64,000 bases of DNA. It comes from a virus. Its lineage: Duplodnaviria; Caudoviricetes. The DNA lies in IMG/VR virus record IMGVR_UViG_3300020577_002562, positions 32,001 through 96,000 of that record. One strand, written 5' to 3'. Numbering within the stretch: the first letter of the stretch is position 1; each line of letters opens with the position of its first letter. This document shows, piece by piece, positions 1 through 64,000 of the stretch. The position numbers were made by a program, and so were the translations under genes. The notes beneath the pieces were generated by a model that saw nothing but the letters and a program-made list of their open reading frames with translations, ran no database searches and was not told the DNA's origin.

Positions 1-678
1 GATCTGGCTACTGCCAAGAAGGAAGCGGAGCAACTCGCCAAGAAAGCTCCTAAGTCGGACGAGGATGACTCTGAGGATGATGGTGACTATGACGATGACG
101 ATGAGGAGGAAGAGAAACCCAAGAAGGGGAAGAAGAGCAAGTCCAAGAAGCGCAAGTCCGATGATGACGATGAAGACGACTCTGACATCGATGAGGACGA
201 TGACTCGGATGAGGACGATGACTCGGATGATGACGATGACGATGACGATGAGGAAGAAGAGAAGCCCAAGAAGGGGAAGAAGAGCAAGTCCAAGAAGGAC
301 GATGATGAGGATGACGATGACGACGAGGATGATGACGACTCCGATGATGAGGATGATGACGACTCGGATGACTCCGATGATGAGGATGAAGAGGTAGATG
401 ACGATGACGACGAAGACGCTGAGGAGTCCTCTAAGTCCAAGAAGTCCAAGAAGTCCTCGAAGTCCAAGAAGCCAGCCAAGTCCACGAAATCTGCGAAGTC
501 CAAGAAGTCCTCGAAGTCCGACGACGAGGACGAAGAAGACTTAGACGATCTGGATGATCTGGACGACGAAGATTCTGATGACGATGAGGAAGAAGAGAAG
601 CCCAAGAAGGGTAAGAAGTCCAGTGGCAAGAAACGTAAGGCCAAAGACGAAGATGACGACGAGGATGATGACGAGTAA
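1..678 (+). CDS. C-terminal part of a protein with a long Asp/Glu- and Lys/Ser-block tail (5' truncated; possibly ssDNA-binding protein)
   Basis: Frame 1 is open from base 1 (DLATAKKEAEQLAKKAPKSDEDD...) to TAA 676-678. DDEEEEKPKKGKKS occurs three times. SSB is inferred only from the position before RecA/UvsX. Confidence 0.75.
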   Translation, partial: DLATAKKEAEQLAKKAPKSDEDDSEDDGDYDDDDEEEEKPKKGKKSKSKKRKSDDDDEDDSDIDEDDDSDEDDDSDDDDDDDDEEEEKPKKGKKSKSKKDDDEDDDDDEDDDDSDDEDDDDSDDSDDEDEEVDDDDDEDAEESSKSKKSKKSSKSKKPAKSTKSAKSKKSSKSDDEDEEDLDDLDDLDDEDSDDDEEEEKPKKGKKSSGKKRKAKDEDDDEDDDE

Positions 679-717
679 GTGAACGTCCGAGTCACGTAGC
701 TCGTTGTTGCATCGAAC

Positions 718-741
718 AAGGGGCGCTCTAGAGCGCCCCTT
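718..741. terminator. 24-bp perfect palindrome (hairpin/terminator-like)
   Basis: AAGGGGCGCTCT|AGAGCGCCCCTT, intergenic. Confidence 0.6.
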
Positions 742-757
742 CTCACTGGAGAAGTCA

Positions 758-2110
758 ATGGCAAGAAAGTCTCAGCAAGAAAAGCCTGCGTTTACCATCG
801 ACTACGGAGAATTGGTGTCCTCCGTAGAGAAGAAGTTTGGAGTGAACACCGGAACGATGGACGCAAAAGCGCAGCGTGCAAGTGCTGTGTCCACTACTCT
901 ACTCGGTACTGATTTGATGCTCGGCGGAGGTCTTCTACCAGGCGCATGGTATACCGTACTCGGCGGAGAGCAATCTGCCAAGTCCACACACTGCATGCAC
1001 ATGGCGCAAGGCGCTGCGCGGGCTGGCATTCCGATCATCTCTTACGATGACTTTGAGGGATCACTAGATCCGGTCTACTGGGAAGCGATGATCTTGTCTG
1101 CCGTGAAGGGTCTTCGGTTCCATGAAGTCTTCGGTGTGCAAGACGAAGATGGAAACTACGTCATCAAGCCCAAGATCAGGAAGCGTGAGCCCGACAACGC
1201 AGAGCAGTTCTTCGATCCGATAGCTAGCCTACTGCGCAAGCTGCCGTACAAGCGATTCATCAAGGGTCGTTGGTTCTACGCATTCAAGAACACCAAAGAG
1301 AACCGCAAGTACGTTGGTGACAACTATAGCAAGGTCTTATACTCCAAGTACAATATGTTCTTTGTAGAAGCGCACGACGGTTTGCCACAAGCGGTGTTCT
1401 TCACTGACTCATACCCTGCCATGTTCCCAGAACGTTTGGATGAGGACGACGCAGGCTCCGGCATGGCTGCCATTGCCCGCATGTTCGCCGAGAACGTACC
1501 GAAGGTGCTCGGCAAGCTGAAGCCGAAGGGAGCCACCATTGTTGGCGTAAACCAACTGCGGCTGCGCCCTGGCTTCAACATGGGGGATCCATCGTATGAG
1601 CCGGGCGGCGAAACAATCAAGTTTGCTTCGTCAGTGCGCATCCGGCAAACGGGACGCAGCGTACCGCATGGTAAAGGGCCAATTGAAGTGGAAGACTCGA
1701 TTGGTGAGGGAGAAGATCGCTATCGCTACGTTCACATGAAGACCATCAAGAACAAGCGCGGCACTCCGTATCTTGAAGCATGGCAACGTGTCTGGGTCTC
1801 GGATACCAGCGGCCAAGCGCATGGCTTTGATCCCGTGTGGGACACATTCTCTTTCTTGCGTCAGACCGGACAAGTGACTGGCGGTATGAACAAGATGAAG
1901 GTGCCACTGTTGAGCACTAAGCGTTCATACTCTTGGGATGAGTTCAAGAGACTGATCTTGACTGAGAAAGCAGACCGACCCAAGATGCTGAAGAAGCTTG
2001 GAATGCGAGAAGACCCAAAGCTGCGCGACACTTGCTTCAAGCAGATTCGTACAGGTGAAGCCATGAAGATGATGTTCGACACTATCAGTAAGCACTCGAA
2101 GGAAGAGTAG
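758..2110 (+). CDS. uvsX: RecA/UvsX-like recombinase
   Basis: TDLMLGGGLLPG, Walker A-like GGEQSAKST, FFTDS Walker B, VNQLR, PGGETIKFASSVRI, KNK motifs; GGAG RBS before ATG 758. Confidence 0.9.
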   Translation: MARKSQQEKPAFTIDYGELVSSVEKKFGVNTGTMDAKAQRASAVSTTLLGTDLMLGGGLLPGAWYTVLGGEQSAKSTHCMHMAQGAARAGIPIISYDDFEGSLDPVYWEAMILSAVKGLRFHEVFGVQDEDGNYVIKPKIRKREPDNAEQFFDPIASLLRKLPYKRFIKGRWFYAFKNTKENRKYVGDNYSKVLYSKYNMFFVEAHDGLPQAVFFTDSYPAMFPERLDEDDAGSGMAAIARMFAENVPKVLGKLKPKGATIVGVNQLRLRPGFNMGDPSYEPGGETIKFASSVRIRQTGRSVPHGKGPIEVEDSIGEGEDRYRYVHMKTIKNKRGTPYLEAWQRVWVSDTSGQAHGFDPVWDTFSFLRQTGQVTGGMNKMKVPLLSTKRSYSWDEFKRLILTEKADRPKMLKKLGMREDPKLRDTCFKQIRTGEAMKMMFDTISKHSKEE

Positions 2111-3138
2111 TGTCAGAACTACATGGAGTGGCTATAGGGGATCTGCATCTGGACAAGATGCGCAAGCATTTCCCTGACCGGCATCTTGAGCTACAGTACA
2201 GCGCCGTATCGCGTGCATTGACACATGCATATAGGAATGGCGCGAGTCATGCCATCTTTCTGGGCGACATTGGTGAAGGCGGTAAGGACTTCACGAACAA
2301 CTTGGTGCTCAGTGCTGGGGCTCAAGATCTATTGTTGACCATCATACATGACTGGGGACCGAAGATCAATCTGGTATTCTACGCGGGCAATCATGACTTC
2401 ACAGACCTCAGCAGTCAGACGTTGACCACGTTCGCAAGGCTGTCCCGGTTGTCTTACATACCGGCAGAGTTTCACTTGACGCCCGCAGTCATCAGCCACA
2501 AGAAGCTGCGGATAAACATCTTACCGTACCCAGCACAAAAGCCACCGGACTCCAATCTGAGCTTCGCTCACTATGAAGTGGCAGGTGCGGTAACAGACTC
2601 CGGTCGCTTGTGTGAAGAGGCTCGTAAGCATAACTATGGGGGAGTGCCGTTCATTCAAGGTCATCTACACACGCCGCAGAAGATCCGCAACCACCATTAT
2701 CCGGGCACATTGTACCAGACCGCGTTCGGCGAGCGGTTGCCTAAGGGCTTTGCTGAGTTCAAGTGGGACGGCAACAAGCTGAGATACAAGTGGATCGAAC
2801 AAGATCCACCGTTCACGCTGCACAATCTTCGAGTCAACAGCCGCAAGGATCTGAAGACCATCAAAGATGACCCGCTGCACCTGTACAAGCTGTTCGTGAA
2901 CGAAACCGTCAAGCTTAAGGACTCAGATCTTGATCGTCCGAACATCGTCAATCGACTGAACTTTGGTACTGAACAGGAAGCCGATGCATTGGAAGCCGCA
3001 GAGTTCGCACTTGAAGAGCAGACGCTAGACTTGGGGTATGACAAGATCTTGGAAGACCTGCTAGCTAATGAGGGGTTGTCTCCCAAACTGGTGCGCATGT
3101 GTAAAGTAGAGTTGGACAAATTCAAGAGCAAGAGCTAA
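2110..3138 (+). CDS. sbcD: Mre11/SbcD-like metallophosphoesterase nuclease
   Basis: GDLHL, FLGD, GNHD, AH and GHLH motifs; Rad50-like gene nearby. Confidence 0.9.
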   Translation: MSELHGVAIGDLHLDKMRKHFPDRHLELQYSAVSRALTHAYRNGASHAIFLGDIGEGGKDFTNNLVLSAGAQDLLLTIIHDWGPKINLVFYAGNHDFTDLSSQTLTTFARLSRLSYIPAEFHLTPAVISHKKLRINILPYPAQKPPDSNLSFAHYEVAGAVTDSGRLCEEARKHNYGGVPFIQGHLHTPQKIRNHHYPGTLYQTAFGERLPKGFAEFKWDGNKLRYKWIEQDPPFTLHNLRVNSRKDLKTIKDDPLHLYKLFVNETVKLKDSDLDRPNIVNRLNFGTEQEADALEAAEFALEEQTLDLGYDKILEDLLANEGLSPKLVRMCKVELDKFKSKS

Positions 3139-3140
3139 GC

Positions 3141-4229
3141 ATGACCAAGTTTGCAGTAGCCTCAAATCCGTGGACACTCAAGTACCGACCGCGACGATTC
3201 AAAGACGTAGTGGGGCAAGACAACGCCGTAGCCATTCTACAGGGCATGTTGAAACGGCAAGAGATACCGAATGCTCTGCTGCTAGCCGGTCCGTATGGAT
3301 CAGGCAAGACGACACTAGCACGTATACTGGCTCGGTACGTGAATTGTGAAGAAGGGACTGCGTGCGGAAAGTGCAAGTCGTGCAAGCTGCCAACTCACCC
3401 CGATGTGTCTGAACTGGATGCCGCCGAGCAACGAGGTATCGACGAGATACGCAACCTGCTGCGACGATCCCGAGTCAAGCCAATGCACAGCATCCGTTTC
3501 TTCATTCTGGATGAGGTGCAGCAACTGACTTCGCAAGCCAGCGGTGCGTTGCTCAAGAGCTTGGAAGAGCCTGGCCCTACAACGTGCTATGTGCTGTGTA
3601 CGAATGAGCCGCACAAGGTGCCGGACACGGTGCTCAGTCGATGCCAGCGGATCATGCTGAACTTGCCAACTCGCAAGGACATCGCTACACGGTTGTCACA
3701 GATTGCCGAACGCGAATCCGTCAAGATCAAACAAGAGGTCCTAGACGCCATTGCAGAGTCTTCCGGTGGACACATGCGAGATGCTGTTAGTCTCCTGCAG
3801 TCAACGGTGCAACTCATGTCTAGCGGAGAGACAAACCCGAGCAAGCTGATAGCTAGTGTTGGACAATCCACGTCCGCATCCTCCGTGGCAATCGCCACTA
3901 AGGTGTTGGTGTGCCTCTACAAGAAGTCCTACGCGAAGGCGGCCGCAGCATTGCTGGACTTTACCACGAACGGCGAGGCGGCTATCCCGTTCGTCAACAT
4001 GATGCTGTACATGAACGAGTACGCTCTGGCCAAGAAAGTAGGAGCAGAGTCCTCTGTGTGGCACACACCGAATAATCGCAAGTTCTGGGAGACAGCTTCC
4101 AAGTTCGTGGACAACTCAGAACAGGTGTTGACCACAAGCCGTGTCTTGCTTGAGATGCGAAGTCGTCTACAGTATTCAGGTGCGCCGGATCGAAGCGTGT
4201 TGCTGGGGTTGCTCACATGGAAGAGCTAG
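3141..4229 (+). CDS. dnaX: DNA polymerase III gamma/tau-like clamp loader AAA+ subunit
   Basis: KYRP..F.DVVGQ, GPYGSGKTT, Zn motif C..ACGKCKSC, DEVQQL, LLKSLEEP, SRC. Confidence 0.92.
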   Translation: MTKFAVASNPWTLKYRPRRFKDVVGQDNAVAILQGMLKRQEIPNALLLAGPYGSGKTTLARILARYVNCEEGTACGKCKSCKLPTHPDVSELDAAEQRGIDEIRNLLRRSRVKPMHSIRFFILDEVQQLTSQASGALLKSLEEPGPTTCYVLCTNEPHKVPDTVLSRCQRIMLNLPTRKDIATRLSQIAERESVKIKQEVLDAIAESSGGHMRDAVSLLQSTVQLMSSGETNPSKLIASVGQSTSASSVAIATKVLVCLYKKSYAKAAAALLDFTTNGEAAIPFVNMMLYMNEYALAKKVGAESSVWHTPNNRKFWETASKFVDNSEQVLTTSRVLLEMRSRLQYSGAPDRSVLLGLLTWKS

Positions 4230-4573
4230 TCTATACATTCGTTGCCACAGCCTACGGAACTATGTTTTTGGGCAAGGCGGCTACTACCACTCTTCAGATT
4301 GATGCTGAGACAGGGATGCGTGAGTTTAGCCACGGCGGAACTCTCATACTGATCCAGCCAATGGTCTACCGAGTAGTGGACATGCCAGGTAACATTGGGT
4401 TCCCTGTGCTGTTCACTATGCCAATGTGGAAGAGCCCAGCACAACTCCAGCCGCTTGTGTTTGCTCCGGAGGACGTGTTGGTCTTGGATCAAGAAGTACC
4501 TGTTGGCATCATAGCCGCTCACATCCAATCTATTGGTGTACCGGTAGCCGTTGAGCCAGGAGAGCAGCATTGA
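4217..4573 (+). CDS. hypothetical protein
   Basis: ORF overlaps both neighbours in the operon. Confidence 0.6.
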   Translation: MEELVYTFVATAYGTMFLGKAATTTLQIDAETGMREFSHGGTLILIQPMVYRVVDMPGNIGFPVLFTMPMWKSPAQLQPLVFAPEDVLVLDQEVPVGIIAAHIQSIGVPVAVEPGEQH

Positions 4574-6825
4574 GCACTGCAAAGACGAAGCAGAGCTTTG
4601 GCATCCGGCTAAAGTCTGTACGTCTGCAAAAGGTCGTCCTGTTTGAAGATGCATCATTCAAGTTCGCCAACGGTATTACCTACGTAGTCGGTAAGAACAC
4701 CAATCGGCGAGAACCAGACGCGTCCAACATGACGGGCAAGAGTCTGTTGTTCTCGATACTGCCGCAAGCCATACTAGATGCTAGTCCGTTGCCGGTCAAA
4801 GGCATACGCAGCGCATCGAAAGATGGCATGTCCAAGAGCTCCTGCATTACCGTTAGTGCAGAAGTCGGTGATCAGAAGGTCGATGTCTCCAAGTCATTGG
4901 CGAAGCACACCATCTTGATCGAGGGGTCTGACATACAACGTCGGGGTAAGGTACTGGTCAAGGACAAGCTCAAGACGCTGTTTCCTCTGTCAGAAGAGGA
5001 GTTCTTCTCCCTCTACTATCTGAACACGCTTAGACCAAACACCTTGCAATATGGAACTGCACCAGTTCGTGCCCAGTTCTTTGTCAATCTGTTCCGTCTG
5101 AACCATCTGGATGAGGTACGAAAGTGGCTGCTACGGCAATCGTCTGAAGTAGCTGAGAATCAGCGGCTGCGTGATCGTCTTAGAGAGGAGTTGAAAGCTC
5201 TACCGCAGCATAAGCCGCTAGCTGACTTGCGATCCACCATCGAATTGCTGTCTTCTAGACAAGAGAGACTGAAGAAAGAAGCGCGTGACCTAAACATTGA
5301 GTGGACACAAAGCCAACTACATGAGAGTGTCCAGCCAGCCAGGCGTAGGGTCAAAGAGCTAAGGGCTCAATTGAAGGAAGATGGAGCCTCACTACGAGAG
5401 GAGTACCGAAAGCTTGAGAAGAAGCGCCGCACTCTCATTGATCTAAAGCGACAACAGGAACTGTACCAAGAGTCTCAAGCAAAGCTTAAAGGCAATCCGT
5501 ATGTCGGCAAAGACAAAGACGAGCTGAAGCTACTGCGCACCAAGATCATACAGAGGCAGAACCAGCTTCAGTCTACAGCCTCGGATGAACCTGACAAACC
5601 AGCCGTTAGCCGTAAGCTGGCAACATTAGGAGAGTCCGTTTCCGAGTCTATAGCTACTAAAGCAACTCGACAAGTAGCCTTGTACATGCAGGCCAAGAAC
5701 GAGTTGGCAGACTTCAAAGAGCTTTTGCGTGAGCACCAACAGTGCCCTACTTGTCGCAGCGAATTGTCCGGGCGAGTGACCAGAGCGACAGTCAAGATGC
5801 TACGCAACAAGGCACTCAAGTTGCGTCGAGAAGCGGCCGCACTTCTGAAGCAGAAGAAGGCTCGTGTCGCATGGATTGAATGGTCTGAGTACGCTCAAGC
5901 AGTAGAGGAGTTCAAGCGGCAAGAGAAGATAAGGCATTGGCTCAAGAAGCACAGTCTCAAGCAGATCAATGCGGTAGTCGAGTCCTCACACATTAAGCCG
6001 ATCACACATAAAGGTGATGTACGGACTGAGTTGCAAGTCTTGGCCCGTCGCTTGAACACAGTGACAGAGCAACTCCGATTGGCCGATCAGTTGGCAGAAG
6101 CTCAGGCTCTATATGACGATCTGAAGAAGCGAGTGGTGAGACCTACGCGTGAACAGTCTGTGATTCGTAAGGATCTAGACCGTGTTGCCGAGCGTATGGA
6201 CCGAATTGGGGAGGAGCTTCCGAAAGCCACCGCTGATTATCGATTGGCTAAGGAGACACACAAGCAACGGCGTAAGCTGCAGGCTACCATCTCCGAGTTG
6301 AGGAGCGGCAGCCGTGCTAAGGTGCTTCAAGCCCTAGTAAACGTGTTCTCTAAGGGTGGGGTGAAGTTGCTGGTGTTGCAACGCATAGCGAGACTGCTCC
6401 AGCAGAATATGAACAAGTACGCCAAGCTGTTGTACCCTGAACCTATGGAGTTCACGCTGACAGTGACACACTCACGCTTTGACATCACTGCTACTAGAAT
6501 GCTCAAGGCGCGCAAAGACGTATCCGATGTTAGGAATTTGAGCGGAGCTGAATCTCGTCTGTTCCCATTGCTTCTGTTGTTGGCACTTCTTCCGATGATA
6601 CCGATCAAGCGACGGATGGATACACTGATCTTGGATGAGCCAGAAACGAACATGGACCCAGGTATGCGTAGGATACTCACAGACACTCTGCTGCCGCAGT
6701 TGAACAAGATCGTACCTAAGATAGTGGTAATCAGCCCACACCAGAGTCTTGTACCAGCAGGGGCAAGAGCGTTCACTGTTGTTAAGCGTGGCGACCAGTC
6801 TACTCTTGAGCGAGGACTGCAATGA
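4570..6825 (+). CDS. sbcC: Rad50/SbcC-like SMC ATPase
   Basis: Walker A SNMTGKS, long coiled coils with CPTC zinc hook, signature LSGAE, Walker B LILDEP, ISPH. Confidence 0.92.
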   Translation: MSTAKTKQSFGIRLKSVRLQKVVLFEDASFKFANGITYVVGKNTNRREPDASNMTGKSLLFSILPQAILDASPLPVKGIRSASKDGMSKSSCITVSAEVGDQKVDVSKSLAKHTILIEGSDIQRRGKVLVKDKLKTLFPLSEEEFFSLYYLNTLRPNTLQYGTAPVRAQFFVNLFRLNHLDEVRKWLLRQSSEVAENQRLRDRLREELKALPQHKPLADLRSTIELLSSRQERLKKEARDLNIEWTQSQLHESVQPARRRVKELRAQLKEDGASLREEYRKLEKKRRTLIDLKRQQELYQESQAKLKGNPYVGKDKDELKLLRTKIIQRQNQLQSTASDEPDKPAVSRKLATLGESVSESIATKATRQVALYMQAKNELADFKELLREHQQCPTCRSELSGRVTRATVKMLRNKALKLRREAAALLKQKKARVAWIEWSEYAQAVEEFKRQEKIRHWLKKHSLKQINAVVESSHIKPITHKGDVRTELQVLARRLNTVTEQLRLADQLAEAQALYDDLKKRVVRPTREQSVIRKDLDRVAERMDRIGEELPKATADYRLAKETHKQRRKLQATISELRSGSRAKVLQALVNVFSKGGVKLLVLQRIARLLQQNMNKYAKLLYPEPMEFTLTVTHSRFDITATRMLKARKDVSDVRNLSGAESRLFPLLLLLALLPMIPIKRRMDTLILDEPETNMDPGMRRILTDTLLPQLNKIVPKIVVISPHQSLVPAGARAFTVVKRGDQSTLERGLQ

Positions 6826-7520
6826 AATTCCGAGTCAATGGGTTCGCTGCCACTACTCCACAACGGTTGTCACAAGCATTGACAGCTTTCGGAGTCAAGC
6901 ATACTGTCGTCACCTCAGTAATTCGCGAAGCTCAGACAGGGGTTGTAGTGTTTGCAGGTGTTGATACTTTTCGCTCCAGTTACCAGTATCTGCGTGAAGG
7001 AGTACGTTCTGTATCGTGCTTGGTCTGCGACAACTACTTTGCACTGAGATCGCGTCATCTTCCAGTGGCCGACCATGCCAAACCTACTGGTTTGCTGATA
7101 ACTGAAATCGATATGAAGCCTGACCATGAGCTGTTCGAGATGGTGCAAGAGACTAAACGATGGAAGCCTAAACCAAAGGCAAAGTCACTGTCCAAGGCTT
7201 TGTTGAAAACGACTCGCGTATCGATGGTGGGGACGCTCCAAAACTTACTGTTCAAGGTATCGGACAAGGAGCAACGACAGCGGATCAAGAATCATCTATT
7301 CACTGCTCTGGTGCGTAATGACCCAGTTTCTGTGCAGGAGGCTCCAAAGACAATTCGGGCACAACTACTAGCCGTAGTCACAGACCAGACTTTCCAGGCA
7401 CTTGGGGCCGCAGTGCGTGATGTGTTGGACAACGCTTCGATAGAGGCAGCAGCGGTTCGTCACGATGTCAGCAAGTATGACATCTCTTATTCGGTAGCAT
7501 ATATCAGGAAGCTAGTGTGA
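6822..7520 (+). CDS. hypothetical protein with possible C-terminal HTH
   Basis: ATGA overlap; C-terminal SIEAAAVRHDVSKYDISY resembles an HTH. Confidence 0.6.
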   Translation: MKFRVNGFAATTPQRLSQALTAFGVKHTVVTSVIREAQTGVVVFAGVDTFRSSYQYLREGVRSVSCLVCDNYFALRSRHLPVADHAKPTGLLITEIDMKPDHELFEMVQETKRWKPKPKAKSLSKALLKTTRVSMVGTLQNLLFKVSDKEQRQRIKNHLFTALVRNDPVSVQEAPKTIRAQLLAVVTDQTFQALGAAVRDVLDNASIEAAAVRHDVSKYDISYSVAYIRKLV

Positions 7521-8608
7521 TGATCAAGACCAAGCAAATTCCTTCGCTGGAGGACTACAGAATCGGTGAAGCTCCAGTTGATACATTGGTAGTCACCGGA
7601 GAGTGCGATCTTGCAGGTGTAAGTCTAGCTGCTCTGTCGCGCCATGTGAACCGGCGTCTGGTGTTCAAGAAGCGTCCGAAATTGAGAGGCCGATATGATA
7701 ACACGATTGTTGCCCGCTCACTGATGGCTTACGGCTTTCAGGTGTTTGATACCGTGCGTAACGCCTACAAGATCAATTCTATCTGTCAGTTCAACTACAC
7801 GGACCCGAGGTACATCGACTATGTGCTGTACGCTGTAGCTTACGGATCGGACCCTAATCGAGTTCGACAGTTGCTTGCTCAACCTGTAATGCAGTGCACC
7901 CACATGTATGAGTTGATGGGAGGCTCCGCAGAATTGAGCCTGTACGGTATGGCTGACTACCCGCACATCCAGTTCACTTCAGTAGACATCGACGATCGGG
8001 CCAATAGGTACGTTTGGCGTAGAGCACAAGCTGCTGGTCTACAGGTGTACGTTGAAACTGAAGATGTGACGCAATTCGAGCCTTATAGAAATGAGAAGAT
8101 CGTGAACGCCTGCTTCATTGGGAAGCAGTCGATTAACTACTTTGACCCACTGGCCGTAAGAGATCTGCTAGAGCATTTACTCGTTAATTACGATGTGATT
8201 GCACTTGAACTATTGACACCGATTGATGCCTACAAGAACTACCACAGCAAGCACGAATGCGATTGGTTGCCCAGGGGGCAGCAATTGGTAGAGCGATTTT
8301 GCTCTGATCAGCCTGAACGACCTCGAGCCAATCCTGTAACCTCTCGGCTTGCGTTCTCCTTGTTCTTGGAACATATCGACAAAGGACAGTTGCTGAATTG
8401 GCATCATGTTTCGGCCTACGATTGGTGGATGTACAACCTACAGTCCGTGGTTCACATGATGATGCAGATGGGTATAGCCACATCCGACATGTGGTACTAC
8501 ACATATGGGAATCGAGCTGCCGTGCGCGTAGACGAGTACAAACCTGAACATCATCGCGCTATCATGGAAGATGGTGATGTTGTGACCTTGATCGTTCGTA
8601 GAAACTAG
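7517..8608 (+). CDS. class I SAM-dependent methyltransferase-like protein
   Basis: MYELMGGSA (motif I-like), TSVDID (motif II), EDVTQF, QSINYF. Confidence 0.55.
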   Translation: MMIKTKQIPSLEDYRIGEAPVDTLVVTGECDLAGVSLAALSRHVNRRLVFKKRPKLRGRYDNTIVARSLMAYGFQVFDTVRNAYKINSICQFNYTDPRYIDYVLYAVAYGSDPNRVRQLLAQPVMQCTHMYELMGGSAELSLYGMADYPHIQFTSVDIDDRANRYVWRRAQAAGLQVYVETEDVTQFEPYRNEKIVNACFIGKQSINYFDPLAVRDLLEHLLVNYDVIALELLTPIDAYKNYHSKHECDWLPRGQQLVERFCSDQPERPRANPVTSRLAFSLFLEHIDKGQLLNWHHVSAYDWWMYNLQSVVHMMMQMGIATSDMWYYTYGNRAAVRVDEYKPEHHRAIMEDGDVVTLIVRRN

Positions 8609-8643
8609 CAGAAGGGGTTGGCAATTGCCAACCCCTTCTGCTA
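8606..8643. terminator. 38-bp perfect palindrome ending the replication operon
   Basis: TAGCAGAAGGGGTTGGCAA|TTGCCAACCCCTTCTGCTA. Confidence 0.7.
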
Positions 8644-8650
8644 TGACGCA

Positions 8651-8660
8651 CTAATTTGAG
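8651..8660 (+). promoter_or_regulatory. candidate late promoter motif (C/G)TAATTT(G/C)A
   Basis: CTAATTTGAG lies just after the terminator and before a virion gene; the same motif occurs at 11577, 23934, 42170 and 47121. Confidence 0.4.
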
Positions 8661-8683
8661 CCATCTGAACGGAAGACCGGACC

Positions 8684-10846
8684 ATGACCCAACCTGATGT
8701 CTATTTCAGACGAGCCGACGTGTATATTGATGATGGATTCACAGGCCCAGAGAACATCGCATCCCTAGGCGCCAATATCTTGCCCCCAGTGGTTGACTTT
8801 TCGGCTACTCCGCTGATAGGAGTAGCTCCACTGACTGTGGACTTCACGAACTTGTCACAGTACGGTGTGAGTGACGCCTGGGATTTCCAGAACAATGGAT
8901 CGACCGACAGTGTATTGCACAGCCCTACAGGTATTGTGTTTGGTTCCCCTGGTCTGTACTCCGTCAAGTTGACTGTAACGAACACTGCTGGTACAGTTTC
9001 GTTAACCAAGGTGAACTACATTGACGTAGGATCATTGCCCATAGTAGATTTCTCCGGTACTCCGTTGTCTGGTAACGCCCCGTTAGATGTGACGTTCACC
9101 AACTTGTCTTCAGGTGCAGTCTCCTACGCATGGGACTTTGAGAACAACGGATCGACGGATAGTACTGCAACAAACCCGACCCACACGTATCCAGATCCTG
9201 GTACGTATACTGTCAAGCTAACCGGAACTAACGCCTACGGTTCGGCCACTCAAACCAAGACTGCCTACGTGACAGTCAATGCAGTCGGCAATCGGAACGC
9301 ACTACTGACCTTTGAGAGCTTGTTCCCAACAGGAGATAAGAGCCTTGATGCTGCTGTACTGAACCATTACAATGGAGGTACAGACAGCAACGGTAACTCA
9401 GGTCGAAACTATGGCATTGTTTTCGACGCAAACTCGATTGTGAGCTATTCGTTGTACGAGGATGGAACAGCCGACGGCAACTTTGTCTCTAATCCTAGTA
9501 AGGGAGCAGCAGTCTCCAGCCTTGGTGGTACAATAACTATCACCATTGCGGGAGGTTTCTACGAGCAGGTCGTAGCCAGCTTAATCGTGTTGTCGGGCTC
9601 AACTGTAACCATGCGCGTGAAGAATCCAGCGGATGCAGTGATCGCCACGACAACGCTACCATTTACGTCTACTGGAACGGTGTACGATGACTCAAACACC
9701 CCACAAACCGTTGATGTGTGGGAGAAAATCACCTTGGCTTTTGCGGGTGAGGGGCGCAAACTGGAAATAGCTGGTACTGTGAACCAGGTGGCTATCGACA
9801 ATATTCTGTTCCGGCTGCCGTCCAGTCCGTTGAACCCGTCTATCATCGACCCTGACGTTGGCGGTACGTTGACTGCTAACGTATCGAACGGCGCTGTTAC
9901 GTGGTTTGCGATGGAGTGGGATGGTGAACGCGACTATGACTTTGCATTGACGGGAGGTGCAGCAGCCTCAGCCAAAGCTTATGTCTACAAGGGGGAACTA
10001 TCGACGCCGACATCATTCACGTCAGCGGCCCCTTATGCGCTAGATCACGCAGGTGGTATCGTTAAGTTCCCCAACTACGGCAGTAGTTCTCCAGACACCG
10101 TTTGGGTTGGTGTGACTGCTAGCTCTGGCGCTTCAGCGTCGGCCGGATTGACGGTAACTCCAGGGTCTGGGGCAGTTAACCCAGTTAACTTGCAAGTGAC
10201 AGAAAGGGACCGTAGCTTTGCTAGTGTACTCTGGTTGCTGGATGGTCAGGGTGCCGACAACTCGACCACGTTTACGGATCTGTCTACCAATGCCCGTACA
10301 GTGACGCCTACAGGTAACACAAAGATCAGCACGGCACAGTTCAAGTTTGGATCCAGTTCCATCTACTTCGACGGCGTAGGTGACAATCTGACGCTGGCGG
10401 ATACGCCAGACATGAACATAACGGGGTCATTTAACTTCAGAGGTTGGTTCTACATTGAGGCGAACACCAGTCTGAACATGACGTTCTTAGCCTTTGGTGG
10501 AGCTACGCATTGGCAACTGTATCGACGAACTGCCTCTAGTAACAAGCTGGTTCTGTGGAATGGATCATCCAACATCATCATTGGTAGTACCACGCAGATA
10601 GGAACCACGGCCTGGTATCATATTGAGTGGTCATTCGATGGCACGACGCATCGCATTTTTGTCAACGGCAATCTTGAAGGTAGCGCAGTAAGTGCATTGA
10701 GTGTCAACCCAACTTCTATGATCGTCGGAACGTACTTTGATGGAACGGAAGCTTTCCAAGGGTGGGCACAAGACATCGAAGCTACCACAGTAGCACGACA
10801 CACCGCAGCCTTCACAATCCCACGCTATAAGCTTCCTGCAGCTTGA
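8684..10846 (+). CDS. virion decoration/fibre protein: 2x PKD domains, central beta domain, C-terminal LamG/ConA-like domain
   Basis: PKD motifs (APLTVDFTNLS..WDF..G..YSVKLTVTN) twice; AQFKFGSSSIYFDG...WYHI...IFVNG...FQGW LamG-like C-terminus. Confidence 0.8.
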   Translation: MTQPDVYFRRADVYIDDGFTGPENIASLGANILPPVVDFSATPLIGVAPLTVDFTNLSQYGVSDAWDFQNNGSTDSVLHSPTGIVFGSPGLYSVKLTVTNTAGTVSLTKVNYIDVGSLPIVDFSGTPLSGNAPLDVTFTNLSSGAVSYAWDFENNGSTDSTATNPTHTYPDPGTYTVKLTGTNAYGSATQTKTAYVTVNAVGNRNALLTFESLFPTGDKSLDAAVLNHYNGGTDSNGNSGRNYGIVFDANSIVSYSLYEDGTADGNFVSNPSKGAAVSSLGGTITITIAGGFYEQVVASLIVLSGSTVTMRVKNPADAVIATTTLPFTSTGTVYDDSNTPQTVDVWEKITLAFAGEGRKLEIAGTVNQVAIDNILFRLPSSPLNPSIIDPDVGGTLTANVSNGAVTWFAMEWDGERDYDFALTGGAAASAKAYVYKGELSTPTSFTSAAPYALDHAGGIVKFPNYGSSSPDTVWVGVTASSGASASAGLTVTPGSGAVNPVNLQVTERDRSFASVLWLLDGQGADNSTTFTDLSTNARTVTPTGNTKISTAQFKFGSSSIYFDGVGDNLTLADTPDMNITGSFNFRGWFYIEANTSLNMTFLAFGGATHWQLYRRTASSNKLVLWNGSSNIIIGSTTQIGTTAWYHIEWSFDGTTHRIFVNGNLEGSAVSALSVNPTSMIVGTYFDGTEAFQGWAQDIEATTVARHTAAFTIPRYKLPAA

Positions 10847-10872
10847 TCATTCGCAAACCTGAGAGGTAACAA

Positions 10873-11268
10873 ATGGGCATAGCACTGCTGTTCATTAAGA
10901 ACTACTGGAAGCAAATTCTAGGGCTTGTGCTCGTACTGGCACTGTTGGCATTCACCTGGTGGGCAGTTGCGAGTACATTGGCTGCCGCAGAAGATCGTGG
11001 CTATCAAAGAGGTAAGGCTGAGTTAGCCGCCGAGTATGCAAAAAGAAAGCAGGCCGAAGTTGAGAAGCTGACTGAGATGGTCAATACCATCGTCGCAGAA
11101 TCCCAAGCCGGCGCAGCGCGAGTAGAAGCTGCCAGCAAACGAGCTACGGCCGCCAACTCAAAGATCCTGGAAGCGGTTACTACAGCGAACAAACCACTCA
11201 CTCAACCTGACTGCACATTCACCGACGATTTCATGCAGTCTTGGGATCAATTGAGGAGAGCAAAGTGA
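10873..11268 (+). CDS. putative inner-membrane spanin (Rz-like)
   Basis: N-terminal TM helix, coiled coil, single C-terminal Cys; followed by an overlapping lipoprotein gene. Confidence 0.7.
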   Translation: MGIALLFIKNYWKQILGLVLVLALLAFTWWAVASTLAAAEDRGYQRGKAELAAEYAKRKQAEVEKLTEMVNTIVAESQAGAARVEAASKRATAANSKILEAVTTANKPLTQPDCTFTDDFMQSWDQLRRAK

Positions 11269-11579
11269 ACACGCACCCAAGAATTGACTTGTTGGCTGCC
11301 ATTAGCCTGGCAATACTTTGCACGGGCTGTGCTACAACCGATCCAATTGTGCTGCCGAAGGAGACTGTGATTACGCAGCAACTCAATATCGATCCGAAGC
11401 TCCTAGAAGAGTGTGAGCCAGACTTAGCGCCGCTTGAAGGCCGAACATCACTGGCTGTACTTGGAGCCTTAGACAAGTCTCAGGTGATCCACCAACGGTG
11501 CTACAACAAACACAAGGAGCTCTCTGACTTGATCAAGAAATTCCTACGTTCGGACAACATGAAACTGCAAAGTCAGTAA
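11265..11579 (+). CDS. putative outer-membrane spanin lipoprotein (Rz1-like)
   Basis: GAGGAG RBS plus GTG; signal peptide with lipobox LCTG-C; P.LL..C and C..KH..L pattern. Confidence 0.7.
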   Translation: MNTHPRIDLLAAISLAILCTGCATTDPIVLPKETVITQQLNIDPKLLEECEPDLAPLEGRTSLAVLGALDKSQVIHQRCYNKHKELSDLIKKFLRSDNMKLQSQ

Positions 11580-11636
11580 TTTGAGATCGACCACGAATGT
11601 GGATCTACGCATACACCGCAGACAAAGGAGTACCCA

Positions 11637-12035
11637 ATGAACGCGGAGAGCGCAGCAATAGCAGTGCATTCTACAGGGGTTCAAGCCATCGGCTTGGCCC
11701 TATTTGGCATTCTCGGCATACCATTGAATGCCATTGTGTGGGGACTGATTGGTGCTTACGGTGGCTCCGTAGTCACTCGACCTATTCGTGACACGGAAGG
11801 TGCGATCTTGTACATGTGCGCCTCTTTGTTGTCTGGTTTGGCAGGCTACACGATTTCTCGTATGTGGTTCAATGGGGAAGCAGTGTTGACCAATCTGTTT
11901 TCCGGCGTGCTGGGATTCTTGTTCAACGCAATTTCTGCCTCGGTGATTGCTGTCGTGCCTACTATGGTGCAGACGGTAGCTAGCGTGGTAACGTCGCGAT
12001 TCAAGACCGAGTCGAAGAACAAGGAGGGGCAATGA
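11637..12035 (+). CDS. holin-like membrane protein
   Basis: 3-4 hydrophobic helices, basic C-terminus, lysis cassette context. Confidence 0.55.
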   Translation: MNAESAAIAVHSTGVQAIGLALFGILGIPLNAIVWGLIGAYGGSVVTRPIRDTEGAILYMCASLLSGLAGYTISRMWFNGEAVLTNLFSGVLGFLFNAISASVIAVVPTMVQTVASVVTSRFKTESKNKEGQ

Positions 12036-12445
12036 TCTCTACACTTCAACTCCTGCAACCTCTGGTGAGCTTGACAACAGTCATCGTATGCCTCTACTTG
12101 ACGGCTATGTATGGCAAGCGTTTGTTCAAGGTCAGCGTACAGCGACAACCATCTGGCTTTGTCATCATGCAGTTTCTTGGTGCTGCGTATCCAGCCCTGC
12201 TGATTCTGGAACTTCAAGCTCACCCGGTTAGATTCATAGACGGTCTTGTGCTTGCGTGGTCCGCATTGTATCTATGGCGCAGCAGAGAGCGGATGGCTCT
12301 GTATGTGAAGGATGCTGAAGCAGGTGTTCCGAAACGAGAGATGGAAGACGTGTCTGAAACTCGAATGATCCTCAAGCCAAAGAGTGAGCCTGCCAAAGTT
12401 GATCAATCTAGCACCGATCAGGAGAAACCAAATGCTGGTACGTGA
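12032..12445 (+). CDS. membrane protein (holin/antiholin-like)
   Basis: About 3 TM segments and a charged tail; ATGA-coupled to the previous gene. Confidence 0.5.
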   Translation: MISTLQLLQPLVSLTTVIVCLYLTAMYGKRLFKVSVQRQPSGFVIMQFLGAAYPALLILELQAHPVRFIDGLVLAWSALYLWRSRERMALYVKDAEAGVPKREMEDVSETRMILKPKSEPAKVDQSSTDQEKPNAGT

Positions 12446-12995
12446 TAACTTTCTGGATGACGCCCAAACCATCGGCTGCGATGTAGCTGCAATCCAGGCC
12501 GTAGCCGCTGTTGAGTCTCGTGGTGGTGGTTTTGATCCAGAGGGCTTTCCGAAGACCCTATTCGAGGGTCATTGGTTCTACCGGCTGACCAAGGGCAAGT
12601 TCGCAGCCACTGCGCCAACGCTTTGCTATCCAACGTGGACACGGCAGTTCTATGGCAAGTCCTGGCAAGAAGAGAAAGCTAGACTGCAAGCTGCCTGTGA
12701 GTTGGATCGTACAGCCGCATTGCAGTCAGCAAGCTGGGGCATGTTTCAAGTGATGGGATTCAATCACGTTGTCTGCGGTTTCAAGACAGTGCAACAGTTT
12801 GTCAATGCCATGTGCAAGGACGAGAACGAGCAACTGGCAGCCTTCACCAGCTACGTTGTCAACTCTGGGTTGTCTAGCCATCTGATCAAGCATGATTGGG
12901 ACGCTTTCGCGTACCACTACAATGGCCCTGAGTACAAGAAGAACAACTATGCAGAGAAGCTCGCAGCGGCCTATGCCAAATTCAGTTCGACATAA
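12432..12995 (+). CDS. endolysin, N-acetylmuramidase (DUF3380-type)
   Basis: AVAAVES.G.GF, LFEGHWF, SASWGMFQVMGFN, FAYHYNGPEYKKNNY; GGAG RBS before ATG 12432. Confidence 0.92.
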   Translation: MLVRDNFLDDAQTIGCDVAAIQAVAAVESRGGGFDPEGFPKTLFEGHWFYRLTKGKFAATAPTLCYPTWTRQFYGKSWQEEKARLQAACELDRTAALQSASWGMFQVMGFNHVVCGFKTVQQFVNAMCKDENEQLAAFTSYVVNSGLSSHLIKHDWDAFAYHYNGPEYKKNNYAEKLAAAYAKFSST

Positions 12996-13030
12996 CCTCA
13001 TGGTAACTGGGATGAAGAAGCAGAAACAAC

Positions 13031-13381
13031 ATGAAGGAATCTATCTCAGAGTCGATTCGCTTTCTGTGGGAGTATCCGTACATAGCGGGCTTCTACGGTG
13101 TGTGGACGGCGTTTGCTCGTTGGCTGATTGGTGACCGCAAGGGCGGAATGTGGGCGCTCCTCAGCTATGTCGTGTCTAGTGTACTGGTAGCTGTAGCCAT
13201 GTCTCTGTATCTTGATGATGAGCACATCTCAAGTGGAAAGCGGCTGGCCTACATCATCTTCGCTTCGTTCATTGCTCGTGATATTCTAGGAGCAATCATG
13301 ATCGTAGCTCGTGATCTAGCCACCGATCCTCTAACCACACTCACTAAGCTTCGCAAAGTGTTTAAGGGTAATGCCAAATGA
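13031..13381 (+). CDS. holin-like membrane protein
   Basis: About 3 TM segments, basic C-terminal tail, directly after the endolysin. Confidence 0.55.
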   Translation: MKESISESIRFLWEYPYIAGFYGVWTAFARWLIGDRKGGMWALLSYVVSSVLVAVAMSLYLDDEHISSGKRLAYIIFASFIARDILGAIMIVARDLATDPLTTLTKLRKVFKGNAK

Positions 13382-13722
13382 ACTGGTCTGAATCGATGGT
13401 GCTGGCCGTGGCCGCCATTCTGCTGATGGTGGATGGAATTGTTCAACTCTTGTACGGAGCCTTGCTTAGTAAGTTGCAAGATCGACGCTCTAGACAACAC
13501 CCTAGTCTACGCTTTGTTCTTGGTGTAGGAATGTTCTTGACTGGACTACGATGTATGTACCAGATAGTGTCCGGTACAGAGGTTGCCAAGCTGATTCCTG
13601 GCGATGTACTAATTCCATTGGCACTGATTGGTTTGGGTTCTTTGGGTGTATCATACAGCTCTCTGAGGGAGCTGACCAACTATGTGGCTTCTAACATGAA
13701 GGAAAGCAACCATGGGTGCTAA
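13378..13722 (+). CDS. membrane protein
   Basis: About 3 TM segments; ATGA-coupled. Confidence 0.5.
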   Translation: MNWSESMVLAVAAILLMVDGIVQLLYGALLSKLQDRRSRQHPSLRFVLGVGMFLTGLRCMYQIVSGTEVAKLIPGDVLIPLALIGLGSLGVSYSSLRELTNYVASNMKESNHGC

Positions 13723-14245
13723 CAATCCAAACACGATGCTGCCTAGCACTGGCGCAAACTACGAAGCCTACAATCAAGCAATCAATGCGCAGCCATTCAA
13801 CACAAGTGTGTTGGCAGAGTCCATTCCAGCGTCTGGGCTGCCAACACAAACCGCCATGCTGGGGCTACGTCGTGCCGCCGATGTGAACGGTAACGTCAAC
13901 ATCAACAACCCGCTGGAGAATGACGCGCTGGAAAGCGGTCAGCAGGTTATTGTGACTGGTGTGTCTGCGGCACCTGCCAATACTACAGCATGGAAGAGTG
14001 GTGGTCTTGGTTTCTCTGTTCAAGGTAAGTTGACTGCAGGTTCTGCCACCGTCAATATCCAAGGCTCTGATGATCCGCTGGCATTGACGAACCCGAGTAC
14101 AGCGATGTGGACGACTGAAGCCACCTTGTCGCTTACAGGCGCTAATGATGTGAAGGGTGCCATTCTGTCTGGTTCTTACGCAGCGTATCGCTTGAACTTC
14201 AGTGCCATCACAACAGGTCCAGTTGACGTATACCGTGGTGTATAA
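13712..14245 (+). CDS. putative small virion structural protein (beta-rich)
   Basis: G/T/N/A-rich; V.IQGS.D...W and YAAYRL jelly-roll-like pattern. Confidence 0.5.
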   Translation: MGANNPNTMLPSTGANYEAYNQAINAQPFNTSVLAESIPASGLPTQTAMLGLRRAADVNGNVNINNPLENDALESGQQVIVTGVSAAPANTTAWKSGGLGFSVQGKLTAGSATVNIQGSDDPLALTNPSTAMWTTEATLSLTGANDVKGAILSGSYAAYRLNFSAITTGPVDVYRGV

Positions 14246-14257
14246 TCTGGTGCTCAA

Positions 14258-15970
14258 ATGAAACGACTCAAGCCCTTCGGACCGGTTGACGGATTCATTC
14301 ACGTTGGCCTGGTATCCATGTTGTTTTACATGGCAGTGTTTGCCAAACAGAAGCCCTTTCTCAGCGCTGAACTGCTGAAGTCATTGAAGCAATGGGTGCC
14401 ATTGGGTCGTGAGTTCGTCAAGAAGTACGGCATTAGCATCAAAGCATACCAGGCGTACACTCAGTTGCTGATGGTGGCTACTGAAGAAGAAACCATCGAT
14501 GACCACTTGTATGAGCTACTAGATTCCTATAGGGCCGCAATGCCCAAGATTCAGCGTGATGTGTCCATCTCTCACGAACAGCTAGGCATGATCAAGGACA
14601 TCATGCTGTGGATGAAGAACGAGAGTTGCAATGCACTGGCGCGAGTGGAGCGTGGACTGTCTACAGTCACAAGTGAATCAGCGTTGATAGCGGGCTTCCA
14701 GAAGGACTTGGAATCCCAAGATCCGTTCTTGGAAGAGTTGATCCCATTGGTGAAGAAGCTTGGGGGTTCTGGTGTTCCAATCAAGTGGGAACTCACCATT
14801 GAGGAGTCCAGGGCAGTAAACAAAACTAAGCCAGCCCTGTACAAGAAGTATCTTGAACTCAAGCGTACTGTAGAGGGCATAGCGAAGCGCGGACTGATGG
14901 ATTACGTTCGCGCCTCTGGCAAGGAGTCGGTTCCGATTAAAGACGCAGTCAAGTATCTCGAAGCTCAAGGGATACAGCACAAGCTTCCAATGGAGTTCAA
15001 AGGCAACGTCGGTGAAGATGGTGCTCTGTATACTGGTGGTGCCAAACAGCTCAGGCTGTCGTCTGCACCTCGATACAAGATCGTGATGAATCCAAAATAT
15101 GATCCAATCAAAGACGATCAGTTCGTAGCCACGGAGATTCGTCCGACGCTAAACGCCAAGGGTAAACCTAACGTTGCACACCTCTACACTGTGCAGTACA
15201 CGCGTCGCTCCATGCGCGAGAAGTACAAGATGGTGAGTGTGCTCATTAAGAATCAGAACAAGTACCGTCGTAAGTGGATTGAGGACATGAAGTCAGATGA
15301 TCCAGATCGTTGGGTGTTCGGTCTGATGGTTGAGTTGTCTTACAGCACATGCGCTCGTATCTCGGAGCCAGGAGCGGAGAATACGAAGGGCCGCACTTTT
15401 GGATTGAGTTCCTGGCTGGTTGGCAACATCAAACGAATGGGGCCTTCTAGAATCATTGAATACACTGGTAAGGACTCTGTACACCACAAGCACAAGATCG
15501 ACCCGAGCACAGCCATTTCTCGCCTAGTAATCAAGCGTTTGGATTCGTTGACCAAAGACCGCCCGCGTAAAGAACTAGTGTTTGAGGTGGATGGCAAGTA
15601 TTACTCACCACAGAAGATTCGTACCTATTTCAAGACGTTGACCGGCATTTCTGATGTGTCGATTCACAAGATCCGAACCATGCGAGGCACTGAGTTGGCG
15701 GAGAAGGAATTGGAAAAGCGGATTGGCATCCTTGATTCTAAACGCTCTCTCACGCAGACAGTTGTTGACAAGTCATTCCAAGAAGCATTGACCGCAGTTG
15801 GCAAGCTCCTGGGTCACGTGAAGGGGGTCGGTGCAGAACAGAAAGCGACGTGGACCACCGCTAGTAAGAGCTACGTGGACGCGGACTTGCAACGTTCCTT
15901 CTATGAGCACTTTGCAGATCGTGGCATACGTCTGAATAAGACGGTCGCCCGCAACGTTGGAACTAAGTGA
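14258..15970 (+). CDS. type IB DNA topoisomerase
   Basis: Catalytic pentad in correct order: R (CARIS), K (YTGKDSVHH), R (KIRT), H (LLGH), Y (SKSYVD); GLSSW corresponds to the GLTTL motif. Confidence 0.85.
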   Translation: MKRLKPFGPVDGFIHVGLVSMLFYMAVFAKQKPFLSAELLKSLKQWVPLGREFVKKYGISIKAYQAYTQLLMVATEEETIDDHLYELLDSYRAAMPKIQRDVSISHEQLGMIKDIMLWMKNESCNALARVERGLSTVTSESALIAGFQKDLESQDPFLEELIPLVKKLGGSGVPIKWELTIEESRAVNKTKPALYKKYLELKRTVEGIAKRGLMDYVRASGKESVPIKDAVKYLEAQGIQHKLPMEFKGNVGEDGALYTGGAKQLRLSSAPRYKIVMNPKYDPIKDDQFVATEIRPTLNAKGKPNVAHLYTVQYTRRSMREKYKMVSVLIKNQNKYRRKWIEDMKSDDPDRWVFGLMVELSYSTCARISEPGAENTKGRTFGLSSWLVGNIKRMGPSRIIEYTGKDSVHHKHKIDPSTAISRLVIKRLDSLTKDRPRKELVFEVDGKYYSPQKIRTYFKTLTGISDVSIHKIRTMRGTELAEKELEKRIGILDSKRSLTQTVVDKSFQEALTAVGKLLGHVKGVGAEQKATWTTASKSYVDADLQRSFYEHFADRGIRLNKTVARNVGTK

Positions 15971-15979
15971 AAGCCCATC

Positions 15980-16327
15980 ATGAAATTTGATCCTCTGCGT
16001 TTTGGTACCTCTCTTGTTCGCAAGATCGGTGTGCGTAGTCTTCGAGAGAAGTCTCTGAAGTTCGGTGTTGGGTTCATTCATATGGAGCGTGGTGAACTAG
16101 CCAATGCGTTTCCAACAGTTCAAGTCTTGAATGGTAAGCTCAAGAGGCTCAATTCAAACCGACTCGACATCGAGACCCCACCACAAACGTTCGATCTTGC
16201 CCGCAATCATGGTGGATTCATTACCACGTATAGAGCTACCATCAATGATGCAGGCGGTGAAACTGCCGTGGATCTTGAAATCCAGATCGATACTGTAGCA
16301 GCTACCCTCCTTGTTTACGAAGTGTGA
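15980..16327 (+). CDS. hypothetical protein
   Basis: ORF in operon. Confidence 0.6.
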   Translation: MKFDPLRFGTSLVRKIGVRSLREKSLKFGVGFIHMERGELANAFPTVQVLNGKLKRLNSNRLDIETPPQTFDLARNHGGFITTYRATINDAGGETAVDLEIQIDTVAATLLVYEV

Positions 16328-16335
16328 TCGCAGCC

Positions 16336-16764
16336 ATGCGCAAGCTCAAGCAAAGCAACGAGTACATCGACCGGCTGATCCTGGAGTTCATGCGTCGCTT
16401 TCCGTCACTGACTACCCGTAGCGGAGCTTATGACAAGTGCAAGCTGGTTAGCCTGGAACTGGCAGCATTCTTGCGCAAGCGTGGCCTCAAGGCTTCGATG
16501 ATCCATCTGCAAACGCCGACAGACGCTTACCCGAACGCTTGCAGCCAATGGCTAGAAAAGCCGGCTGAGGAATGGTCGCACTACGTAGTGAAGGTCGGTA
16601 CTCGATTGATTGATGCCACGGCTCGCCAGTTCGACCCCAAGGCCGATGTTCCGCAAGTGTTACCGATGAGTGTGATGCGTACTAAGTGGAAGGTCATCGA
16701 AGAGGACTCTTTCTTGGATCGTTGGGTCACAGAAGTGATGCCGGTCAAAGAGTTCAACGTATGA
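16336..16764 (+). CDS. papain/transglutaminase-fold protein (Cys-His-Asp)
   Basis: DKC..VS helix Cys, SHYVV, IDATARQF. Confidence 0.6.
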   Translation: MRKLKQSNEYIDRLILEFMRRFPSLTTRSGAYDKCKLVSLELAAFLRKRGLKASMIHLQTPTDAYPNACSQWLEKPAEEWSHYVVKVGTRLIDATARQFDPKADVPQVLPMSVMRTKWKVIEEDSFLDRWVTEVMPVKEFNV

Positions 16765-17327
16765 AGCGCTTGCAAGTAGCTGCTATCGGCGCCGTCAAGA
16801 AGGGTGCGTTTCATAAGTGGCTGGGCAAGTCTGAGGATTCGCCAATCACTGATGCAGACATCAAGAAGGGCCTAGCATCTGATGATGCGCATGTGCGTAA
16901 GATGGCGAACTTCGCCCGCAATGCTAAGAAGTGGGCGCACTCATCGAGCATCGGGCATCTGGATTCAGAGACTGCTGCCTGGCCCAAAGACTTCTTCAGC
17001 TTGTGTGCCAAAGAGATGCCAAAGGAGTTTAAGGAAGCAGTGAGTATCACCATCCGTGGCTACTACAAAGACATCATGGATTTCACCTGCTACATGAGAA
17101 CATCGCAATCGAACCCTTTGATTCGCTTCTATGATTTCGAGCAGGACACGAGCACCAAGCCAGCGACCAAAGAAGGCGTAGACGACTTTGTGGCGGACAT
17201 CCGCAAGATCGCTAAGAAGAATGGGATGGTTGAAATACGCGACATCAAGAACATGATGGGCCACACGTATGCGTTGACTCGCCTTCCGCGTGGTAACGGT
17301 CTGCGGGTGATTGCGCTTCTTCGCTGA
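16761..17327 (+). CDS. hypothetical two-domain protein with MKRLQVAA leader
   Basis: ATG 16761 overlaps the previous stop (ATGA); basic KKGAFH...RKMANFARNAKKW module, then SETAA and a second domain. Confidence 0.65.
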   Translation: MKRLQVAAIGAVKKGAFHKWLGKSEDSPITDADIKKGLASDDAHVRKMANFARNAKKWAHSSSIGHLDSETAAWPKDFFSLCAKEMPKEFKEAVSITIRGYYKDIMDFTCYMRTSQSNPLIRFYDFEQDTSTKPATKEGVDDFVADIRKIAKKNGMVEIRDIKNMMGHTYALTRLPRGNGLRVIALLR

Positions 17328-17356
17328 CCAATCGATACAGACTGTCGGTAAAGTAA

Positions 17357-17794
17357 ATGAAGCAGCTTGTCCAACGTGACCAACGCGCCCGGTCACTTGA
17401 ACGGTACGGAACGACCCACTACTTTGTGCCGTTTCCGATGGAGAACATCGACGATAACTTGAGCCTGCTGTACTTGATGATGAAGCACCGACTGCCAAAG
17501 GCTTCTGTCGTCAAGATTGCGGTGGATAGTCTAGTGGCGATACAGAACTCTGTTAGCTGTGCCGGAGTTCGTAGATACAAGCGAGGTGATCGCAACCCCA
17601 TCCTAGTAGCAAGAATCAATGGGGTCAACTACATCATTGATGGAACACACCGAGCAACTGCTGCGTGGGCTATGCGAGAACCGTTCGTGTATGCTCACTA
17701 CCTTGAGTTCAGAGGGTTGGACTTGAGGCACCATTACGGTGGAATGACAACATCAGAGTGGAACGCTCTGTATGATGAGGCCTTAGTGAAATGA
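17357..17794 (+). CDS. ParB/Sulfiredoxin N-terminal-like domain protein
   Basis: L.AIQ..V, PILV....YIIDGTHRATAA. Confidence 0.75.
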   Translation: MKQLVQRDQRARSLERYGTTHYFVPFPMENIDDNLSLLYLMMKHRLPKASVVKIAVDSLVAIQNSVSCAGVRRYKRGDRNPILVARINGVNYIIDGTHRATAAWAMREPFVYAHYLEFRGLDLRHHYGGMTTSEWNALYDEALVK

Positions 17795-18273
17795 AACAGC
17801 TAGTCACGGCAAAGACCTACAAGCCTTTCACTAGAGCTGGTGGTCTGTATAGCTCCTGCACAGTCAAGGATGAAGCACGTTTGGTGTCGTGGTGTCAGAA
17901 CCTACAACTGCCGGTGGAAGAGGCAGAGAATGGTGAACTGCATGTCACCGTGATCTACAGTCCACAGCATTGTCCTCCCGACGCTACTCCGCTTCCGACC
18001 TCAGGTATGGCAACGGTGATCGGAGTAGATCTGTTTGGACCAGAGGGTGATACACTGGTCTTGCTGCTGCAAAGTGCATTTCTGGCCGAGTTGCACGACC
18101 GCTGGCGGGATCTTGGTTGCGTGCCAACCTTTCCTATGTACAGGCCACACATCACATTACAAAAGAACGTGCGCCAGTGTGATCTGGAGGGCTTCAATTC
18201 TCGAATCCAGTGCAGTCCACTGCTGACGGTAGAGTTATCTCCTGAAGTACTAGAGGACATCAAAGATGGGTAA
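17791..18273 (+). CDS. acb1: Acb1 (T4 gp57B)-like 2H phosphoesterase, putative anti-CBASS nuclease
   Basis: GLY..., HVTVIYS and YRPHITL (two HxT motifs), TLVLLLQS.FL..LH......G...F, matching the T4 57B/Acb1 pattern as recalled. Confidence 0.8.
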   Translation: MKQLVTAKTYKPFTRAGGLYSSCTVKDEARLVSWCQNLQLPVEEAENGELHVTVIYSPQHCPPDATPLPTSGMATVIGVDLFGPEGDTLVLLLQSAFLAELHDRWRDLGCVPTFPMYRPHITLQKNVRQCDLEGFNSRIQCSPLLTVELSPEVLEDIKDG

Positions 18274-18499
18274 TCCTTACGCTTACCGACCTCGTCCACA
18301 ATCCAAGTTCAACAGATACAGTGTCACTGTCCAGTACGCGGGCGAGATGAAAGAGTATGAGACAATGGCACAGACTGAAGCAGGTGCCAAAGCAAACGTA
18401 GCGTACCGTGTCGCCAAGGACTGGAATCTAGTGGTCAGTCTGGTACACGCTAAGATACGTTCAGGTGACATCGTGTTCACCATCAAACAAATCGGCTGA
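18266..18499 (+). CDS. hypothetical protein
   Basis: Short ORF overlapping the previous gene. Confidence 0.55.
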   Translation: MGNPYAYRPRPQSKFNRYSVTVQYAGEMKEYETMAQTEAGAKANVAYRVAKDWNLVVSLVHAKIRSGDIVFTIKQIG

Positions 18500-18567
18500 A
18501 TCAGCCCTACTCAAGCTCCAAACCTGATCGTTAGATCTACGGTGACTGCAATACAAGGAAGACGATC

Positions 18568-18978
18568 ATGGAAGCCGGAGCCAACTCTATCTTTCAGTGG
18601 GTGCTCTCTATGAACGCTGCAACGTGGACACTGCTGGTCCTGACGGTTGCTGGTCTAGCAGTTGCCTGGCGTGCTCAGACACGCGATGACTTCGACTTTG
18701 CTCGCATGCTGCTGGACAGCAACGGCAAACCCAGCGCCACGCGAATGGGAACGTTTGTGTGCTTGGCGGTCAGCACTTACGTCTTGATCTTGGCCTTCAT
18801 CAACGCCAAGGACAACGTCACCACCAATGTCCTCTATATGTTCGGCATCTACTTGGCAGTGTGGAGTGGTGCAAAAGTCATCGAGCGTGCCATTGACGCA
18901 TGGGTCTCGATCAAGGGAGGCAATCCACTTCCACCAGCGCCACAAGTACAAACGCCTCCCACTGCTGAAGACAAGTGA
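18568..18978 (+). CDS. membrane protein (possible holin)
   Basis: 3 TM segments; D.NGK.S.TR motif before TM2. Confidence 0.55.
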   Translation: MEAGANSIFQWVLSMNAATWTLLVLTVAGLAVAWRAQTRDDFDFARMLLDSNGKPSATRMGTFVCLAVSTYVLILAFINAKDNVTTNVLYMFGIYLAVWSGAKVIERAIDAWVSIKGGNPLPPAPQVQTPPTAEDK

Positions 18979-19469
18979 TGAAACGACTTGTGCAAAGACT
19001 AACTGCCACGAACGTTACTGATCTGACGATCAGGCGTTGGTACGATAAGTCTACGAGAAACTGGATCGTCACTCTACATGACTCTGATGACAATCAAGTA
19101 GGTGATAGCATTGTTGTCTATAGTCGCGGTGAAGCCTCGAACATCAAGAAAGACAATCCAGCGTTCAATGTACCCTCGGAGCCGGAAGACCGCTACGGCT
19201 TTTCCGTGCCTCAAGAGTTTAGGCCGGCGATGAGGGCGCTCGTCCGAACTGTAGACACAAATCCAGGTGATGTCCAAGTTTGGGACGTAAAGACCAGGTC
19301 GCTTAAGTTTCGCCTCTACTACAGCAGCGCCACGCTCTTCATCACACGCGATTCAGCAGGGGCAAGAGGAGTCTGCGGTGTGTTGCCAATTCTGCGTTGG
19401 ATGAAAGCGAAACTCGTGCGCCTGCGGTTGGGTACTCAAGAGCTAACTCTACGCAATCTTAAAGCTTGA
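18978..19469 (+). CDS. hypothetical protein with MKRLVQRLTA leader
   Basis: Coupled ORF. Confidence 0.6.
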   Translation: MKRLVQRLTATNVTDLTIRRWYDKSTRNWIVTLHDSDDNQVGDSIVVYSRGEASNIKKDNPAFNVPSEPEDRYGFSVPQEFRPAMRALVRTVDTNPGDVQVWDVKTRSLKFRLYYSSATLFITRDSAGARGVCGVLPILRWMKAKLVRLRLGTQELTLRNLKA

Positions 19470-19471
19470 CC

Positions 19472-20200
19472 ATGAAACGGCTTGCCAAACCTGTCACGTA
19501 TGCTCAGTACCGCCACGCTATCTTGGCTGCCACTGGCCAGGAAGTTGCGTGGTCTTTCTCTTTGCCTCCGCAACTGGTCAAGTTCGTAGCGACGATCAAA
19601 CAGGTGCTGAAGCAGATTGCTGACCAGACGGGCGCGGCAATCGCGGACATAGGTAGAGCACTGGCACACAAGCAGATGTTCGCAGTGCTGAAAGCAATCG
19701 GATTCAACCTGAAGAAGCTGTTGGATGGGTTTGGCAAGCTGATGGCATTGATGCGTCAAGGTCTGACTGACGTGTTCAGAGCACTTGAAGACAAAGGAGT
19801 GCTGAAGCACTTGGCAAGTGGTGCTCATCACGTAGATGAGTTCCTTGATCATCACCCAGTGTTGCGCAAACTGATCGGATCAGCATTGGCTGCGTTCTTG
19901 TTCTGGGTGTGGTTGAACATGGCTTTCGTTGGTGACCCGGCGTATGACTTTGACCTTAGCTCGGTAGTTGCCGCATTCTCTGGTCGGTACACCATCTACC
20001 AATTCTTTGCCAGCCCTGATGCCTTGACCACGTTCACGTTCTTGGCGGCGGGCTTCTTGGGCTTTGGAGTACAGTGGCTTGGAGCTACCATACCGAACCT
20101 CATTGTAGCGATGGTGGCTACAGGCTTCAAGATGTGGAAAGACTCCGCGCACAAGAAGCAACTGCAACCAGTGTTGAAGCTTACTAGGCTAACACCATGA
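19472..20200 (+). CDS. hypothetical protein with hydrophobic C-terminal half and MKRL leader
   Basis: Coupled ORF; amphipathic and hydrophobic helices. Confidence 0.65.
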   Translation: MKRLAKPVTYAQYRHAILAATGQEVAWSFSLPPQLVKFVATIKQVLKQIADQTGAAIADIGRALAHKQMFAVLKAIGFNLKKLLDGFGKLMALMRQGLTDVFRALEDKGVLKHLASGAHHVDEFLDHHPVLRKLIGSALAAFLFWVWLNMAFVGDPAYDFDLSSVVAAFSGRYTIYQFFASPDALTTFTFLAAGFLGFGVQWLGATIPNLIVAMVATGFKMWKDSAHKKQLQPVLKLTRLTP

Positions 20201-22119
20201 AACAACTGATGACTCTGGCAGCGAACATCTCCGATCTGGAACGTTTGGTACGTTTGCTGAAGAAGGCCAAAGACTCGTACTACAATGATGGTACGTTCTA
20301 CAGGGCAGAGCCGCGTGAGTTTCCTGCTGATCTGCGCCCAGACGGCCCACAGCTAATCACGGACAAGCGTTACGATAAGCTGGAAGACGCACTGCGAGAA
20401 CGCGACCCGACGAACAAGCTGTTGCGCAGCGTCGGTACTGCGTCAAGACAAAAGGTCAAGCTCCCGTTCTACATGGGCAGCTTGACCAAAGTACGTTCAG
20501 AGTCGGAAATCGTTGACTGGTCCGAAGAGTACCCAGGACCATGGGTCATCAGCGACAAGATCGATGGCATCAGCATTCTCTTGTCATACAAGAGCGACGC
20601 GGTGAAACTCTACACGAGAGGTGAAGCTACCTCTGGTATGGACATCACGCATCTGGCACCGCATCTCAAGTTGCCGAAGCTGAAGGGCACGTTTGCCTTG
20701 CGTGGCGAACTGGTGATGAGCAAGTCACGGTTCGACAGTAAGTGGGCGCAAGCATTCAAGAACCCTCGCAACATGGCGGCCGGCTTGGCGAATCGCAAAG
20801 ACGTACATGATGCAGTCAAAGACCTGACGGTCATGATCTACGAAGTGCTTGTGCCTCGCGTCAAACCATCGCGTGCTCTGAAGTGGGCCAAGTCCAAGGG
20901 ATTCACTGTTGTTCCGCACAAAGTCGTCACTGACATCGACGGAGACTATCTGCACCAGACGTTCATGCGTCGGCGTGCCGCAGGCAAGTACGAAGTTGAC
21001 GGTTTGGTGTTGGTTCAAGACCAGGTTCATCCGTTGAACAAGCAGCCGTATCCAGATTGGGGGCGTGCGTTCAAGAGCGAGTTGGCGGATGACGTTGCCA
21101 ATGCCACAGTCAAGAGCGTGGAGTGGAGACCTAGTCGTCACGGCTACCTGGTGCCGCTGATTCACGTTGAGCCGGTTAAGCTCAAGGGCGTGACTGTCAG
21201 CAAAGCCAGCGGTAAGAATGCAGGCTTCATCCGTGACAACAAGATCGGCACTGGTGCTGTAGTGAGGCTGCGCCGCAGCGGTGACGTGATCCCGGACGTG
21301 AAAGATGGCGACGTAATCAAGCCAGCACGCAAAGCGGCACTGCCACCCGCCACGTATCGCTGGCACTGGGACAGCGGTCAAGTCAACATCGTGCTGACTT
21401 CCAAGACGGAACAGAAGAACGCACCTGAAATTCAAGTGCAGGTGCTTGAGCACTTCTTCAAGACGTTGGGGGTTGAGCGGATCAAGGCAGCTACACTGAT
21501 GTTGTTCGTAGAACAGGGTTATCAGAATGTGATCCAGGTGCTGCGTTTGAGTCGTCGTCAGTTCACCAACATCGAAGGAGGGTCGGCCAAGGTGTTGGAT
21601 GCTGTGTACGATCAGCTGCAGGAGCGTCTGGCGGAAGTCGATCTACCGACGCTGATGGATGCATCGAACGTGTTTGGACGGGGCTTTGGTACACGTCGAT
21701 GCTCGGCCATCGTCAATGCATTGCCCAATATTCTGAAGCTCAGTGGTCGGGAAGACTTGCCGCAGCGCATCGACGAGATTGAGGGCTTCGACTTGAAGAC
21801 TGCTAGCGGCTTTGCCGCCAAGCTCCCTCTGTTCGTGAAGTGGCTTGCAAAGTCTGGTATCACACCGCGTGGGCCAAAGCGTGTACGTCCGGTTGGCAGC
21901 AAGCTGGACGGCCACCGTGTTCTGTTCACAGGTTTCCGTGATAGCGACTTGGAGAAGCGCATCGTTGCCAACGGGGGTCAGATTGCTAGTGGTGCTAGTA
22001 AGGCCACTATTCTGCTGGCGAAAGACCCTGGAGGCAACTCTGCCAAGTTGAATGCCGCACGGCAGCGTGGGATCAAGATCATGACGGCAGACCAGTTCAT
22101 TCGCAAGTACGGTATCTGA
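20197..22119 (+). CDS. ligA: NAD+-dependent DNA ligase
   Basis: YYN..D..YD domain Ia, MGSL, KIDG adenylation motif, RGE, NPRN.AAG, DGLV, AFK, SGDVIP, HhH, C-terminal BRCT (FTGFRD). Confidence 0.95.
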   Translation: MKQLMTLAANISDLERLVRLLKKAKDSYYNDGTFYRAEPREFPADLRPDGPQLITDKRYDKLEDALRERDPTNKLLRSVGTASRQKVKLPFYMGSLTKVRSESEIVDWSEEYPGPWVISDKIDGISILLSYKSDAVKLYTRGEATSGMDITHLAPHLKLPKLKGTFALRGELVMSKSRFDSKWAQAFKNPRNMAAGLANRKDVHDAVKDLTVMIYEVLVPRVKPSRALKWAKSKGFTVVPHKVVTDIDGDYLHQTFMRRRAAGKYEVDGLVLVQDQVHPLNKQPYPDWGRAFKSELADDVANATVKSVEWRPSRHGYLVPLIHVEPVKLKGVTVSKASGKNAGFIRDNKIGTGAVVRLRRSGDVIPDVKDGDVIKPARKAALPPATYRWHWDSGQVNIVLTSKTEQKNAPEIQVQVLEHFFKTLGVERIKAATLMLFVEQGYQNVIQVLRLSRRQFTNIEGGSAKVLDAVYDQLQERLAEVDLPTLMDASNVFGRGFGTRRCSAIVNALPNILKLSGREDLPQRIDEIEGFDLKTASGFAAKLPLFVKWLAKSGITPRGPKRVRPVGSKLDGHRVLFTGFRDSDLEKRIVANGGQIASGASKATILLAKDPGGNSAKLNAARQRGIKIMTADQFIRKYGI

Positions 22120-22121
22120 CC

Positions 22122-22204
22122 ATGAAACCGTCTACTAGCCGCATACAGCTTGGAAAATGTCCAAGAACGAAGCCCAAGAGTTCACGGAAGCCAACCTGAT
22201 ATAG
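22122..22204 (+). pseudogene. degenerate remnant of a leader-bearing ORF
   Basis: ATGAAA-C-CGTCTACTAGCCGCA reads MK-RLLAA if one base is removed; all frames close within about 30 codons. Confidence 0.3.
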
Positions 22205-22220
22205 ATAGGTAGAATCCATT

Positions 22221-23039
22221 ATGTCATATGTAGTAACGCGGAAGTTCACGTACTACTCGGCGAAGAACTCGCGGGAGCTGAATTTAACTCCAGGTGATGT
22301 GTTCAACTGCTCATTCAATGAGGCAACACGCTTCTATACCATTGAAGTACAAGGGGACATAAAGTATAGATTGACCGGCGTCGCATGGAAAACATTGTTA
22401 GAGCACTCTCAACCCGTCAAAACGGTTAAAGAGGGTGGTCTAGACTTAAAGTATCTGACTAGGTGGTGGGATTCGCTATCAAGCGCCGAACAACGGAGAG
22501 AACTTTCATTGATCCAGATGGTTCCAGAGTGGTTTACTACCGGAGCTTTTGGAAAGAAGATGCGATTATCATCCAAACCTTCGCTAGCGGGTATGTATGA
22601 TAGCCAAGCTGTATATGAAGGTGCTCCTAGAGTTTGGCTGAGACTGCGTAGACTGATGAAGAAACTACCACCAGTTCGCACAGTGTACAGAGTACAGGCC
22701 ATCTCAAGAACTGCTTTAGTGAGGACGTCAACTACAGTTACTCCGCTAAAGGATATGACCAGTTTCTCACTGTCACCCGACATAAAAGACACACTGTTGG
22801 CTATACTACCAAAAATGCGTGGCGGTCCCAAAGTTTTATTGACCGTTCGCGTTACTGATGAAAGCCAAGTCCTGTTTGACTACCGATGGGTACGAAGCGT
22901 ACTGAACTCGACTGTAGATCATCCTTGGCTGAATCAGATACGTAAAAGTTGGCGTGTGGTGTATCGCTCTTTTCTTCTTGAAGAAGAAATAGTCCTGTAC
23001 ACTCCAAAACCATTCCGAGCAAAGCTTATCCCTCTTTGA
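22221..23039 (+). CDS. putative ADP-ribosyltransferase (R-S-E class) with small N-terminal beta domain
   Basis: TVYR, TSFS and EEEIVL motifs in canonical order; visibly more AT-rich than its neighbours. Confidence 0.6.
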   Translation: MSYVVTRKFTYYSAKNSRELNLTPGDVFNCSFNEATRFYTIEVQGDIKYRLTGVAWKTLLEHSQPVKTVKEGGLDLKYLTRWWDSLSSAEQRRELSLIQMVPEWFTTGAFGKKMRLSSKPSLAGMYDSQAVYEGAPRVWLRLRRLMKKLPPVRTVYRVQAISRTALVRTSTTVTPLKDMTSFSLSPDIKDTLLAILPKMRGGPKVLLTVRVTDESQVLFDYRWVRSVLNSTVDHPWLNQIRKSWRVVYRSFLLEEEIVLYTPKPFRAKLIPL

Positions 23040-23477
23040 ATGATTGAAGACCCCATGACCGACATGACCGAAGCAATTGGCGTTGTGCATTACAAGAAGG
23101 GCTACAAGTACCAGTTGGTACAGGCTTTCAAGATCCAGACTACGGTGAAGCCTCCATTGGATGTGCATACCGACTGGATCGACTTGACCAAAGACGGCAT
23201 GCTGACGCTGGCTCCAGGTTATGCATGGAATGGACCGAATTGGCCTGCCATTGACACTGAGACTTTCCGGCGCGGGTCTCTGGTGCACGATGCTCTATAC
23301 CAACTGATCTCTGACATGAAGATCAGTACGTCCATGAGAGCGGAGGCTGATCACATGCTGAGAAGGGTCTGTATAGACTCTGGTATGTGGCCGCCGCGTG
23401 CTTGGTGGGTATGGACTGGAGTGCGAATTTTCGGCCGTAAGTACGCAACTGCCATCAATCCAACACTAGTGGCGTGA
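23040..23477 (+). CDS. DUF1353-like protein
   Basis: PGYAWNG....., SLVHDALYQ, R.EAD..L motifs. Confidence 0.7.
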   Translation: MIEDPMTDMTEAIGVVHYKKGYKYQLVQAFKIQTTVKPPLDVHTDWIDLTKDGMLTLAPGYAWNGPNWPAIDTETFRRGSLVHDALYQLISDMKISTSMRAEADHMLRRVCIDSGMWPPRAWWVWTGVRIFGRKYATAINPTLVA

Positions 23478-23479
23478 TC

Positions 23480-23947
23480 ATGCGCAAACTCCTTCAATTG
23501 GGAACTGCCACTGCATACGAGCCAGATAGTGAGCCTACTGGCGGCATCACGCAAAAACGAGTAGGTCAACCGGAGTGGTTGAGCAAGCACATCTACGTAG
23601 TCGATGAGATATGGTGCATGCCTGGTTGTCCTGACACGGCGATGCGCGTGTGCTACAACAAGTCCGACCAGTACGTAGGCGATGAAGACACAGGTCGCTA
23701 TCTGGCTCAACGAGGCATCGCCCCTGAACCGGCTGATCCGCAACACAGTGTCTGTTCCATTGGCTACTGCGAAAAGGACGGCAAGTGGTATGGATGGTCG
23801 CACCGTGCCATGTTCGGTTTCAAAGTCGGTGACCCACCATCTAGGCCCGGTGACTGTATCAGGCACGGACGAATTGTTGACGACACCTACGCAAAGCAAT
23901 GTGCTCGCCGATTCGCCCGATCAGTGAGTACAGTAATTTCACTCTGA
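23480..23947 (+). CDS. conserved phage hypothetical protein with MRKLLQLGTATA leader
   Basis: SIGY....KWYGWSHRA.FGF..GD motif. Confidence 0.65.
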   Translation: MRKLLQLGTATAYEPDSEPTGGITQKRVGQPEWLSKHIYVVDEIWCMPGCPDTAMRVCYNKSDQYVGDEDTGRYLAQRGIAPEPADPQHSVCSIGYCEKDGKWYGWSHRAMFGFKVGDPPSRPGDCIRHGRIVDDTYAKQCARRFARSVSTVISL

Positions 23948-24020
23948 TTGGTGTGCGTACACCGGATCCTCAATTTACTGTTGCCGCTTACTGGTATAGG
24001 AAAGCACGGAGTATTCCATC

Positions 24021-24548
24021 ATGGCAAAGACCTACACGATCCAGAATCTGGGTCAATCGATTGTTGCTCTCCCGGAGGGCGTGTTCTATCCGAACGTTCC
24101 TGGCCGTTCGGTTACCGTTGACTACGATCTGAGCGCCAAGGCTATTGCGGCCATGTCGAACGGCACAGTCAGCATTTCGCCAAAGCCGTCCACGGTGGCA
24201 GGCCCAGCACCTGATGCTGATGTGACCAACTCGGTAACCGTGTCGAGCAACACGGTAACGCCGAACTTGGATCTCGGTATGTACGTGACACCGGCTACAG
24301 CTATCGCAGCAAACCTGACGATTGCCAACCCGACGAACTCGTCGCAATCCAAGTACGCGGGCTTGAAGATGAACATTGCACTGCTTAAGGATGCGACTGG
24401 TGGCACGTACACCATCACGTATGGTTCGCAGTACAAAGGGACGACCCTTGGCTCGTTCGCTGCCACGGTCAGCGTCAAGTACCTGATCGAATTCACTTGT
24501 GACGGTACCAACTGGGTGCAGACCGGAATCTCGGCCGCGTACACATGA
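24021..24548 (+). CDS. putative virion decoration/fibre-tip protein
   Basis: T/S/A-rich; KDATGG.YTITYG...F.CDGTNW motif; GGAG RBS. Confidence 0.6.
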   Translation: MAKTYTIQNLGQSIVALPEGVFYPNVPGRSVTVDYDLSAKAIAAMSNGTVSISPKPSTVAGPAPDADVTNSVTVSSNTVTPNLDLGMYVTPATAIAANLTIANPTNSSQSKYAGLKMNIALLKDATGGTYTITYGSQYKGTTLGSFAATVSVKYLIEFTCDGTNWVQTGISAAYT

Positions 24549-24598
24549 TCTGACGTGCTGCTCTGATGGTCCTCACGAGGGGTCTAGTTCAGACGAAA

Positions 24599-24635
24599 AG
24601 AAGGGGCGGTGGAGAATTTCTCCACCGCCCCTTCT
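24599..24635. terminator. 37-bp palindrome (1-nt centre), bidirectional terminator between convergent units
   Basis: AGAAGGGGCGGTGGAGAA-T-TTCTCCACCGCCCCTTCT. Confidence 0.75.
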
Positions 24636-24674
24636 GCTTTGGTTCTCACGTTTTGCGCCGCCACCCCACCGTGC

Positions 24675-24935
24675 TCACTTCGGTTCGATCTTGATGCTGC
24701 CGTCAGTCTGCTCTACCAGTTTCACGGTAGCGGACCCACAACTTTCAGTTGCTATTTCATAGCCAGTGCTCGGTACTCGAAATTGCCCAGCACTTACGAA
24801 CGCTTCCCATTTTCGTGCCGCTGCCACCAGTTCACGGTAGACTTCCGCCGTCAGAGTGACGGGCCACGGGCATCCACATTCTGTCTGCGCATTGTACGTC
24901 AATGCAGCTTGTGTTTGTGGGCTGAACATTGTCAC
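24675..24935 (-). CDS. hypothetical protein
   Basis: Last ORF of the minus-strand unit. Confidence 0.55.
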   Translation of the reverse strand: MTMFSPQTQAALTYNAQTECGCPWPVTLTAEVYRELVAAARKWEAFVSAGQFRVPSTGYEIATESCGSATVKLVEQTDGSIKIEPK

Positions 24936-25885
24936 TCCATGTAGTAGCTGTACATCAGCTTGTGCAAAGTCTCCACATCCACCCGCGCACCAGCAGCGTT
25001 GTGGTGGCCCCCACCATCAAACAACTCGGCTAGCTTCACGCAATTGACACCGCCAGTGCCGGGAATGCCTCGAAAACTTAGTCGGACTCGCTCTTGCTCG
25101 AAATTGAATCCAAGAAAGAACTGGTACTCTGGGTGAGCTTGCAAGTATAGAGCCGCAGCATGCCCTAGGAGTGCTACCGGCATGTTGCACATGAAGCCCT
25201 TGTTCGATCCGATGCTGATCGGTATGCCATGCGCCCAGTGATTTTCCATCATGTCCAGACGGTACTCGTGAATCACTCGCCACCTGGTCAACGCATTACG
25301 AACACACTCATCACCATGAGGCCCCAGAAATTGCTTGCGCAGAAACTGGATGCGCTCAACGTCAGACTGCCCTCGCGTTTCGGCGTAGAAGCCAGCCTGG
25401 AATGCCGTCACATCTTCATGGAACGGATCGCGCCACGTATCGTAACGGCCCACAAGCTCGACGGCAAATGGCACTGGCTTGTAGCCTAAGACTGAACATA
25501 CGTGATCCCACGCTAATTCGGCGCTGCACTTTCCAGTATTGTGGCTGACCACGACTAGAGATACTATACTCTCAGGGGTCTGATTACTATCAGCCAGTTT
25601 CTCCAGCATTTCTTTAGTGCTTTGATGGTGATCGATCAACATCACGGCACCATTTGTCTCTTCACAGATCCTTAGAAGATCGCCCTCTCGGATGGACCAA
25701 TCCACCAGATAGACATGATCGGCCTTCTGGATCAGCGGTATCAAGCTTTCGACTGACCATTTGGTTCTGTCATAGTTGAAGTTGGCAAATGTGGTGTTTG
25801 GAGACAGCAACGACAGGACAGCAGCCCCCATCCACCCGTCCAAGTCGTTGTCATGTATCACCAGGTGATTATAGTGTTCCATCAT
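24932..25885 (-). CDS. DHH/DHHA1 phosphoesterase (NrnB-like)
   Basis: H.NDLDG, VD, IDHH, SA.LAW, YD.W, SFRG, GGGHHNAAG. Confidence 0.9.
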   Translation of the reverse strand: MMEHYNHLVIHDNDLDGWMGAAVLSLLSPNTTFANFNYDRTKWSVESLIPLIQKADHVYLVDWSIREGDLLRICEETNGAVMLIDHHQSTKEMLEKLADSNQTPESIVSLVVVSHNTGKCSAELAWDHVCSVLGYKPVPFAVELVGRYDTWRDPFHEDVTAFQAGFYAETRGQSDVERIQFLRKQFLGPHGDECVRNALTRWRVIHEYRLDMMENHWAHGIPISIGSNKGFMCNMPVALLGHAAALYLQAHPEYQFFLGFNFEQERVRLSFRGIPGTGGVNCVKLAELFDGGGHHNAAGARVDVETLHKLMYSYYME

Positions 25886-26069
25886 TAGCCTCTTGATTTG
25901 GCTTACTCGTATCTATTGTCAACCTCATGAGTAGGTCCGGATTACGTTGTAAGCCAGCAAGCACAGCAGCTACTTCATCGGACAAGTCCTCCTCACCTAC
26001 TTGAAATAGACTGTCAACTGCGTTGATAAGAATTGACTCTATGGACCTAGTCAATAACCCGGCACTCAT
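25869..26069 (-). CDS. hypothetical protein
   Basis: Short coupled ORF. Confidence 0.45.
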   Translation of the reverse strand: MSAGLLTRSIESILINAVDSLFQVGEEDLSDEVAAVLAGLQRNPDLLMRLTIDTSKPNQEANDGTL

Positions 26070-26723
26070 CTACAGTTCCCAGTCAAGTGTTACGAGCACC
26101 CGCTCGAAAAGCTCGTCTTGCGTTTCCGGCATCACCGGCAGCGTGACTATGGTGAGTGGTGTACGGACTACGTTCAACGTCTGCTGTCTAGCCCAACGGA
26201 AAGCATCCTTCAAGTTCAGATGGCGCTCCGCCACCTTCTCTTCCATGACATCACGCGACTCACGCGACTTGGCACGTTGTAGAACCACCTCTTCGGAGGG
26301 CTCCAACAGAATGATGGCATCGGGTATGATGGATTTCCTGACACCGCGAATGACCATCGAGATAATGTGAGATTGTGGCCCAGACCGACCGTACATCTGG
26401 TAGGCCAATGTGGACATGAAGAAACGGTCGCATACAACGTTGTACCCAGACTCAATGGTCGGACGGATCAGTCCATCTACGTGATCTTGCCGTGCTGCCA
26501 TAAACGCCAATAGTTCGGCGTCAGGTGAACTACGCACAGTCAGCAGTGCCTTGCGGATGTCTTCGGCGAACCTCGTGCCACCAGGCTCTCGCGTGAATAC
26601 TGTTTTGCGTAGTGGGTGCTCTTCAGGTAGCTTCAGCACCCAATCACGAAGTTGATTGATCAAGTACGTCTTGCCGCACAGATCGGGCCCCTCGAGCACG
26701 ATGAATTTCCCATTTGCACTCAT
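26070..26723 (-). CDS. tmk: thymidylate kinase
   Basis: FIVLEGPDLCGKT, TREPGGT, F.AAR..H, CDRF..ST.AYQ, PD. Confidence 0.93.
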   Translation of the reverse strand: MSANGKFIVLEGPDLCGKTYLINQLRDWVLKLPEEHPLRKTVFTREPGGTRFAEDIRKALLTVRSSPDAELLAFMAARQDHVDGLIRPTIESGYNVVCDRFFMSTLAYQMYGRSGPQSHIISMVIRGVRKSIIPDAIILLEPSEEVVLQRAKSRESRDVMEEKVAERHLNLKDAFRWARQQTLNVVRTPLTIVTLPVMPETQDELFERVLVTLDWEL

Positions 26724-27376
26724 TCCAACCTCCAACCTTTCAAGTTAGCCAAACTCACGGCTGCTGTTTTCATCACCGTGTATGTGGTGACGCGATCCGG
26801 CCTGTGCTCCCAATGCGTCAACGCTTTAGACAGTGGCCTCCAGAGACACCCAGCTCCTATGTAGGCTACGTTATCCACGCAAGCTAGAACTTTCCTGTAG
26901 CCATCGTAGAAACCTAGATCCAGCGGTTCCTTGCAACCGTTCCCTAGCGTGCAACCGTTCCCTAGCGTGCAACCGTTCCCTAGCGTGCAACCGTTCCCTA
27001 GCGCGCAACCGGCCCCTAGCGTGCAATCAGCCCCTAGCGTGCAATCATCCCCTAGCGCGCAACCGTTCCATAGCGTGCAACCGTTCCCTAGCGTGCAACC
27101 GTTCCCTAGCGCGCAACGGTTCTCTAGCGTGCAACCGGCCCCTAGCGTGCAATAGTTCTCTAGCGTGCAACCGGCCCCTAGCGTGCAACCGGCCCCTAGC
27201 GTGCAATAGTTCTCTAGCGCGCAACGGTTCTCTAGCGTGCAACCGCTCCCTAGCTTGCAGCCGGAACCGACTATCAGCTTACTTCCAGCTCTTACCCATG
27301 GGAGACCAGAAGGGGCAATACGCCACCCATGTACATCAGTATCCCATGACTTAACAACTTCTGACAAATCGATCAT
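26720..27376 (-). CDS. hexapeptide-repeat (left-handed beta-helix-like) protein
   Basis: About 18 L-[GE]-x-x-C-[TA] repeats plus a C-terminal IGAGC cap domain. Confidence 0.8.
   Translation of the reverse strand: MIDLSEVVKSWDTDVHGWRIAPSGLPWVRAGSKLIVGSGCKLGSGCTLENRCALENYCTLGAGCTLGAGCTLENYCTLGAGCTLENRCALGNGCTLGNGCTLWNGCALGDDCTLGADCTLGAGCALGNGCTLGNGCTLGNGCTLGNGCKEPLDLGFYDGYRKVLACVDNVAYIGAGCLWRPLSKALTHWEHRPDRVTTYTVMKTAAVSLANLKGWRLE
26931..27258. repeat. 18-bp tandem repeat array (consensus TAGCGTGCAACCGTTCCC), about 18 copies
   Basis: Directly visible; encodes the hexapeptide repeats. Confidence 0.9.
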
Positions 27377-27387
27377 GCTTAAGTCCT

Positions 27388-27822
27388 CTATAGCAGTCTG
27401 ACGATGTTCTTCAGCATCAAAGCCAGTTCGACAGTCCCATCGGCCGGCTTAGTGGCTCCTGACTCCAGCCGCTCTATCAACTCCTCGATTTTGGCGGGCA
27501 GCATTTCCAAGTGGCTAGCTCCAATCTCTACTTTACCGAGTCGCTTCCTGGATTTCTCGTCCAGCGTGAAGCTTCCAGTAACCACGATGTAGTGACCTAT
27601 CTTCTTGAACTTGAGCCGGCCGCTCTTGACCAACTCGCGTGCAGGAGAACGGGACACCACCATCCAGTCGGAATTCGGATCTTGAATCCGCCACTTGAAG
27701 TCTTCATCATTGCGGGAGAAGGTCCGTTTGAACCACTCCTTCTTCACCTTCACGGATAGACCGCTCGCCAGCTTTGAATCTATGTTGATCTTGCGGCAAA
27801 GCCGATCAATAACTTCGGCCAT
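27388..27822 (-). CDS. hypothetical protein
   Basis: ORF in minus-strand operon. Confidence 0.6.
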   Translation of the reverse strand: MAEVIDRLCRKINIDSKLASGLSVKVKKEWFKRTFSRNDEDFKWRIQDPNSDWMVVSRSPARELVKSGRLKFKKIGHYIVVTGSFTLDEKSRKRLGKVEIGASHLEMLPAKIEELIERLESGATKPADGTVELALMLKNIVRLL

Positions 27823-27890
27823 TACTTACGCTCGAAGTAGGTGAAACCTAGAATGTGGAGCGTGGTCTTCGCATTTACCTTGATTTTCAT
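27822..27890 (-). CDS. 22-aa micropeptide MKIKVNAKTTLHILGFTYFERK
   Basis: GGAG RBS upstream; TAATG stop/start overlap with the next gene. Confidence 0.5.
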   Translation of the reverse strand: MKIKVNAKTTLHILGFTYFERK

Positions 27891-27910
27891 GTTCAACTCC
27901 GCTCAGTTGA

Positions 27911-28372
27911 CTAACGCTTGTGCCCCAGAAGGATGTCTACAATTCCAAGTATCTTGCTGCCTAGTTTTTCAATCTCGAAGGCATCGTCATCATCCATATT
28001 GCGGAGGACTGGGTCCAAAGTATTGAGCAGCAGTTGCTGCTGGTAAGGTGATAGATTATTGCTCCCCTCTTCGTAAAGCTTCTCTCTAGCGGCCTCTAGA
28101 TTCTGCTCGTACTTCAATCTCACCGAATATAGGCGTGCCGCTAACTCGACAAAGCTCCTCAAGTCTGGCGTTATTTCGACCCCAGCACCACGAAGCCGGG
28201 CGTAGACTCCTTCATGTAGCTCGCTGCCCGTATCAATATCAAGATGATCCGGTCGGATCAGCTTCATGATGCTGACCATTGTGTGTTCTGTGAACGGCCC
28301 GCATCCAAGAGCCATTTTCTTGGCGGTCTTGGGCTCGGTGTGTCTTGTCGTCTTCACTTGCTTTTGATCCAT
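27911..28372 (-). CDS. hypothetical protein
   Basis: ORF in operon. Confidence 0.55.
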   Translation of the reverse strand: MDQKQVKTTRHTEPKTAKKMALGCGPFTEHTMVSIMKLIRPDHLDIDTGSELHEGVYARLRGAGVEITPDLRSFVELAARLYSVRLKYEQNLEAAREKLYEEGSNNLSPYQQQLLLNTLDPVLRNMDDDDAFEIEKLGSKILGIVDILLGHKR

Positions 28373-28623
28373 GCTTGCCTCGCTTGTTTGGCTAGTTTCA
28401 ATGCTGGTTCGCGCCGCAGTTTATCCTTGGCTTGATGGAGTAGCCACCACCCATCGAATGCTTGGCGCGGCAGACCAACTTCCGCCCAGTCCACCCGGTC
28501 CAGCACTGCTGGCAGCTTGGCACCCAACTGCGTGACAATGCCGCACAGCAATGCTTCGATTTGGTCCTTACTCAAGTCGAATGGACGCTCTGACCAGTTA
28601 CTTGGTAGCTTTGCTCTTGGCAT
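28354..28623 (-). CDS. hypothetical protein
   Basis: ORF in operon. Confidence 0.55.
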   Translation of the reverse strand: MPRAKLPSNWSERPFDLSKDQIEALLCGIVTQLGAKLPAVLDRVDWAEVGLPRQAFDGWWLLHQAKDKLRREPALKLAKQARQAWIKSK

Positions 28624-29011
28624 GCTTTGCCTTCTTGAGTGATTTTGCCTTCAGCAGCAAACGCATCAACTCTTTCTGCGCCCGAGAGTCGGACAACAGC
28701 TTGAGTTCCTTTGCGTCTAGAGCTTCCACTCCCTGGTTTACCACTTTGGCAGCCACTTCGCGGTATGGGGCGGCTTCGATGCGGCGTCGCTTCCTCTCTT
28801 TCACTTCTTGCGCGTAGGCGGTACGTGCAGAGACTAGTCGTTTGTCGATTCGAGCGTTCAACCAAAGGGGTGCACGCTCCTTGACAGCATCGAGCCCGCC
28901 GTTCTTGACCAGTACGGCTAGTAGTCCACCTAAGGTGATCTTTAACGACTTGATTTGATCCATGTGTCGCATCTCTGTGGCACTCGGATAACCATCACTT
29001 GAACATGGCAT
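28598..29011 (-). CDS. hypothetical basic protein
   Basis: GGAG RBS. Confidence 0.6.
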   Translation of the reverse strand: MPCSSDGYPSATEMRHMDQIKSLKITLGGLLAVLVKNGGLDAVKERAPLWLNARIDKRLVSARTAYAQEVKERKRRRIEAAPYREVAAKVVNQGVEALDAKELKLLSDSRAQKELMRLLLKAKSLKKAKHAKSKATK

Positions 29012-29087
29012 GGTGTTCTCCTATTTTCTACGCGAGTCGCGTCAACAACTCGACCTCAGCTTGCAAAGCGTCAGTCATTTGGTCTTA

Positions 29088-29396
29088 TCAGTTGAACGTG
29101 GCAGCCCACGCTTCGGCCACAGACTTGCCGCGACCCGTCAGTTGCTTGGACTTCGGACCCCAGCTCAGAGTGGTCTTGCATACGACCTTGTCGCCACGGA
29201 TCAGGAAGATGCTGTGGAAAGAACGGTCCTTGGTGGTGACTTCCAGCGGCTGCTCCTTGGACTCGCCACGGCGGAATTGCAGAGCGACAACGTGACGGCC
29301 GATTTGTGCATGGCGCAGAACTCGGCCCCAGTGGTTGGCAGCGATGGCCTGATGAATGGAACGAACTTCGGAATTGATGGATTGGGTCTTGCTCAT
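29088..29396 (-). CDS. hypothetical protein
   Basis: GAGG RBS. Confidence 0.55.
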   Translation of the reverse strand: MSKTQSINSEVRSIHQAIAANHWGRVLRHAQIGRHVVALQFRRGESKEQPLEVTTKDRSFHSIFLIRGDKVVCKTTLSWGPKSKQLTGRGKSVAEAWAATFN

Positions 29397-29432
29397 GGTG
29401 CTTCTACCTCTATGGGTTGGATGAGATCGGCT

Positions 29433-29777
29433 TTAACGTCGCATCTTTGCGACTTCTTCAGCCTCAGTTGGTGAAAAGATCGGTACCAGATTGCTCTTGT
29501 GCATCACAGCGACTCCGAGTACCTTGGTGCCCGTGTAGACCGGACTCTTTGGTGGTGCGGTCGATCCCGCATCCATCCGTTGTGGTAACGCAGTAACAGT
29601 ATCTGAGACAGTCGAGTCTTCTACGCCGAGGTCGGCTAGAGACAGGGCTGATGGAATGGTGGTTGGTTCTGTGGGTCGTGTCGAACTAAAGCGCCAACTG
29701 TCCCACTTCTTGTTCAGTTTGGCCCAGTTGGCTTGAGCTTCGCGTATTCTTTCGTCCCGGTTCTTCTTTGAGGTCAT
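29433..29777 (-). CDS. conserved phage hypothetical protein
   Basis: C-terminal YTG...GVAVMHKSNLVPIF...A...AKMRR motif, recognised from large myophages. Confidence 0.65.
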   Translation of the reverse strand: MTSKKNRDERIREAQANWAKLNKKWDSWRFSSTRPTEPTTIPSALSLADLGVEDSTVSDTVTALPQRMDAGSTAPPKSPVYTGTKVLGVAVMHKSNLVPIFSPTEAEEVAKMRR

Positions 29778-29811
29778 CTTCGCTCCATTCGTCATCGTCA
29801 TCGTCCACATC

Positions 29812-30015
29812 TCACAAGTCATTACCTCTATCAGACTGCTTTTGCAAGATACGGTGTGCTATCCTCTTCAGAGGACTCCGACAGTAAGAGCACGACAAGG
29901 CGTCTGATTGGTGAGGAGCTCCACATGAGGCGCAATGAGTTGGCGCTTGCTCAAGTTTTTCTTGAGCGGTTTGCGATTTCACGGTTACCCGCAGATATGA
30001 AAGCTGAATTCCCAT
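29812..30015 (-). CDS. small zinc-ribbon protein
   Basis: CASCGAP...CSYC. Confidence 0.55.
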   Translation of the reverse strand: MGIQLSYLRVTVKSQTAQEKLEQAPTHCASCGAPHQSDALSCSYCRSPLKRIAHRILQKQSDRGNDL

Positions 30016-30022
30016 CGCTGTT

Positions 30023-30337
30023 CTACCGTTGCCAGCGCACGAGGACTTCCTCTCGGCTGTGTGGTGGATTGCGGTGGATTACCGACAAGGTCCCGTGACT
30101 AGGGATCGCCCACGTAGTCTGGCGGAAATGTAGACTTTGACCGCCCCACTTCGGTTCGCGGCCAACCCACTTGCGGAGTTTTTCTCTCACCTCATCCACT
30201 TTCGGGCGCAAAACACGAATTTCCAGGATGAAGGGGTTCATCTTGACGGCAGGGAATTCATTGCTGACTTCAATGCCCAGTCTCTTGAGTGCTTTGATGG
30301 CAACCTCGACATCGGGCAGGTCATATGAGGTACTCAT
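30023..30337 (-). CDS. hypothetical protein
   Basis: First ORF downstream of a sigma70-like promoter. Confidence 0.6.
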   Translation of the reverse strand: MSTSYDLPDVEVAIKALKRLGIEVSNEFPAVKMNPFILEIRVLRPKVDEVREKLRKWVGREPKWGGQSLHFRQTTWAIPSHGTLSVIHRNPPHSREEVLVRWQR

Positions 30338-30423
30338 GTGCTAGTCTCAGAGTTGATCGGTTGGAAAATGGTTCCAGTTTCTATGCGGATCGGGAGCTTC
30401 TCTCCGAGTCTGTCCGCAACTTC

Positions 30424-30452
30424 ATTTTACCACGTTTTCTGCGCCGCGTCAA
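30424..30452 (-). promoter_or_regulatory. sigma70-type early promoter TTGACG-17-TAAAAT (extended -10)
   Basis: Reverse complement TTGACG cggcgcagaaaacgtgg TAAAAT, in an intergenic gap. Confidence 0.8.
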
Positions 30453-30497
30453 GCGCAAATTGACGCTAGCTGACAAATGTAACAGCGCAGGAAATCG

Positions 30498-30860
30498 TTA
30501 GCTAGCGCCAGCTCCAGCGGCCCCTGTGTCCTTGACATCTTGTACCGGAAGCGGCCATGTGCCATCGCTCTTCAGAAATGTTGAGATGTCATCGACGCGC
30601 AGAGTCTCTGAAGTCGGAACGAATACCTCGGCACCGACCAGTTCGTATAGATACACGATAGGAGTGCGGCTGTTCGCCACTTGCTTCTTCAGTGTCCGCA
30701 CAGCCTCTTCTCGTGAGGTGGCAGGGAATCGTTCCAGCCCACCACCGCCGGCACGTAACACGGCGAACATGGTTGGCGGCGTCTTGTTGATCGACTGAGA
30801 AGCAGGCGCTGCTGTCGGTACTTCTGCATCTAGCACAGGTGGTTGTGTATCCATGCTCAT
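30498..30860 (-). CDS. hypothetical protein
   Basis: Coupled ORF. Confidence 0.6.
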   Translation of the reverse strand: MSMDTQPPVLDAEVPTAAPASQSINKTPPTMFAVLRAGGGGLERFPATSREEAVRTLKKQVANSRTPIVYLYELVGAEVFVPTSETLRVDDISTFLKSDGTWPLPVQDVKDTGAAGAGAS

Positions 30861-31561
30861 TTCAGGTGACTCGCTTTCAGGGAGTTGACTGCTTCCATTA
30901 CGCCGGTGATTCCGTTGACCCTAAAGAACTTGAGCGCAGACCGCTTCATCTGGTCAATGATGGGTGGACTCGTTCCGTGCATACATGCCACGCACAACTG
31001 ACCTTGGGCACGCTTCTCCAAGTCGGCTGTCGCTTCGTTAGCCTCCAACCAGACCAGCTTGATGTCTGGGTACTTCTTCTGAACTGCCGTTGTCAGTATC
31101 GTTCGATCCTTATGGTGGATACCGGCGATCAGAATCCGATGCCGTGGCGTGGGCTTCGCAACGGCTATTGCTTTGACTTGTTCGCGTACCTGTTGACGAC
31201 GTATCTGGTGGTTGGCCTTGGAAACGGCGCGAGTTTCTTCTTTGCTTCGCTCCATTTGATCATAAGCCGCCTTCCACTTCTTGAGCAAGACCACCGAGTT
31301 CTCGACCGTATCGAGTTCCGGGAAGCCAGGGATGCGAAGCGTGGCTCCGATCTTGTCCAAGATGGTGGCGAACCGTTCGATCTCCTTCTTGGAGCAGAAA
31401 GCACGACGCCGGTCTTTTGGCAGTACCGTCTGCATCACGTCCCAGTTCAGACTGACGAAGGATGGAGTCGATGGGGTGGTTTCGCGCCACAGCTTGATCA
31501 TACGTTCTTGAACCAGCGCGTGCTCTTCCTCATCCCACTTGATGTACTTGCGAGTTGTCAT
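30857..31561 (-). CDS. hypothetical protein
   Basis: N-terminal KWDEEE helix; C-terminal Rossmann-like segment. Confidence 0.6.
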   Translation of the reverse strand: MTTRKYIKWDEEEHALVQERMIKLWRETTPSTPSFVSLNWDVMQTVLPKDRRRAFCSKKEIERFATILDKIGATLRIPGFPELDTVENSVVLLKKWKAAYDQMERSKEETRAVSKANHQIRRQQVREQVKAIAVAKPTPRHRILIAGIHHKDRTILTTAVQKKYPDIKLVWLEANEATADLEKRAQGQLCVACMHGTSPPIIDQMKRSALKFFRVNGITGVMEAVNSLKASHLK

Positions 31562-31566
31562 GATGG

Positions 31567-31872
31567 TTACTTGTCCTTGAAAACAGAATCAGACTTGCGC
31601 ATCAAACGCTCATGCCGCCGCGCCATTTCGTCGAAGTACCGTGAGTTCTTGTCGAAGGTATCCTCCATAGACGGCCAGAGATTGAAGCGCTGTTTCTCCT
31701 CGTTGGTCAATGGTCGGGTAGTTGTCGTTGTGGTTGTTGTCTCGGGAGCCGCTCCGGGCTCCGTCTTCTCGTAGCTCACGGCCATCTGTCCTGTAAACAA
31801 GCAACGTATTGCTCTGGCGAGAATGGTCAGGCGGCCGCGCCAAGTTGATACTTTTAGATTGAGTGTGGTCAT
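31567..31872 (-). CDS. hypothetical protein
   Basis: GGAG RBS before MTTLNLK. Confidence 0.55.
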   Translation of the reverse strand: MTTLNLKVSTWRGRLTILARAIRCLFTGQMAVSYEKTEPGAAPETTTTTTTTRPLTNEEKQRFNLWPSMEDTFDKNSRYFDEMARRHERLMRKSDSVFKDK

Positions 31873-32297
31873 GTGGTCTCCGTGCGAAGTTTTCCTCTCG
31901 GATTGACTAGAGTCAATGCTTTCCTGGTCCGCCGCGCGTAGCGAATGGTTGCCCACGTACCGGACCGTAGCACTTCGTCTGCCGTGAATGGTGTTGCGAT
32001 CAGTAGATCGCACGCATCGACGATCACTCGGTTGCGCTCTAGAGGAGACAACTCTGCTAGCTTACGAAAATAGCCTGACAGCAGCGCCTTCTTGCTTGCA
32101 GCAACCCCACTAGCCGGGTGAACGATGATCGGCAGATCGCCATGCTCGATTAACCACAACTCATGCATCTGTTCATCTGCCCCGACACAGCCGCCATGAT
32201 GAAGCTCAGAATATTTGCGGGTGCGCAGAAGTCGTCTTACAGCGATGTGCTGATCTTTGGTCATTCCGGCCTGTGTTCCCGTGAATCCGACGATCAT
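31869..32297 (-). CDS. SLOG-superfamily (YspA/DprA-like) nucleotide-binding protein
   Basis: IVGFTGT, HGGCVGAD, PLERN..IV...D.LIA, SGTWATIRYA. Confidence 0.75.
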   Translation of the reverse strand: MIVGFTGTQAGMTKDQHIAVRRLLRTRKYSELHHGGCVGADEQMHELWLIEHGDLPIIVHPASGVAASKKALLSGYFRKLAELSPLERNRVIVDACDLLIATPFTADEVLRSGTWATIRYARRTRKALTLVNPRGKLRTETT

Positions 32298-32737
32298 GTC
32301 GCTTTCTCCTGCAGAAACGGTACCCACTCTTCCGGCACACTGCAATTGGTGCCAACACCCTTGAACATCGGAGCGATGTCTGAGTCACTGTACCCAGCAA
32401 GACCACAACCGACTCGCGTGATCCAGAAACGGTACTGTGGGTTGTTCTGCGTGTACTTGACGAACGTCGTCACATCCACTTGAATGTCCTTCAGGGATCG
32501 CGTTTCGATCCGCTTGTCCTTGGTCGGAATGCCGTAGCTGCGGCCAGTAGAGAAGCCAGAGGCTTGCGTGAACCCCATCAAACCACGAGCACGCCCCATT
32601 TGTGCTCCGTAGTTCTTGTAGGCTTCCAACGCAGCGCCGCCACCGTGGCGACCAGCCAGGTTTGATCCGAAGACGAAGATCCACGATTTGTCAGGTGCGA
32701 CGCCGTCCTTGTGGACTTGAAATGCAAGCTCGGTCAC
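32294..32737 (-). CDS. macro-domain-like phage protein (IFVFGSN..G.HG.GAA family)
   Basis: IFVFGSNLAGRHGGGAA, SYGIPTK, F.ITRVGCGLAGY....IAPMF; GGAGG plus GTG start. Confidence 0.75.
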   Translation of the reverse strand: MTELAFQVHKDGVAPDKSWIFVFGSNLAGRHGGGAALEAYKNYGAQMGRARGLMGFTQASGFSTGRSYGIPTKDKRIETRSLKDIQVDVTTFVKYTQNNPQYRFWITRVGCGLAGYSDSDIAPMFKGVGTNCSVPEEWVPFLQEKAT

Positions 32738-32949
32738 GTTGGTACCTCCGATTGTCCCGGAACACCGTGGATCTTTTCGATCTGGCAGATGCGCAAGACG
32801 CACACGCTGTTGACGTTGACCCACAAGACCTTGTCTTTCGCAGAGTATGAAACTCCTACGTATGCCGCGCCTGTGATGTCTAGATGGTTGTCTGCCAGTG
32901 CGTCGAACTGGGCTCTGTTGGCCGGATCATTGGCTTGTAGGTACTTCAT
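32734..32949 (-). CDS. hypothetical protein
   Basis: Coupled ORF. Confidence 0.5.
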   Translation of the reverse strand: MKYLQANDPANRAQFDALADNHLDITGAAYVGVSYSAKDKVLWVNVNSVCVLRICQIEKIHGVPGQSEVPT

Positions 32950-33286
32950 TTGCTGTCCTTTGAAAGCGGTTGCGCAGTTCTTGGATTGCCTCTTGGACCA
33001 AGGATTGCGTCACTTGACTGTGACCTTCGGTACGAACCCGAGCAAGCAGCTGCCTTATTTCTGCGCGGCGTTGGTACTCGGGCTTTCGGTGCAGCCAACC
33101 CGGAGTGTGGTTGCTTGCATAGATTTCGGCTGCGTTGATTGGTAGCCAGTTGACAGGCCGGATCGTTTGGCCGCGCACATCGTGAGTCTGGGTGATGTAA
33201 GACATCGCCAATTCTTGTGTGCTCCCGCGAGTGATGTGGTAGTAGCGACCGTCGTCGAACATGAAAAGCGGATAGAGTTGAGGCAT
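32927..33286 (-). CDS. hypothetical protein
   Basis: ORF in operon. Confidence 0.5.
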   Translation of the reverse strand: MPQLYPLFMFDDGRYYHITRGSTQELAMSYITQTHDVRGQTIRPVNWLPINAAEIYASNHTPGWLHRKPEYQRRAEIRQLLARVRTEGHSQVTQSLVQEAIQELRNRFQRTANEVPTSQ

Positions 33287-33291
33287 GTGGT

Positions 33292-33513
33292 TTACTCGAT
33301 GAGTTCGGCCAGTAGTTGTTCTGCCATGTCCCAGAACAGCCGATTGACCTTGAAGACTGGATCCCCTAGCTCAGGAAGAGCATCGATAGCGGCTTTCCAC
33401 TCCAGCATAAACTTCTCACCCGCAGGAACTTCCTTCACAGCATCGTTCCAAGCCCGTAACATTTCTCGTTGCACGGCACGGCGCTGCGATACAGTTGCAG
33501 TCAGCAGACTCAT
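33292..33513 (-). CDS. hypothetical protein
   Basis: Coupled ORF. Confidence 0.5.
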   Translation of the reverse strand: MSLLTATVSQRRAVQREMLRAWNDAVKEVPAGEKFMLEWKAAIDALPELGDPVFKVNRLFWDMAEQLLAELIE

Positions 33514-34055
33514 ACTTTACCGTTCAGGGTTTGTTCGATGAGTTCAAAGCCACGGGCCGTTGCGCATGAGAAAGGCCGGTCGTGGTGAATTCCTTGATGG
33601 TAGCACGCAGCTGCCTGCGCAATTTCACACCGCGTTCTGTACGGACAAACGGTGTTCGCCGGGATCTTGCCGTCGATTAGTTCGGTGTGGGCAGACTGCG
33701 GATCATTCGGCACATTCGGCACATTCGGCACATTCGGTACTGTCTGGTCTGCTGCCTGATCCATGTCGATGGCCGAATACATCTTCAGATCATCGACGCG
33801 CCGGGAGCGCCAGCCGCAGCCGTCCGGGCCGGGCACGAACAGTCCAGAGTCGCGTAGACGAACGTACCGGTCAGCGTTCTTGCGCGTTTCGGCCTGCTTG
33901 TCTTCGAAGGCATCACGGCTCTCCGTAGATAGAAGAGCAGCTATTGCTTTTTCGTAGGAGCCATACCTGTCCAGCGCATCACTACAGTCTCGCAGACCCA
34001 TACCAGTTGCAGCACGCAGCGCCTTGAGATCTATCGCACGTTGTTGCATAATCAC
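33510..34055 (-). CDS. protein with N-terminal EF-Ts-like (UBA-like) domain and C-terminal Cys/His domain
   Basis: LKALRAATGMGLRDCSDAL....YEKAI..L; VPN x3 linker; CPY...C......C.H...H...SC. Confidence 0.6.
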   Translation of the reverse strand: MIMQQRAIDLKALRAATGMGLRDCSDALDRYGSYEKAIAALLSTESRDAFEDKQAETRKNADRYVRLRDSGLFVPGPDGCGWRSRRVDDLKMYSAIDMDQAADQTVPNVPNVPNVPNDPQSAHTELIDGKIPANTVCPYRTRCEIAQAAACYHQGIHHDRPFSCATARGFELIEQTLNGKV

Positions 34056-34690
34056 TCCTCGGTGATGGTGAAATTGAACTTGACCTTCTTGACCGACTTG
34101 ATCGTGTCGAGGTAGCGGTGGTTCTCGTCCACGTAGGGACCGCGTTCGACGCGAACGAACTGGATTAGGTTGTCGGCAAACAGCGGCCGACCCATACGAC
34201 CCTGTACATCAGCGGCGATGGCGGCGATGGGCGGTTTCCTCAGATGCTTCGGCAGTTCGTCGAAGTTATAGCAATGGTGAGCCGCTTCGATATAGACCTC
34301 GAAGAGCTTGCGCTGTACTCCATCTTGGCGCCAGCAACTGTCGTGGTTGCTCGTGTTCTCGAACAGGCCGACGGGAACGTCTTCGAGTCGACCTGCGTCC
34401 GAAACAGCTACGTAGACCCGTCTGCCGGACAGGACAATGTAGTGCAGAAACTTGCGGTAGTGACGTTCCAACTCTGGACGACGGGTATGGCCGTCGTTCT
34501 CGTATCCGTAGTTGTCACAGGTCACTTCGACAGGGAAGTACATACCTAGCGTTCTGTCACGGATGAATGGATTGTCGATTCGGTCGAGCAGGGTACGGCC
34601 CTCGAAGTTGCCGTAGATGGGGTTCATTTCACGGAACTGCTCGAACAGTGCGACGATGATGGCGGACGGGTCAACGATATGAGTGCTCAT
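34052..34690 (-). CDS. hypothetical protein
   Basis: GAGGTG RBS before MSTHIV. Confidence 0.6.
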   Translation of the reverse strand: MSTHIVDPSAIIVALFEQFREMNPIYGNFEGRTLLDRIDNPFIRDRTLGMYFPVEVTCDNYGYENDGHTRRPELERHYRKFLHYIVLSGRRVYVAVSDAGRLEDVPVGLFENTSNHDSCWRQDGVQRKLFEVYIEAAHHCYNFDELPKHLRKPPIAAIAADVQGRMGRPLFADNLIQFVRVERGPYVDENHRYLDTIKSVKKVKFNFTITEE

Positions 34691-34700
34691 GTGATTCACC

Positions 34701-35132
34701 TCAGTAGAAATCGGAACGGAGGACAGTGCCCTTATCGACACCGTTCTGGGCAGCTCGATCTAGCGCGATGGGCAGAGCTGTCATCTGGCCCGCACGGCGT
34801 AAGGTCCAACCCACACCATCAGAAGCGGGAGTGAACAAACTGCTGTTCGTATCCACCAGCATGTTGTAGAACTCGATCTTCCAGATGTCACCCGGCTTTG
34901 GCAGCCGTTTCGGAGCCTCTTCCAGCTTCTTAGGGAACCATCTGATCAGAGTGGACTGCTTGTACTTGGTGAAGGCCACCGTGTTGGCGACGACGAACAT
35001 AATGTCACCGTCCTGATCGACTTTCCAGGTGAATAGCCACAGATTCCAGAAGCGCCACCAGCCCCCGGCCCAGGCACCAGCGAGTTGCCAACGCAGTTGG
35101 CTGAGGCGTGAACGCAAAGTCCAATAGTTCAT
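34701..35132 (-). CDS. hypothetical protein
   Basis: GGAG RBS before MNYW. Confidence 0.55.
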   Translation of the reverse strand: MNYWTLRSRLSQLRWQLAGAWAGGWWRFWNLWLFTWKVDQDGDIMFVVANTVAFTKYKQSTLIRWFPKKLEEAPKRLPKPGDIWKIEFYNMLVDTNSSLFTPASDGVGWTLRRAGQMTALPIALDRAAQNGVDKGTVLRSDFY

Positions 35133-35599
35133 TTGAGGCTCTCCTTGCTCCGTTCGTTGATCCACGAGTCCAGTGTTCCATCTTGTTTACGCCGACGGAT
35201 CTCACCCTTGCTGACGTTGAACTTGGTAGCCAGTTGGGCCACGGTGCCCAGCGGGTGTTGTTGGTTGTGTTGCAGAAACTCGGTTTGCAGTTGCAGCCGT
35301 AGCGCCTCTTGTTGAAGAATCCGTCGGTTGCGCTCCTCCTCGTCAGCTTGCTCGAAGATCCCCTGCACAGCTTGGCGGATGCGCTCTTTCACGACCTCCA
35401 CCGTGGTGTTGCCGAAGGGACCGCTGATGTCAGGGTTCATCGCCAGTAGCGCTCGGATGTCGTCATCGAAACGACCTGTCAGAACGTGCATCGACATCTC
35501 GACGTCCTGCTTGTCTGCCACGCCTAGGCAGAACTTGCCGACGCAGCCGAGTACGGTCAGCCCCATCAACGGACTTGGAGTCTTCACTTGGTCTGTCAT
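35129..35599 (-). CDS. hypothetical protein with C-terminal HTH-like segment
   Basis: TVAQLATKFNVSKGEIRRRK. Confidence 0.55.
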   Translation of the reverse strand: MTDQVKTPSPLMGLTVLGCVGKFCLGVADKQDVEMSMHVLTGRFDDDIRALLAMNPDISGPFGNTTVEVVKERIRQAVQGIFEQADEEERNRRILQQEALRLQLQTEFLQHNQQHPLGTVAQLATKFNVSKGEIRRRKQDGTLDSWINERSKESLK

Positions 35600-35943
35600 G
35601 CTTTCCTCGGCAGGATTGGTTGTGGGGGTTGCTTCGTGGTGTAGTGCTTGATCACCATAGCCAGCCAGTCAGGATCCGGGTATACGTTGTGATCTTCGAT
35701 GTAGTGCTTGTATCCGGACGGCCAGGTGAAACCCTTGAACGTGAACTCCTCGCTGCCGTTGATACGACCACAGATGCGACAGCAGGAGAAGCCTCGGTAG
35801 GCAACGCATCTTGCCTCCTTCTCCACGTAGTCAATGGCATCGAGCACCAAAGACTTGTGCATCATTGGAGTACCTGGCTTAGGCTTTAGTAGCTCAGGTT
35901 CATGTGTCGAGTACCAGAAGCCAACCTTCTTTACCGGGTTCAC
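35596..35943 (-). CDS. conserved hypothetical Zn-binding protein
   Basis: YRGFSCCRICG...GS.E......WP.G..HYI..H.V.P. Confidence 0.65.
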   Translation of the reverse strand: MNPVKKVGFWYSTHEPELLKPKPGTPMMHKSLVLDAIDYVEKEARCVAYRGFSCCRICGRINGSEEFTFKGFTWPSGYKHYIEDHNVYPDPDWLAMVIKHYTTKQPPQPILPRKA

Positions 35944-36419
35944 GCCGGATCTCCTTCGTTCAGCAGTTTGAGCAGTTGCTCATTGGACTCGATCACCTTG
36001 GCGCCAGGATAGAAATGCGTCAAATGCTCACGCCACGATTGGAAGTTCTTGTGCGCCGTTCCACAGTGCCTGAAGCTGCATGCGTGCCAGCCCAGTTCCT
36101 TCAGAATCTTCCAGCCGAACATCGCATCGTCGGTCATGAACACGTGGGTATCGGCACCGATTGGGCCGACAGCGTAGCAACAGATGCCACCACTGGACGC
36201 CAGATAGTCTTGACCGGTGTCGCCTGCAGTGCCGAAACGCTTGGGGCCGAACCAAAAGCCATCGACTTCAGCGATGGACAACACGCGCGAGAAGCAGGTG
36301 TCGGGGTGCCGACGGCATTCCATAAACTTGTCAAGTGCGCCGGCCGCTTTGAAGTCTGCCAGCACTTCTTCCTGGCGAGCCTTGGTAGACGAGGTATATA
36401 GCATTTCGAGGGTGATCAT
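35940..36419 (-). CDS. hypothetical protein
   Basis: AGGA RBS. Confidence 0.55.
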   Translation of the reverse strand: MITLEMLYTSSTKARQEEVLADFKAAGALDKFMECRRHPDTCFSRVLSIAEVDGFWFGPKRFGTAGDTGQDYLASSGGICCYAVGPIGADTHVFMTDDAMFGWKILKELGWHACSFRHCGTAHKNFQSWREHLTHFYPGAKVIESNEQLLKLLNEGDPA

Positions 36420-36430
36420 GGTGATTCCTT

Positions 36431-36778
36431 TCAGACGTTGATGCTTTGAAGCGGTTCGATGCGCCCTCCGCTGGTTTTCGACCAGTACGTGAACCGTTTC
36501 ATGTAGCAAGCAGCTTCTAGCACATCCTCGAAGCGGCCGCTCAGGTAGGCCAGCGTTGGTGTATGTGAACTGTGGTAGCTGCCGCTCTGATCATCTCCGA
36601 TGATGCGGAAAACTCCACTCTTTCCCCGACAGTCCACGTAGTAATCTGACAGGTACGGCGTGTCCAGTCGCTTGATGTAGTCGGCCTTGATCTGAGCCGC
36701 GACTTCCGGCGTGACTTTCTTGTCGAACAGATCAGGGTGTTCTTGCTTGAGTTGTTCGAGGTTCATGATGTTCCTCAC
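36431..36778 (-). CDS. hypothetical protein
   Basis: ORF in operon. Confidence 0.55.
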   Translation of the reverse strand: MRNIMNLEQLKQEHPDLFDKKVTPEVAAQIKADYIKRLDTPYLSDYYVDCRGKSGVFRIIGDDQSGSYHSSHTPTLAYLSGRFEDVLEAACYMKRFTYWSKTSGGRIEPLQSINV

Positions 36779-37059
36779 AGTGGATCGTTGATAAGTCGCT
36801 TGAGGGTGCCCTCAAAATCGAGCACGGGATCGTTACCCGACATGCACGGGAAGTCAAAGTTCACCCAAAGTTCGCCATCTTCTTTGTACAGCCGGGCAAA
36901 ACTCTGGTAACCTCGTGCGCTATCGCTAAGATACATGCACCGCCGAGTGCGACTGAAGGTCACCCGTTTGAAGTGACGCTTGGCAAAGTCAACGGTTCGT
37001 TGCATGCATTGGGCTTGCCGTGTGTTTCTGTTCATAGACATGTCGTGTTTACTGTTCAT
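36775..37059 (-). CDS. hypothetical protein
   Basis: ORF in operon. Confidence 0.5.
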   Translation of the reverse strand: MNSKHDMSMNRNTRQAQCMQRTVDFAKRHFKRVTFSRTRRCMYLSDSARGYQSFARLYKEDGELWVNFDFPCMSGNDPVLDFEGTLKRLINDPL

Positions 37060-37094
37060 ATTGACTAGGAAACGAGGTTCCCTTTGCTCCTGTG

Positions 37095-37502
37095 TCAGAT
37101 GTCGATCTTGGGCAGCACGATGCCGCCGAGTTCCAGGGCGCGTTGCGTGGCCTTGCTTTTCAGCCGGATTGCCAAGTCGCGGCGGCGTTGGCTCTCCTGC
37201 TGCATCGCAACCGGAAGTTCACGGGTAGTGAGCATCGTCTCGATCTCTCGGGCATCTGCCAGCAGCAAGGTGGCGCACAGCACCATCTCATTGATCGACA
37301 TCGAAATGGACTCAGGGGCATGCGGCACGTTGCCGACGTAGTCCTTGGAAAAGTCCACTTCTTTGTCTTCAGGGGTGGCTGGCTCATCGATGAAGCAATC
37401 GATGCTGCCGCAGACTTGGCAGCGCCCCCCTTCCGGTTGCTTGCCGGCAGGCAGTTCAGTGAAGCACGAATCGCAGACGGTGCGTACTTGGGTGATGGGC
37501 AT
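37095..37502 (-). CDS. hypothetical protein with N-terminal Zn ribbon
   Basis: CDSC...CQVC. Confidence 0.6.
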   Translation of the reverse strand: MPITQVRTVCDSCFTELPAGKQPEGGRCQVCGSIDCFIDEPATPEDKEVDFSKDYVGNVPHAPESISMSINEMVLCATLLLADAREIETMLTTRELPVAMQQESQRRRDLAIRLKSKATQRALELGGIVLPKIDI

Positions 37503-37514
37503 GATGCGGTCCTT

Positions 37515-37919
37515 TCAGAATGAATTGAACATGGCAGCTTCGGCGGCACGGTCGACCTTGCGACCGTGAACGTCCAAGTCAGTGAACTCGCGCCACAGGG
37601 TGTAGGCCAACTCGGAACTGACGATCATAGGCTCGCTCTGTGAGAGTGCTTGTCTTGCCGCGATGCGGGCGCCGATGACACTTTCCAACTTGGTTGCGTC
37701 TTGTGTGGCAAGCAGACTGTACTTGCTCCATCTGGAGGCAGACAGCCAGCGAACTGCCGACTCCCGAGTTGAGCAAGGAAAGATCCACCGATTCATGGCC
37801 TTCTGGATCTCTACTTCGCGCTGTGCTTGGATACGTTGGTACCGCCGTTCGATCCAGCGATCACAGGCCTTCTCGATTTCGGCTGCTGGGACGTAGAGAT
37901 ATGCGATTGCGCGGTGCAT
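37515..37919 (-). CDS. hypothetical protein
   Basis: ORF in operon. Confidence 0.55.
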   Translation of the reverse strand: MHRAIAYLYVPAAEIEKACDRWIERRYQRIQAQREVEIQKAMNRWIFPCSTRESAVRWLSASRWSKYSLLATQDATKLESVIGARIAARQALSQSEPMIVSSELAYTLWREFTDLDVHGRKVDRAAEAAMFNSF

Positions 37920-38335
37920 CAGTAGACCTCACCGGATTGACGCTTCGCGTCATAGCTGGCGTTCCATTCTGCCTCTGTCGGCTCGAACATGCACGCTTGC
38001 TCTTCGTCCTCCGCGTCGCGGTTCCAGATGAACTTGCAGCCATTGCCGGAGTATTGGTTCTCGTTGCAGTGGCCGGTGTTCGTGCCCGGCGGATGCAGGC
38101 TGGTGCCGAAGTGGTGACTACCGCACAGCGGGCATGTGAAGCCGGGCTGGCGAACGTCGTCCAACTTGAAGACGCGAAAGTCCTGACTACTGAGATGCAT
38201 GGAGTTGCACAGTTCAGTGAACGACGGGTAGGTGCTGGCCCAGACCATCATAGTGAGTGCATGTTCCGGCGAATCGGCCTCGTAGTCGCCGAGTACGGTC
38301 TGGTCCGTGATACGAACGATGCGAAACTTGGGCAT
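37919..38335 (-). CDS. hypothetical protein with Zn ribbon
   Basis: CPLCG...C.......GC; GGAG RBS. Confidence 0.6.
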   Translation of the reverse strand: MPKFRIVRITDQTVLGDYEADSPEHALTMMVWASTYPSFTELCNSMHLSSQDFRVFKLDDVRQPGFTCPLCGSHHFGTSLHPPGTNTGHCNENQYSGNGCKFIWNRDAEDEEQACMFEPTEAEWNASYDAKRQSGEVY

Positions 38336-38344
38336 GTGCTCTCC

Positions 38345-38677
38345 TCAGTTCAAACCCTTGAAGTCGTTGATTGCGGCTGCCGCCACTTGGCATGCCAGTT
38401 CTTCCAGCAGCCTCGGGGTGAGCGGCTCCTTTACTCTCAGAACGTCGTCGGAACCCCAGGTCACGTCAGAGCCATTCAAGCAGTTCCATTGCATCCAGTT
38501 GCGAACAGCGGCCATATGACTACCGCCTTGCTCGGCAAGTTCTGGCGCAGTGGTGTATTGAGACAGCAAGTCCACTTGTTCGGCGATGCTCGCCTTGATG
38601 AAGACTTCGACTTCTGGCGTTGCTTCGCGCAGAAGCTCTAGCGCCTTCAGAATCCGTCGTTGGTTCAGCTTGTTCAT
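38345..38677 (-). CDS. hypothetical protein
   Basis: ORF in operon. Confidence 0.55.
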   Translation of the reverse strand: MNKLNQRRILKALELLREATPEVEVFIKASIAEQVDLLSQYTTAPELAEQGGSHMAAVRNWMQWNCLNGSDVTWGSDDVLRVKEPLTPRLLEELACQVAAAAINDFKGLN

Positions 38678-38683
38678 AGAGGT

Positions 38684-39001
38684 TCATTCCATGGTGATGG
38701 TTTCGGTATTGACGTTATGCGCCCAACCGTCGCGGAACTCGGTGACTTCGATGACGAACGCCAGGCTCTTCCGAGCCAGCATCTTCAACTCGTCGTTGAA
38801 GGTAGGAGGGACGCCGACTTGCTGAGTCCGCCACCGTTGGACGACTTCGGTGCGAGTCGAGGCCAGTGCGGCAGTTGTGTTATTGGGAGTGGTCCACTGC
38901 TTGGCCCAATCTTCCAGACGTTGACGATCACGTTGGCTGATTGCCAACGTATTGGGGATGCACAGAATGTGGCGCACGCCACGGCAAACGAACATGGACA
39001 T
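38684..39001 (-). CDS. hypothetical protein
   Basis: GAGGAG RBS before MSMFV. Confidence 0.5.
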   Translation of the reverse strand: MSMFVCRGVRHILCIPNTLAISQRDRQRLEDWAKQWTTPNNTTAALASTRTEVVQRWRTQQVGVPPTFNDELKMLARKSLAFVIEVTEFRDGWAHNVNTETITME

Positions 39002-39012
39002 GATGTTGCTCC

Positions 39013-39267
39013 TCAGTGGATGGTTTCGTACTGCATGATGTACGCACCATGCGTGCCGAATTCTGGTGCCAGAAAAGCCATGTAGCCATCCGTATGGTGG
39101 GGCCACGGATCTACCGGCACCAGGCTTCCGTAGTCATCGATCAAGTAGCAACCGGGCCACGGGGTGCCAAGCCGGCGATGAAGACCCCACTCGTCATAGT
39201 CAGCAGACGGTGGTGGCATCACGAAGCGGAAACCGACCTCGGCGTAGTGCTTGGAGTAGTCGATCAT
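39013..39267 (-). CDS. hypothetical protein
   Basis: GAGG RBS. Confidence 0.5.
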   Translation of the reverse strand: MIDYSKHYAEVGFRFVMPPPSADYDEWGLHRRLGTPWPGCYLIDDYGSLVPVDPWPHHTDGYMAFLAPEFGTHGAYIMQYETIH

Positions 39268-39294
39268 GTGGACCTCAATCTGAGTGGTGGATGT

Positions 39295-39906
39295 TCAGGC
39301 ATCGATGCAGAAGCCCGCCGACTCGACTCGAACCAGGCCGTCTGCGGTCGTGCTGATCTTAGGTACGCGGTTGTGGATGTCCTCGATGGCTTGATGCAAG
39401 CACATCAAGTTCATCGGACCGGGGTTGTCGATGATGATGTCGATGGGCAGTCGCCAGTACAGTGGGTGCTTCACCTGGTCGAAGCACATCTGCTTCTGCT
39501 CGGCAGAGAACTGGTGATCGGGCTTCAACTCAGGTGGCTGTGCTTGAATGATCGCGGTGATGCCTTTGCCAGCACCAGGCGCCACCATCACGTAGGCGTT
39601 CTGCGCTCGCAGTTGCTCCACGATCTTCTTTTGGTGGAGATGCAGCTTCGGCTTCAACTTGGTTTTCCGGGGGACTGGCGGAGGCGGCGGAACCTCCTCG
39701 AGAATGTTCTGTTCGTTGATCCGCGCATGCGTGATGCCCAACAGAATCAAGATGTTGCGAGCATGGTCCATCGCACGCGGACCATCGTCGTTGCCCTTGG
39801 TGAAATCGCGCACATGCTGGCTCCATTGCGGACCATCGAGGTTGCGCTTCTGGGCAAGTTGCCGCAGTTGATGGATCGAGCATGCAGAAAGAGGGATCTT
39901 GTTCAC
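39295..39906 (-). CDS. modular hypothetical protein (paralogous N-domain plus helicase Q-motif/Walker A-like fragment)
   Basis: N-domain similar to the middle of 40715-41509; LHLHQ...VAPGAGKG. Confidence 0.55.
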   Translation of the reverse strand: MNKIPLSACSIHQLRQLAQKRNLDGPQWSQHVRDFTKGNDDGPRAMDHARNILILLGITHARINEQNILEEVPPPPPVPRKTKLKPKLHLHQKKIVEQLRAQNAYVMVAPGAGKGITAIIQAQPPELKPDHQFSAEQKQMCFDQVKHPLYWRLPIDIIIDNPGPMNLMCLHQAIEDIHNRVPKISTTADGLVRVESAGFCIDA

Positions 39907-40012
39907 TCGGGGTTCTCCAGGTTGATCACTGTGGCATCACGGAACACTTGCCAGTCGTTCATAGGTCCGTGAGGACTCGGCTTGGTGTCTTCCACACCCA
40001 CCGCATGAAACG

Positions 40013-40285
40013 TCAGCTCAGGTAGTGGCTCCGATGGAGACTTGACGCGGAGTCGAGCGAACGCTTCAGCTCGAAGTGGGCCAGCATCTGCTTCACTTCA
40101 TCTTCTGTGAGGTTGAAGGTGGCGCAGACTCCTGTGTTGGTTGCCAGATTGGCGGTGGCGGCTTGCGCCCCAACCACTTCGTACATGCTCCATCCACGGT
40201 CCCACGTGATTGACAACACCAGATAGCGGATGACTTCGTTCTTGCGGGCAGTGGACTTGGTACGAGCGGACTTGGCAGTTTTCAT
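40013..40285 (-). CDS. hypothetical protein
   Basis: ORF in operon. Confidence 0.5.
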   Translation of the reverse strand: MKTAKSARTKSTARKNEVIRYLVLSITWDRGWSMYEVVGAQAATANLATNTGVCATFNLTEDEVKQMLAHFELKRSLDSASSLHRSHYLS

Positions 40286-40286
40286 G

Positions 40287-40682
40287 TCAGAACCCCACGG
40301 AGCGGAGAGATTGAAGATAGACGCGGATGACAACCCACGTGGTCGTGTCGTTCTGCACTCGGCAGTTTTCGATCACGTAGAAGGTCAGAGGCAGCCGAGT
40401 CAGCACTCGGACGATCCAGCTATCGGCACGCAGCACACACTCGAACACGGGCCGCTGCGGCTGGCACAACTTGGCGATTTCCGCCTTCGACAGCAGCCGG
40501 CACTCGGCGGCAGCTTCGACGTAGGTGACTTCACCGAGTCTCGGGCTGCCAAGATACATCGCATTGTAGTGGAAGTGCGGCGTGCCGGGCATGCCGATCT
40601 TCATGAACTTCGGATTCGGCGGGCCGAACCACGTATTGACCAACTCGAACGATTCGCCGACAGGGACTTCACGTACCAACAT
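40287..40682 (-). CDS. hypothetical protein
   Basis: GGAG RBS before MLVREV. Confidence 0.55.
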   Translation of the reverse strand: MLVREVPVGESFELVNTWFGPPNPKFMKIGMPGTPHFHYNAMYLGSPRLGEVTYVEAAAECRLLSKAEIAKLCQPQRPVFECVLRADSWIVRVLTRLPLTFYVIENCRVQNDTTTWVVIRVYLQSLRSVGF

Positions 40683-40714
40683 GGTGTTCTCCAGTGAGTG
40701 TGGATTCTGACGTC

Positions 40715-41509
40715 TCAGGCCAACGCCTTGACTGCTAGACGTGCTGCTGACTTGAGTTGAGCAACCGTCTGCCAATCCAAGGTGCTGTGGAAGATCGAGT
40801 GTCGCATGCAGTCCTCGATTTCCGCCAGCTTCTTCTTGTCGGTCACACAAGTCGCTTCGGAGATGATCTTGGCATAGCCGGTCAGTTTCTGGTCTTTTGG
40901 AGCAATGATCGGCTTCAGGAACTTCGGATTGGAGATGTCCACGCCGGTGACGCCGAGCTTCACCAGGGCCGCATACGTCTTCGTGTAGGCCACCCGGCTC
41001 ACGTTGTCACCGTATATGAAGCCAACGATTGTCTGACTGGGAGACTCGTCCAGCCCCATCGACTTGGCGATGATGCGGAGTTGCTCGCTGCTGCAGGCCG
41101 CCAAGTCGATGATCTTGGCCGACTTGTGCGTCTTGTCGTTGCGGGACGGAGCAGCGTCCGCTGCGTGGACCGTGGACTTGGCGGACTTGACTGCCGTCTT
41201 GCCCTTCGTGACTGCCAGGGCGGCAGCGGCGAACTTCTTGAAGCTGGGGAACGTCTTGCCGGTGAGCGCACCCGCAGCGGCCCCGAAGCTGATCTTGTCG
41301 AAGTGTTCGAGAACAGCCGTCATCGACTTCTTCTCGCTACGTGCCCACATCACGAATGCCTGGTAGATGGAAGTCGGCGCGATCATCGAGAAGCCCAGGG
41401 ACGAGCGCGAGATGTAGAAGTTGACTCGTGCGTCGTTTTCCCAGCGAACCGTGATCGAGCAACGGTCGTGTTGCAGACGAGAAGCGACGGTGACGGGCAT
41501 ATATGACAT
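40715..41509 (-). CDS. modular early hypothetical protein
   Basis: GGAG RBS; three segments joined by Ala/Lys linkers. Confidence 0.65.
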   Translation of the reverse strand: MSYMPVTVASRLQHDRCSITVRWENDARVNFYISRSSLGFSMIAPTSIYQAFVMWARSEKKSMTAVLEHFDKISFGAAAGALTGKTFPSFKKFAAAALAVTKGKTAVKSAKSTVHAADAAPSRNDKTHKSAKIIDLAACSSEQLRIIAKSMGLDESPSQTIVGFIYGDNVSRVAYTKTYAALVKLGVTGVDISNPKFLKPIIAPKDQKLTGYAKIISEATCVTDKKKLAEIEDCMRHSIFHSTLDWQTVAQLKSAARLAVKALA

Positions 41510-41557
41510 GATGTACTCCGATTGACAGTGGTTGACGGTGGGCGGATTGAACGGCGC

Positions 41558-41875
41558 TTACTTCATGCGCAGGCCGGTGACGTGGCACAGATCGCCGGTC
41601 TTGAGCGGGCCGACGGTGCAAGTCGCGCTGTGAGTCAGCACGTCGATTGCTTCTTGCGGAGAAATCAGCCCGGATTCCATTTGTCGGTAGACCGAGCGGA
41701 ACAGGGCACAAATGCGCACGTTGTTGACTTCGCGCATGATCCGCTCCAGGTCGGCCAGCAGACGTTCGTCATCGTGTTCGGCCTCGATCTTCCGCGCCGT
41801 GTGCCAGACAAAGTTGTCGGCCAGAATGATGTGGGCGCCGGTGATCGGCTTGGCAGAATGGGAGACATTGGACAT
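41558..41875 (-). CDS. first early hypothetical protein
   Basis: GGAG RBS; directly downstream of the promoter at 41972-42000. Confidence 0.6.
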   Translation of the reverse strand: MSNVSHSAKPITGAHIILADNFVWHTARKIEAEHDDERLLADLERIMREVNNVRICALFRSVYRQMESGLISPQEAIDVLTHSATCTVGPLKTGDLCHVTGLRMK

Positions 41876-41971
41876 GGTGGTTGCTCCGGGTGGTTCGGGT
41901 AGAAAGGGGCATTCGGATCGCCGTCGAAAATGTAACGATTTGTAACAGACGGTCGGCTACTCCGTGATTCT

Positions 41972-42000
41972 ATTTTAGCACAATCTGGCCGACCATGCAA
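41972..42000 (-). promoter_or_regulatory. sigma70-type early promoter TTGCAT-17-TAAAAT (extended -10)
   Basis: Reverse complement TTGCAT ggtcggccagattgtgc TAAAAT. Confidence 0.75.
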
Positions 42001-42168
42001 GTGCAGATTGTGCAGCGCAGCATGCCTTGTTACAAAACTGACATCAATTTTTTCACTCGTAGAACAGCCCCAAAATCACCCAATTTCTGCGCCATACGCA
42101 GTCAGTCTGCATATGTCTACTTTACAGCGTGCGCCCAGCAATCGGAAAATTACCAGGAATTGCGATAG

Positions 42169-42180
42169 CTAATTTCACTG
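42169..42180 (+). promoter_or_regulatory. candidate late promoter CTAATTTCACTG for the head operon
   Basis: Same motif as at 8652, 11577 and 23934; about 80 bp before the head genes. Confidence 0.45.
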
Positions 42181-42252
42181 TGTCCGCCACGGAAGACCAG
42201 TGCACGGTCAATCGTCGGCGAACATTTCGTCATTCCACAGGAGCCCTAAGAT

Positions 42253-43656
42253 ATGCGCAAGCAACTTGCACTAGAGCGGGCCTCGGTTGTCAGCGCCGCT
42301 GCAAAAGACGGTGACTTGATCGTAATTGCGTCGGCGGAGCCGAAGTACGATCCGAAGGTCGCAACTGCATCGTATCACTGCACCCAGTGCAAGACGGTGT
42401 TTGCGTCCTTGGCGAACTTCCAACCGTTCTGCATCACATGCGGAATGGATGCTGTCGACCCAGTAAGCGAGCAACAAGAGGTTACGCTTCCACCCACCGA
42501 CGAAACCATGTGCGTGAGTACGTGTGATTCGTGCGATGCCAACACGATGATCCCGGTCCACCACGCCAAAGCGTTGTCTGGTTTGATGCACTGCGCAGCT
42601 TGCGGTGCGCAGATCACCTACGCGATGGACGGCGAAGAACCCACGTTGCTGGACGCAGCGGACGAAGACGATCTGCATCAGATCGAAGCAACGGCTGAGA
42701 AGGCTGAGAAGGCTGACACTTCGTTGCCGACTGATCCGCCTGAAGTCATCGACCAGGCGAACGACGATGACGTGATTGAGATGGTCGAAGCCTCCGACGA
42801 TTCGTTGGACGACGCGGGGCAACAATCCCCATTGGATGATGCGATGTCAGAAGATGACGTTGCTACCAACTCTGATCCTGCGGCCGGTGCCACTGATCTG
42901 CAAGTGGCTGCGATTGCCGGTGCCAAGGACGGCGACATTCAACTGTGCAAGCTTGGTGACGCCACGATGGCTTTTGTGGGGGAGACGCATGTCGCCACTC
43001 TCCACAAGTCGGACATGAGTCCTGAAGTTGCTGCGCTCGATCTGGCATCGCTGCAAGATGCGGTGATCCACAGCACTGAACGTGAAGGACTGCGTGCTAC
43101 GCTTGCGGCCCTTGGCTTTCAGCTTGCGAAAGTGAAGTTCTCTGTCAAGAAGACTGTCAAGGCGGCGCTGGAAACTCAGCTCAAGTCTGAGCGTTCGGCA
43201 ATCGAACAAGCCTCGGCGAAGATGCAAGAGCGTTTCGAGCAATCGCTGAAGCTGGCCGCGATGGCAATCGCCCGCAACGCAGCGCCAAAGACCTACGTGA
43301 ATCCGATCCGCGATTCACTGGTCGAAACGTTGGCGTCAGCGGGTGTGCAATCGCCTAAGCATGTGGTTGACACAGCGCTGGCGACTTCGCTTGATAGCTA
43401 CAACCGAAACCTGATTCAGTACGCAACTGAGTTGTTCTCCAAGAGCGACGAGGTTCGCAACGAACTGGCAGCGACCATCGGGAACGTAGGCATCTACCAA
43501 GAAACCTCTTCGGAACAAGACGGCACAGTTCTGCCGTTCAGACCAGCAAGCTCTGGTGAAAAACCAGGGAAAACCTCAGCGACTGCGGCAGTGAACACTG
43601 TACGTGCGTCAGCGGTAGCAAGTGTTCGTGGCACATTCGGGCGTGCCGCCCTGTAA
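42253..43656 (+). CDS. putative prohead scaffold/core protein with N-terminal Zn ribbons
   Basis: Four CxxC pairs, acidic linker, coiled-coil C-half; two genes upstream of the capsid gene. Confidence 0.6.
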   Translation: MRKQLALERASVVSAAAKDGDLIVIASAEPKYDPKVATASYHCTQCKTVFASLANFQPFCITCGMDAVDPVSEQQEVTLPPTDETMCVSTCDSCDANTMIPVHHAKALSGLMHCAACGAQITYAMDGEEPTLLDAADEDDLHQIEATAEKAEKADTSLPTDPPEVIDQANDDDVIEMVEASDDSLDDAGQQSPLDDAMSEDDVATNSDPAAGATDLQVAAIAGAKDGDIQLCKLGDATMAFVGETHVATLHKSDMSPEVAALDLASLQDAVIHSTEREGLRATLAALGFQLAKVKFSVKKTVKAALETQLKSERSAIEQASAKMQERFEQSLKLAAMAIARNAAPKTYVNPIRDSLVETLASAGVQSPKHVVDTALATSLDSYNRNLIQYATELFSKSDEVRNELAATIGNVGIYQETSSEQDGTVLPFRPASSGEKPGKTSATAAVNTVRASAVASVRGTFGRAAL

Positions 43657-43674
43657 CAATCTCGGAGATCATCC

Positions 43675-44364
43675 ATGATTCTTTTCCCTAACACCAAGAT
43701 CATTGAGGCGGTGGAGCGTCCTGTAGCTTCTGGACAAACCGTTGACCAAGAAGGTCGTGCTCTCGTAGGTCTGCTGACGGCTGGCGTCTTTGGCGTCAAG
43801 TTCGCAGCGGGTTCCGGTTCGGAGTCGTTCGTCGGCGTGTCGGTCAATACACCGGCGGTGCTGACGCGCATTCCGATCATCGAAGACAAGGTGCAGTCGT
43901 CTGCCAACACCATCGTCATCTCGCAAACACCTAGTGCTTCGACGCTGCGTGTGCAGAACATGACGACTGGTACAGTGCAGGCCGCTGGCAACCCCAGCAA
44001 CGCGAACGAGTACAGCATCAGCGGTACCACGATCACGTTGAACTCGGCCGGTACAGGCCAGTCGATCCGCGTGTGGTACGCCTACGCGCCGACAACCGTG
44101 CAAGCCGTGGCGCTGTTCGGCAATACGCATCCAGGCGGCCAAGCTGGTCTGGTGCTCGGCCAAGTGGGCGTCATCACTCGTGGTGACGTGTACACTTGCG
44201 AGTTTGACACCACGCAAGACTGGGTCACTGGTGGCACGGTCAAGCTGGCGGCGAACGGTCTGTTCACCTTGACTGGTGGCGGCAACTCCCTCACCAACGT
44301 GTCGATCATCAGTGTGCCGTCCATCGGCTCTGGTGTGCCGGCCCTTGGCCTCCAAATCCGCTGA
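43675..44364 (+). CDS. putative capsid decoration/cement protein
   Basis: Beta-rich; immediately upstream of the MCP; strongly biased codons. Confidence 0.6.
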   Translation: MILFPNTKIIEAVERPVASGQTVDQEGRALVGLLTAGVFGVKFAAGSGSESFVGVSVNTPAVLTRIPIIEDKVQSSANTIVISQTPSASTLRVQNMTTGTVQAAGNPSNANEYSISGTTITLNSAGTGQSIRVWYAYAPTTVQAVALFGNTHPGGQAGLVLGQVGVITRGDVYTCEFDTTQDWVTGGTVKLAANGLFTLTGGGNSLTNVSIISVPSIGSGVPALGLQIR

Positions 44365-44382
44365 TAGACGAGGTAACCAGCA

Positions 44383-45456
44383 ATGAAGACGATTTCTTTC
44401 CGCAACCCTGTAGTCGCTACTGAACTGCGCTCGAACGGCGGCCGTGGCTCCCGTTTCGTCGGAGCGAATGGCGAACTAAACGCTTCGTCGAAGAAGGAAC
44501 TGCTTCAGCAAATCACCGCATTTGCGCAAGCCGTTTCGGAACACGGCGCTGTGACTGAAGAAACCGCTGCCGAGCGTGCCGAACTGGCGTCCCGCCATCG
44601 TGAAGCGCTGATGGCTGCGTTCCACGACAACGGTGCTCACCGTGAACTGGGCGAAGTGATGGCCGACGAGCTGTATCAAGCAGCGAACCGTTCGGGCTTC
44701 ATGCGCCGTCTGCTGGCGAAGCAAGATCTGAAGCAAGGTCAGTTCCCTCAAGTGCGCATGCGCATGAAGGACGTAACGGCTGTGGTCGCCAGCTCGCCTG
44801 TGACGGTGTTCGCGCAACTCATCCGTGACAACCTGTACACTCCGCCAGAGTTCTACATTACGGCCCGTCCGTTCGTGGAACAGCGCGAAATCGAGCAGTC
44901 GCTCGGTGACGTTCTGGAAGAGAAGTACCTGGAAGGTCTGGAAGGCGGCATGGTCGCTGAAGACCGTGTGTGGCGCAACATGGCCCTGCAGACAGTGAAC
45001 GTGGCGAACCCACTGACGCTGTTCAGCGGTACCATGAACGTCGCCGGTCTGAACACCCTGCGCAACCAGGTCTCTGGTTGGGGTCTGAGTGCTCGGACTT
45101 GGCTGCTCGCCAACGATCTGTGGACAGACGTTGCCTCGGAAACGACATTCCAAAACGCCCTGGACCCCGTCAGCCAGCATGAACTGCTGATGACTGGTCT
45201 GATGGCGCGCCTGTACGGCATGGAGATCGTGTCCGATGCGTTCCGTCATCCGCAGCACAAGGTGCTGGATCAGGGTGAAATGTTCGTGGTGGCCGACCCG
45301 GTCACCCACGGCATGTACACTGATCGCGGCGGTATCGTGTCGAGCCCAATCGACATCACCACAGAACGTGTGCCGGGCCGTGGATGGGTAATGACGGAAA
45401 CCATGTCGATGGTGATCGCCAATGCCCGTTCCGTCGCACGCGGTTCGCGTTCGTGA
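44383..45456 (+). CDS. major capsid protein (HK97-fold, putative)
   Basis: 357 aa, strong codon bias, GAGG RBS, AEDR..., G...LYG..IVSD, GW...E...M.I.N C-terminal pattern; followed by a UUCG hairpin. Confidence 0.8.
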   Translation: MKTISFRNPVVATELRSNGGRGSRFVGANGELNASSKKELLQQITAFAQAVSEHGAVTEETAAERAELASRHREALMAAFHDNGAHRELGEVMADELYQAANRSGFMRRLLAKQDLKQGQFPQVRMRMKDVTAVVASSPVTVFAQLIRDNLYTPPEFYITARPFVEQREIEQSLGDVLEEKYLEGLEGGMVAEDRVWRNMALQTVNVANPLTLFSGTMNVAGLNTLRNQVSGWGLSARTWLLANDLWTDVASETTFQNALDPVSQHELLMTGLMARLYGMEIVSDAFRHPQHKVLDQGEMFVVADPVTHGMYTDRGGIVSSPIDITTERVPGRGWVMTETMSMVIANARSVARGSRS

Positions 45457-45464
45457 TAGCTAGT

Positions 45465-45480
45465 AGGGGCTTCGGCCCCT
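45465..45480 (+). terminator. AGGGGC-TTCG-GCCCCT hairpin after the MCP
   Basis: cUUCGg tetraloop stem; weak U-tract. Confidence 0.65.
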
Positions 45481-45510
45481 CCACTGTCTAACCGGTAGAG
45501 GAACAGGCAC

Positions 45511-46029
45511 ATGAAGACATACTCCCGACCACTCGATCTCTTGATCCAAGCTGCGGCGTTTGCCAAGGCCGGTGACACAGAGAAGGCTGCTGTGAAGCTC
45601 ATCAAGGCGACACAAGAGCCGGACTTCGACGACTCCATCGATCAACTGAACGAGATGCAGGACGACAACCTGCAACAGCAGCAACAGCAAGTGCAGGGCT
45701 CGGTTCGTAAGAACAACGCTCAAACACTGGCGCGAGCCCTGGCGCGGCTGCAACGTGGCAAGTCGGCAAAGGCTGATCTGCAAGATGATCAGCTTGATCA
45801 ATCCGACGAAGAGCTGGATCTTGGCCTCGATGAACAGGCCGGCATCGATGACATGGACTCGGATACCGTCGCCGACGAGGACGAGTTCACCATCGAAACC
45901 GCTGGTGACGATGACGACCAGGATCAAGAGGACGACCAGCAGCAACAAGACAAGCAACAGCAGCAGTCTAGCGTGCGTCGTGCACGCGCCTCTGCCAATG
46001 CGCGTCTGCTGCGATCCTCGAAGAAGTAA
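45511..46029 (+). CDS. acidic, Gln-rich head-associated protein
   Basis: D/E/Q low complexity; follows the MCP. Confidence 0.65.
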   Translation: MKTYSRPLDLLIQAAAFAKAGDTEKAAVKLIKATQEPDFDDSIDQLNEMQDDNLQQQQQQVQGSVRKNNAQTLARALARLQRGKSAKADLQDDQLDQSDEELDLGLDEQAGIDDMDSDTVADEDEFTIETAGDDDDQDQEDDQQQQDKQQQQSSVRRARASANARLLRSSKK

Positions 46030-46047
46030 ACCAGCATCACGGCAATA

Positions 46048-46084
46048 GCAGGGGCCTACCGGAACTACGCCGGTCGGCCCCTGC
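46048..46084 (+). terminator. GC-rich hairpin
   Basis: GCAGGGGCC-T-ACCGG...CCGGT-C-GGCCCCTGC. Confidence 0.55.
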
Positions 46085-46105
46085 CCACATTGATTGGCGA
46101 ATTTC

Positions 46106-46756
46106 ATGAAACTACCACGCATGACACTTGTAGGGTCTGTGCAACGGTTAGCAGAAGTCTTCAAGTTGAAGCCTACTCAGATACTGCTGACCAACGCTAA
46201 CGACCGGACTCGACGCTTGAAGGAACTGGCAGACAAGGCAATTGGATCAGTGCCTGCAGAATTCCCGCGTGTCTTCGTGGTACCGACGACCATTGCCTAT
46301 GTACCAGATACTTCAGGGTATAGAGCCCGACAACTGAAGCGAGTTGGCGTCTACACCCAAGGCACAGACAATGCCACCGCTCTGATGCGCAAGGAGTTCA
46401 TACCTGTACAGATCGGTGCCAATCTGTTCTACCAAGACGACAACTTTGATCGAGCAGTGGAATTCGGGGTGACTTGGTTGTCGGAAGTGGTCGTCAGCAG
46501 TCGCTTGAACTTCACACTTGAGTATGGCGCCATACCAGTGGACATCAAGGTGACATCGGAGTCTACGAGCATTGACATGCCAGAGTTGGACGCTACAGCG
46601 GAAAACCCAACACCGTTCTATGAGATGGCCCTGAGCTTCCAGATCAACGGATATGGAGAGGCGAATGTAGACGACGCCAATGCTATGGTTCCGATCATCA
46701 GGAGCTCAGAAATCAACGTCAGCTACGAGACTGTAGCTGGTAACCCACAAGCTTAA
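46106..46756 (+). CDS. putative neck/tail-completion protein
   Basis: Position between head and sheath genes. Confidence 0.5.
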   Translation: MKLPRMTLVGSVQRLAEVFKLKPTQILLTNANDRTRRLKELADKAIGSVPAEFPRVFVVPTTIAYVPDTSGYRARQLKRVGVYTQGTDNATALMRKEFIPVQIGANLFYQDDNFDRAVEFGVTWLSEVVVSSRLNFTLEYGAIPVDIKVTSESTSIDMPELDATAENPTPFYEMALSFQINGYGEANVDDANAMVPIIRSSEINVSYETVAGNPQA

Positions 46757-46770
46757 CAGGAAACCATATC

Positions 46771-47193
46771 ATGGGTGCTCCAATCATCACAGACACACCA
46801 ACTGGTTTCCAGCAGGTTAACGCATTACAGACCATCGATAGTGCGATGATCTTGGACCTTAAGTGCAGCATGGCTAACGACCGTATGCTCAGAAACGTCT
46901 TGAGCACCCGGGTCGGAGTCAAGTCTGACACCCAGACACACCACGAAATATCGTTCATCCTGGCGGCAGTCACCAGTGGGCCAAACAACTTTCTGACGCA
47001 TGCGCTTCCCGCTTCTGCTAAGGCTCTGGTGATCGTCAGCAATCGTGATGTTCAGGTCAGCATCACCAATGGCAACGGCACTCTCAATCTTGGCGTCGGT
47101 ACCCTGTTCGTCTTTACCAGTAATTTGACAAGTGTGACGGTGACAAACACTGAGAACGCTGGCACCGCTGAGGTGTCGCTTGTGTCGATCTAG
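46771..47193 (+). CDS. putative structural protein
   Basis: Beta-rich; in structural operon. Confidence 0.55.
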   Translation: MGAPIITDTPTGFQQVNALQTIDSAMILDLKCSMANDRMLRNVLSTRVGVKSDTQTHHEISFILAAVTSGPNNFLTHALPASAKALVIVSNRDVQVSITNGNGTLNLGVGTLFVFTSNLTSVTVTNTENAGTAEVSLVSI

Positions 47194-47211
47194 AACCCTG
47201 GAGCCTAATCT

Positions 47212-47394
47212 ATGATCTACGTCGTTAACAACAACCCGCACATGGTAGACGTACCATTTGTGGATCAGGCCGGAGAACGGCACGAGGTTGCCGTGATGCC
47301 CAAGTCACGTCTGCCGGTCAAACAAGCAGACTGGAAGCCCGTCGATCTTCCGGCACAAGTGTCTGTCATTGACGATCAACCTGTAGGTGAGTGA
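47212..47394 (+). CDS. small protein upstream of the sheath gene
   Basis: GGAG RBS; overlaps the sheath start region. Confidence 0.55.
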   Translation: MIYVVNNNPHMVDVPFVDQAGERHEVAVMPKSRLPVKQADWKPVDLPAQVSVIDDQPVGE

Positions 47395-47396
47395 GC

Positions 47397-49334
47397 ATGG
47401 CTTTGAACTACTTTAGCTCCAACACGTACCTCGAAGAGCGTGATCTCAGCCGCGAGTTGTCGGTTGTTGAAACGTCAACGGGTGCCATCGTGTACGTAGG
47501 TTCTCGTGGTCGGCTGGAACCACAGTTCTTCACGTCGGATCAGGAGTGGCTAGACTACAATGGCTCTCCTGATCCGACAGTCTCGTTCGCGCCGTATTGC
47601 GCTCGCCGCTTCATGCGGTCCAGCGCAAGTCTGTGGGCCGTTCGCGCTGTAGGCACCGGTTACAGCTTCGGCGGTGTGTTCCTGTGGAAGCCTGCAGCCA
47701 CGCCGATTGCGCTGGCGGCCGATACGGAATCCGATCCACGCACCGGAAACATTGACTGGGTTGCTGGCGGATCTGCAACGCTGGACCTGCAAAATGTGGT
47801 GTACTTCTACGCAGACGGTCCAGGCTCATACAGTTCGCAACTGTCCATCGAAATCAAGAGCAAGAATCTGGCAGTACCAAGTGGCCTGACTGCTGTCGAT
47901 GCTGGAACAGTCACTCTACCTGCAGGTGTCGTGTCTACTGGTACACTTGGCGCCGGCACTTACAGCTACCGCGTATCCGCTTTCAATGAAGTAGGTGAAA
48001 CACTTGCTTGTGTGGCCTTCACTGTAGTAATCTCGGGCTCCAACAAGTCGGTATACATTGCACTGCCTGCAGTCGAGTTCGTCAGTGGCTACAAGATCTA
48101 TGGGCGCACTGGCGGATCAGAACTTCTTATAGCTACCGTCGGCATGACGGACGGCTACTACATTGATCGCGGAACCATCACACCTGCAGGTGTTGTTCCT
48201 GTGGCACAGACATTCACATCTCAGTTCACTGTGAATGTGTATGACTCGACGATCTCTACGTCTCGGGCTGTGGAAGTGTTCGAGTGCAGCCTTACGAGTC
48301 AAGTTGACGGTTACGGTCAACAGATGGAAATCGAAAGCCGCATCAATGGGCAGAGTCGATTCATTCGATGCGCTAACCATGCGGCTTCCTTCATCTCGAT
48401 TCCAACGGTCTATTCCATCACGAAGACAGCGATGGCGTCCGGATCATCTGGGGCGGCAGTGACCAATGCGCAGATCGCGGCGGCTTGGGACAACTTTGCG
48501 GACGTTGACCGCTATGACATCCGTTTGCTGATCAATGGTGGGTACACCAGTTCGACAGTACAACTTGCTATGCTCACCCTGGCGACAAGTCGCGGTGACG
48601 CATTCGCCATCTTGGATACGCCACCTACGCAACAGACAATGCAAGGTGCACTAGACCATCGTCGAGTGACGCTGAACACCACATCCAATCGTGGTGCTCT
48701 GTACACACCTGATGTGTTGATCGCTGACGAATTCACTGGTAAGCAACTGTACATCCCACCCTCTGGCGACGTGGCTGGCGTGTTTGCTTACACCGACCGC
48801 ACGACGTATCCGTGGTACGCACCTGCTGGTCCGAATCGTGGTCTAGTCAGTGTAGAAGGCATTCGCACCAAGTACAACCAGAATGAGCGTGACGAATTGC
48901 AGAAGGGGCAAGTGAATTACTTGTTCTCGGCACCTGGACTTGGCATCAGCGTCTGGGAAGCAAGAACGCTGCAAGCCACGCTGTCGGCCTTCTCGTTCAT
49001 CAACGTGCGGCGTCTGGTGGACAACATCGGCATTGCGGCACGTCGCTCGGAGCGTGCGTTCCTGCAAGAGCCGAACGATGACTTCACACGGTTGCAGGTC
49101 AAGACTACGCTTGAACGGTATCTGGAAATCGTCAAGCAGAGTCGTGGCATCTCCAACTACCTGGTTGTGGTGGACAGCCGCAACAACCGACCGATAGTAA
49201 CTGCGAATGGGCTGCTGGTGGTTGACATCATCATCACTCCGATCCTGCCAGCGGAGAAGATTCTGATCCGTCTGAACGTCACTCGACAAGGTGTGAACCT
49301 TGAAGAGTTGGTGGCAAACGGCGCTCTCAATTGA
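47397..49334 (+). CDS. contractile tail sheath protein
   Basis: Y.EE.D.S start, RGDAFAILD, PPSG.VAG, WYAPAG.NRG, RTL, INVRRL, P..PAE.I. Confidence 0.95.
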   Translation: MALNYFSSNTYLEERDLSRELSVVETSTGAIVYVGSRGRLEPQFFTSDQEWLDYNGSPDPTVSFAPYCARRFMRSSASLWAVRAVGTGYSFGGVFLWKPAATPIALAADTESDPRTGNIDWVAGGSATLDLQNVVYFYADGPGSYSSQLSIEIKSKNLAVPSGLTAVDAGTVTLPAGVVSTGTLGAGTYSYRVSAFNEVGETLACVAFTVVISGSNKSVYIALPAVEFVSGYKIYGRTGGSELLIATVGMTDGYYIDRGTITPAGVVPVAQTFTSQFTVNVYDSTISTSRAVEVFECSLTSQVDGYGQQMEIESRINGQSRFIRCANHAASFISIPTVYSITKTAMASGSSGAAVTNAQIAAAWDNFADVDRYDIRLLINGGYTSSTVQLAMLTLATSRGDAFAILDTPPTQQTMQGALDHRRVTLNTTSNRGALYTPDVLIADEFTGKQLYIPPSGDVAGVFAYTDRTTYPWYAPAGPNRGLVSVEGIRTKYNQNERDELQKGQVNYLFSAPGLGISVWEARTLQATLSAFSFINVRRLVDNIGIAARRSERAFLQEPNDDFTRLQVKTTLERYLEIVKQSRGISNYLVVVDSRNNRPIVTANGLLVVDIIITPILPAEKILIRLNVTRQGVNLEELVANGALN

Positions 49335-49348
49335 ACTGAGGACATGAC

Positions 49349-49864
49349 ATGGCACGGTTGAATCTCTCTCAAGCGCAGAGTATTACTGATCCGTTCATCA
49401 CGCATGATTGGAACATCATCTTCACCAGCATCCCAGGTGCTGCTGGACTCGATCTACGCCAGTTGTCGATGCGTGCGCAGACCTCTTCGATCCCTGGTAT
49501 CACGGTTGAACCAACCGTAGTGGCGCTCAAGGATGTCGAAGTCAGTTTCGCATTGCGTCAGACGTGGCCAAAGACGTTGTCCTGCACCTTCTTGGAAGTG
49601 CGCGATATGACCACGCGCGATGCTTTCTTGGCGTGGGCCAAGTTCGCAAAGAACATGCGGACTGGAGTAGGTGCGTACAAGTCCGAGTACGCAATTGACG
49701 TGATCATGGAACTGTACGATGCGACGGACAGTGTGATCCGTATCGTCAAACTACTCAGCGCCTGGCCATCAGAAGTTGGTGAGCTTGGGCTTGAGAGCCC
49801 TGGTAATCCTGGCTACCTGCCAGTGACGTTCACCTATGATGCCACCGACGAGAACGGAGAGTAA
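49349..49864 (+). CDS. tail tube protein
   Basis: Follows the sheath; T4 gp19-like pattern (W..tl.F.E, AWPS.VG.L, VTF.YD). Confidence 0.85.
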   Translation: MARLNLSQAQSITDPFITHDWNIIFTSIPGAAGLDLRQLSMRAQTSSIPGITVEPTVVALKDVEVSFALRQTWPKTLSCTFLEVRDMTTRDAFLAWAKFAKNMRTGVGAYKSEYAIDVIMELYDATDSVIRIVKLLSAWPSEVGELGLESPGNPGYLPVTFTYDATDENGE

Positions 49865-50044
49865 ATCATGCACACTATGCAGACCACTAGACAAGAACTT
49901 GCTTTGATCAAGGGCTCTGACAAGTACTCCTGGTGTACGTACAAGGGCAAACGCGTAGTGCTCGTGTCCGGCTTCCCACATGGATACCAGTTCACGCGAT
50001 CAAGTTCCAGATAAGGTCTGGGATTGGATTCAGGATAATCTCAG

Positions 50045-50758
50045 ATGAGCCTACTCGACACACTGTTGTCTCACCCAACAGTGCTGCGAACCAAGCTACC
50101 GAATCCGCTGCCGCCAGGGCTTCAATCAAGTGTGCGGAAGCTGAATACGAACGTAGAGAAGGTTCGCGGCGCTATTGAGACAGTCAAACGCGCGATTGAC
50201 GGTAGACCAGATATACCCAGTCAGAAACTGGTAGAGCCTGGTGCGACATGGAAGATGGTTGCGGAGCGCGAAGATCCGCAATTCAACTTCAACTGGGACG
50301 TCTTTCTGCTGGTCAATGGTTTGAGCTTTGATCTTGGACCCTACATCGAAGAGGTACAACTGCCGTCCGTATCGATCCAGAGTCAAGAAGTCTTCCGTGA
50401 AGGACAGATGATTCCGCACGGAGAGCACGAGAACGTAGGCGATGTGTCGTTACGCGTCTACGAGGATGTGAACCAATCGGCCATGCGGTTCTTCCGTCGT
50501 TGGAAGATGATGATCCGCACACCAGAAGGTCATTACGCCACGACAGCAGAGTACATGGGAACTCTGATCCTGTACACGAAGGACCAGACTGGCAAGCGAA
50601 TCGCCAGCTACATCTGTTCAGACGTGTGGCCGACCACCATTGGTGGATACACATGGGCTAGTGGACAAGGCGAACGACAGATTCTGGACGTAACGCTATC
50701 GGTAGCCAAGTTCGCTATCCGTGACATTGGAGAAAAACCAGACCCAGTGAACTTCTAG
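50045..50758 (+). CDS. tube-like baseplate/tube-initiator protein
   Basis: Second gp19-fold-like ORF (YED......FF..W, VWPT.I, VTLS). Confidence 0.7.
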   Translation: MSLLDTLLSHPTVLRTKLPNPLPPGLQSSVRKLNTNVEKVRGAIETVKRAIDGRPDIPSQKLVEPGATWKMVAEREDPQFNFNWDVFLLVNGLSFDLGPYIEEVQLPSVSIQSQEVFREGQMIPHGEHENVGDVSLRVYEDVNQSAMRFFRRWKMMIRTPEGHYATTAEYMGTLILYTKDQTGKRIASYICSDVWPTTIGGYTWASGQGERQILDVTLSVAKFAIRDIGEKPDPVNF

Positions 50759-50797
50759 AACAGACCATAAACCATTTCTTAACCCACGAGGGTAGCT

Positions 50798-51709
50798 ATG
50801 ACAGACAAGCCAGTCAAATCCATCGCTCTGGAGTTTCCATCTCTGGACGAGGCGCAACCAATCCAAGCCGGCACCGTACAAGAGCCGAGTTCAAGAGAAG
50901 CGCCTACCAATACCGGCCTAGAGCCACCTCCCAACTTTGACACTCGCCGTCAAAGTATCGCACTCCCCTCATCGTTTGCTTTCTATGACTTCAAGACCGC
51001 GTTCTTGAGGTTCTTGACTCCGCGCGATCAGTTCAGTCTGTATCGAGGCCAAGTCAATAAGACGGTGCGTAACACCGTTGAAGTAGTCAGCGCTTGCATG
51101 CACCAAGACGCGTACAAGCTGACCATAGGTGACTTCCATTACGTGCTGTACGAGCTTCGCATTCACTCGTATACCAAGGCACCGATGACTGTCTCCTGGA
51201 TTTGCACTGCGGATCAGCACTTGCTGGATGTAGAGGCTAAAAAGAAAACGCCCGAGTCTGTACAGCAGAGAAGTAGACTGACTTCGAGCGATCTAGTGAT
51301 AACGCAGTTGACACCAGAGAGGATAGAAGAAGCTGAAGCGCTCCGGGCTTCTATCTTAGAGGAATTCAAGTTCCATGTGCGCCCGACACTTGTAGCAGAC
51401 TGGGTTACTAGCGTAGAGACTCTAGAAGAACAACCCATTGAAGATAGAGCCGTCATAGAGTACATGGACGGGTACGCCACTCTCCTTGATGATAGACACG
51501 GCACCTTGGCGGAGCGTCGAGAGTTGATTGTCAATGCGGAGTCTCCTGATCTATTGTCAGATCTAGACCGTTACTCAGAATTGACAGATCACGGAGTCAG
51601 CGAGTTCTTCAACGTCAAATGCAAGGAGTGCGGAACTACAGAGCGCGTAAGACATGCTCTAGACGTTCCGCACTTCTTTCCCGTCAGTCAAGCCAGAGAC
51701 TCTACTTGA
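50798..51709 (+). CDS. tail assembly chaperone / T4 gp26-like hub assembly protein
   Basis: LPS, LT.GDF.Y.LY.LRI.S, CxxC (CKECG), ends near FFP; precedes the tape measure. Confidence 0.7.
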   Translation: MTDKPVKSIALEFPSLDEAQPIQAGTVQEPSSREAPTNTGLEPPPNFDTRRQSIALPSSFAFYDFKTAFLRFLTPRDQFSLYRGQVNKTVRNTVEVVSACMHQDAYKLTIGDFHYVLYELRIHSYTKAPMTVSWICTADQHLLDVEAKKKTPESVQQRSRLTSSDLVITQLTPERIEEAEALRASILEEFKFHVRPTLVADWVTSVETLEEQPIEDRAVIEYMDGYATLLDDRHGTLAERRELIVNAESPDLLSDLDRYSELTDHGVSEFFNVKCKECGTTERVRHALDVPHFFPVSQARDST

Positions 51710-51875
51710 CATAGCATACAACATGATGGCCCACTTGCACTGCAAGCCGGATTTTGACCATGACATTATCGGCCATCTACTGTACTGGAACGGCAAGTTA
51801 GAAGGCGACATCGAGAAGATTGAGCAAGACAAGGCTAGACGAGCTAGTATGGCACAAAGATCTCCAAAGAGGTAA
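51681..51875 (+). CDS. +1-frame extension of the chaperone (gpGT / gp51-like)
   Basis: Open +1 frame from TTT-CCC-G to TAA 51873-5, filling the gap to the tape measure; no good RBS. Confidence 0.6.
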   Translation, partial: PSVKPETLLDIAYNMMAHLHCKPDFDHDIIGHLLYWNGKLEGDIEKIEQDKARRASMAQRSPKR

Positions 51876-51879
51876 CTAG

Positions 51880-53829
51880 ATGACCACGTTAAGAGAGGCC
51901 CTTGCCCATTTGAAGCGCGTACTGGATGGTCCTGATTTTCGGACCATGCAGACCAAATTCACGCGCCAAGATGAGAAGGAACTCGTCGAGGCCATGAAAG
52001 ACCCCTCTTTCCGTGGTCAAGTTGCTCGGATGAGTACGGCTGCTTTGCAAAAATCTGTGCACAAGATGCGCGGCACCAATGTGAAGGAGCTGGTAGATAA
52101 CTTGGATAAGATCCTGGAGCAAACGGCACTGCGTAACCAAAAGGGAGGTTACCAGTCTGCTGAGATTCGCCAGGTATCTGGTACATTGAAGACGGTGGCT
52201 ACTCTGTTGGAGAAGAACGAGCAGAACCAGGAGCTCACCAACATTCAAACTCTGACTGTGATTAAAGGTCTAGAGCAGTTGGAACGCTTCCTGATCCAAA
52301 CTAAGCGAGGAGATCTGAAGAATACAGGAGAAGCTAGACTGGAGCGAGAAATCGCTAGACAGCTAAAGGAAAACTCCAATGAAATGCTCACATCGAAGAA
52401 CCTGACTCGTGTACTTCATGGTAAGAATCCTAAACAAGAAGGCGACCGGATTAACTTTGAAGAGAAGACACGCGGGGCTAGAAATATTCTCTACTCCATG
52501 CTCGGTCCACTAGGGCCCGTAGTCAAGTCGATAGATGATCTTGTGTTGGAGATGGGTGAGCACAAGGAGACTTTCAAGAAGGTTGGTGGCGGTCTGATCA
52601 AGAGCTTCAAGACTGGGTGGCAAGCTCTAAAGAAGTTTGGCGGAGCTGGCGCTGATATGACAACGGGCTTGTTTGGACGTATTGGTGGTCGGCTAGGAGG
52701 TTTGTTTGGAAAGGGTGCTGGAAGGGCTGGTTCGGTTATTGGAAAAACTGCGGGCGCAGCTGGTCTTCTGTACGGTGCTTTTGAACTTGGTCAGTTGATA
52801 GGTAAGGTACTGAACGAGTTTCTTCCGGAAGACTTCAAGGAGAAACTTGGAAATGCCATCGGTTTTCTAGTTGATGAGCTCCCAGCCAAACTAGGTAAGA
52901 TGACAGAAGAGTTCATCAAGACCACGAAGCAATGGTTTGAAGATACGCTTGATTGGCTCAAGAACGCGCCGGGTCGAGCGAAAGATGCTATTCAGAAGGC
53001 CTTACCAACTTGGCTCGGTGGCACACCAGAACCACCAAAGACAGACTTGCAGAGAGAGGCTGAGACTGCGCGGGCAAAATGGTCTAAACGCGCTCCAGGT
53101 TGGCTGTCTAACAAGTACGAAGGCAACGATAAGTCCATCTTCAAAGATGTGAACGGCTCGTACTCGATGGGCAAATTCCAGTTGAACGAGAAGGGCGCGT
53201 ATCAAGCTTTCTTGAGTCAGAATCCGCAATATGCTGAAGCACTTAAGGGGCTAGCACCAGGATCTGCCGAGTTCAAAGCCAAGTGGGAGGAACTGACCGA
53301 CAAAGATCCCAACTTCGTAGCAGCGCAGGCCAGAGCCGCCAACTCTGTATACGTACCTATACTCAAGCAAGCTAAGGGATTAGGTTTCTCGACCGAAGTA
53401 GAAGGTGTTAGAGAAGCTATCATTAGCGGTGCTATACAACACAGTCCGCAAGGGAACACTTCCATTCTAAAGGCTGCGGCTGCTGACCCTCAGTTCTCGG
53501 AGGGCCCCGGCGGCCAGATCCGCGCATACTACAAAGCACGACGCTCGTACTTCGACACTGCTAAGATGGACGCGTCGGCTACCCCTAAATTCAGGGCCAA
53601 TGTTCAGTCCCGCTATAATCGAGAAGAAAAGGAAGCTCTAGCTATGGTAGAAGCACCGGCCGTGAATAGACTACCAATATCTGCTCCAATCCCAAGTGGA
53701 AGTACGGCTAACAGTGGGCCGGCCAATGACAGCACGACGGCAGGGGGTCATGCTGTTAGTGTAGCTTCCATTCCACTCGTAAGCGAGGATGCCGGTATGC
53801 TGCTGGTAGGATCTAATCTGGTGTATTGA
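51880..53829 (+). CDS. tape-measure-like protein with C-terminal lysozyme-like domain
   Basis: Helical N-half, Gly/Ala-rich middle, SNKYE...S.G.FQ...F.A.W...Q...QH muramidase-like motifs. Confidence 0.7.
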   Translation: MTTLREALAHLKRVLDGPDFRTMQTKFTRQDEKELVEAMKDPSFRGQVARMSTAALQKSVHKMRGTNVKELVDNLDKILEQTALRNQKGGYQSAEIRQVSGTLKTVATLLEKNEQNQELTNIQTLTVIKGLEQLERFLIQTKRGDLKNTGEARLEREIARQLKENSNEMLTSKNLTRVLHGKNPKQEGDRINFEEKTRGARNILYSMLGPLGPVVKSIDDLVLEMGEHKETFKKVGGGLIKSFKTGWQALKKFGGAGADMTTGLFGRIGGRLGGLFGKGAGRAGSVIGKTAGAAGLLYGAFELGQLIGKVLNEFLPEDFKEKLGNAIGFLVDELPAKLGKMTEEFIKTTKQWFEDTLDWLKNAPGRAKDAIQKALPTWLGGTPEPPKTDLQREAETARAKWSKRAPGWLSNKYEGNDKSIFKDVNGSYSMGKFQLNEKGAYQAFLSQNPQYAEALKGLAPGSAEFKAKWEELTDKDPNFVAAQARAANSVYVPILKQAKGLGFSTEVEGVREAIISGAIQHSPQGNTSILKAAAADPQFSEGPGGQIRAYYKARRSYFDTAKMDASATPKFRANVQSRYNREEKEALAMVEAPAVNRLPISAPIPSGSTANSGPANDSTTAGGHAVSVASIPLVSEDAGMLLVGSNLVY

Positions 53830-53860
53830 TGTGATCTGACAAGCTTCTAGTGAGACTATC

Positions 53861-54625
53861 ATGCCTCGTGTAGCATCGCTTGATTTCCCTGACGAGAACG
53901 GCGAATCGTCTGGTCCTAACCCAAACTATCTGTGTCGCATCACGGCTAACGATCTTGGGTTCAATGACCGTGCCAAGATACCTGCAGGTTCGACACCGAC
54001 CATTCTGTTGAGCCTTCCGGAGCAATTCCAGTTCTCGGTAGCATCAGCATATGAGACTCCGTTCGCGCAAGGCTTGATCAATAGTGAGGGGCTCAAGAAC
54101 TTCTCTCGGATCATGGGCATCACTAACTTTGTAAGCCAGGGGTTGACTGCTCAAGTGTGGCAGGGCACGAACGAAGTGAACTTCTCGTTGACATTTGAGT
54201 TGGTAGCCAAGAACGACCCCGATGAGGATGTTGTGCAACTGATCAAGCGATTGATGTTGCTGACGATGCCGGATGAGAACGCAGTCGGACTACTCACACC
54301 ACCTGGCCCTACTATTGATTTCGTCGCCAGCGCTGAACAACTAGGTTTCTCAGCATTGAAGGAAGCTTTCAAAAACAGTAGAGCCCCAGAACTCAAGTAC
54401 AAGAACATAATCACCTTGGAGATAGGGCGGTTCCTCCGCTTTGAGAGCGTGGTCGTAGAGAATGTGAGCATGACAGGCAAGTCACTGTTTCACAAATCTG
54501 GTCTACCGATTGCCGCTTCTGTTGACGTGAGCTTCAAGACGTTCGTGGTGCCAATCAAGAAGGACTTGAACAATATGTTCCCGTACTCGAAGCCAACTCG
54601 CATCTCTAACAAGGGGACATCGTGA
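53861..54625 (+). CDS. baseplate/tube-associated protein
   Basis: Position; W.G.....FSL.F, L.IG.FL.F..VV..V, G.PI.A.V.V.F. Confidence 0.65.
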   Translation: MPRVASLDFPDENGESSGPNPNYLCRITANDLGFNDRAKIPAGSTPTILLSLPEQFQFSVASAYETPFAQGLINSEGLKNFSRIMGITNFVSQGLTAQVWQGTNEVNFSLTFELVAKNDPDEDVVQLIKRLMLLTMPDENAVGLLTPPGPTIDFVASAEQLGFSALKEAFKNSRAPELKYKNIITLEIGRFLRFESVVVENVSMTGKSLFHKSGLPIAASVDVSFKTFVVPIKKDLNNMFPYSKPTRISNKGTS

Positions 54626-54978
54626 GTCGCGGTCAGTACATTCCAGTGGTTGACTACCAAGTGAGTAGAGGGTCACCTGCCAGAGAACAGGTACTCGATT
54701 TCTTGGCTGCGACATACACCACGTTGCGCGAGTCCATTTCGTCTGCCGCGCTCCACAAAGTACGTGAGACTGAAGTTGGACAGCCCGATCAGATCAGCTA
54801 CATCTACTACGGTCAAGAACAGTTGTGGTGGATCATCACTCTGTATAACGGCTTAGTGGACCCAATTTCCGAACTGACAGTCGGACGTGTACTGCACATC
54901 CCTGATCTGAGCGAAGTGAACCGTCTGCTCACCAAGTCCAGTGCGGCAGCGGCCCGAGTAAGTGCGACTGTGATCTAA
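54622..54978 (+). CDS. LysM/gp53-like baseplate wedge protein
   Basis: PD.ISY.YYG...LWWII..YNG..DP..L..G..L.IP. Confidence 0.85.
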   Translation: MSRGQYIPVVDYQVSRGSPAREQVLDFLAATYTTLRESISSAALHKVRETEVGQPDQISYIYYGQEQLWWIITLYNGLVDPISELTVGRVLHIPDLSEVNRLLTKSSAAAARVSATVI

Positions 54979-54998
54979 ACAAAAGCGACTGCATCACC

Positions 54999-56123
54999 AT
55001 GTATCAGGTCAAGGGCAACGTATGGTTGGACATCAAGATTGGTGAGAAGGTCTATCCGATTGAGCGTCTGGGCTTTCAATCGGTGACGTTGATCGAGAAC
55101 AACCGTCTGCTCATGCCTACAGCGAACATCGTGATAGCTGACGGCATGAATTGGATTGAGGATAACGCCAAGTTGGTGGACGGCACACCTATCTCTATCT
55201 CTGTGGGCGAGACGGAGACTGATGTCAAGACCTACGACTTCCGGTTGTTCCGTTACCGACGTGAGCTGTTCAATGGAACTATCCAGTACACACTTGAGTG
55301 CTACTTGGACGTGCCCCGCTATCTGTACGATTCGGTGGCTAATGGATTCCAAGGGACAAGTTCAGAGGCTCTCAGCTACATTGCTTCCCTGTCCGGACTG
55401 AAGACCAACATGGTCAACACAGCAGACTCCCAATACTGGCGGTGTGGGGGTCGGAGACTTGGTGCGTGGGCTTCGGATATTGCAAGACACGGATACGCCA
55501 GTGGCACTAGCTTGATGCAGTTGTGTGTGACACTAGATGGCACCATGCTGTACAAGGACATCAATGCTCCAGCAGTGTTAGCTGGCAACCCAGTATTGAA
55601 AGTAGGTCGTGGTTTGATACCAGATACCATCGAGATGATGGACTCGCGATCACTGAATACGAGTGGTCTACAGAATTCCATAGGCGGCTACAAGATGCGA
55701 CTGGTCGAGCAGCCGCGCACTCAATTTCAGACTGAGTGGGAGCAAGTCACTGTTCAAGCACTGGGCACACTTGATCGTAATGCTGACGTGTCTGCTGAGA
55801 TTCAAGACGGTAGGATCATGTTTGCTCCGATTGATTGTGGCAACACTCACGCCAACTACCAGAGAGCGGCACATCAGAATGAACGGGGCGCATTGGTTTG
55901 GAGCCTCGGTTACGAGATACTGATCTCTTCACCTCATGTGGCGACACTACTGGACTTGGCACAGTTGACTGAGTTCTCAGTAGGCCGTGGCATTGAGGAG
56001 AGTCGCGTCGGTAGCGGTCTGTATCTAGTTACTGCGCATGCTATCCACATCAACGGAAGTAACTACTATGAGAAGTATGCCTTGTGGACAACTAGCTCAT
56101 CGCAGCGTAGGAGCACGACGTGA
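54999..56123 (+). CDS. baseplate hub protein (gp27/gpD-like)
   Basis: Size and position between the LysM and spike genes. Confidence 0.65.
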   Translation: MYQVKGNVWLDIKIGEKVYPIERLGFQSVTLIENNRLLMPTANIVIADGMNWIEDNAKLVDGTPISISVGETETDVKTYDFRLFRYRRELFNGTIQYTLECYLDVPRYLYDSVANGFQGTSSEALSYIASLSGLKTNMVNTADSQYWRCGGRRLGAWASDIARHGYASGTSLMQLCVTLDGTMLYKDINAPAVLAGNPVLKVGRGLIPDTIEMMDSRSLNTSGLQNSIGGYKMRLVEQPRTQFQTEWEQVTVQALGTLDRNADVSAEIQDGRIMFAPIDCGNTHANYQRAAHQNERGALVWSLGYEILISSPHVATLLDLAQLTEFSVGRGIEESRVGSGLYLVTAHAIHINGSNYYEKYALWTTSSSQRRSTT

Positions 56124-56680
56124 GTGGCATGACGAACCCAACGGACATCCACGGTAGCAAATTCATACCGTCCGACCATCTGTTCATTGCTCAGGTAGTA
56201 GACAACAATGATCCGGCGAAGCAGCAACGGCTGCGGATCACAGTACCGAATCTTGTGGAAGGCGAAACAGCAGCGTTGCCATGGGCCATCCCAATGGGAC
56301 GATCTTCCGGCGCCGACAACGTTGAGCTGGACGTGCCAGACGTAGGCTCTTATGTGATTGTCATGTTCCAGAAGGGAGACACTAATTTCCCCGTATGGTT
56401 CGGTGGTCTACATGCAAACTATACAGGCAGCTCGACAATCACGGGTACCAACTATCCGAATCGGATTGGACGACAGACTCAAGCCACTACGTACTGGTAC
56501 GTAGACAAGACTACAAATCAGGTGCATATCTGTCACGGCACAACGACAGTAACGATCAACTCGAATGGGTCCATCAATGTCAGCGCCAGTAACCAGATCG
56601 ACATCACCGCAGCAGGGACTGTGAACATCACTGCCAGCGGCAATGTGAACATCAACGCACCGCAGATCAACTTGAATTGA
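56120..56680 (+). CDS. baseplate spike (gp5/gpV OB-fold plus beta-helix)
   Basis: VVDNNDP....RLRI.VP, LPWA, VP.VGS.V.V.F..GD...PVW.G. Confidence 0.9.
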   Translation: MSGMTNPTDIHGSKFIPSDHLFIAQVVDNNDPAKQQRLRITVPNLVEGETAALPWAIPMGRSSGADNVELDVPDVGSYVIVMFQKGDTNFPVWFGGLHANYTGSSTITGTNYPNRIGRQTQATTYWYVDKTTNQVHICHGTTTVTINSNGSINVSASNQIDITAAGTVNITASGNVNINAPQINLN

Positions 56681-56697
56681 ATGACAGAGTAGTCACT

Positions 56698-56967
56698 ATG
56701 GGACTTCAAGTATTGCGACTAAACGACCCCGGTATTCATCCAGAGGGGTGGGGTGGAAGTGTGGCGTCAGCATCATCCAACGTGTTCGCTGAAGGCGTGG
56801 CCGTGACACACGACGGAAAAGCCTACAACTGTTCCAGACATGGATTCCAAGTGATCAGAGCGTCAGGAACCAATCGAGTGAACGGTCAGAAGATTGCACG
56901 TGAAGGTGATACAGCAGTGTGTGGTGCCGTAATTCACGCTACGCAATCCACCGTGTTCTCGGATTGA
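56698..56967 (+). CDS. PAAR-like spike tip protein
   Basis: RLND...H, C..HG, VNG..IAR.GD...CGA. Confidence 0.85.
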   Translation: MGLQVLRLNDPGIHPEGWGGSVASASSNVFAEGVAVTHDGKAYNCSRHGFQVIRASGTNRVNGQKIAREGDTAVCGAVIHATQSTVFSD

Positions 56968-56985
56968 TCTACAAAGAGAAGGATC

Positions 56986-57390
56986 ATGGCGACTACGTTT
57001 GAGCTAGCCTATGACTCTGCTGTATGGATTGATGTCAATGCTGACTATGGTGTACTAAGTGGGGCGGAACTGCTGCTCGATGAGAAGGCTATCAACGGTA
57101 GCTTGCGCAACCTCATGCGATGCCACATCGGAAGCCGTCGGATGCTGCGAGAGTACGGCACTTACATAGCCTACTACTTGCAAGAACCGTTGATCCCGCT
57201 GACAGCAGACTCGATGCTCAGTTCTCTAGTTCAGAGTATCACACGTTGGGAACCGCGTGTGCAGGTAGACATTGCCAATTCGTCTGTGGAAGCGGACACC
57301 AGATTGCCTGGATACCGAGTGACTCTTAGCTACCAGATCCTCAAGACGAATAACACTGGACAGTTTCAGTTCAGCGTGAAGCGGATGTAA
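56986..57390 (+). CDS. gp25/gpW-like baseplate protein
   Basis: AI..SL.NL.....G.R.....YG, I.RWEPRV. Confidence 0.9.
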   Translation: MATTFELAYDSAVWIDVNADYGVLSGAELLLDEKAINGSLRNLMRCHIGSRRMLREYGTYIAYYLQEPLIPLTADSMLSSLVQSITRWEPRVQVDIANSSVEADTRLPGYRVTLSYQILKTNNTGQFQFSVKRM

Positions 57391-57413
57391 GACCCAAGAC
57401 TTGAAAGAGCCTC

Positions 57414-59117
57414 ATGTCAACTACTGCCCTCAGTGCCATCACCCCTGACTTTGCCGGTTTGAATACGCAGCTTCAAACACTGCTGGCTGCCCGCGACACA
57501 TGGAAGGACTTGATCAAGTCTAGCACTGGACAGACTATTATCGAAATGGTAGCTCAGATAGGCGAGCTTGATCAGTACATGATTGAGCAGCAACTGCGGC
57601 AAGCATTCATCGACACTGCCTTGACTGATAGTGCGGTACGTGCAATGGCACGAAGCCTAGGAGTGCGACTGAAGCGTCGGACACCAACTCAGATTGATGT
57701 GACGATCACACCCTCAGGTGCCGGATTCACTATCCCTGCGTACCGCACGTTCGATGTGAACGGGGTGACATTGTTTAACCGGACAGCCATCACCGTAGCC
57801 AACAACCCCGCAGTAACAACGGCGACTCTGTACGAAGGTACCATTGTCACCAAGTCTCTGGTATCTGACGGCTCCAATTTCCAGTTGTTCAAGTCTGAGG
57901 ACACTGCGTTCACTGTCAGTGATCTGGATGTGACGATGACTGTCAGTGCGACGCCCATTCCAGTGACTCAATCAGGTCTGTGGAACTACCCTGGCACTGA
58001 TACTGTGTCAGACACCACCACTGATGCGGGTGAATTGCTGCTCACGTTTGGATCTGATGACTACGGATACAAGCCAGGTAATGGCATCACCGTTGATGTA
58101 AAGTACACGGTCACGTCTGGTACAGACGCAGTGAACTCCTCGTTGAGTGGTAAGACAGTGACGCCCACCATTGCATTGGCAGCCACTATTGTTTCTACCT
58201 CCGGTCTGTACGGTGGCGGTAACGAGTGGAGCGTGACCACGATGCGTCGGCTGTCGCCCCTGCTGTTCGTTAGTCGTGATCGAGCAACCACAGAGACAGA
58301 CTTTAACGCAGTCGCGGCCACGTATCCTGGCGTACAAGATGCCGTGATCAATGGGCAACACAAGATTGCGCCGACCAACGTAGCGTTTATGAATGTAGCC
58401 AGAGTGACGCTGCTGACGCCGGCACCGATGACTTCAGGGGAGTGGACTACGTTTGAGGCCTGGCTGAGAGCGCGTACTATGTACCCTGTGCGCTTTTACC
58501 GGAAAGACCCAGTGTCATCGAATGTGAACATCACGGCCAATGTCTACTGTCGCCCGCAGAGTGATCTAACGGCGCTTCAAGCTGAGGTAACCACAAGTAT
58601 CAGTGCGCTGTTCGCACGAGAGCCTGGCATTCTCAACAAGAACATCTTTAGATCAGACATCTATAGAGCTATCCAGTCTGTATCGAATGACATTGAGTAC
58701 AGCGAGTTGCTTCTACCGACGAGCGATGTCCTGCTCGACGTGGAACTCACTGGACAAACTATCACCCCAGAAGTCAGCGGCGGTACTTTGGTGGTAGGCA
58801 ATTTCTACAGCTATGCTATTACCGTAGTCACGGCTGCCGGAGAGAGTCTGGTCAAAGCTGTTCTAGGAGCCACATTGCCTGCAGGCAATTCCAAGCTAAA
58901 GTTGGATTGGAACGCCATTGCGACTGCTACTAGCTACAAGGTATATGGTAGAGGGCCGACTACATATGGTTTGTTGGCGACAGTGACCAGCCCTACGTAC
59001 ACTGATACTGGTGGTGTAACTCCAGGCGGACTGGCTCCTACTTTGGATAGTGCCGGCATTTACTACCCAGCGCTAGGAACATTGTCCTTGACCATGCGAT
59101 ACACAGAACGCGACTAA
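57414..59117 (+). CDS. baseplate wedge protein (gp6/gpJ-like) with C-terminal Fn3-like domain
   Basis: DF..L, F.DTA...S.V...A..LG, FG....G..P, RA.T..DF. Confidence 0.85.
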   Translation: MSTTALSAITPDFAGLNTQLQTLLAARDTWKDLIKSSTGQTIIEMVAQIGELDQYMIEQQLRQAFIDTALTDSAVRAMARSLGVRLKRRTPTQIDVTITPSGAGFTIPAYRTFDVNGVTLFNRTAITVANNPAVTTATLYEGTIVTKSLVSDGSNFQLFKSEDTAFTVSDLDVTMTVSATPIPVTQSGLWNYPGTDTVSDTTTDAGELLLTFGSDDYGYKPGNGITVDVKYTVTSGTDAVNSSLSGKTVTPTIALAATIVSTSGLYGGGNEWSVTTMRRLSPLLFVSRDRATTETDFNAVAATYPGVQDAVINGQHKIAPTNVAFMNVARVTLLTPAPMTSGEWTTFEAWLRARTMYPVRFYRKDPVSSNVNITANVYCRPQSDLTALQAEVTTSISALFAREPGILNKNIFRSDIYRAIQSVSNDIEYSELLLPTSDVLLDVELTGQTITPEVSGGTLVVGNFYSYAITVVTAAGESLVKAVLGATLPAGNSKLKLDWNAIATATSYKVYGRGPTTYGLLATVTSPTYTDTGGVTPGGLAPTLDSAGIYYPALGTLSLTMRYTERD

Positions 59118-59158
59118 ACCGACTGACTGCGATTGAGCACAAGAGAGCGAACATAGTC

Positions 59159-59824
59159 ATGGCAATCAACAGAACCATCCTGGTCCCAGAGCACTTGGAG
59201 CATAACCAAGTGTGGGAAGACCTGATGACGGAAGTGAACATTGCGTTCACAGCCATCGACCAGGGCATCTCCGATATGGGTTTGCTGAGAAAGCCCATTG
59301 ACACTGGCGATTCCATCTTTGCCTCTAACCGCACGGCGGGTAAGCTCACCAGACTGGACGCGATTCGTACATTGGAACGTAGTCTGACTGTTCAGAGTTG
59401 CAACAATTTGGGATTCACGTTCAAAACCAGCAACGTGTTGGATGCTGAGGACTACACACGTATAGCCATCAATCTTGGCGCGTACTATGCATCTACTAAG
59501 GGCACTCAAGGATGGCAGAATTTTCTGGCGTTCTGTCTCAACGCAGTGTTCACGGTCGAACAGTTGTGGACTACAGACTATGTGACGTTCGTCACGGAAG
59601 GTAGTGCTGGAACTCCTGTATGGGATGGCGGTGCCTGGTATCCGACGACTCACGTCAACTTGTCATATGCAGGGGAGTTCTCCGGACTGACCTCAGCAAC
59701 CATCCAAGACTTCTTCTACTACTTTGCGAACATCAACCTCGTGTTGGAGTCGATCTCTGTTGACTACATGGTGAACTATGCGCTGAATGCAAGCATCAGT
59801 TGCATGGTCGAGATTTGGGTCTGA
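59159..59824 (+). CDS. baseplate wedge protein (gp7/gpI-like)
   Basis: LGF, YY..KGT, WYPTTHV; position after the J-like gene. Confidence 0.7.
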   Translation: MAINRTILVPEHLEHNQVWEDLMTEVNIAFTAIDQGISDMGLLRKPIDTGDSIFASNRTAGKLTRLDAIRTLERSLTVQSCNNLGFTFKTSNVLDAEDYTRIAINLGAYYASTKGTQGWQNFLAFCLNAVFTVEQLWTTDYVTFVTEGSAGTPVWDGGAWYPTTHVNLSYAGEFSGLTSATIQDFFYYFANINLVLESISVDYMVNYALNASISCMVEIWV

Positions 59825-59858
59825 TTGGACCTGGTAGATCTGCTTAGGAGCACATTGC

Positions 59859-61877
59859 ATGTCTGAACTCATCACTACCGCCGGTATTGCCGCTGCTGTT
59901 GCTGCTGGCTCGTCGGGCCCACTCATTGATGTGGCTACCATTCGACTTGGTAGCGGATACAACTATACACCAACGTTGGGACAAACAGCTTTCGTTGGCA
60001 CTCAGGTGTACTCGGCAGCGCCGTCTGCGTACACCATCATTGACGCAAACACTGTCGAATTTCGGTTGACCCTAAATCCGGACTTGGGTGGATTCTCTTT
60101 CGGTGAGATTGGTTTGTTCTTGGCGGATGGTACTCTGTTTGCCATCAAGGCGCTACCGACGTTGGAAGTGAAGATCGCAGAGCCTACAGTTGGTTGGAAC
60201 GTAATTGTCTGCCGGATGCGGCTGCAATTGACCAATCTGCCGGGCCTCATCAACTGGAACTTCTACAACACCTCCATTGGCCGGATCATGGAACTGGCTA
60301 ACTGGACATTGCTGGAGGAACCAGATTCGGTTACGTTGCAATCCAATGCGTTCATTGTCCACCAGCCTGATGAATATGGTACGGAACCCCTGGTCTATCT
60401 GCATGGTACTACTTGGAATGTAAGCACGCACCAGATTGTCAAAATTGCCGCCGGCTCTAGATCAATCGTTTCTCGCACCTCGTCACAGATCGTAGCAAAC
60501 TCTAGCTTGGGTATCAGTTCCGTAGCCGCAGGACGCTACATCATTCAATTGATGACCGGTACACAAGCAGGGCAAATTCGTGCAGTCACCTCGGTTAGCG
60601 GAGCGACAGTCAACTGGTCGCCGGCGTTCAATGCGACACCCGCGTTGACTGACCAATTCGAAATTCGGGAAAGCAATTCGTACTTTGCTGCATTCTCTGC
60701 TGCAACCCAAGGTCGCCAAGTAGGCGATGTGTACTACCGCGCCGCCAACGATGTACCTGACTCGCTGTCCAAGCCTGCGGATGGTCGTCTGTTGGATCGC
60801 ACGTACTATGCAGCGTTGTTTGCTAAGATCGGAACTACGTATAGCGCAGGTGATGGTACAACCTTCGGTTTGCCTGATCTACGTGGTGTGGTCATTCGTG
60901 GTTACGATGGAGGTCGCGGTAAAGATGCTGGTCGTGTGTTTGGTTCGTATCAAGATGATGCAGTTCAGAACATTACTGGTGCGTTCAATACTGGCGGCCG
61001 TGATGTTCCTGCCGTGAGCGGAGCTTTCGCTCTAGGTGGTGGCCTAAGTGAACCTACTGCAGTATCCGACGTAGGCGCTACCGATACATCTCGTTCCATA
61101 TCATTGGATGCAAGCCGAGTTGTCAGGACTGCTTCAGAAACGCGTATGAAGAACGTGGCATTGCTGCCGTGTATCGTAGTATTGACAGGTAATGAAGTGG
61201 GCGATCCACCTGCAGACGCCATACCACTAGGTACGTTGGTGATTACACCAACCACAGCCAGTAGATCATACGCAAAAGACGCCTCTGTTGGTACAGACAC
61301 GGTAGCTACGTACACACCAACTGGAGCGGTGACTATCACCTTGACGAGCGGTACATTGGCAACTGGATTGGCAATCAGTGCTAGTGGCGGGAACATTCAA
61401 ATAACTGGTACGCCGACCGTTGCGGGGTCCACATCAGCTACCTACCACGTCTATAGTGGAACACACGAAGGATATTTTGTACTGAATGTGACGGTGATAG
61501 ACGGGTCCGTAAACATCACAGACCAAACGGTTACTGCTTATTCGATAGCTGGAGTGGCTACGGCAGGCTATAGACTGAACTCGAATGGCAAGGTTCAAAC
61601 AGAACCGTATGATCCAAACTGGACGGACGCGGAGACATGGTTGCTGACTGGAACAAACTCTTCCTTTGAAGGTCGAGCTACTCTAGTGTCTGGTGACACG
61701 CCGACCACAGGAACGCTTGCTACGTGGCAAGTTTTGAGTTCGACTAGAGCATGGACCTTGCAACAAATTGGTGGTGGCACTCTTTCTTGTCATCTGACGA
61801 TTGAGATCCGTAACGCGGGTGGCCCGGGAGTTCTAGACTCTGCGGAAGTTTACTTGACGGCTGATGTTGGTGTATGA
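59859..61877 (+). CDS. tail fibre protein (gpH-like N-terminus, collar domain, Ig-like C-terminal domains)
   Basis: ITTAG, GGF..GEIGLF..DGTLFA; Y.ALF..IGT.Y..GDG.TF.LPDLRG..IRG.D.GRG.D.GR.FGS.Q.D; ETR.KNVA. Confidence 0.9.
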   Translation: MSELITTAGIAAAVAAGSSGPLIDVATIRLGSGYNYTPTLGQTAFVGTQVYSAAPSAYTIIDANTVEFRLTLNPDLGGFSFGEIGLFLADGTLFAIKALPTLEVKIAEPTVGWNVIVCRMRLQLTNLPGLINWNFYNTSIGRIMELANWTLLEEPDSVTLQSNAFIVHQPDEYGTEPLVYLHGTTWNVSTHQIVKIAAGSRSIVSRTSSQIVANSSLGISSVAAGRYIIQLMTGTQAGQIRAVTSVSGATVNWSPAFNATPALTDQFEIRESNSYFAAFSAATQGRQVGDVYYRAANDVPDSLSKPADGRLLDRTYYAALFAKIGTTYSAGDGTTFGLPDLRGVVIRGYDGGRGKDAGRVFGSYQDDAVQNITGAFNTGGRDVPAVSGAFALGGGLSEPTAVSDVGATDTSRSISLDASRVVRTASETRMKNVALLPCIVVLTGNEVGDPPADAIPLGTLVITPTTASRSYAKDASVGTDTVATYTPTGAVTITLTSGTLATGLAISASGGNIQITGTPTVAGSTSATYHVYSGTHEGYFVLNVTVIDGSVNITDQTVTAYSIAGVATAGYRLNSNGKVQTEPYDPNWTDAETWLLTGTNSSFEGRATLVSGDTPTTGTLATWQVLSSTRAWTLQQIGGGTLSCHLTIEIRNAGGPGVLDSAEVYLTADVGV

Positions 61878-62683
61878 CATTCGTAAGTGGGGATAGCTGG
61901 AGATCGGTGTTTGCGAAAAACACCCTACCACAACGAGGGAACGGCTCTGCGCAAACCGTTCTCTCAGAATGGTATGCGTTGGAACGTCAAGAAGATGACA
62001 AAGGTCTTATTCACGCTTCCCACATCATTGAGTTTGAGGAGAGGTTATCCATCAGTCGCGCGACCTTTCAATATACTGATGGCTTACTTGTGTTCTCCTC
62101 TGGTGGTGTATGTTCATTTGGAGGTCTGTGGAAAACTGGTAATGAGTCACCGGAAGTAATAAGCATGCCATCATCTACGTTGGCATACGTACCGCAGGCT
62201 TTTGTTATCCGACACTCATCTCCATTGATGTTGATACTAGGTGCAGCAATGGGCTTCAGCAATGTGCGCGTAAACATACCCGCTCAAGCACCGGTAGTTG
62301 TATCTGGTAAAGTTCCACTCGCACAGTACGCACGTTCCCTCCGATTGATGTCTGTTCTGTCAAAGTTCACAGGTGCTAGTCTGAAATCGGATGTGTCAGA
62401 CCACAAGCGTATACAGCTACGTGACCCATCTTCCCAGCACTACGGACTAGCATGTGAAGCATGTGGAATGTGTGTTAAGTGCGCTATCACTTCACTTGAG
62501 AATCAGTTACTAGACAGACCATCCGCACTGAAACACCTCGAGATGGCACAGAAATTGAAGGCAGCCTGGTACGAGTACCTGGATACAGGTGCATGGTTGC
62601 AACTTGATGAGGAAGACATTGACTATCCATACATCACCTGGCTATACGAAAGTGGAGCACACTTCCGTTCATTGGTAGTCTGA
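61874..62683 (+). CDS. hypothetical protein with CxxCxxCxxC cluster
   Basis: ACEACGMCVKC; ATGA-coupled to the fibre gene. Confidence 0.55.
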   Translation: MTFVSGDSWRSVFAKNTLPQRGNGSAQTVLSEWYALERQEDDKGLIHASHIIEFEERLSISRATFQYTDGLLVFSSGGVCSFGGLWKTGNESPEVISMPSSTLAYVPQAFVIRHSSPLMLILGAAMGFSNVRVNIPAQAPVVVSGKVPLAQYARSLRLMSVLSKFTGASLKSDVSDHKRIQLRDPSSQHYGLACEACGMCVKCAITSLENQLLDRPSALKHLEMAQKLKAAWYEYLDTGAWLQLDEEDIDYPYITWLYESGAHFRSLVV

Positions 62684-62704
62684 CAGATTGATGTGAATGC
62701 TGAT

Positions 62705-62752
62705 GGAAAGCAAAGAGGGCAAGTGGAATTCCACTTGCCCTCTTTGCTTTCC
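62705..62752. terminator. 48-bp perfect palindrome between convergent units
   Basis: GGAAAGCAAAGAGGGCAAGTGGAA|TTCCACTTGCCCTCTTTGCTTTCC. Confidence 0.75.
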
Positions 62753-62774
62753 CTTCGTTACTACACCAACCACT

Positions 62775-63200
62775 TCACAGCATCACACCGTGCTTCAAAC
62801 ACATATTGTAGACCAGAGGATTCACTACGCCCCACTGCAACAGATTCTTCGGATGCGCAGCAAACTTGACACCTGACACTCGCTCTATCAATGAAGCAAA
62901 ATAGTGGAACTGAGCTGGTCTGTAGTCAAGTAGATGCACTACACTGACGTAGCCTATCACATGCTTCTTGACTTGATGTACCTTCCACATCTGTAGATTC
63001 GACGGCCAATCGTCTCCCGGTAACCATGACACCTTGCAACCACGATTAAGTTCTCTGGATAGATCTACCAGTGAGTGTGATCCACACCGTGAGCACTTCC
63101 ACTGTCTGTTTGAATGACCCTCATGCGGCATCCAAAGACATGGATCAGCGACAGGCATTATCTTATGGTGACACAGTATTGGTGGAAGAACGCGGTGCAT
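62775..63200 (-). CDS. hypothetical protein with Zn-binding motif
   Basis: C.H...KCSRCG; GAGG RBS. Confidence 0.55.
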   Translation of the reverse strand: MHRVLPPILCHHKIMPVADPCLWMPHEGHSNRQWKCSRCGSHSLVDLSRELNRGCKVSWLPGDDWPSNLQMWKVHQVKKHVIGYVSVVHLLDYRPAQFHYFASLIERVSGVKFAAHPKNLLQWGVVNPLVYNMCLKHGVML

Positions 63201-63220
63201 AGCAACCTCGAACTGGCTAG

Positions 63221-63583
63221 CTAGACTACTCTGTAGCCAATCACTATGCCCTGGTAGTTGGTAGACCTTGACGCTCCAGCATTGATGGTAAACCTCTGGC
63301 TACCCTTTACGAACAGAACAGTGCCTTTGGCTTTGCTCCGCTCTTTCAAGTAGCCCATACGCAAGAACGAGTTGACCACTGTGTCAGACGGAATGAACAT
63401 CTGCCTAGAACGTTCACTACCAGTTGGCTTCCAAAGTTGAAGTGAGAACGTACTGTCGTCGCGGGCATTGATCACTACAGTACGTCCACCATCAGGGGCT
63501 TCAGTGTCCATCACCACTGTTGCTCCCAACTTCTTCAGCGTGCGGATCAGTACGTTGCAGTCATCTTGCTTTAGTTGTCGCAT
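63221..63583 (-). CDS. hypothetical protein
   Basis: ORF; starts MRQL. Confidence 0.55.
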   Translation of the reverse strand: MRQLKQDDCNVLIRTLKKLGATVVMDTEAPDGGRTVVINARDDSTFSLQLWKPTGSERSRQMFIPSDTVVNSFLRMGYLKERSKAKGTVLFVKGSQRFTINAGASRSTNYQGIVIGYRVV

Positions 63584-63614
63584 GATCTTAGTTCCACTGT
63601 TTACCTGTTCTGGT

Positions 63615-63998
63615 TTACGGTGCAGGAAATACTTGGATCAACAGCATACCTTGGATCACGTAGTCTGTGGCAGCCGTGTTGTTGTAGTCAGCCGAGGTCA
63701 CGTTTATGTCATTGGAGGTGTTGATAGTTGCCATAACCGGCGCATTGTTGTTAGTGCCGTCTGCCAAACTACCTCCGATCCAGTTGACCGCTGCGTTGTT
63801 TATATTCTTGACGAACGAACGGTCCTGTCTGGTGACGTTCGTCGTCATAGACGCATTGTAGATGGTTGTGCCTGCATACCGAAGGCCATTTGTCTTCGTG
63901 TTGGCATTGTTGACGGTGTGCCAATCCCTAGTGGCATGGATAGTTCCGTTTGGCCCAACCAGTCCACCTGGAATCTGAATCCCAGTAGCTGTCGGCGC
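63615..63998 (-). CDS. 3' end of a beta-rich, probably structural, protein (5' truncated)
   Basis: Frame open from the window edge (APTATGIQIPGGLVGPNG...) to TAA at 63615. Confidence 0.6.
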   Translation of the reverse strand, partial: APTATGIQIPGGLVGPNGTIHATRDWHTVNNANTKTNGLRYAGTTIYNASMTTNVTRQDRSFVKNINNAAVNWIGGSLADGTNNNAPVMATINTSNDINVTSADYNNTAATDYVIQGMLLIQVFPAP

Positions 63999-64000
63999 TA

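Follow-up and report, generated by a model that had tools for sequence, protein, structure and literature searches.

A four-residue tag heads most genes of one block

The window that we analyzed is a stretch of 64,000 nucleotides (positions 32,001 to 96,000) of IMG/VR record IMGVR_UViG_3300020577_002562, a contig from an uncultured phage with a completeness rating of approximately 75%. Between positions 14258 and 23947, on the plus strand, it carries a block of 14 genes, nine of which begin with M-[KR]-[RQK]-L, as claimed in an earlier note on this DNA. These starts, which read in order MKRL, MRKL, MKRL, MKQL, MKQL, MKRL, MKRL, MKQL, and MRKL, all use ATG. We called genes across the entire 187,209-bp contig (259 genes) and found the motif at the start of 9/14 genes in the block versus 3/245 elsewhere (Fisher p=3e-11), which disposes of the suspicion that it might be equally common in other ORFs genome-wide. 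The expected number of occurrences in the block is only ~0.07; among internal Met residues, 0.6% begin the motif, and among the 577 Met positions in non-gene ORFs none does. The tagged proteins, 10 of 12 of which are strongly basic, are otherwise nonhomologous, as the earlier note had it, since BLASTP comparison finds no similarity between them past the first 7-13 residues.

The tag family is also the largest N-terminal family in the genome according to an unbiased blastp-short comparison of all N-terminal 24-mers. This comparison replaced a de novo EM motif search on N-termini, which over-fitted with likelihoods near those of shuffled controls, and an unanchored BLOSUM window comparison, which was noisy and gave no excess over internal windows.

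Could the motif result from chance or from a wrong choice of start codons? An artefact would be favored by the presence, in four of the nine tagged genes, of an in-frame GTG or TTG 2-4 codons upstream (at 16324, 18975, 19466, and 23474). However, the ATG is the likelier start in these four genes because it lies 0-8 nt from the preceding stop. Considering also the above counts and the fact that orthologues keep the tag, we find this explanation most improbable.

The block lies in a late-like transcription unit

The transcription unit of the block appears to start at 8608..8659 on the plus strand, where a perfect palindromic hairpin (8608-8640) is followed by the promoter-like motif CTAATTTGA, and it is closed by a bidirectional terminator with a 17-bp stem (24599..24635). 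The motif, CTAATTT[CG]A, is also found ahead of the scaffold-like, portal, and neck operons, and it precedes the UvsX cluster too. All 12 tagged genes are in same-strand runs behind it (p=6e-5), which suggests that their transcription units are late-like. The claim of a late-strand block beside lysis genes fits with this, the lysis genes being part of the same late-like unit, between the hairpins at 8608 and 24599. Its separation from the replication genes is partial: the terminator hairpin at 8608-8640 lies in between, but the UvsX, Mre11-like, and clamp-loader genes run in the same direction as the block.

The tag heads a variety of unrelated proteins

The nine tagged genes in the block, all on the plus strand, encode very different proteins. 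The first (MKRL; 14258..15970) encodes a type IB topoisomerase of 570 aa (Pfam Topoisom_I, 53.8 bits), in which the N terminus continues into conserved sequence. A metagenomic orthologue with 52% identity starts with MKKL. A scan of IMG/VR with this TopIB returned no match. The second (MRKL; 16336..16764; 142 aa) has no Pfam or PHROG match but is possibly a papain-like amidase, as its orthologue in a relative has a weak Peptidase_C92 match on record; its orthologue in the metagenome relative L043 is ~74% identical at the DNA level. The third (MKRL; 16761..17327; 188 aa) joins the tag to a module of 45 aa with wide conservation elsewhere. The fourth (MKQL; 17357..17794; 145 aa) encodes a weakly ParB-like nuclease, the match to Pfam ParBc_2 (E=0.012) being under the cut-off.

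The fifth tagged gene (MKQL; 17791..18273) encodes a 2H phosphoesterase of the Acb1 family (Pfam Acb1, 63.7 bits), an anti-CBASS family. Its residues 18-158 correspond to profile positions 2-138, leaving 17 residues ahead of the domain, and an orthologue with 64% identity keeps 8 of the first 9 residues. The sixth (MKRL; 18978..19469; 163 aa) has no assigned family, and the seventh (MKRL; 19472..20200; 242 aa), whose product has a hydrophobic C-terminal half, has no family match in Pfam or PHROG searches. The eighth (MKQL; 20197..22119) encodes a 640-aa NAD-dependent DNA ligase with adenylation, OB, and BRCT domains (Pfam), residues 12-639 of which correspond to positions 7-654 of the PHROG 3869 profile; a metagenome scan with the ligase yielded a single match, 23% identical. 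The ninth (MRKL; 23480..23947) encodes a protein of the Tad6 family (Pfam Tad6, 105 bits), a family of type I Thoeris inhibitors, with residues 35-130 corresponding to profile positions 5-104 and ~30 residues ahead of the domain.

The tag therefore lies outside the fold matched by Pfam or PHROG in Acb1 (17 aa ahead), Tad6 (~30 aa), and the ligase (~5-10 aa), and for these three proteins the claim that the leader lies outside the conserved fold holds. A possible relic of a tagged gene is found on the plus strand at 22122..22199, previously described as a broken MK-RLLAA; it indeed reads MKRLLAA if one base is skipped, but as it stands it is a 25-codon ORF. Outside the block, a tagged gene (MRQL; 63221..63583, minus strand) encoding 120 aa lies downstream of a fibre-like gene. 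None of the untagged genes in the block has a family match, and megablast of the block versus phage records found no match.

The tag is maintained at the protein level

Leu4 is encoded by five different codons in the tagged genes (CTC, CTT, CTA, CTG, and TTG), with no replacement among the 12. Furthermore, the L043 gene at the position orthologous to the third tagged gene also starts with MKRL, although 4/9 bases differ, all synonymously, and the body behind this MKRL (~110 aa) is a different one. The TopIB and Acb1 orthologues retain the tag as well. These five Leu4 codons and four synonymous changes place the constraint on the protein, the level at which selection maintains the tag.

A second case is provided by the junction at 17338..17374 (plus strand), consisting of the GGTAAAGTAA motif and the first six codons of the ParB-like gene. 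In a DNA alignment, it lines up with the point where the Acb1 gene begins in a relative, which has no ParB-like gene at the corresponding place. The starts of the ParB-like and Acb1 genes have 17/18 bases in common with the Acb1 start of the relative. Going by this alignment, gain or loss of the ParB-like cassette took place immediately behind the six codons of the tag. Since the gene body differs directly behind the tag in both cases, the tag marks the edge of exchangeable cassettes. Together, these comparisons support a tag that is portable between unrelated proteins and acts at the level of the protein.

Two other explanations were rejected. A DNA or RNA element that recurs where genes start, be it a promoter, operator, or repeat, does not fit, as the 50 nt upstream of the tagged genes are unrelated to each other, third codon positions vary, and the orthologous tag has undergone four synonymous changes. 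An RNA-level explanation was dropped since the codon bias of the tag matches that of gene starts overall.

Alternatively, the first codons might simply travel with the recombination joints through which cassettes join tightly coupled operons with weak ribosome-binding sites, and be kept for workable (re)initiation, with the residues having no role in the finished protein. Several features fit with this: Shine-Dalgarno matches are weaker in tagged than in other genes (Mann-Whitney p=0.005), tagged genes start 0-12 nt from the preceding stop with the exception of the gene at 17357 (~29 nt), AAA is favored as codon 2, the cassette borders coincide with the tag as in the ParB-like/Acb1 alignment, and orthologues in more distant relatives have no tag. 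In contrast, codons kept for initiation would hardly show four synonymous and zero replacement changes in an orthologous MKRL or five codons for an invariant Leu. In addition, the MRKL variant swaps codons while keeping the chemistry, the codon bias in the tag is no stronger than at gene starts in general, and untagged genes of the same operons initiate without it. We therefore consider a role restricted to initiation unlikely.

The tag has no common cleavage site behind it

The contig encodes a head maturation protease (PHROG 18299), a portal, and a scaffold-like protein. The scaffold-like head protein (42253..43656, plus strand; 467 aa), which has a late-like motif ahead of it at 42169, had been said to start similarly to the tagged proteins, and it does read MRKQL. 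In an alignment, this start is on a 22-residue extension absent from two relatives. Tail and baseplate genes mostly start with MA, MS, or MT, again as previously noted.

No T4 gp21-type (S77, PF03420) or HK97-type (S78, PF04586) protease was matched by Pfam in the contig and, as there is no S77/S78 signature, the T4 cleavage rule is not transferable to this phage. A PDB sequence search with the PHROG 18299 protease found no relative. The major capsid protein (44383..45456, plus strand; PHROG 2522) has a conserved hydrophobic-x-acidic-hydrophobic-basic site at residues 12-16, the acidic column being occupied by an acidic residue in ~60% of an alignment of 81 homologues. Neither this site nor any other shared cleavage site is enriched after the tag. 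The first acidic residue of the tagged proteins is found anywhere from position 7 to 27 and, in Acb1, inside the Pfam-matched fold. Residues 5-14 are compositionally ordinary when compared with other genes, only the four residues of the tag being common. The Ala/small-residue site predicted 6-12 aa into the proteins was thus not recovered; of the portable targeting/cleavage tag that had been proposed, what stands is a portable element acting at the protein level, ahead of the Acb1, Tad6, and ligase folds, with no support found for cleavage. Inspection of the nine proteins also ruled out a Sec or Tat signal peptide, there being no hydrophobic core of the required 10 or more residues behind the tag.

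The tag might instead be read by other machinery that acts on N termini, with no packaging involved, such as a protease or unfoldase adaptor, a modifying enzyme, or a localization factor. In the first case, a phage or host protease or unfoldase adaptor would set the lifetime of the proteins, through N-terminal motifs of the ClpX kind or through an N-degron that a cut ahead of Leu would expose, while a localization factor would place tagged proteins at a replication or assembly site. A constraint on the protein that is limited to four N-terminal residues has a length that suits recognition by an enzyme or adaptor better than a docking helix, there is no cleavage site behind the tag, and the tagged ligase and TopIB are enzymes with DNA work to do in the cytoplasm. 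However, we found no reader or modifying enzyme that accompanies the tag, and the block's untagged genes gave no family matches. The leader families of other phages described below, which are among head genes, would also be left unexplained. To us, such a reader is a rather doubtful alternative.

Related phages have leader families of their own

In Achromobacter phage Motura, 14 genes share an N-terminal leader, and 12 of these genes are in an operon with the connector, giant helicase, protease, scaffold-like protein, and capsid protein; 11 of the leader proteins are unrelated past residue 18. Ralstonia phage phiRSL1 has at least six leader genes, which adjoin the portal and giant helicase and are also found between the protease and the scaffold-like gene. 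In the literature that we searched, neither family is described. Both phages belong to the same clade as the present one, with capsid proteins 46-48% identical, and in all three a short N-terminal peptide, with a basic residue and then Leu, is found on mostly unrelated proteins. However, the Motura and phiRSL1 leaders are longer (12-15 residues), Ala-rich, and encoded within the head and neck operon. We counted these families among head genes in favor of capsid targeting.

A Motura leader profile run on six genomes misses both the tag of this phage and most phiRSL1 leaders, and the idea that all leaders are one homologous signal was dropped on that ground, as was, after the same scan, the idea that the Motura TopIB carries the Motura leader. 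Our comparison detected none of these families in GR7B, SKa-4, or PhiXhv-15, nor any other leader family, and the ligase and Acb1 orthologues of GR7B and SKa-4 have no tag. A family of MIK starts noticed by eye in GR7B and SKa-4 had too few cases to be retained, and regex patterns for leaders across lineages were abandoned because of their mixed, subjective outcome.

In phage PaBG, gp202 is a band in purified virions, the proteins of which are proteolytically processed (PMC7412058). The homologue of gp202 in the present phage, a giant helicase of 1549 aa, is encoded in the neck operon among tagged small genes but itself has no tag. It is possible, although we hold it with some reserve, that large phages of the phiRSL1/Motura type use lineage-specific N-terminal address tags to load a rapidly changing set of proteins, here including Acb1, Tad6, TopIB, and ligase, into their capsid.

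Discussion

Our best reading of the tag, which we put forward tentatively, is capsid targeting as in T4. M-[KR]-[RQK]-L would be a short tag acting on the protein, behind which new genes slot in, and it would mark a changing set of accessory proteins, late-expressed and for the most part basic. By way of the scaffold-like core or the shell's inner face, the tag would bring these proteins into the assembling head, where they would be packaged alongside the DNA and then enter the next cell ahead of phage gene reading. Incorporation into the head and injection are what we infer from the genes.

T4 internal proteins are described as strongly basic, and the T4 proteins bearing a capsid-targeting sequence (CTS) are diverse, with several involved in counter-defence (PMC3012670). 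As with the CTS of IPI, IPII, IPIII, and Alt, a short N-terminal peptide is the sole common part of diverse proteins, whose loci are variable with cargo swapped behind the leader, in a late-like setting and in a phage with a prohead protease and a scaffold. However, the tag has four residues versus ~10 in T4, shows no sequence likeness to the T4 CTS, and has no protease cleavage motif at its end, and the protease of this phage is not detectably of the gp21 family. The cargo differs as well, since it would include a 640-aa ligase, a 570-aa TopIB, and Acb1- and Tad6-family proteins.

Short terminal peptides that load unrelated enzymes into an HK97-fold shell are also found on encapsulin cargo, although these peptides are usually C-terminal, have another consensus, and involve neither DNA nor injection. 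The head of phage P1 packages antirestriction proteins (DarB and partners), which are delivered with the DNA. The Dar proteins are not known to share a short N-terminal tag. The likeness to P1 Dar proteins and PaBG gp202 lies in enzymes being carried in the head and delivered with the DNA, for which the proteins described here are candidates.

Whatever its use, the tag is an N-terminal signal that is portable and under selection, and cassettes are exchanged at its border. If it loads the head, the incoming genome would be accompanied into the cell by immune-signal degraders and DNA-repair enzymes, ahead of phage gene expression. This would provide ready-made delivery of inhibitors of cyclic-nucleotide immunity (Acb1 and Tad6 families) and change our view of when CBASS and Thoeris defence and phage counter-defence come into play. 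The internal-protein principle of T4 would then also apply to large phages of an unrelated lineage and to enzyme-sized cargo, and a four-residue tag could be used for packaging foreign proteins. Since Motura, with its 14-gene leader family, is cultured, the question is directly testable.

A short N-terminal tag heads unrelated proteins of one gene block

The window covers positions 32001-96000 of one virus contig of 187,209 bp (an IMG/VR entry with a completeness rating of ~75%), on which we called 259 genes using a codon-usage model together with a ribosome-binding-site rule. The major capsid protein (44383-45456) shows 43-51% identity to its homologues in Ralstonia phage phiRSL1, Achromobacter phage Motura, Vibrio phage GR7B, Pseudomonas putida vB_PpuM phages, and Xanthomonas PhiXhv phages, which makes this phage an uncultured member of the phiRSL1-like large myophages. 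No close DNA relative was found among phage records.

In our gene calls, 9 of the 14 genes at 14258-23947 encode proteins that start with M-[KR]-[RQK]-L, and all nine starts listed in an earlier note are where it had placed them. Outside this block, the motif heads just three more genes: one on the minus strand at 63221-63583 and, beyond the window, a pair belonging to the neck operon. Over the whole contig, the block stands far above the remainder (Fisher p=3e-11), where ~0.07 occurrences would be expected for the block. Among internal Met residues, 0.6% are followed by the motif; among the 577 Met positions of non-gene ORFs, none is. When all N-terminal 24-mers were compared blindly by blastp-short, the tagged family emerged as the largest N-terminal family of the genome, with 22 N-terminal pairs, vs 12 and 5 when internal segments served as controls. 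Past the first 7-13 residues, BLASTP detected no similarity among the tagged proteins. The tag is real and under selection.

The proteins behind it are diverse: a type IB topoisomerase (TopIB, 14258), an NAD-dependent ligase with a BRCT domain (20197), an Acb1-family phosphoesterase (17791; 63.7 bits), a Tad6-family protein (23480; 105 bits), a weakly ParB-like protein (17357), one with an orthologue that weakly matches papain-like amidases, and three without an assigned family, one of which is hydrophobic in its C-terminal half. Of the 12 tagged proteins, ten are strongly basic. Since the family profiles begin downstream of the start, after 17 residues in Acb1, ~30 in Tad6, and ~5-10 in the ligase, the tag stands ahead of the fold. 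The proposal that the leader lies outside the conserved fold thus holds for these three proteins; the N-terminus of TopIB continues into conserved sequence.

Constraint acts at the protein level

Ribosome-binding sites are weak in front of the tagged genes (p=0.005), and most tagged starts lie no more than 12 nt from the previous stop. That the tag is a start module or a hitchhiking sequence is a reading we consider unlikely. The 50 bases 5' of the nine tagged starts are mutually unrelated, Leu4 is encoded by five different codons across the tagged genes, and in the MRKL variant the two basic codons have changed places. The strongest evidence of constraint comes from a relative in one metagenome sample (JGI 3300045395), whose gene at the position orthologous to 16761 also starts with MKRL. 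It is encoded there by AAA CGT CTT and here by AAG CGC TTG, all four changes being synonymous, next to a flanking gene with 74% DNA identity between relative and phage. The Acb1 orthologue, 64% identical, keeps eight of its first nine residues, and a TopIB orthologue, 52% identical, starts with MKKL, which fits the motif. Codon bias in the tag does not exceed the general bias of gene starts. Unrelated upstream DNA, varied codons, synonymous changes, and ordinary codon bias together argue that the constraint acts on the protein.

Gene bodies are exchanged behind the tag

In the relative, the 3' end of the orthologue of the 188-aa gene (16761) is followed by the GGTAAAGTA motif and then by the Acb1 start. 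The corresponding stretch here heads the ParB-like gene, whose first six codons match the relative's Acb1 start at 17 of 18 bases, and Acb1 lies 3' of the ParB-like gene with its own copy of the tag. The relative's DNA (L043) also encodes a body of ~110 residues behind the tag that is absent from this phage, the 16761 gene here having its tag joined almost directly to a 45-residue module. These two comparisons show that bodies have been exchanged at the tag border, genes being gained and lost at its edge, as happens at T-even internal-protein loci.

The 45-residue module spans 16797-16931 (residues 13-57 of the protein from 16761). It shares 73-84% identity with the metagenome proteins P0156-P0161, which otherwise have nothing in common; the matching part is their C-terminal end or, in one case, lies close to the N-terminus. 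No Pfam family covers this very conserved, mobile small domain. At L043:890-1138, 3' of the relative's tagged gene and where the gene of this phage runs on into a C-terminal domain, sits a Cys-rich ORF resembling a homing endonuclease, which hints that an endonuclease insertion split the gene at this point.

The block belongs to a long transcription unit

The recombination and replication genes end with a perfect palindromic hairpin (8608-8640). Behind it, at 8651, lies CTAATTTGA, whose upstream context recurs at the CTAATTTCA motifs ahead of the scaffold-like gene (42169), the portal gene, the neck operon, and a fibre-like gene. From there the unit extends over a fibre-like gene, the endolysin gene, and the entire block up to a terminator at 24599-24635 (17-bp stem), with no convincing terminator between the two hairpins. 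Each of the 12 tagged genes belongs to a same-strand run preceded by a CTAATTTCA-type motif, vs 118 of the 259 genes overall (p=6e-5). Such a motif likewise precedes the UvsX cluster, so we only infer that the tagged genes are expressed late.

The two strong hairpins bounding the unit have common arm ends (AGAAGGGG ... CCCCTTCT). A second recurrent upstream motif, [TG]GTAAAGTA[GA], occurs genome-wide on both strands (e.g., at 3101 and 17347), 30-45 nt 5' of the DNA polymerase, the clamp loader, and many small genes, and probably serves as an early or middle promoter element. Its copies at 17347 and in front of two other genes directly adjoin the ATG. Between the membrane-protein and endolysin genes, 397 nt have no called gene (12035-12432), where a small lysis gene may have been overlooked by the gene caller.

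Head machinery and a possible route into the capsid

Among the head genes of the contig are those of a portal (PHROG 16240) and of a head maturation protease (PHROG 18299), the protease showing no T4 gp21 or HK97 signature. The scaffold-like protein (42253-43656) combines Cys pairs with an acidic middle region and a C-terminus that is conserved. As the earlier note had observed, its start resembles the tag: it begins MRKQL, within a 22-residue extension absent from GR7B and SKa-4. Near its N-terminus are two Cys-x-x-Cys pairs (zinc-ribbon-like), followed by a long acidic low-complexity middle; the PHROGs name of the family, "ATPase," looks like a misnomer. In an alignment of 81 homologues, capsid-protein residues 12-16 form a conserved hydrophobic-x-acidic-hydrophobic-basic site, a candidate maturation site. 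Behind the tag, we saw enrichment neither of this type of site nor of any other shared one, and the predicted cleavage after the leader found no support.

In T4, internal proteins are a diverse defence-countering set whose sole common part, a capsid-targeting sequence, carries them into the scaffolding core (PMC3012670). A comparable role here, with tagged proteins loaded into the head and delivered with the DNA, would fit more of the facts than any other reading. We hold it tentatively, as a serious possibility still short of probable, because it is based on context, and because the tag, unlike its T4 counterpart, is very short and has no cleavage site behind it. That a different reader of N-termini acts on the tag is, to the same degree as the start-module reading, unlikely in our view. 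We found no description of these leaders in the literature searched. PaBG belongs to a sister group; several of its virion proteins undergo processing, and the 221-kDa helicase gp202 appears as a band in its purified virions (PMC7412058). This helicase (PaBG_00202) has a homologue in the present phage, a 1549-aa SNF2-type helicase encoded in the neck operon, beyond the window (minus strand; L039:1567-6216, genome 137567-142216), which is likely head-packaged and DarB-like.

Shared leaders recur in the clade

We repeated the blind 24-mer test on five relatives. Among the genes of Motura, 14 share one leader of ~12 residues (51 N-terminal pairs vs 12 and 10 in controls), the leader-bearing products including gp158-164, gp170, and gp174-177. 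Only three of the 14 proteins are paralogous past residue 18, and 12 of the 14 genes lie in a single operon with a connector, the giant helicase, an Acb1-like gene, the head protease, the scaffold-like protein, and the capsid protein. In phiRSL1, at least six small unrelated proteins (ORF120, 123, 124, 126, 127, and 133) carry a 15-residue leader, their genes adjoining the portal, between protease and scaffold-like gene, and beside the giant helicase. Both families (Motura 132975-145187, L071; phiRSL1 66626-69735 and 77367, L042) are in head operons. For phiRSL1 ORF126 and ORF133, the leaders point to 69428 and 77367, respectively, as starts in place of the annotated ones. The blind test showed no leader family in GR7B, SKa-4, or PhiXhv-15, and a Motura leader profile did not detect the leaders of other lineages. 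As judged from these genomes, the shared-leader phenomenon recurs in the clade with lineage-specific leaders whose homology is not established. Two small neck-operon genes of this phage carry a phiRSL1-like leader, and in GR7B and SKa-4, a ligase and an Acb1-like gene lie within the neck and head operon.
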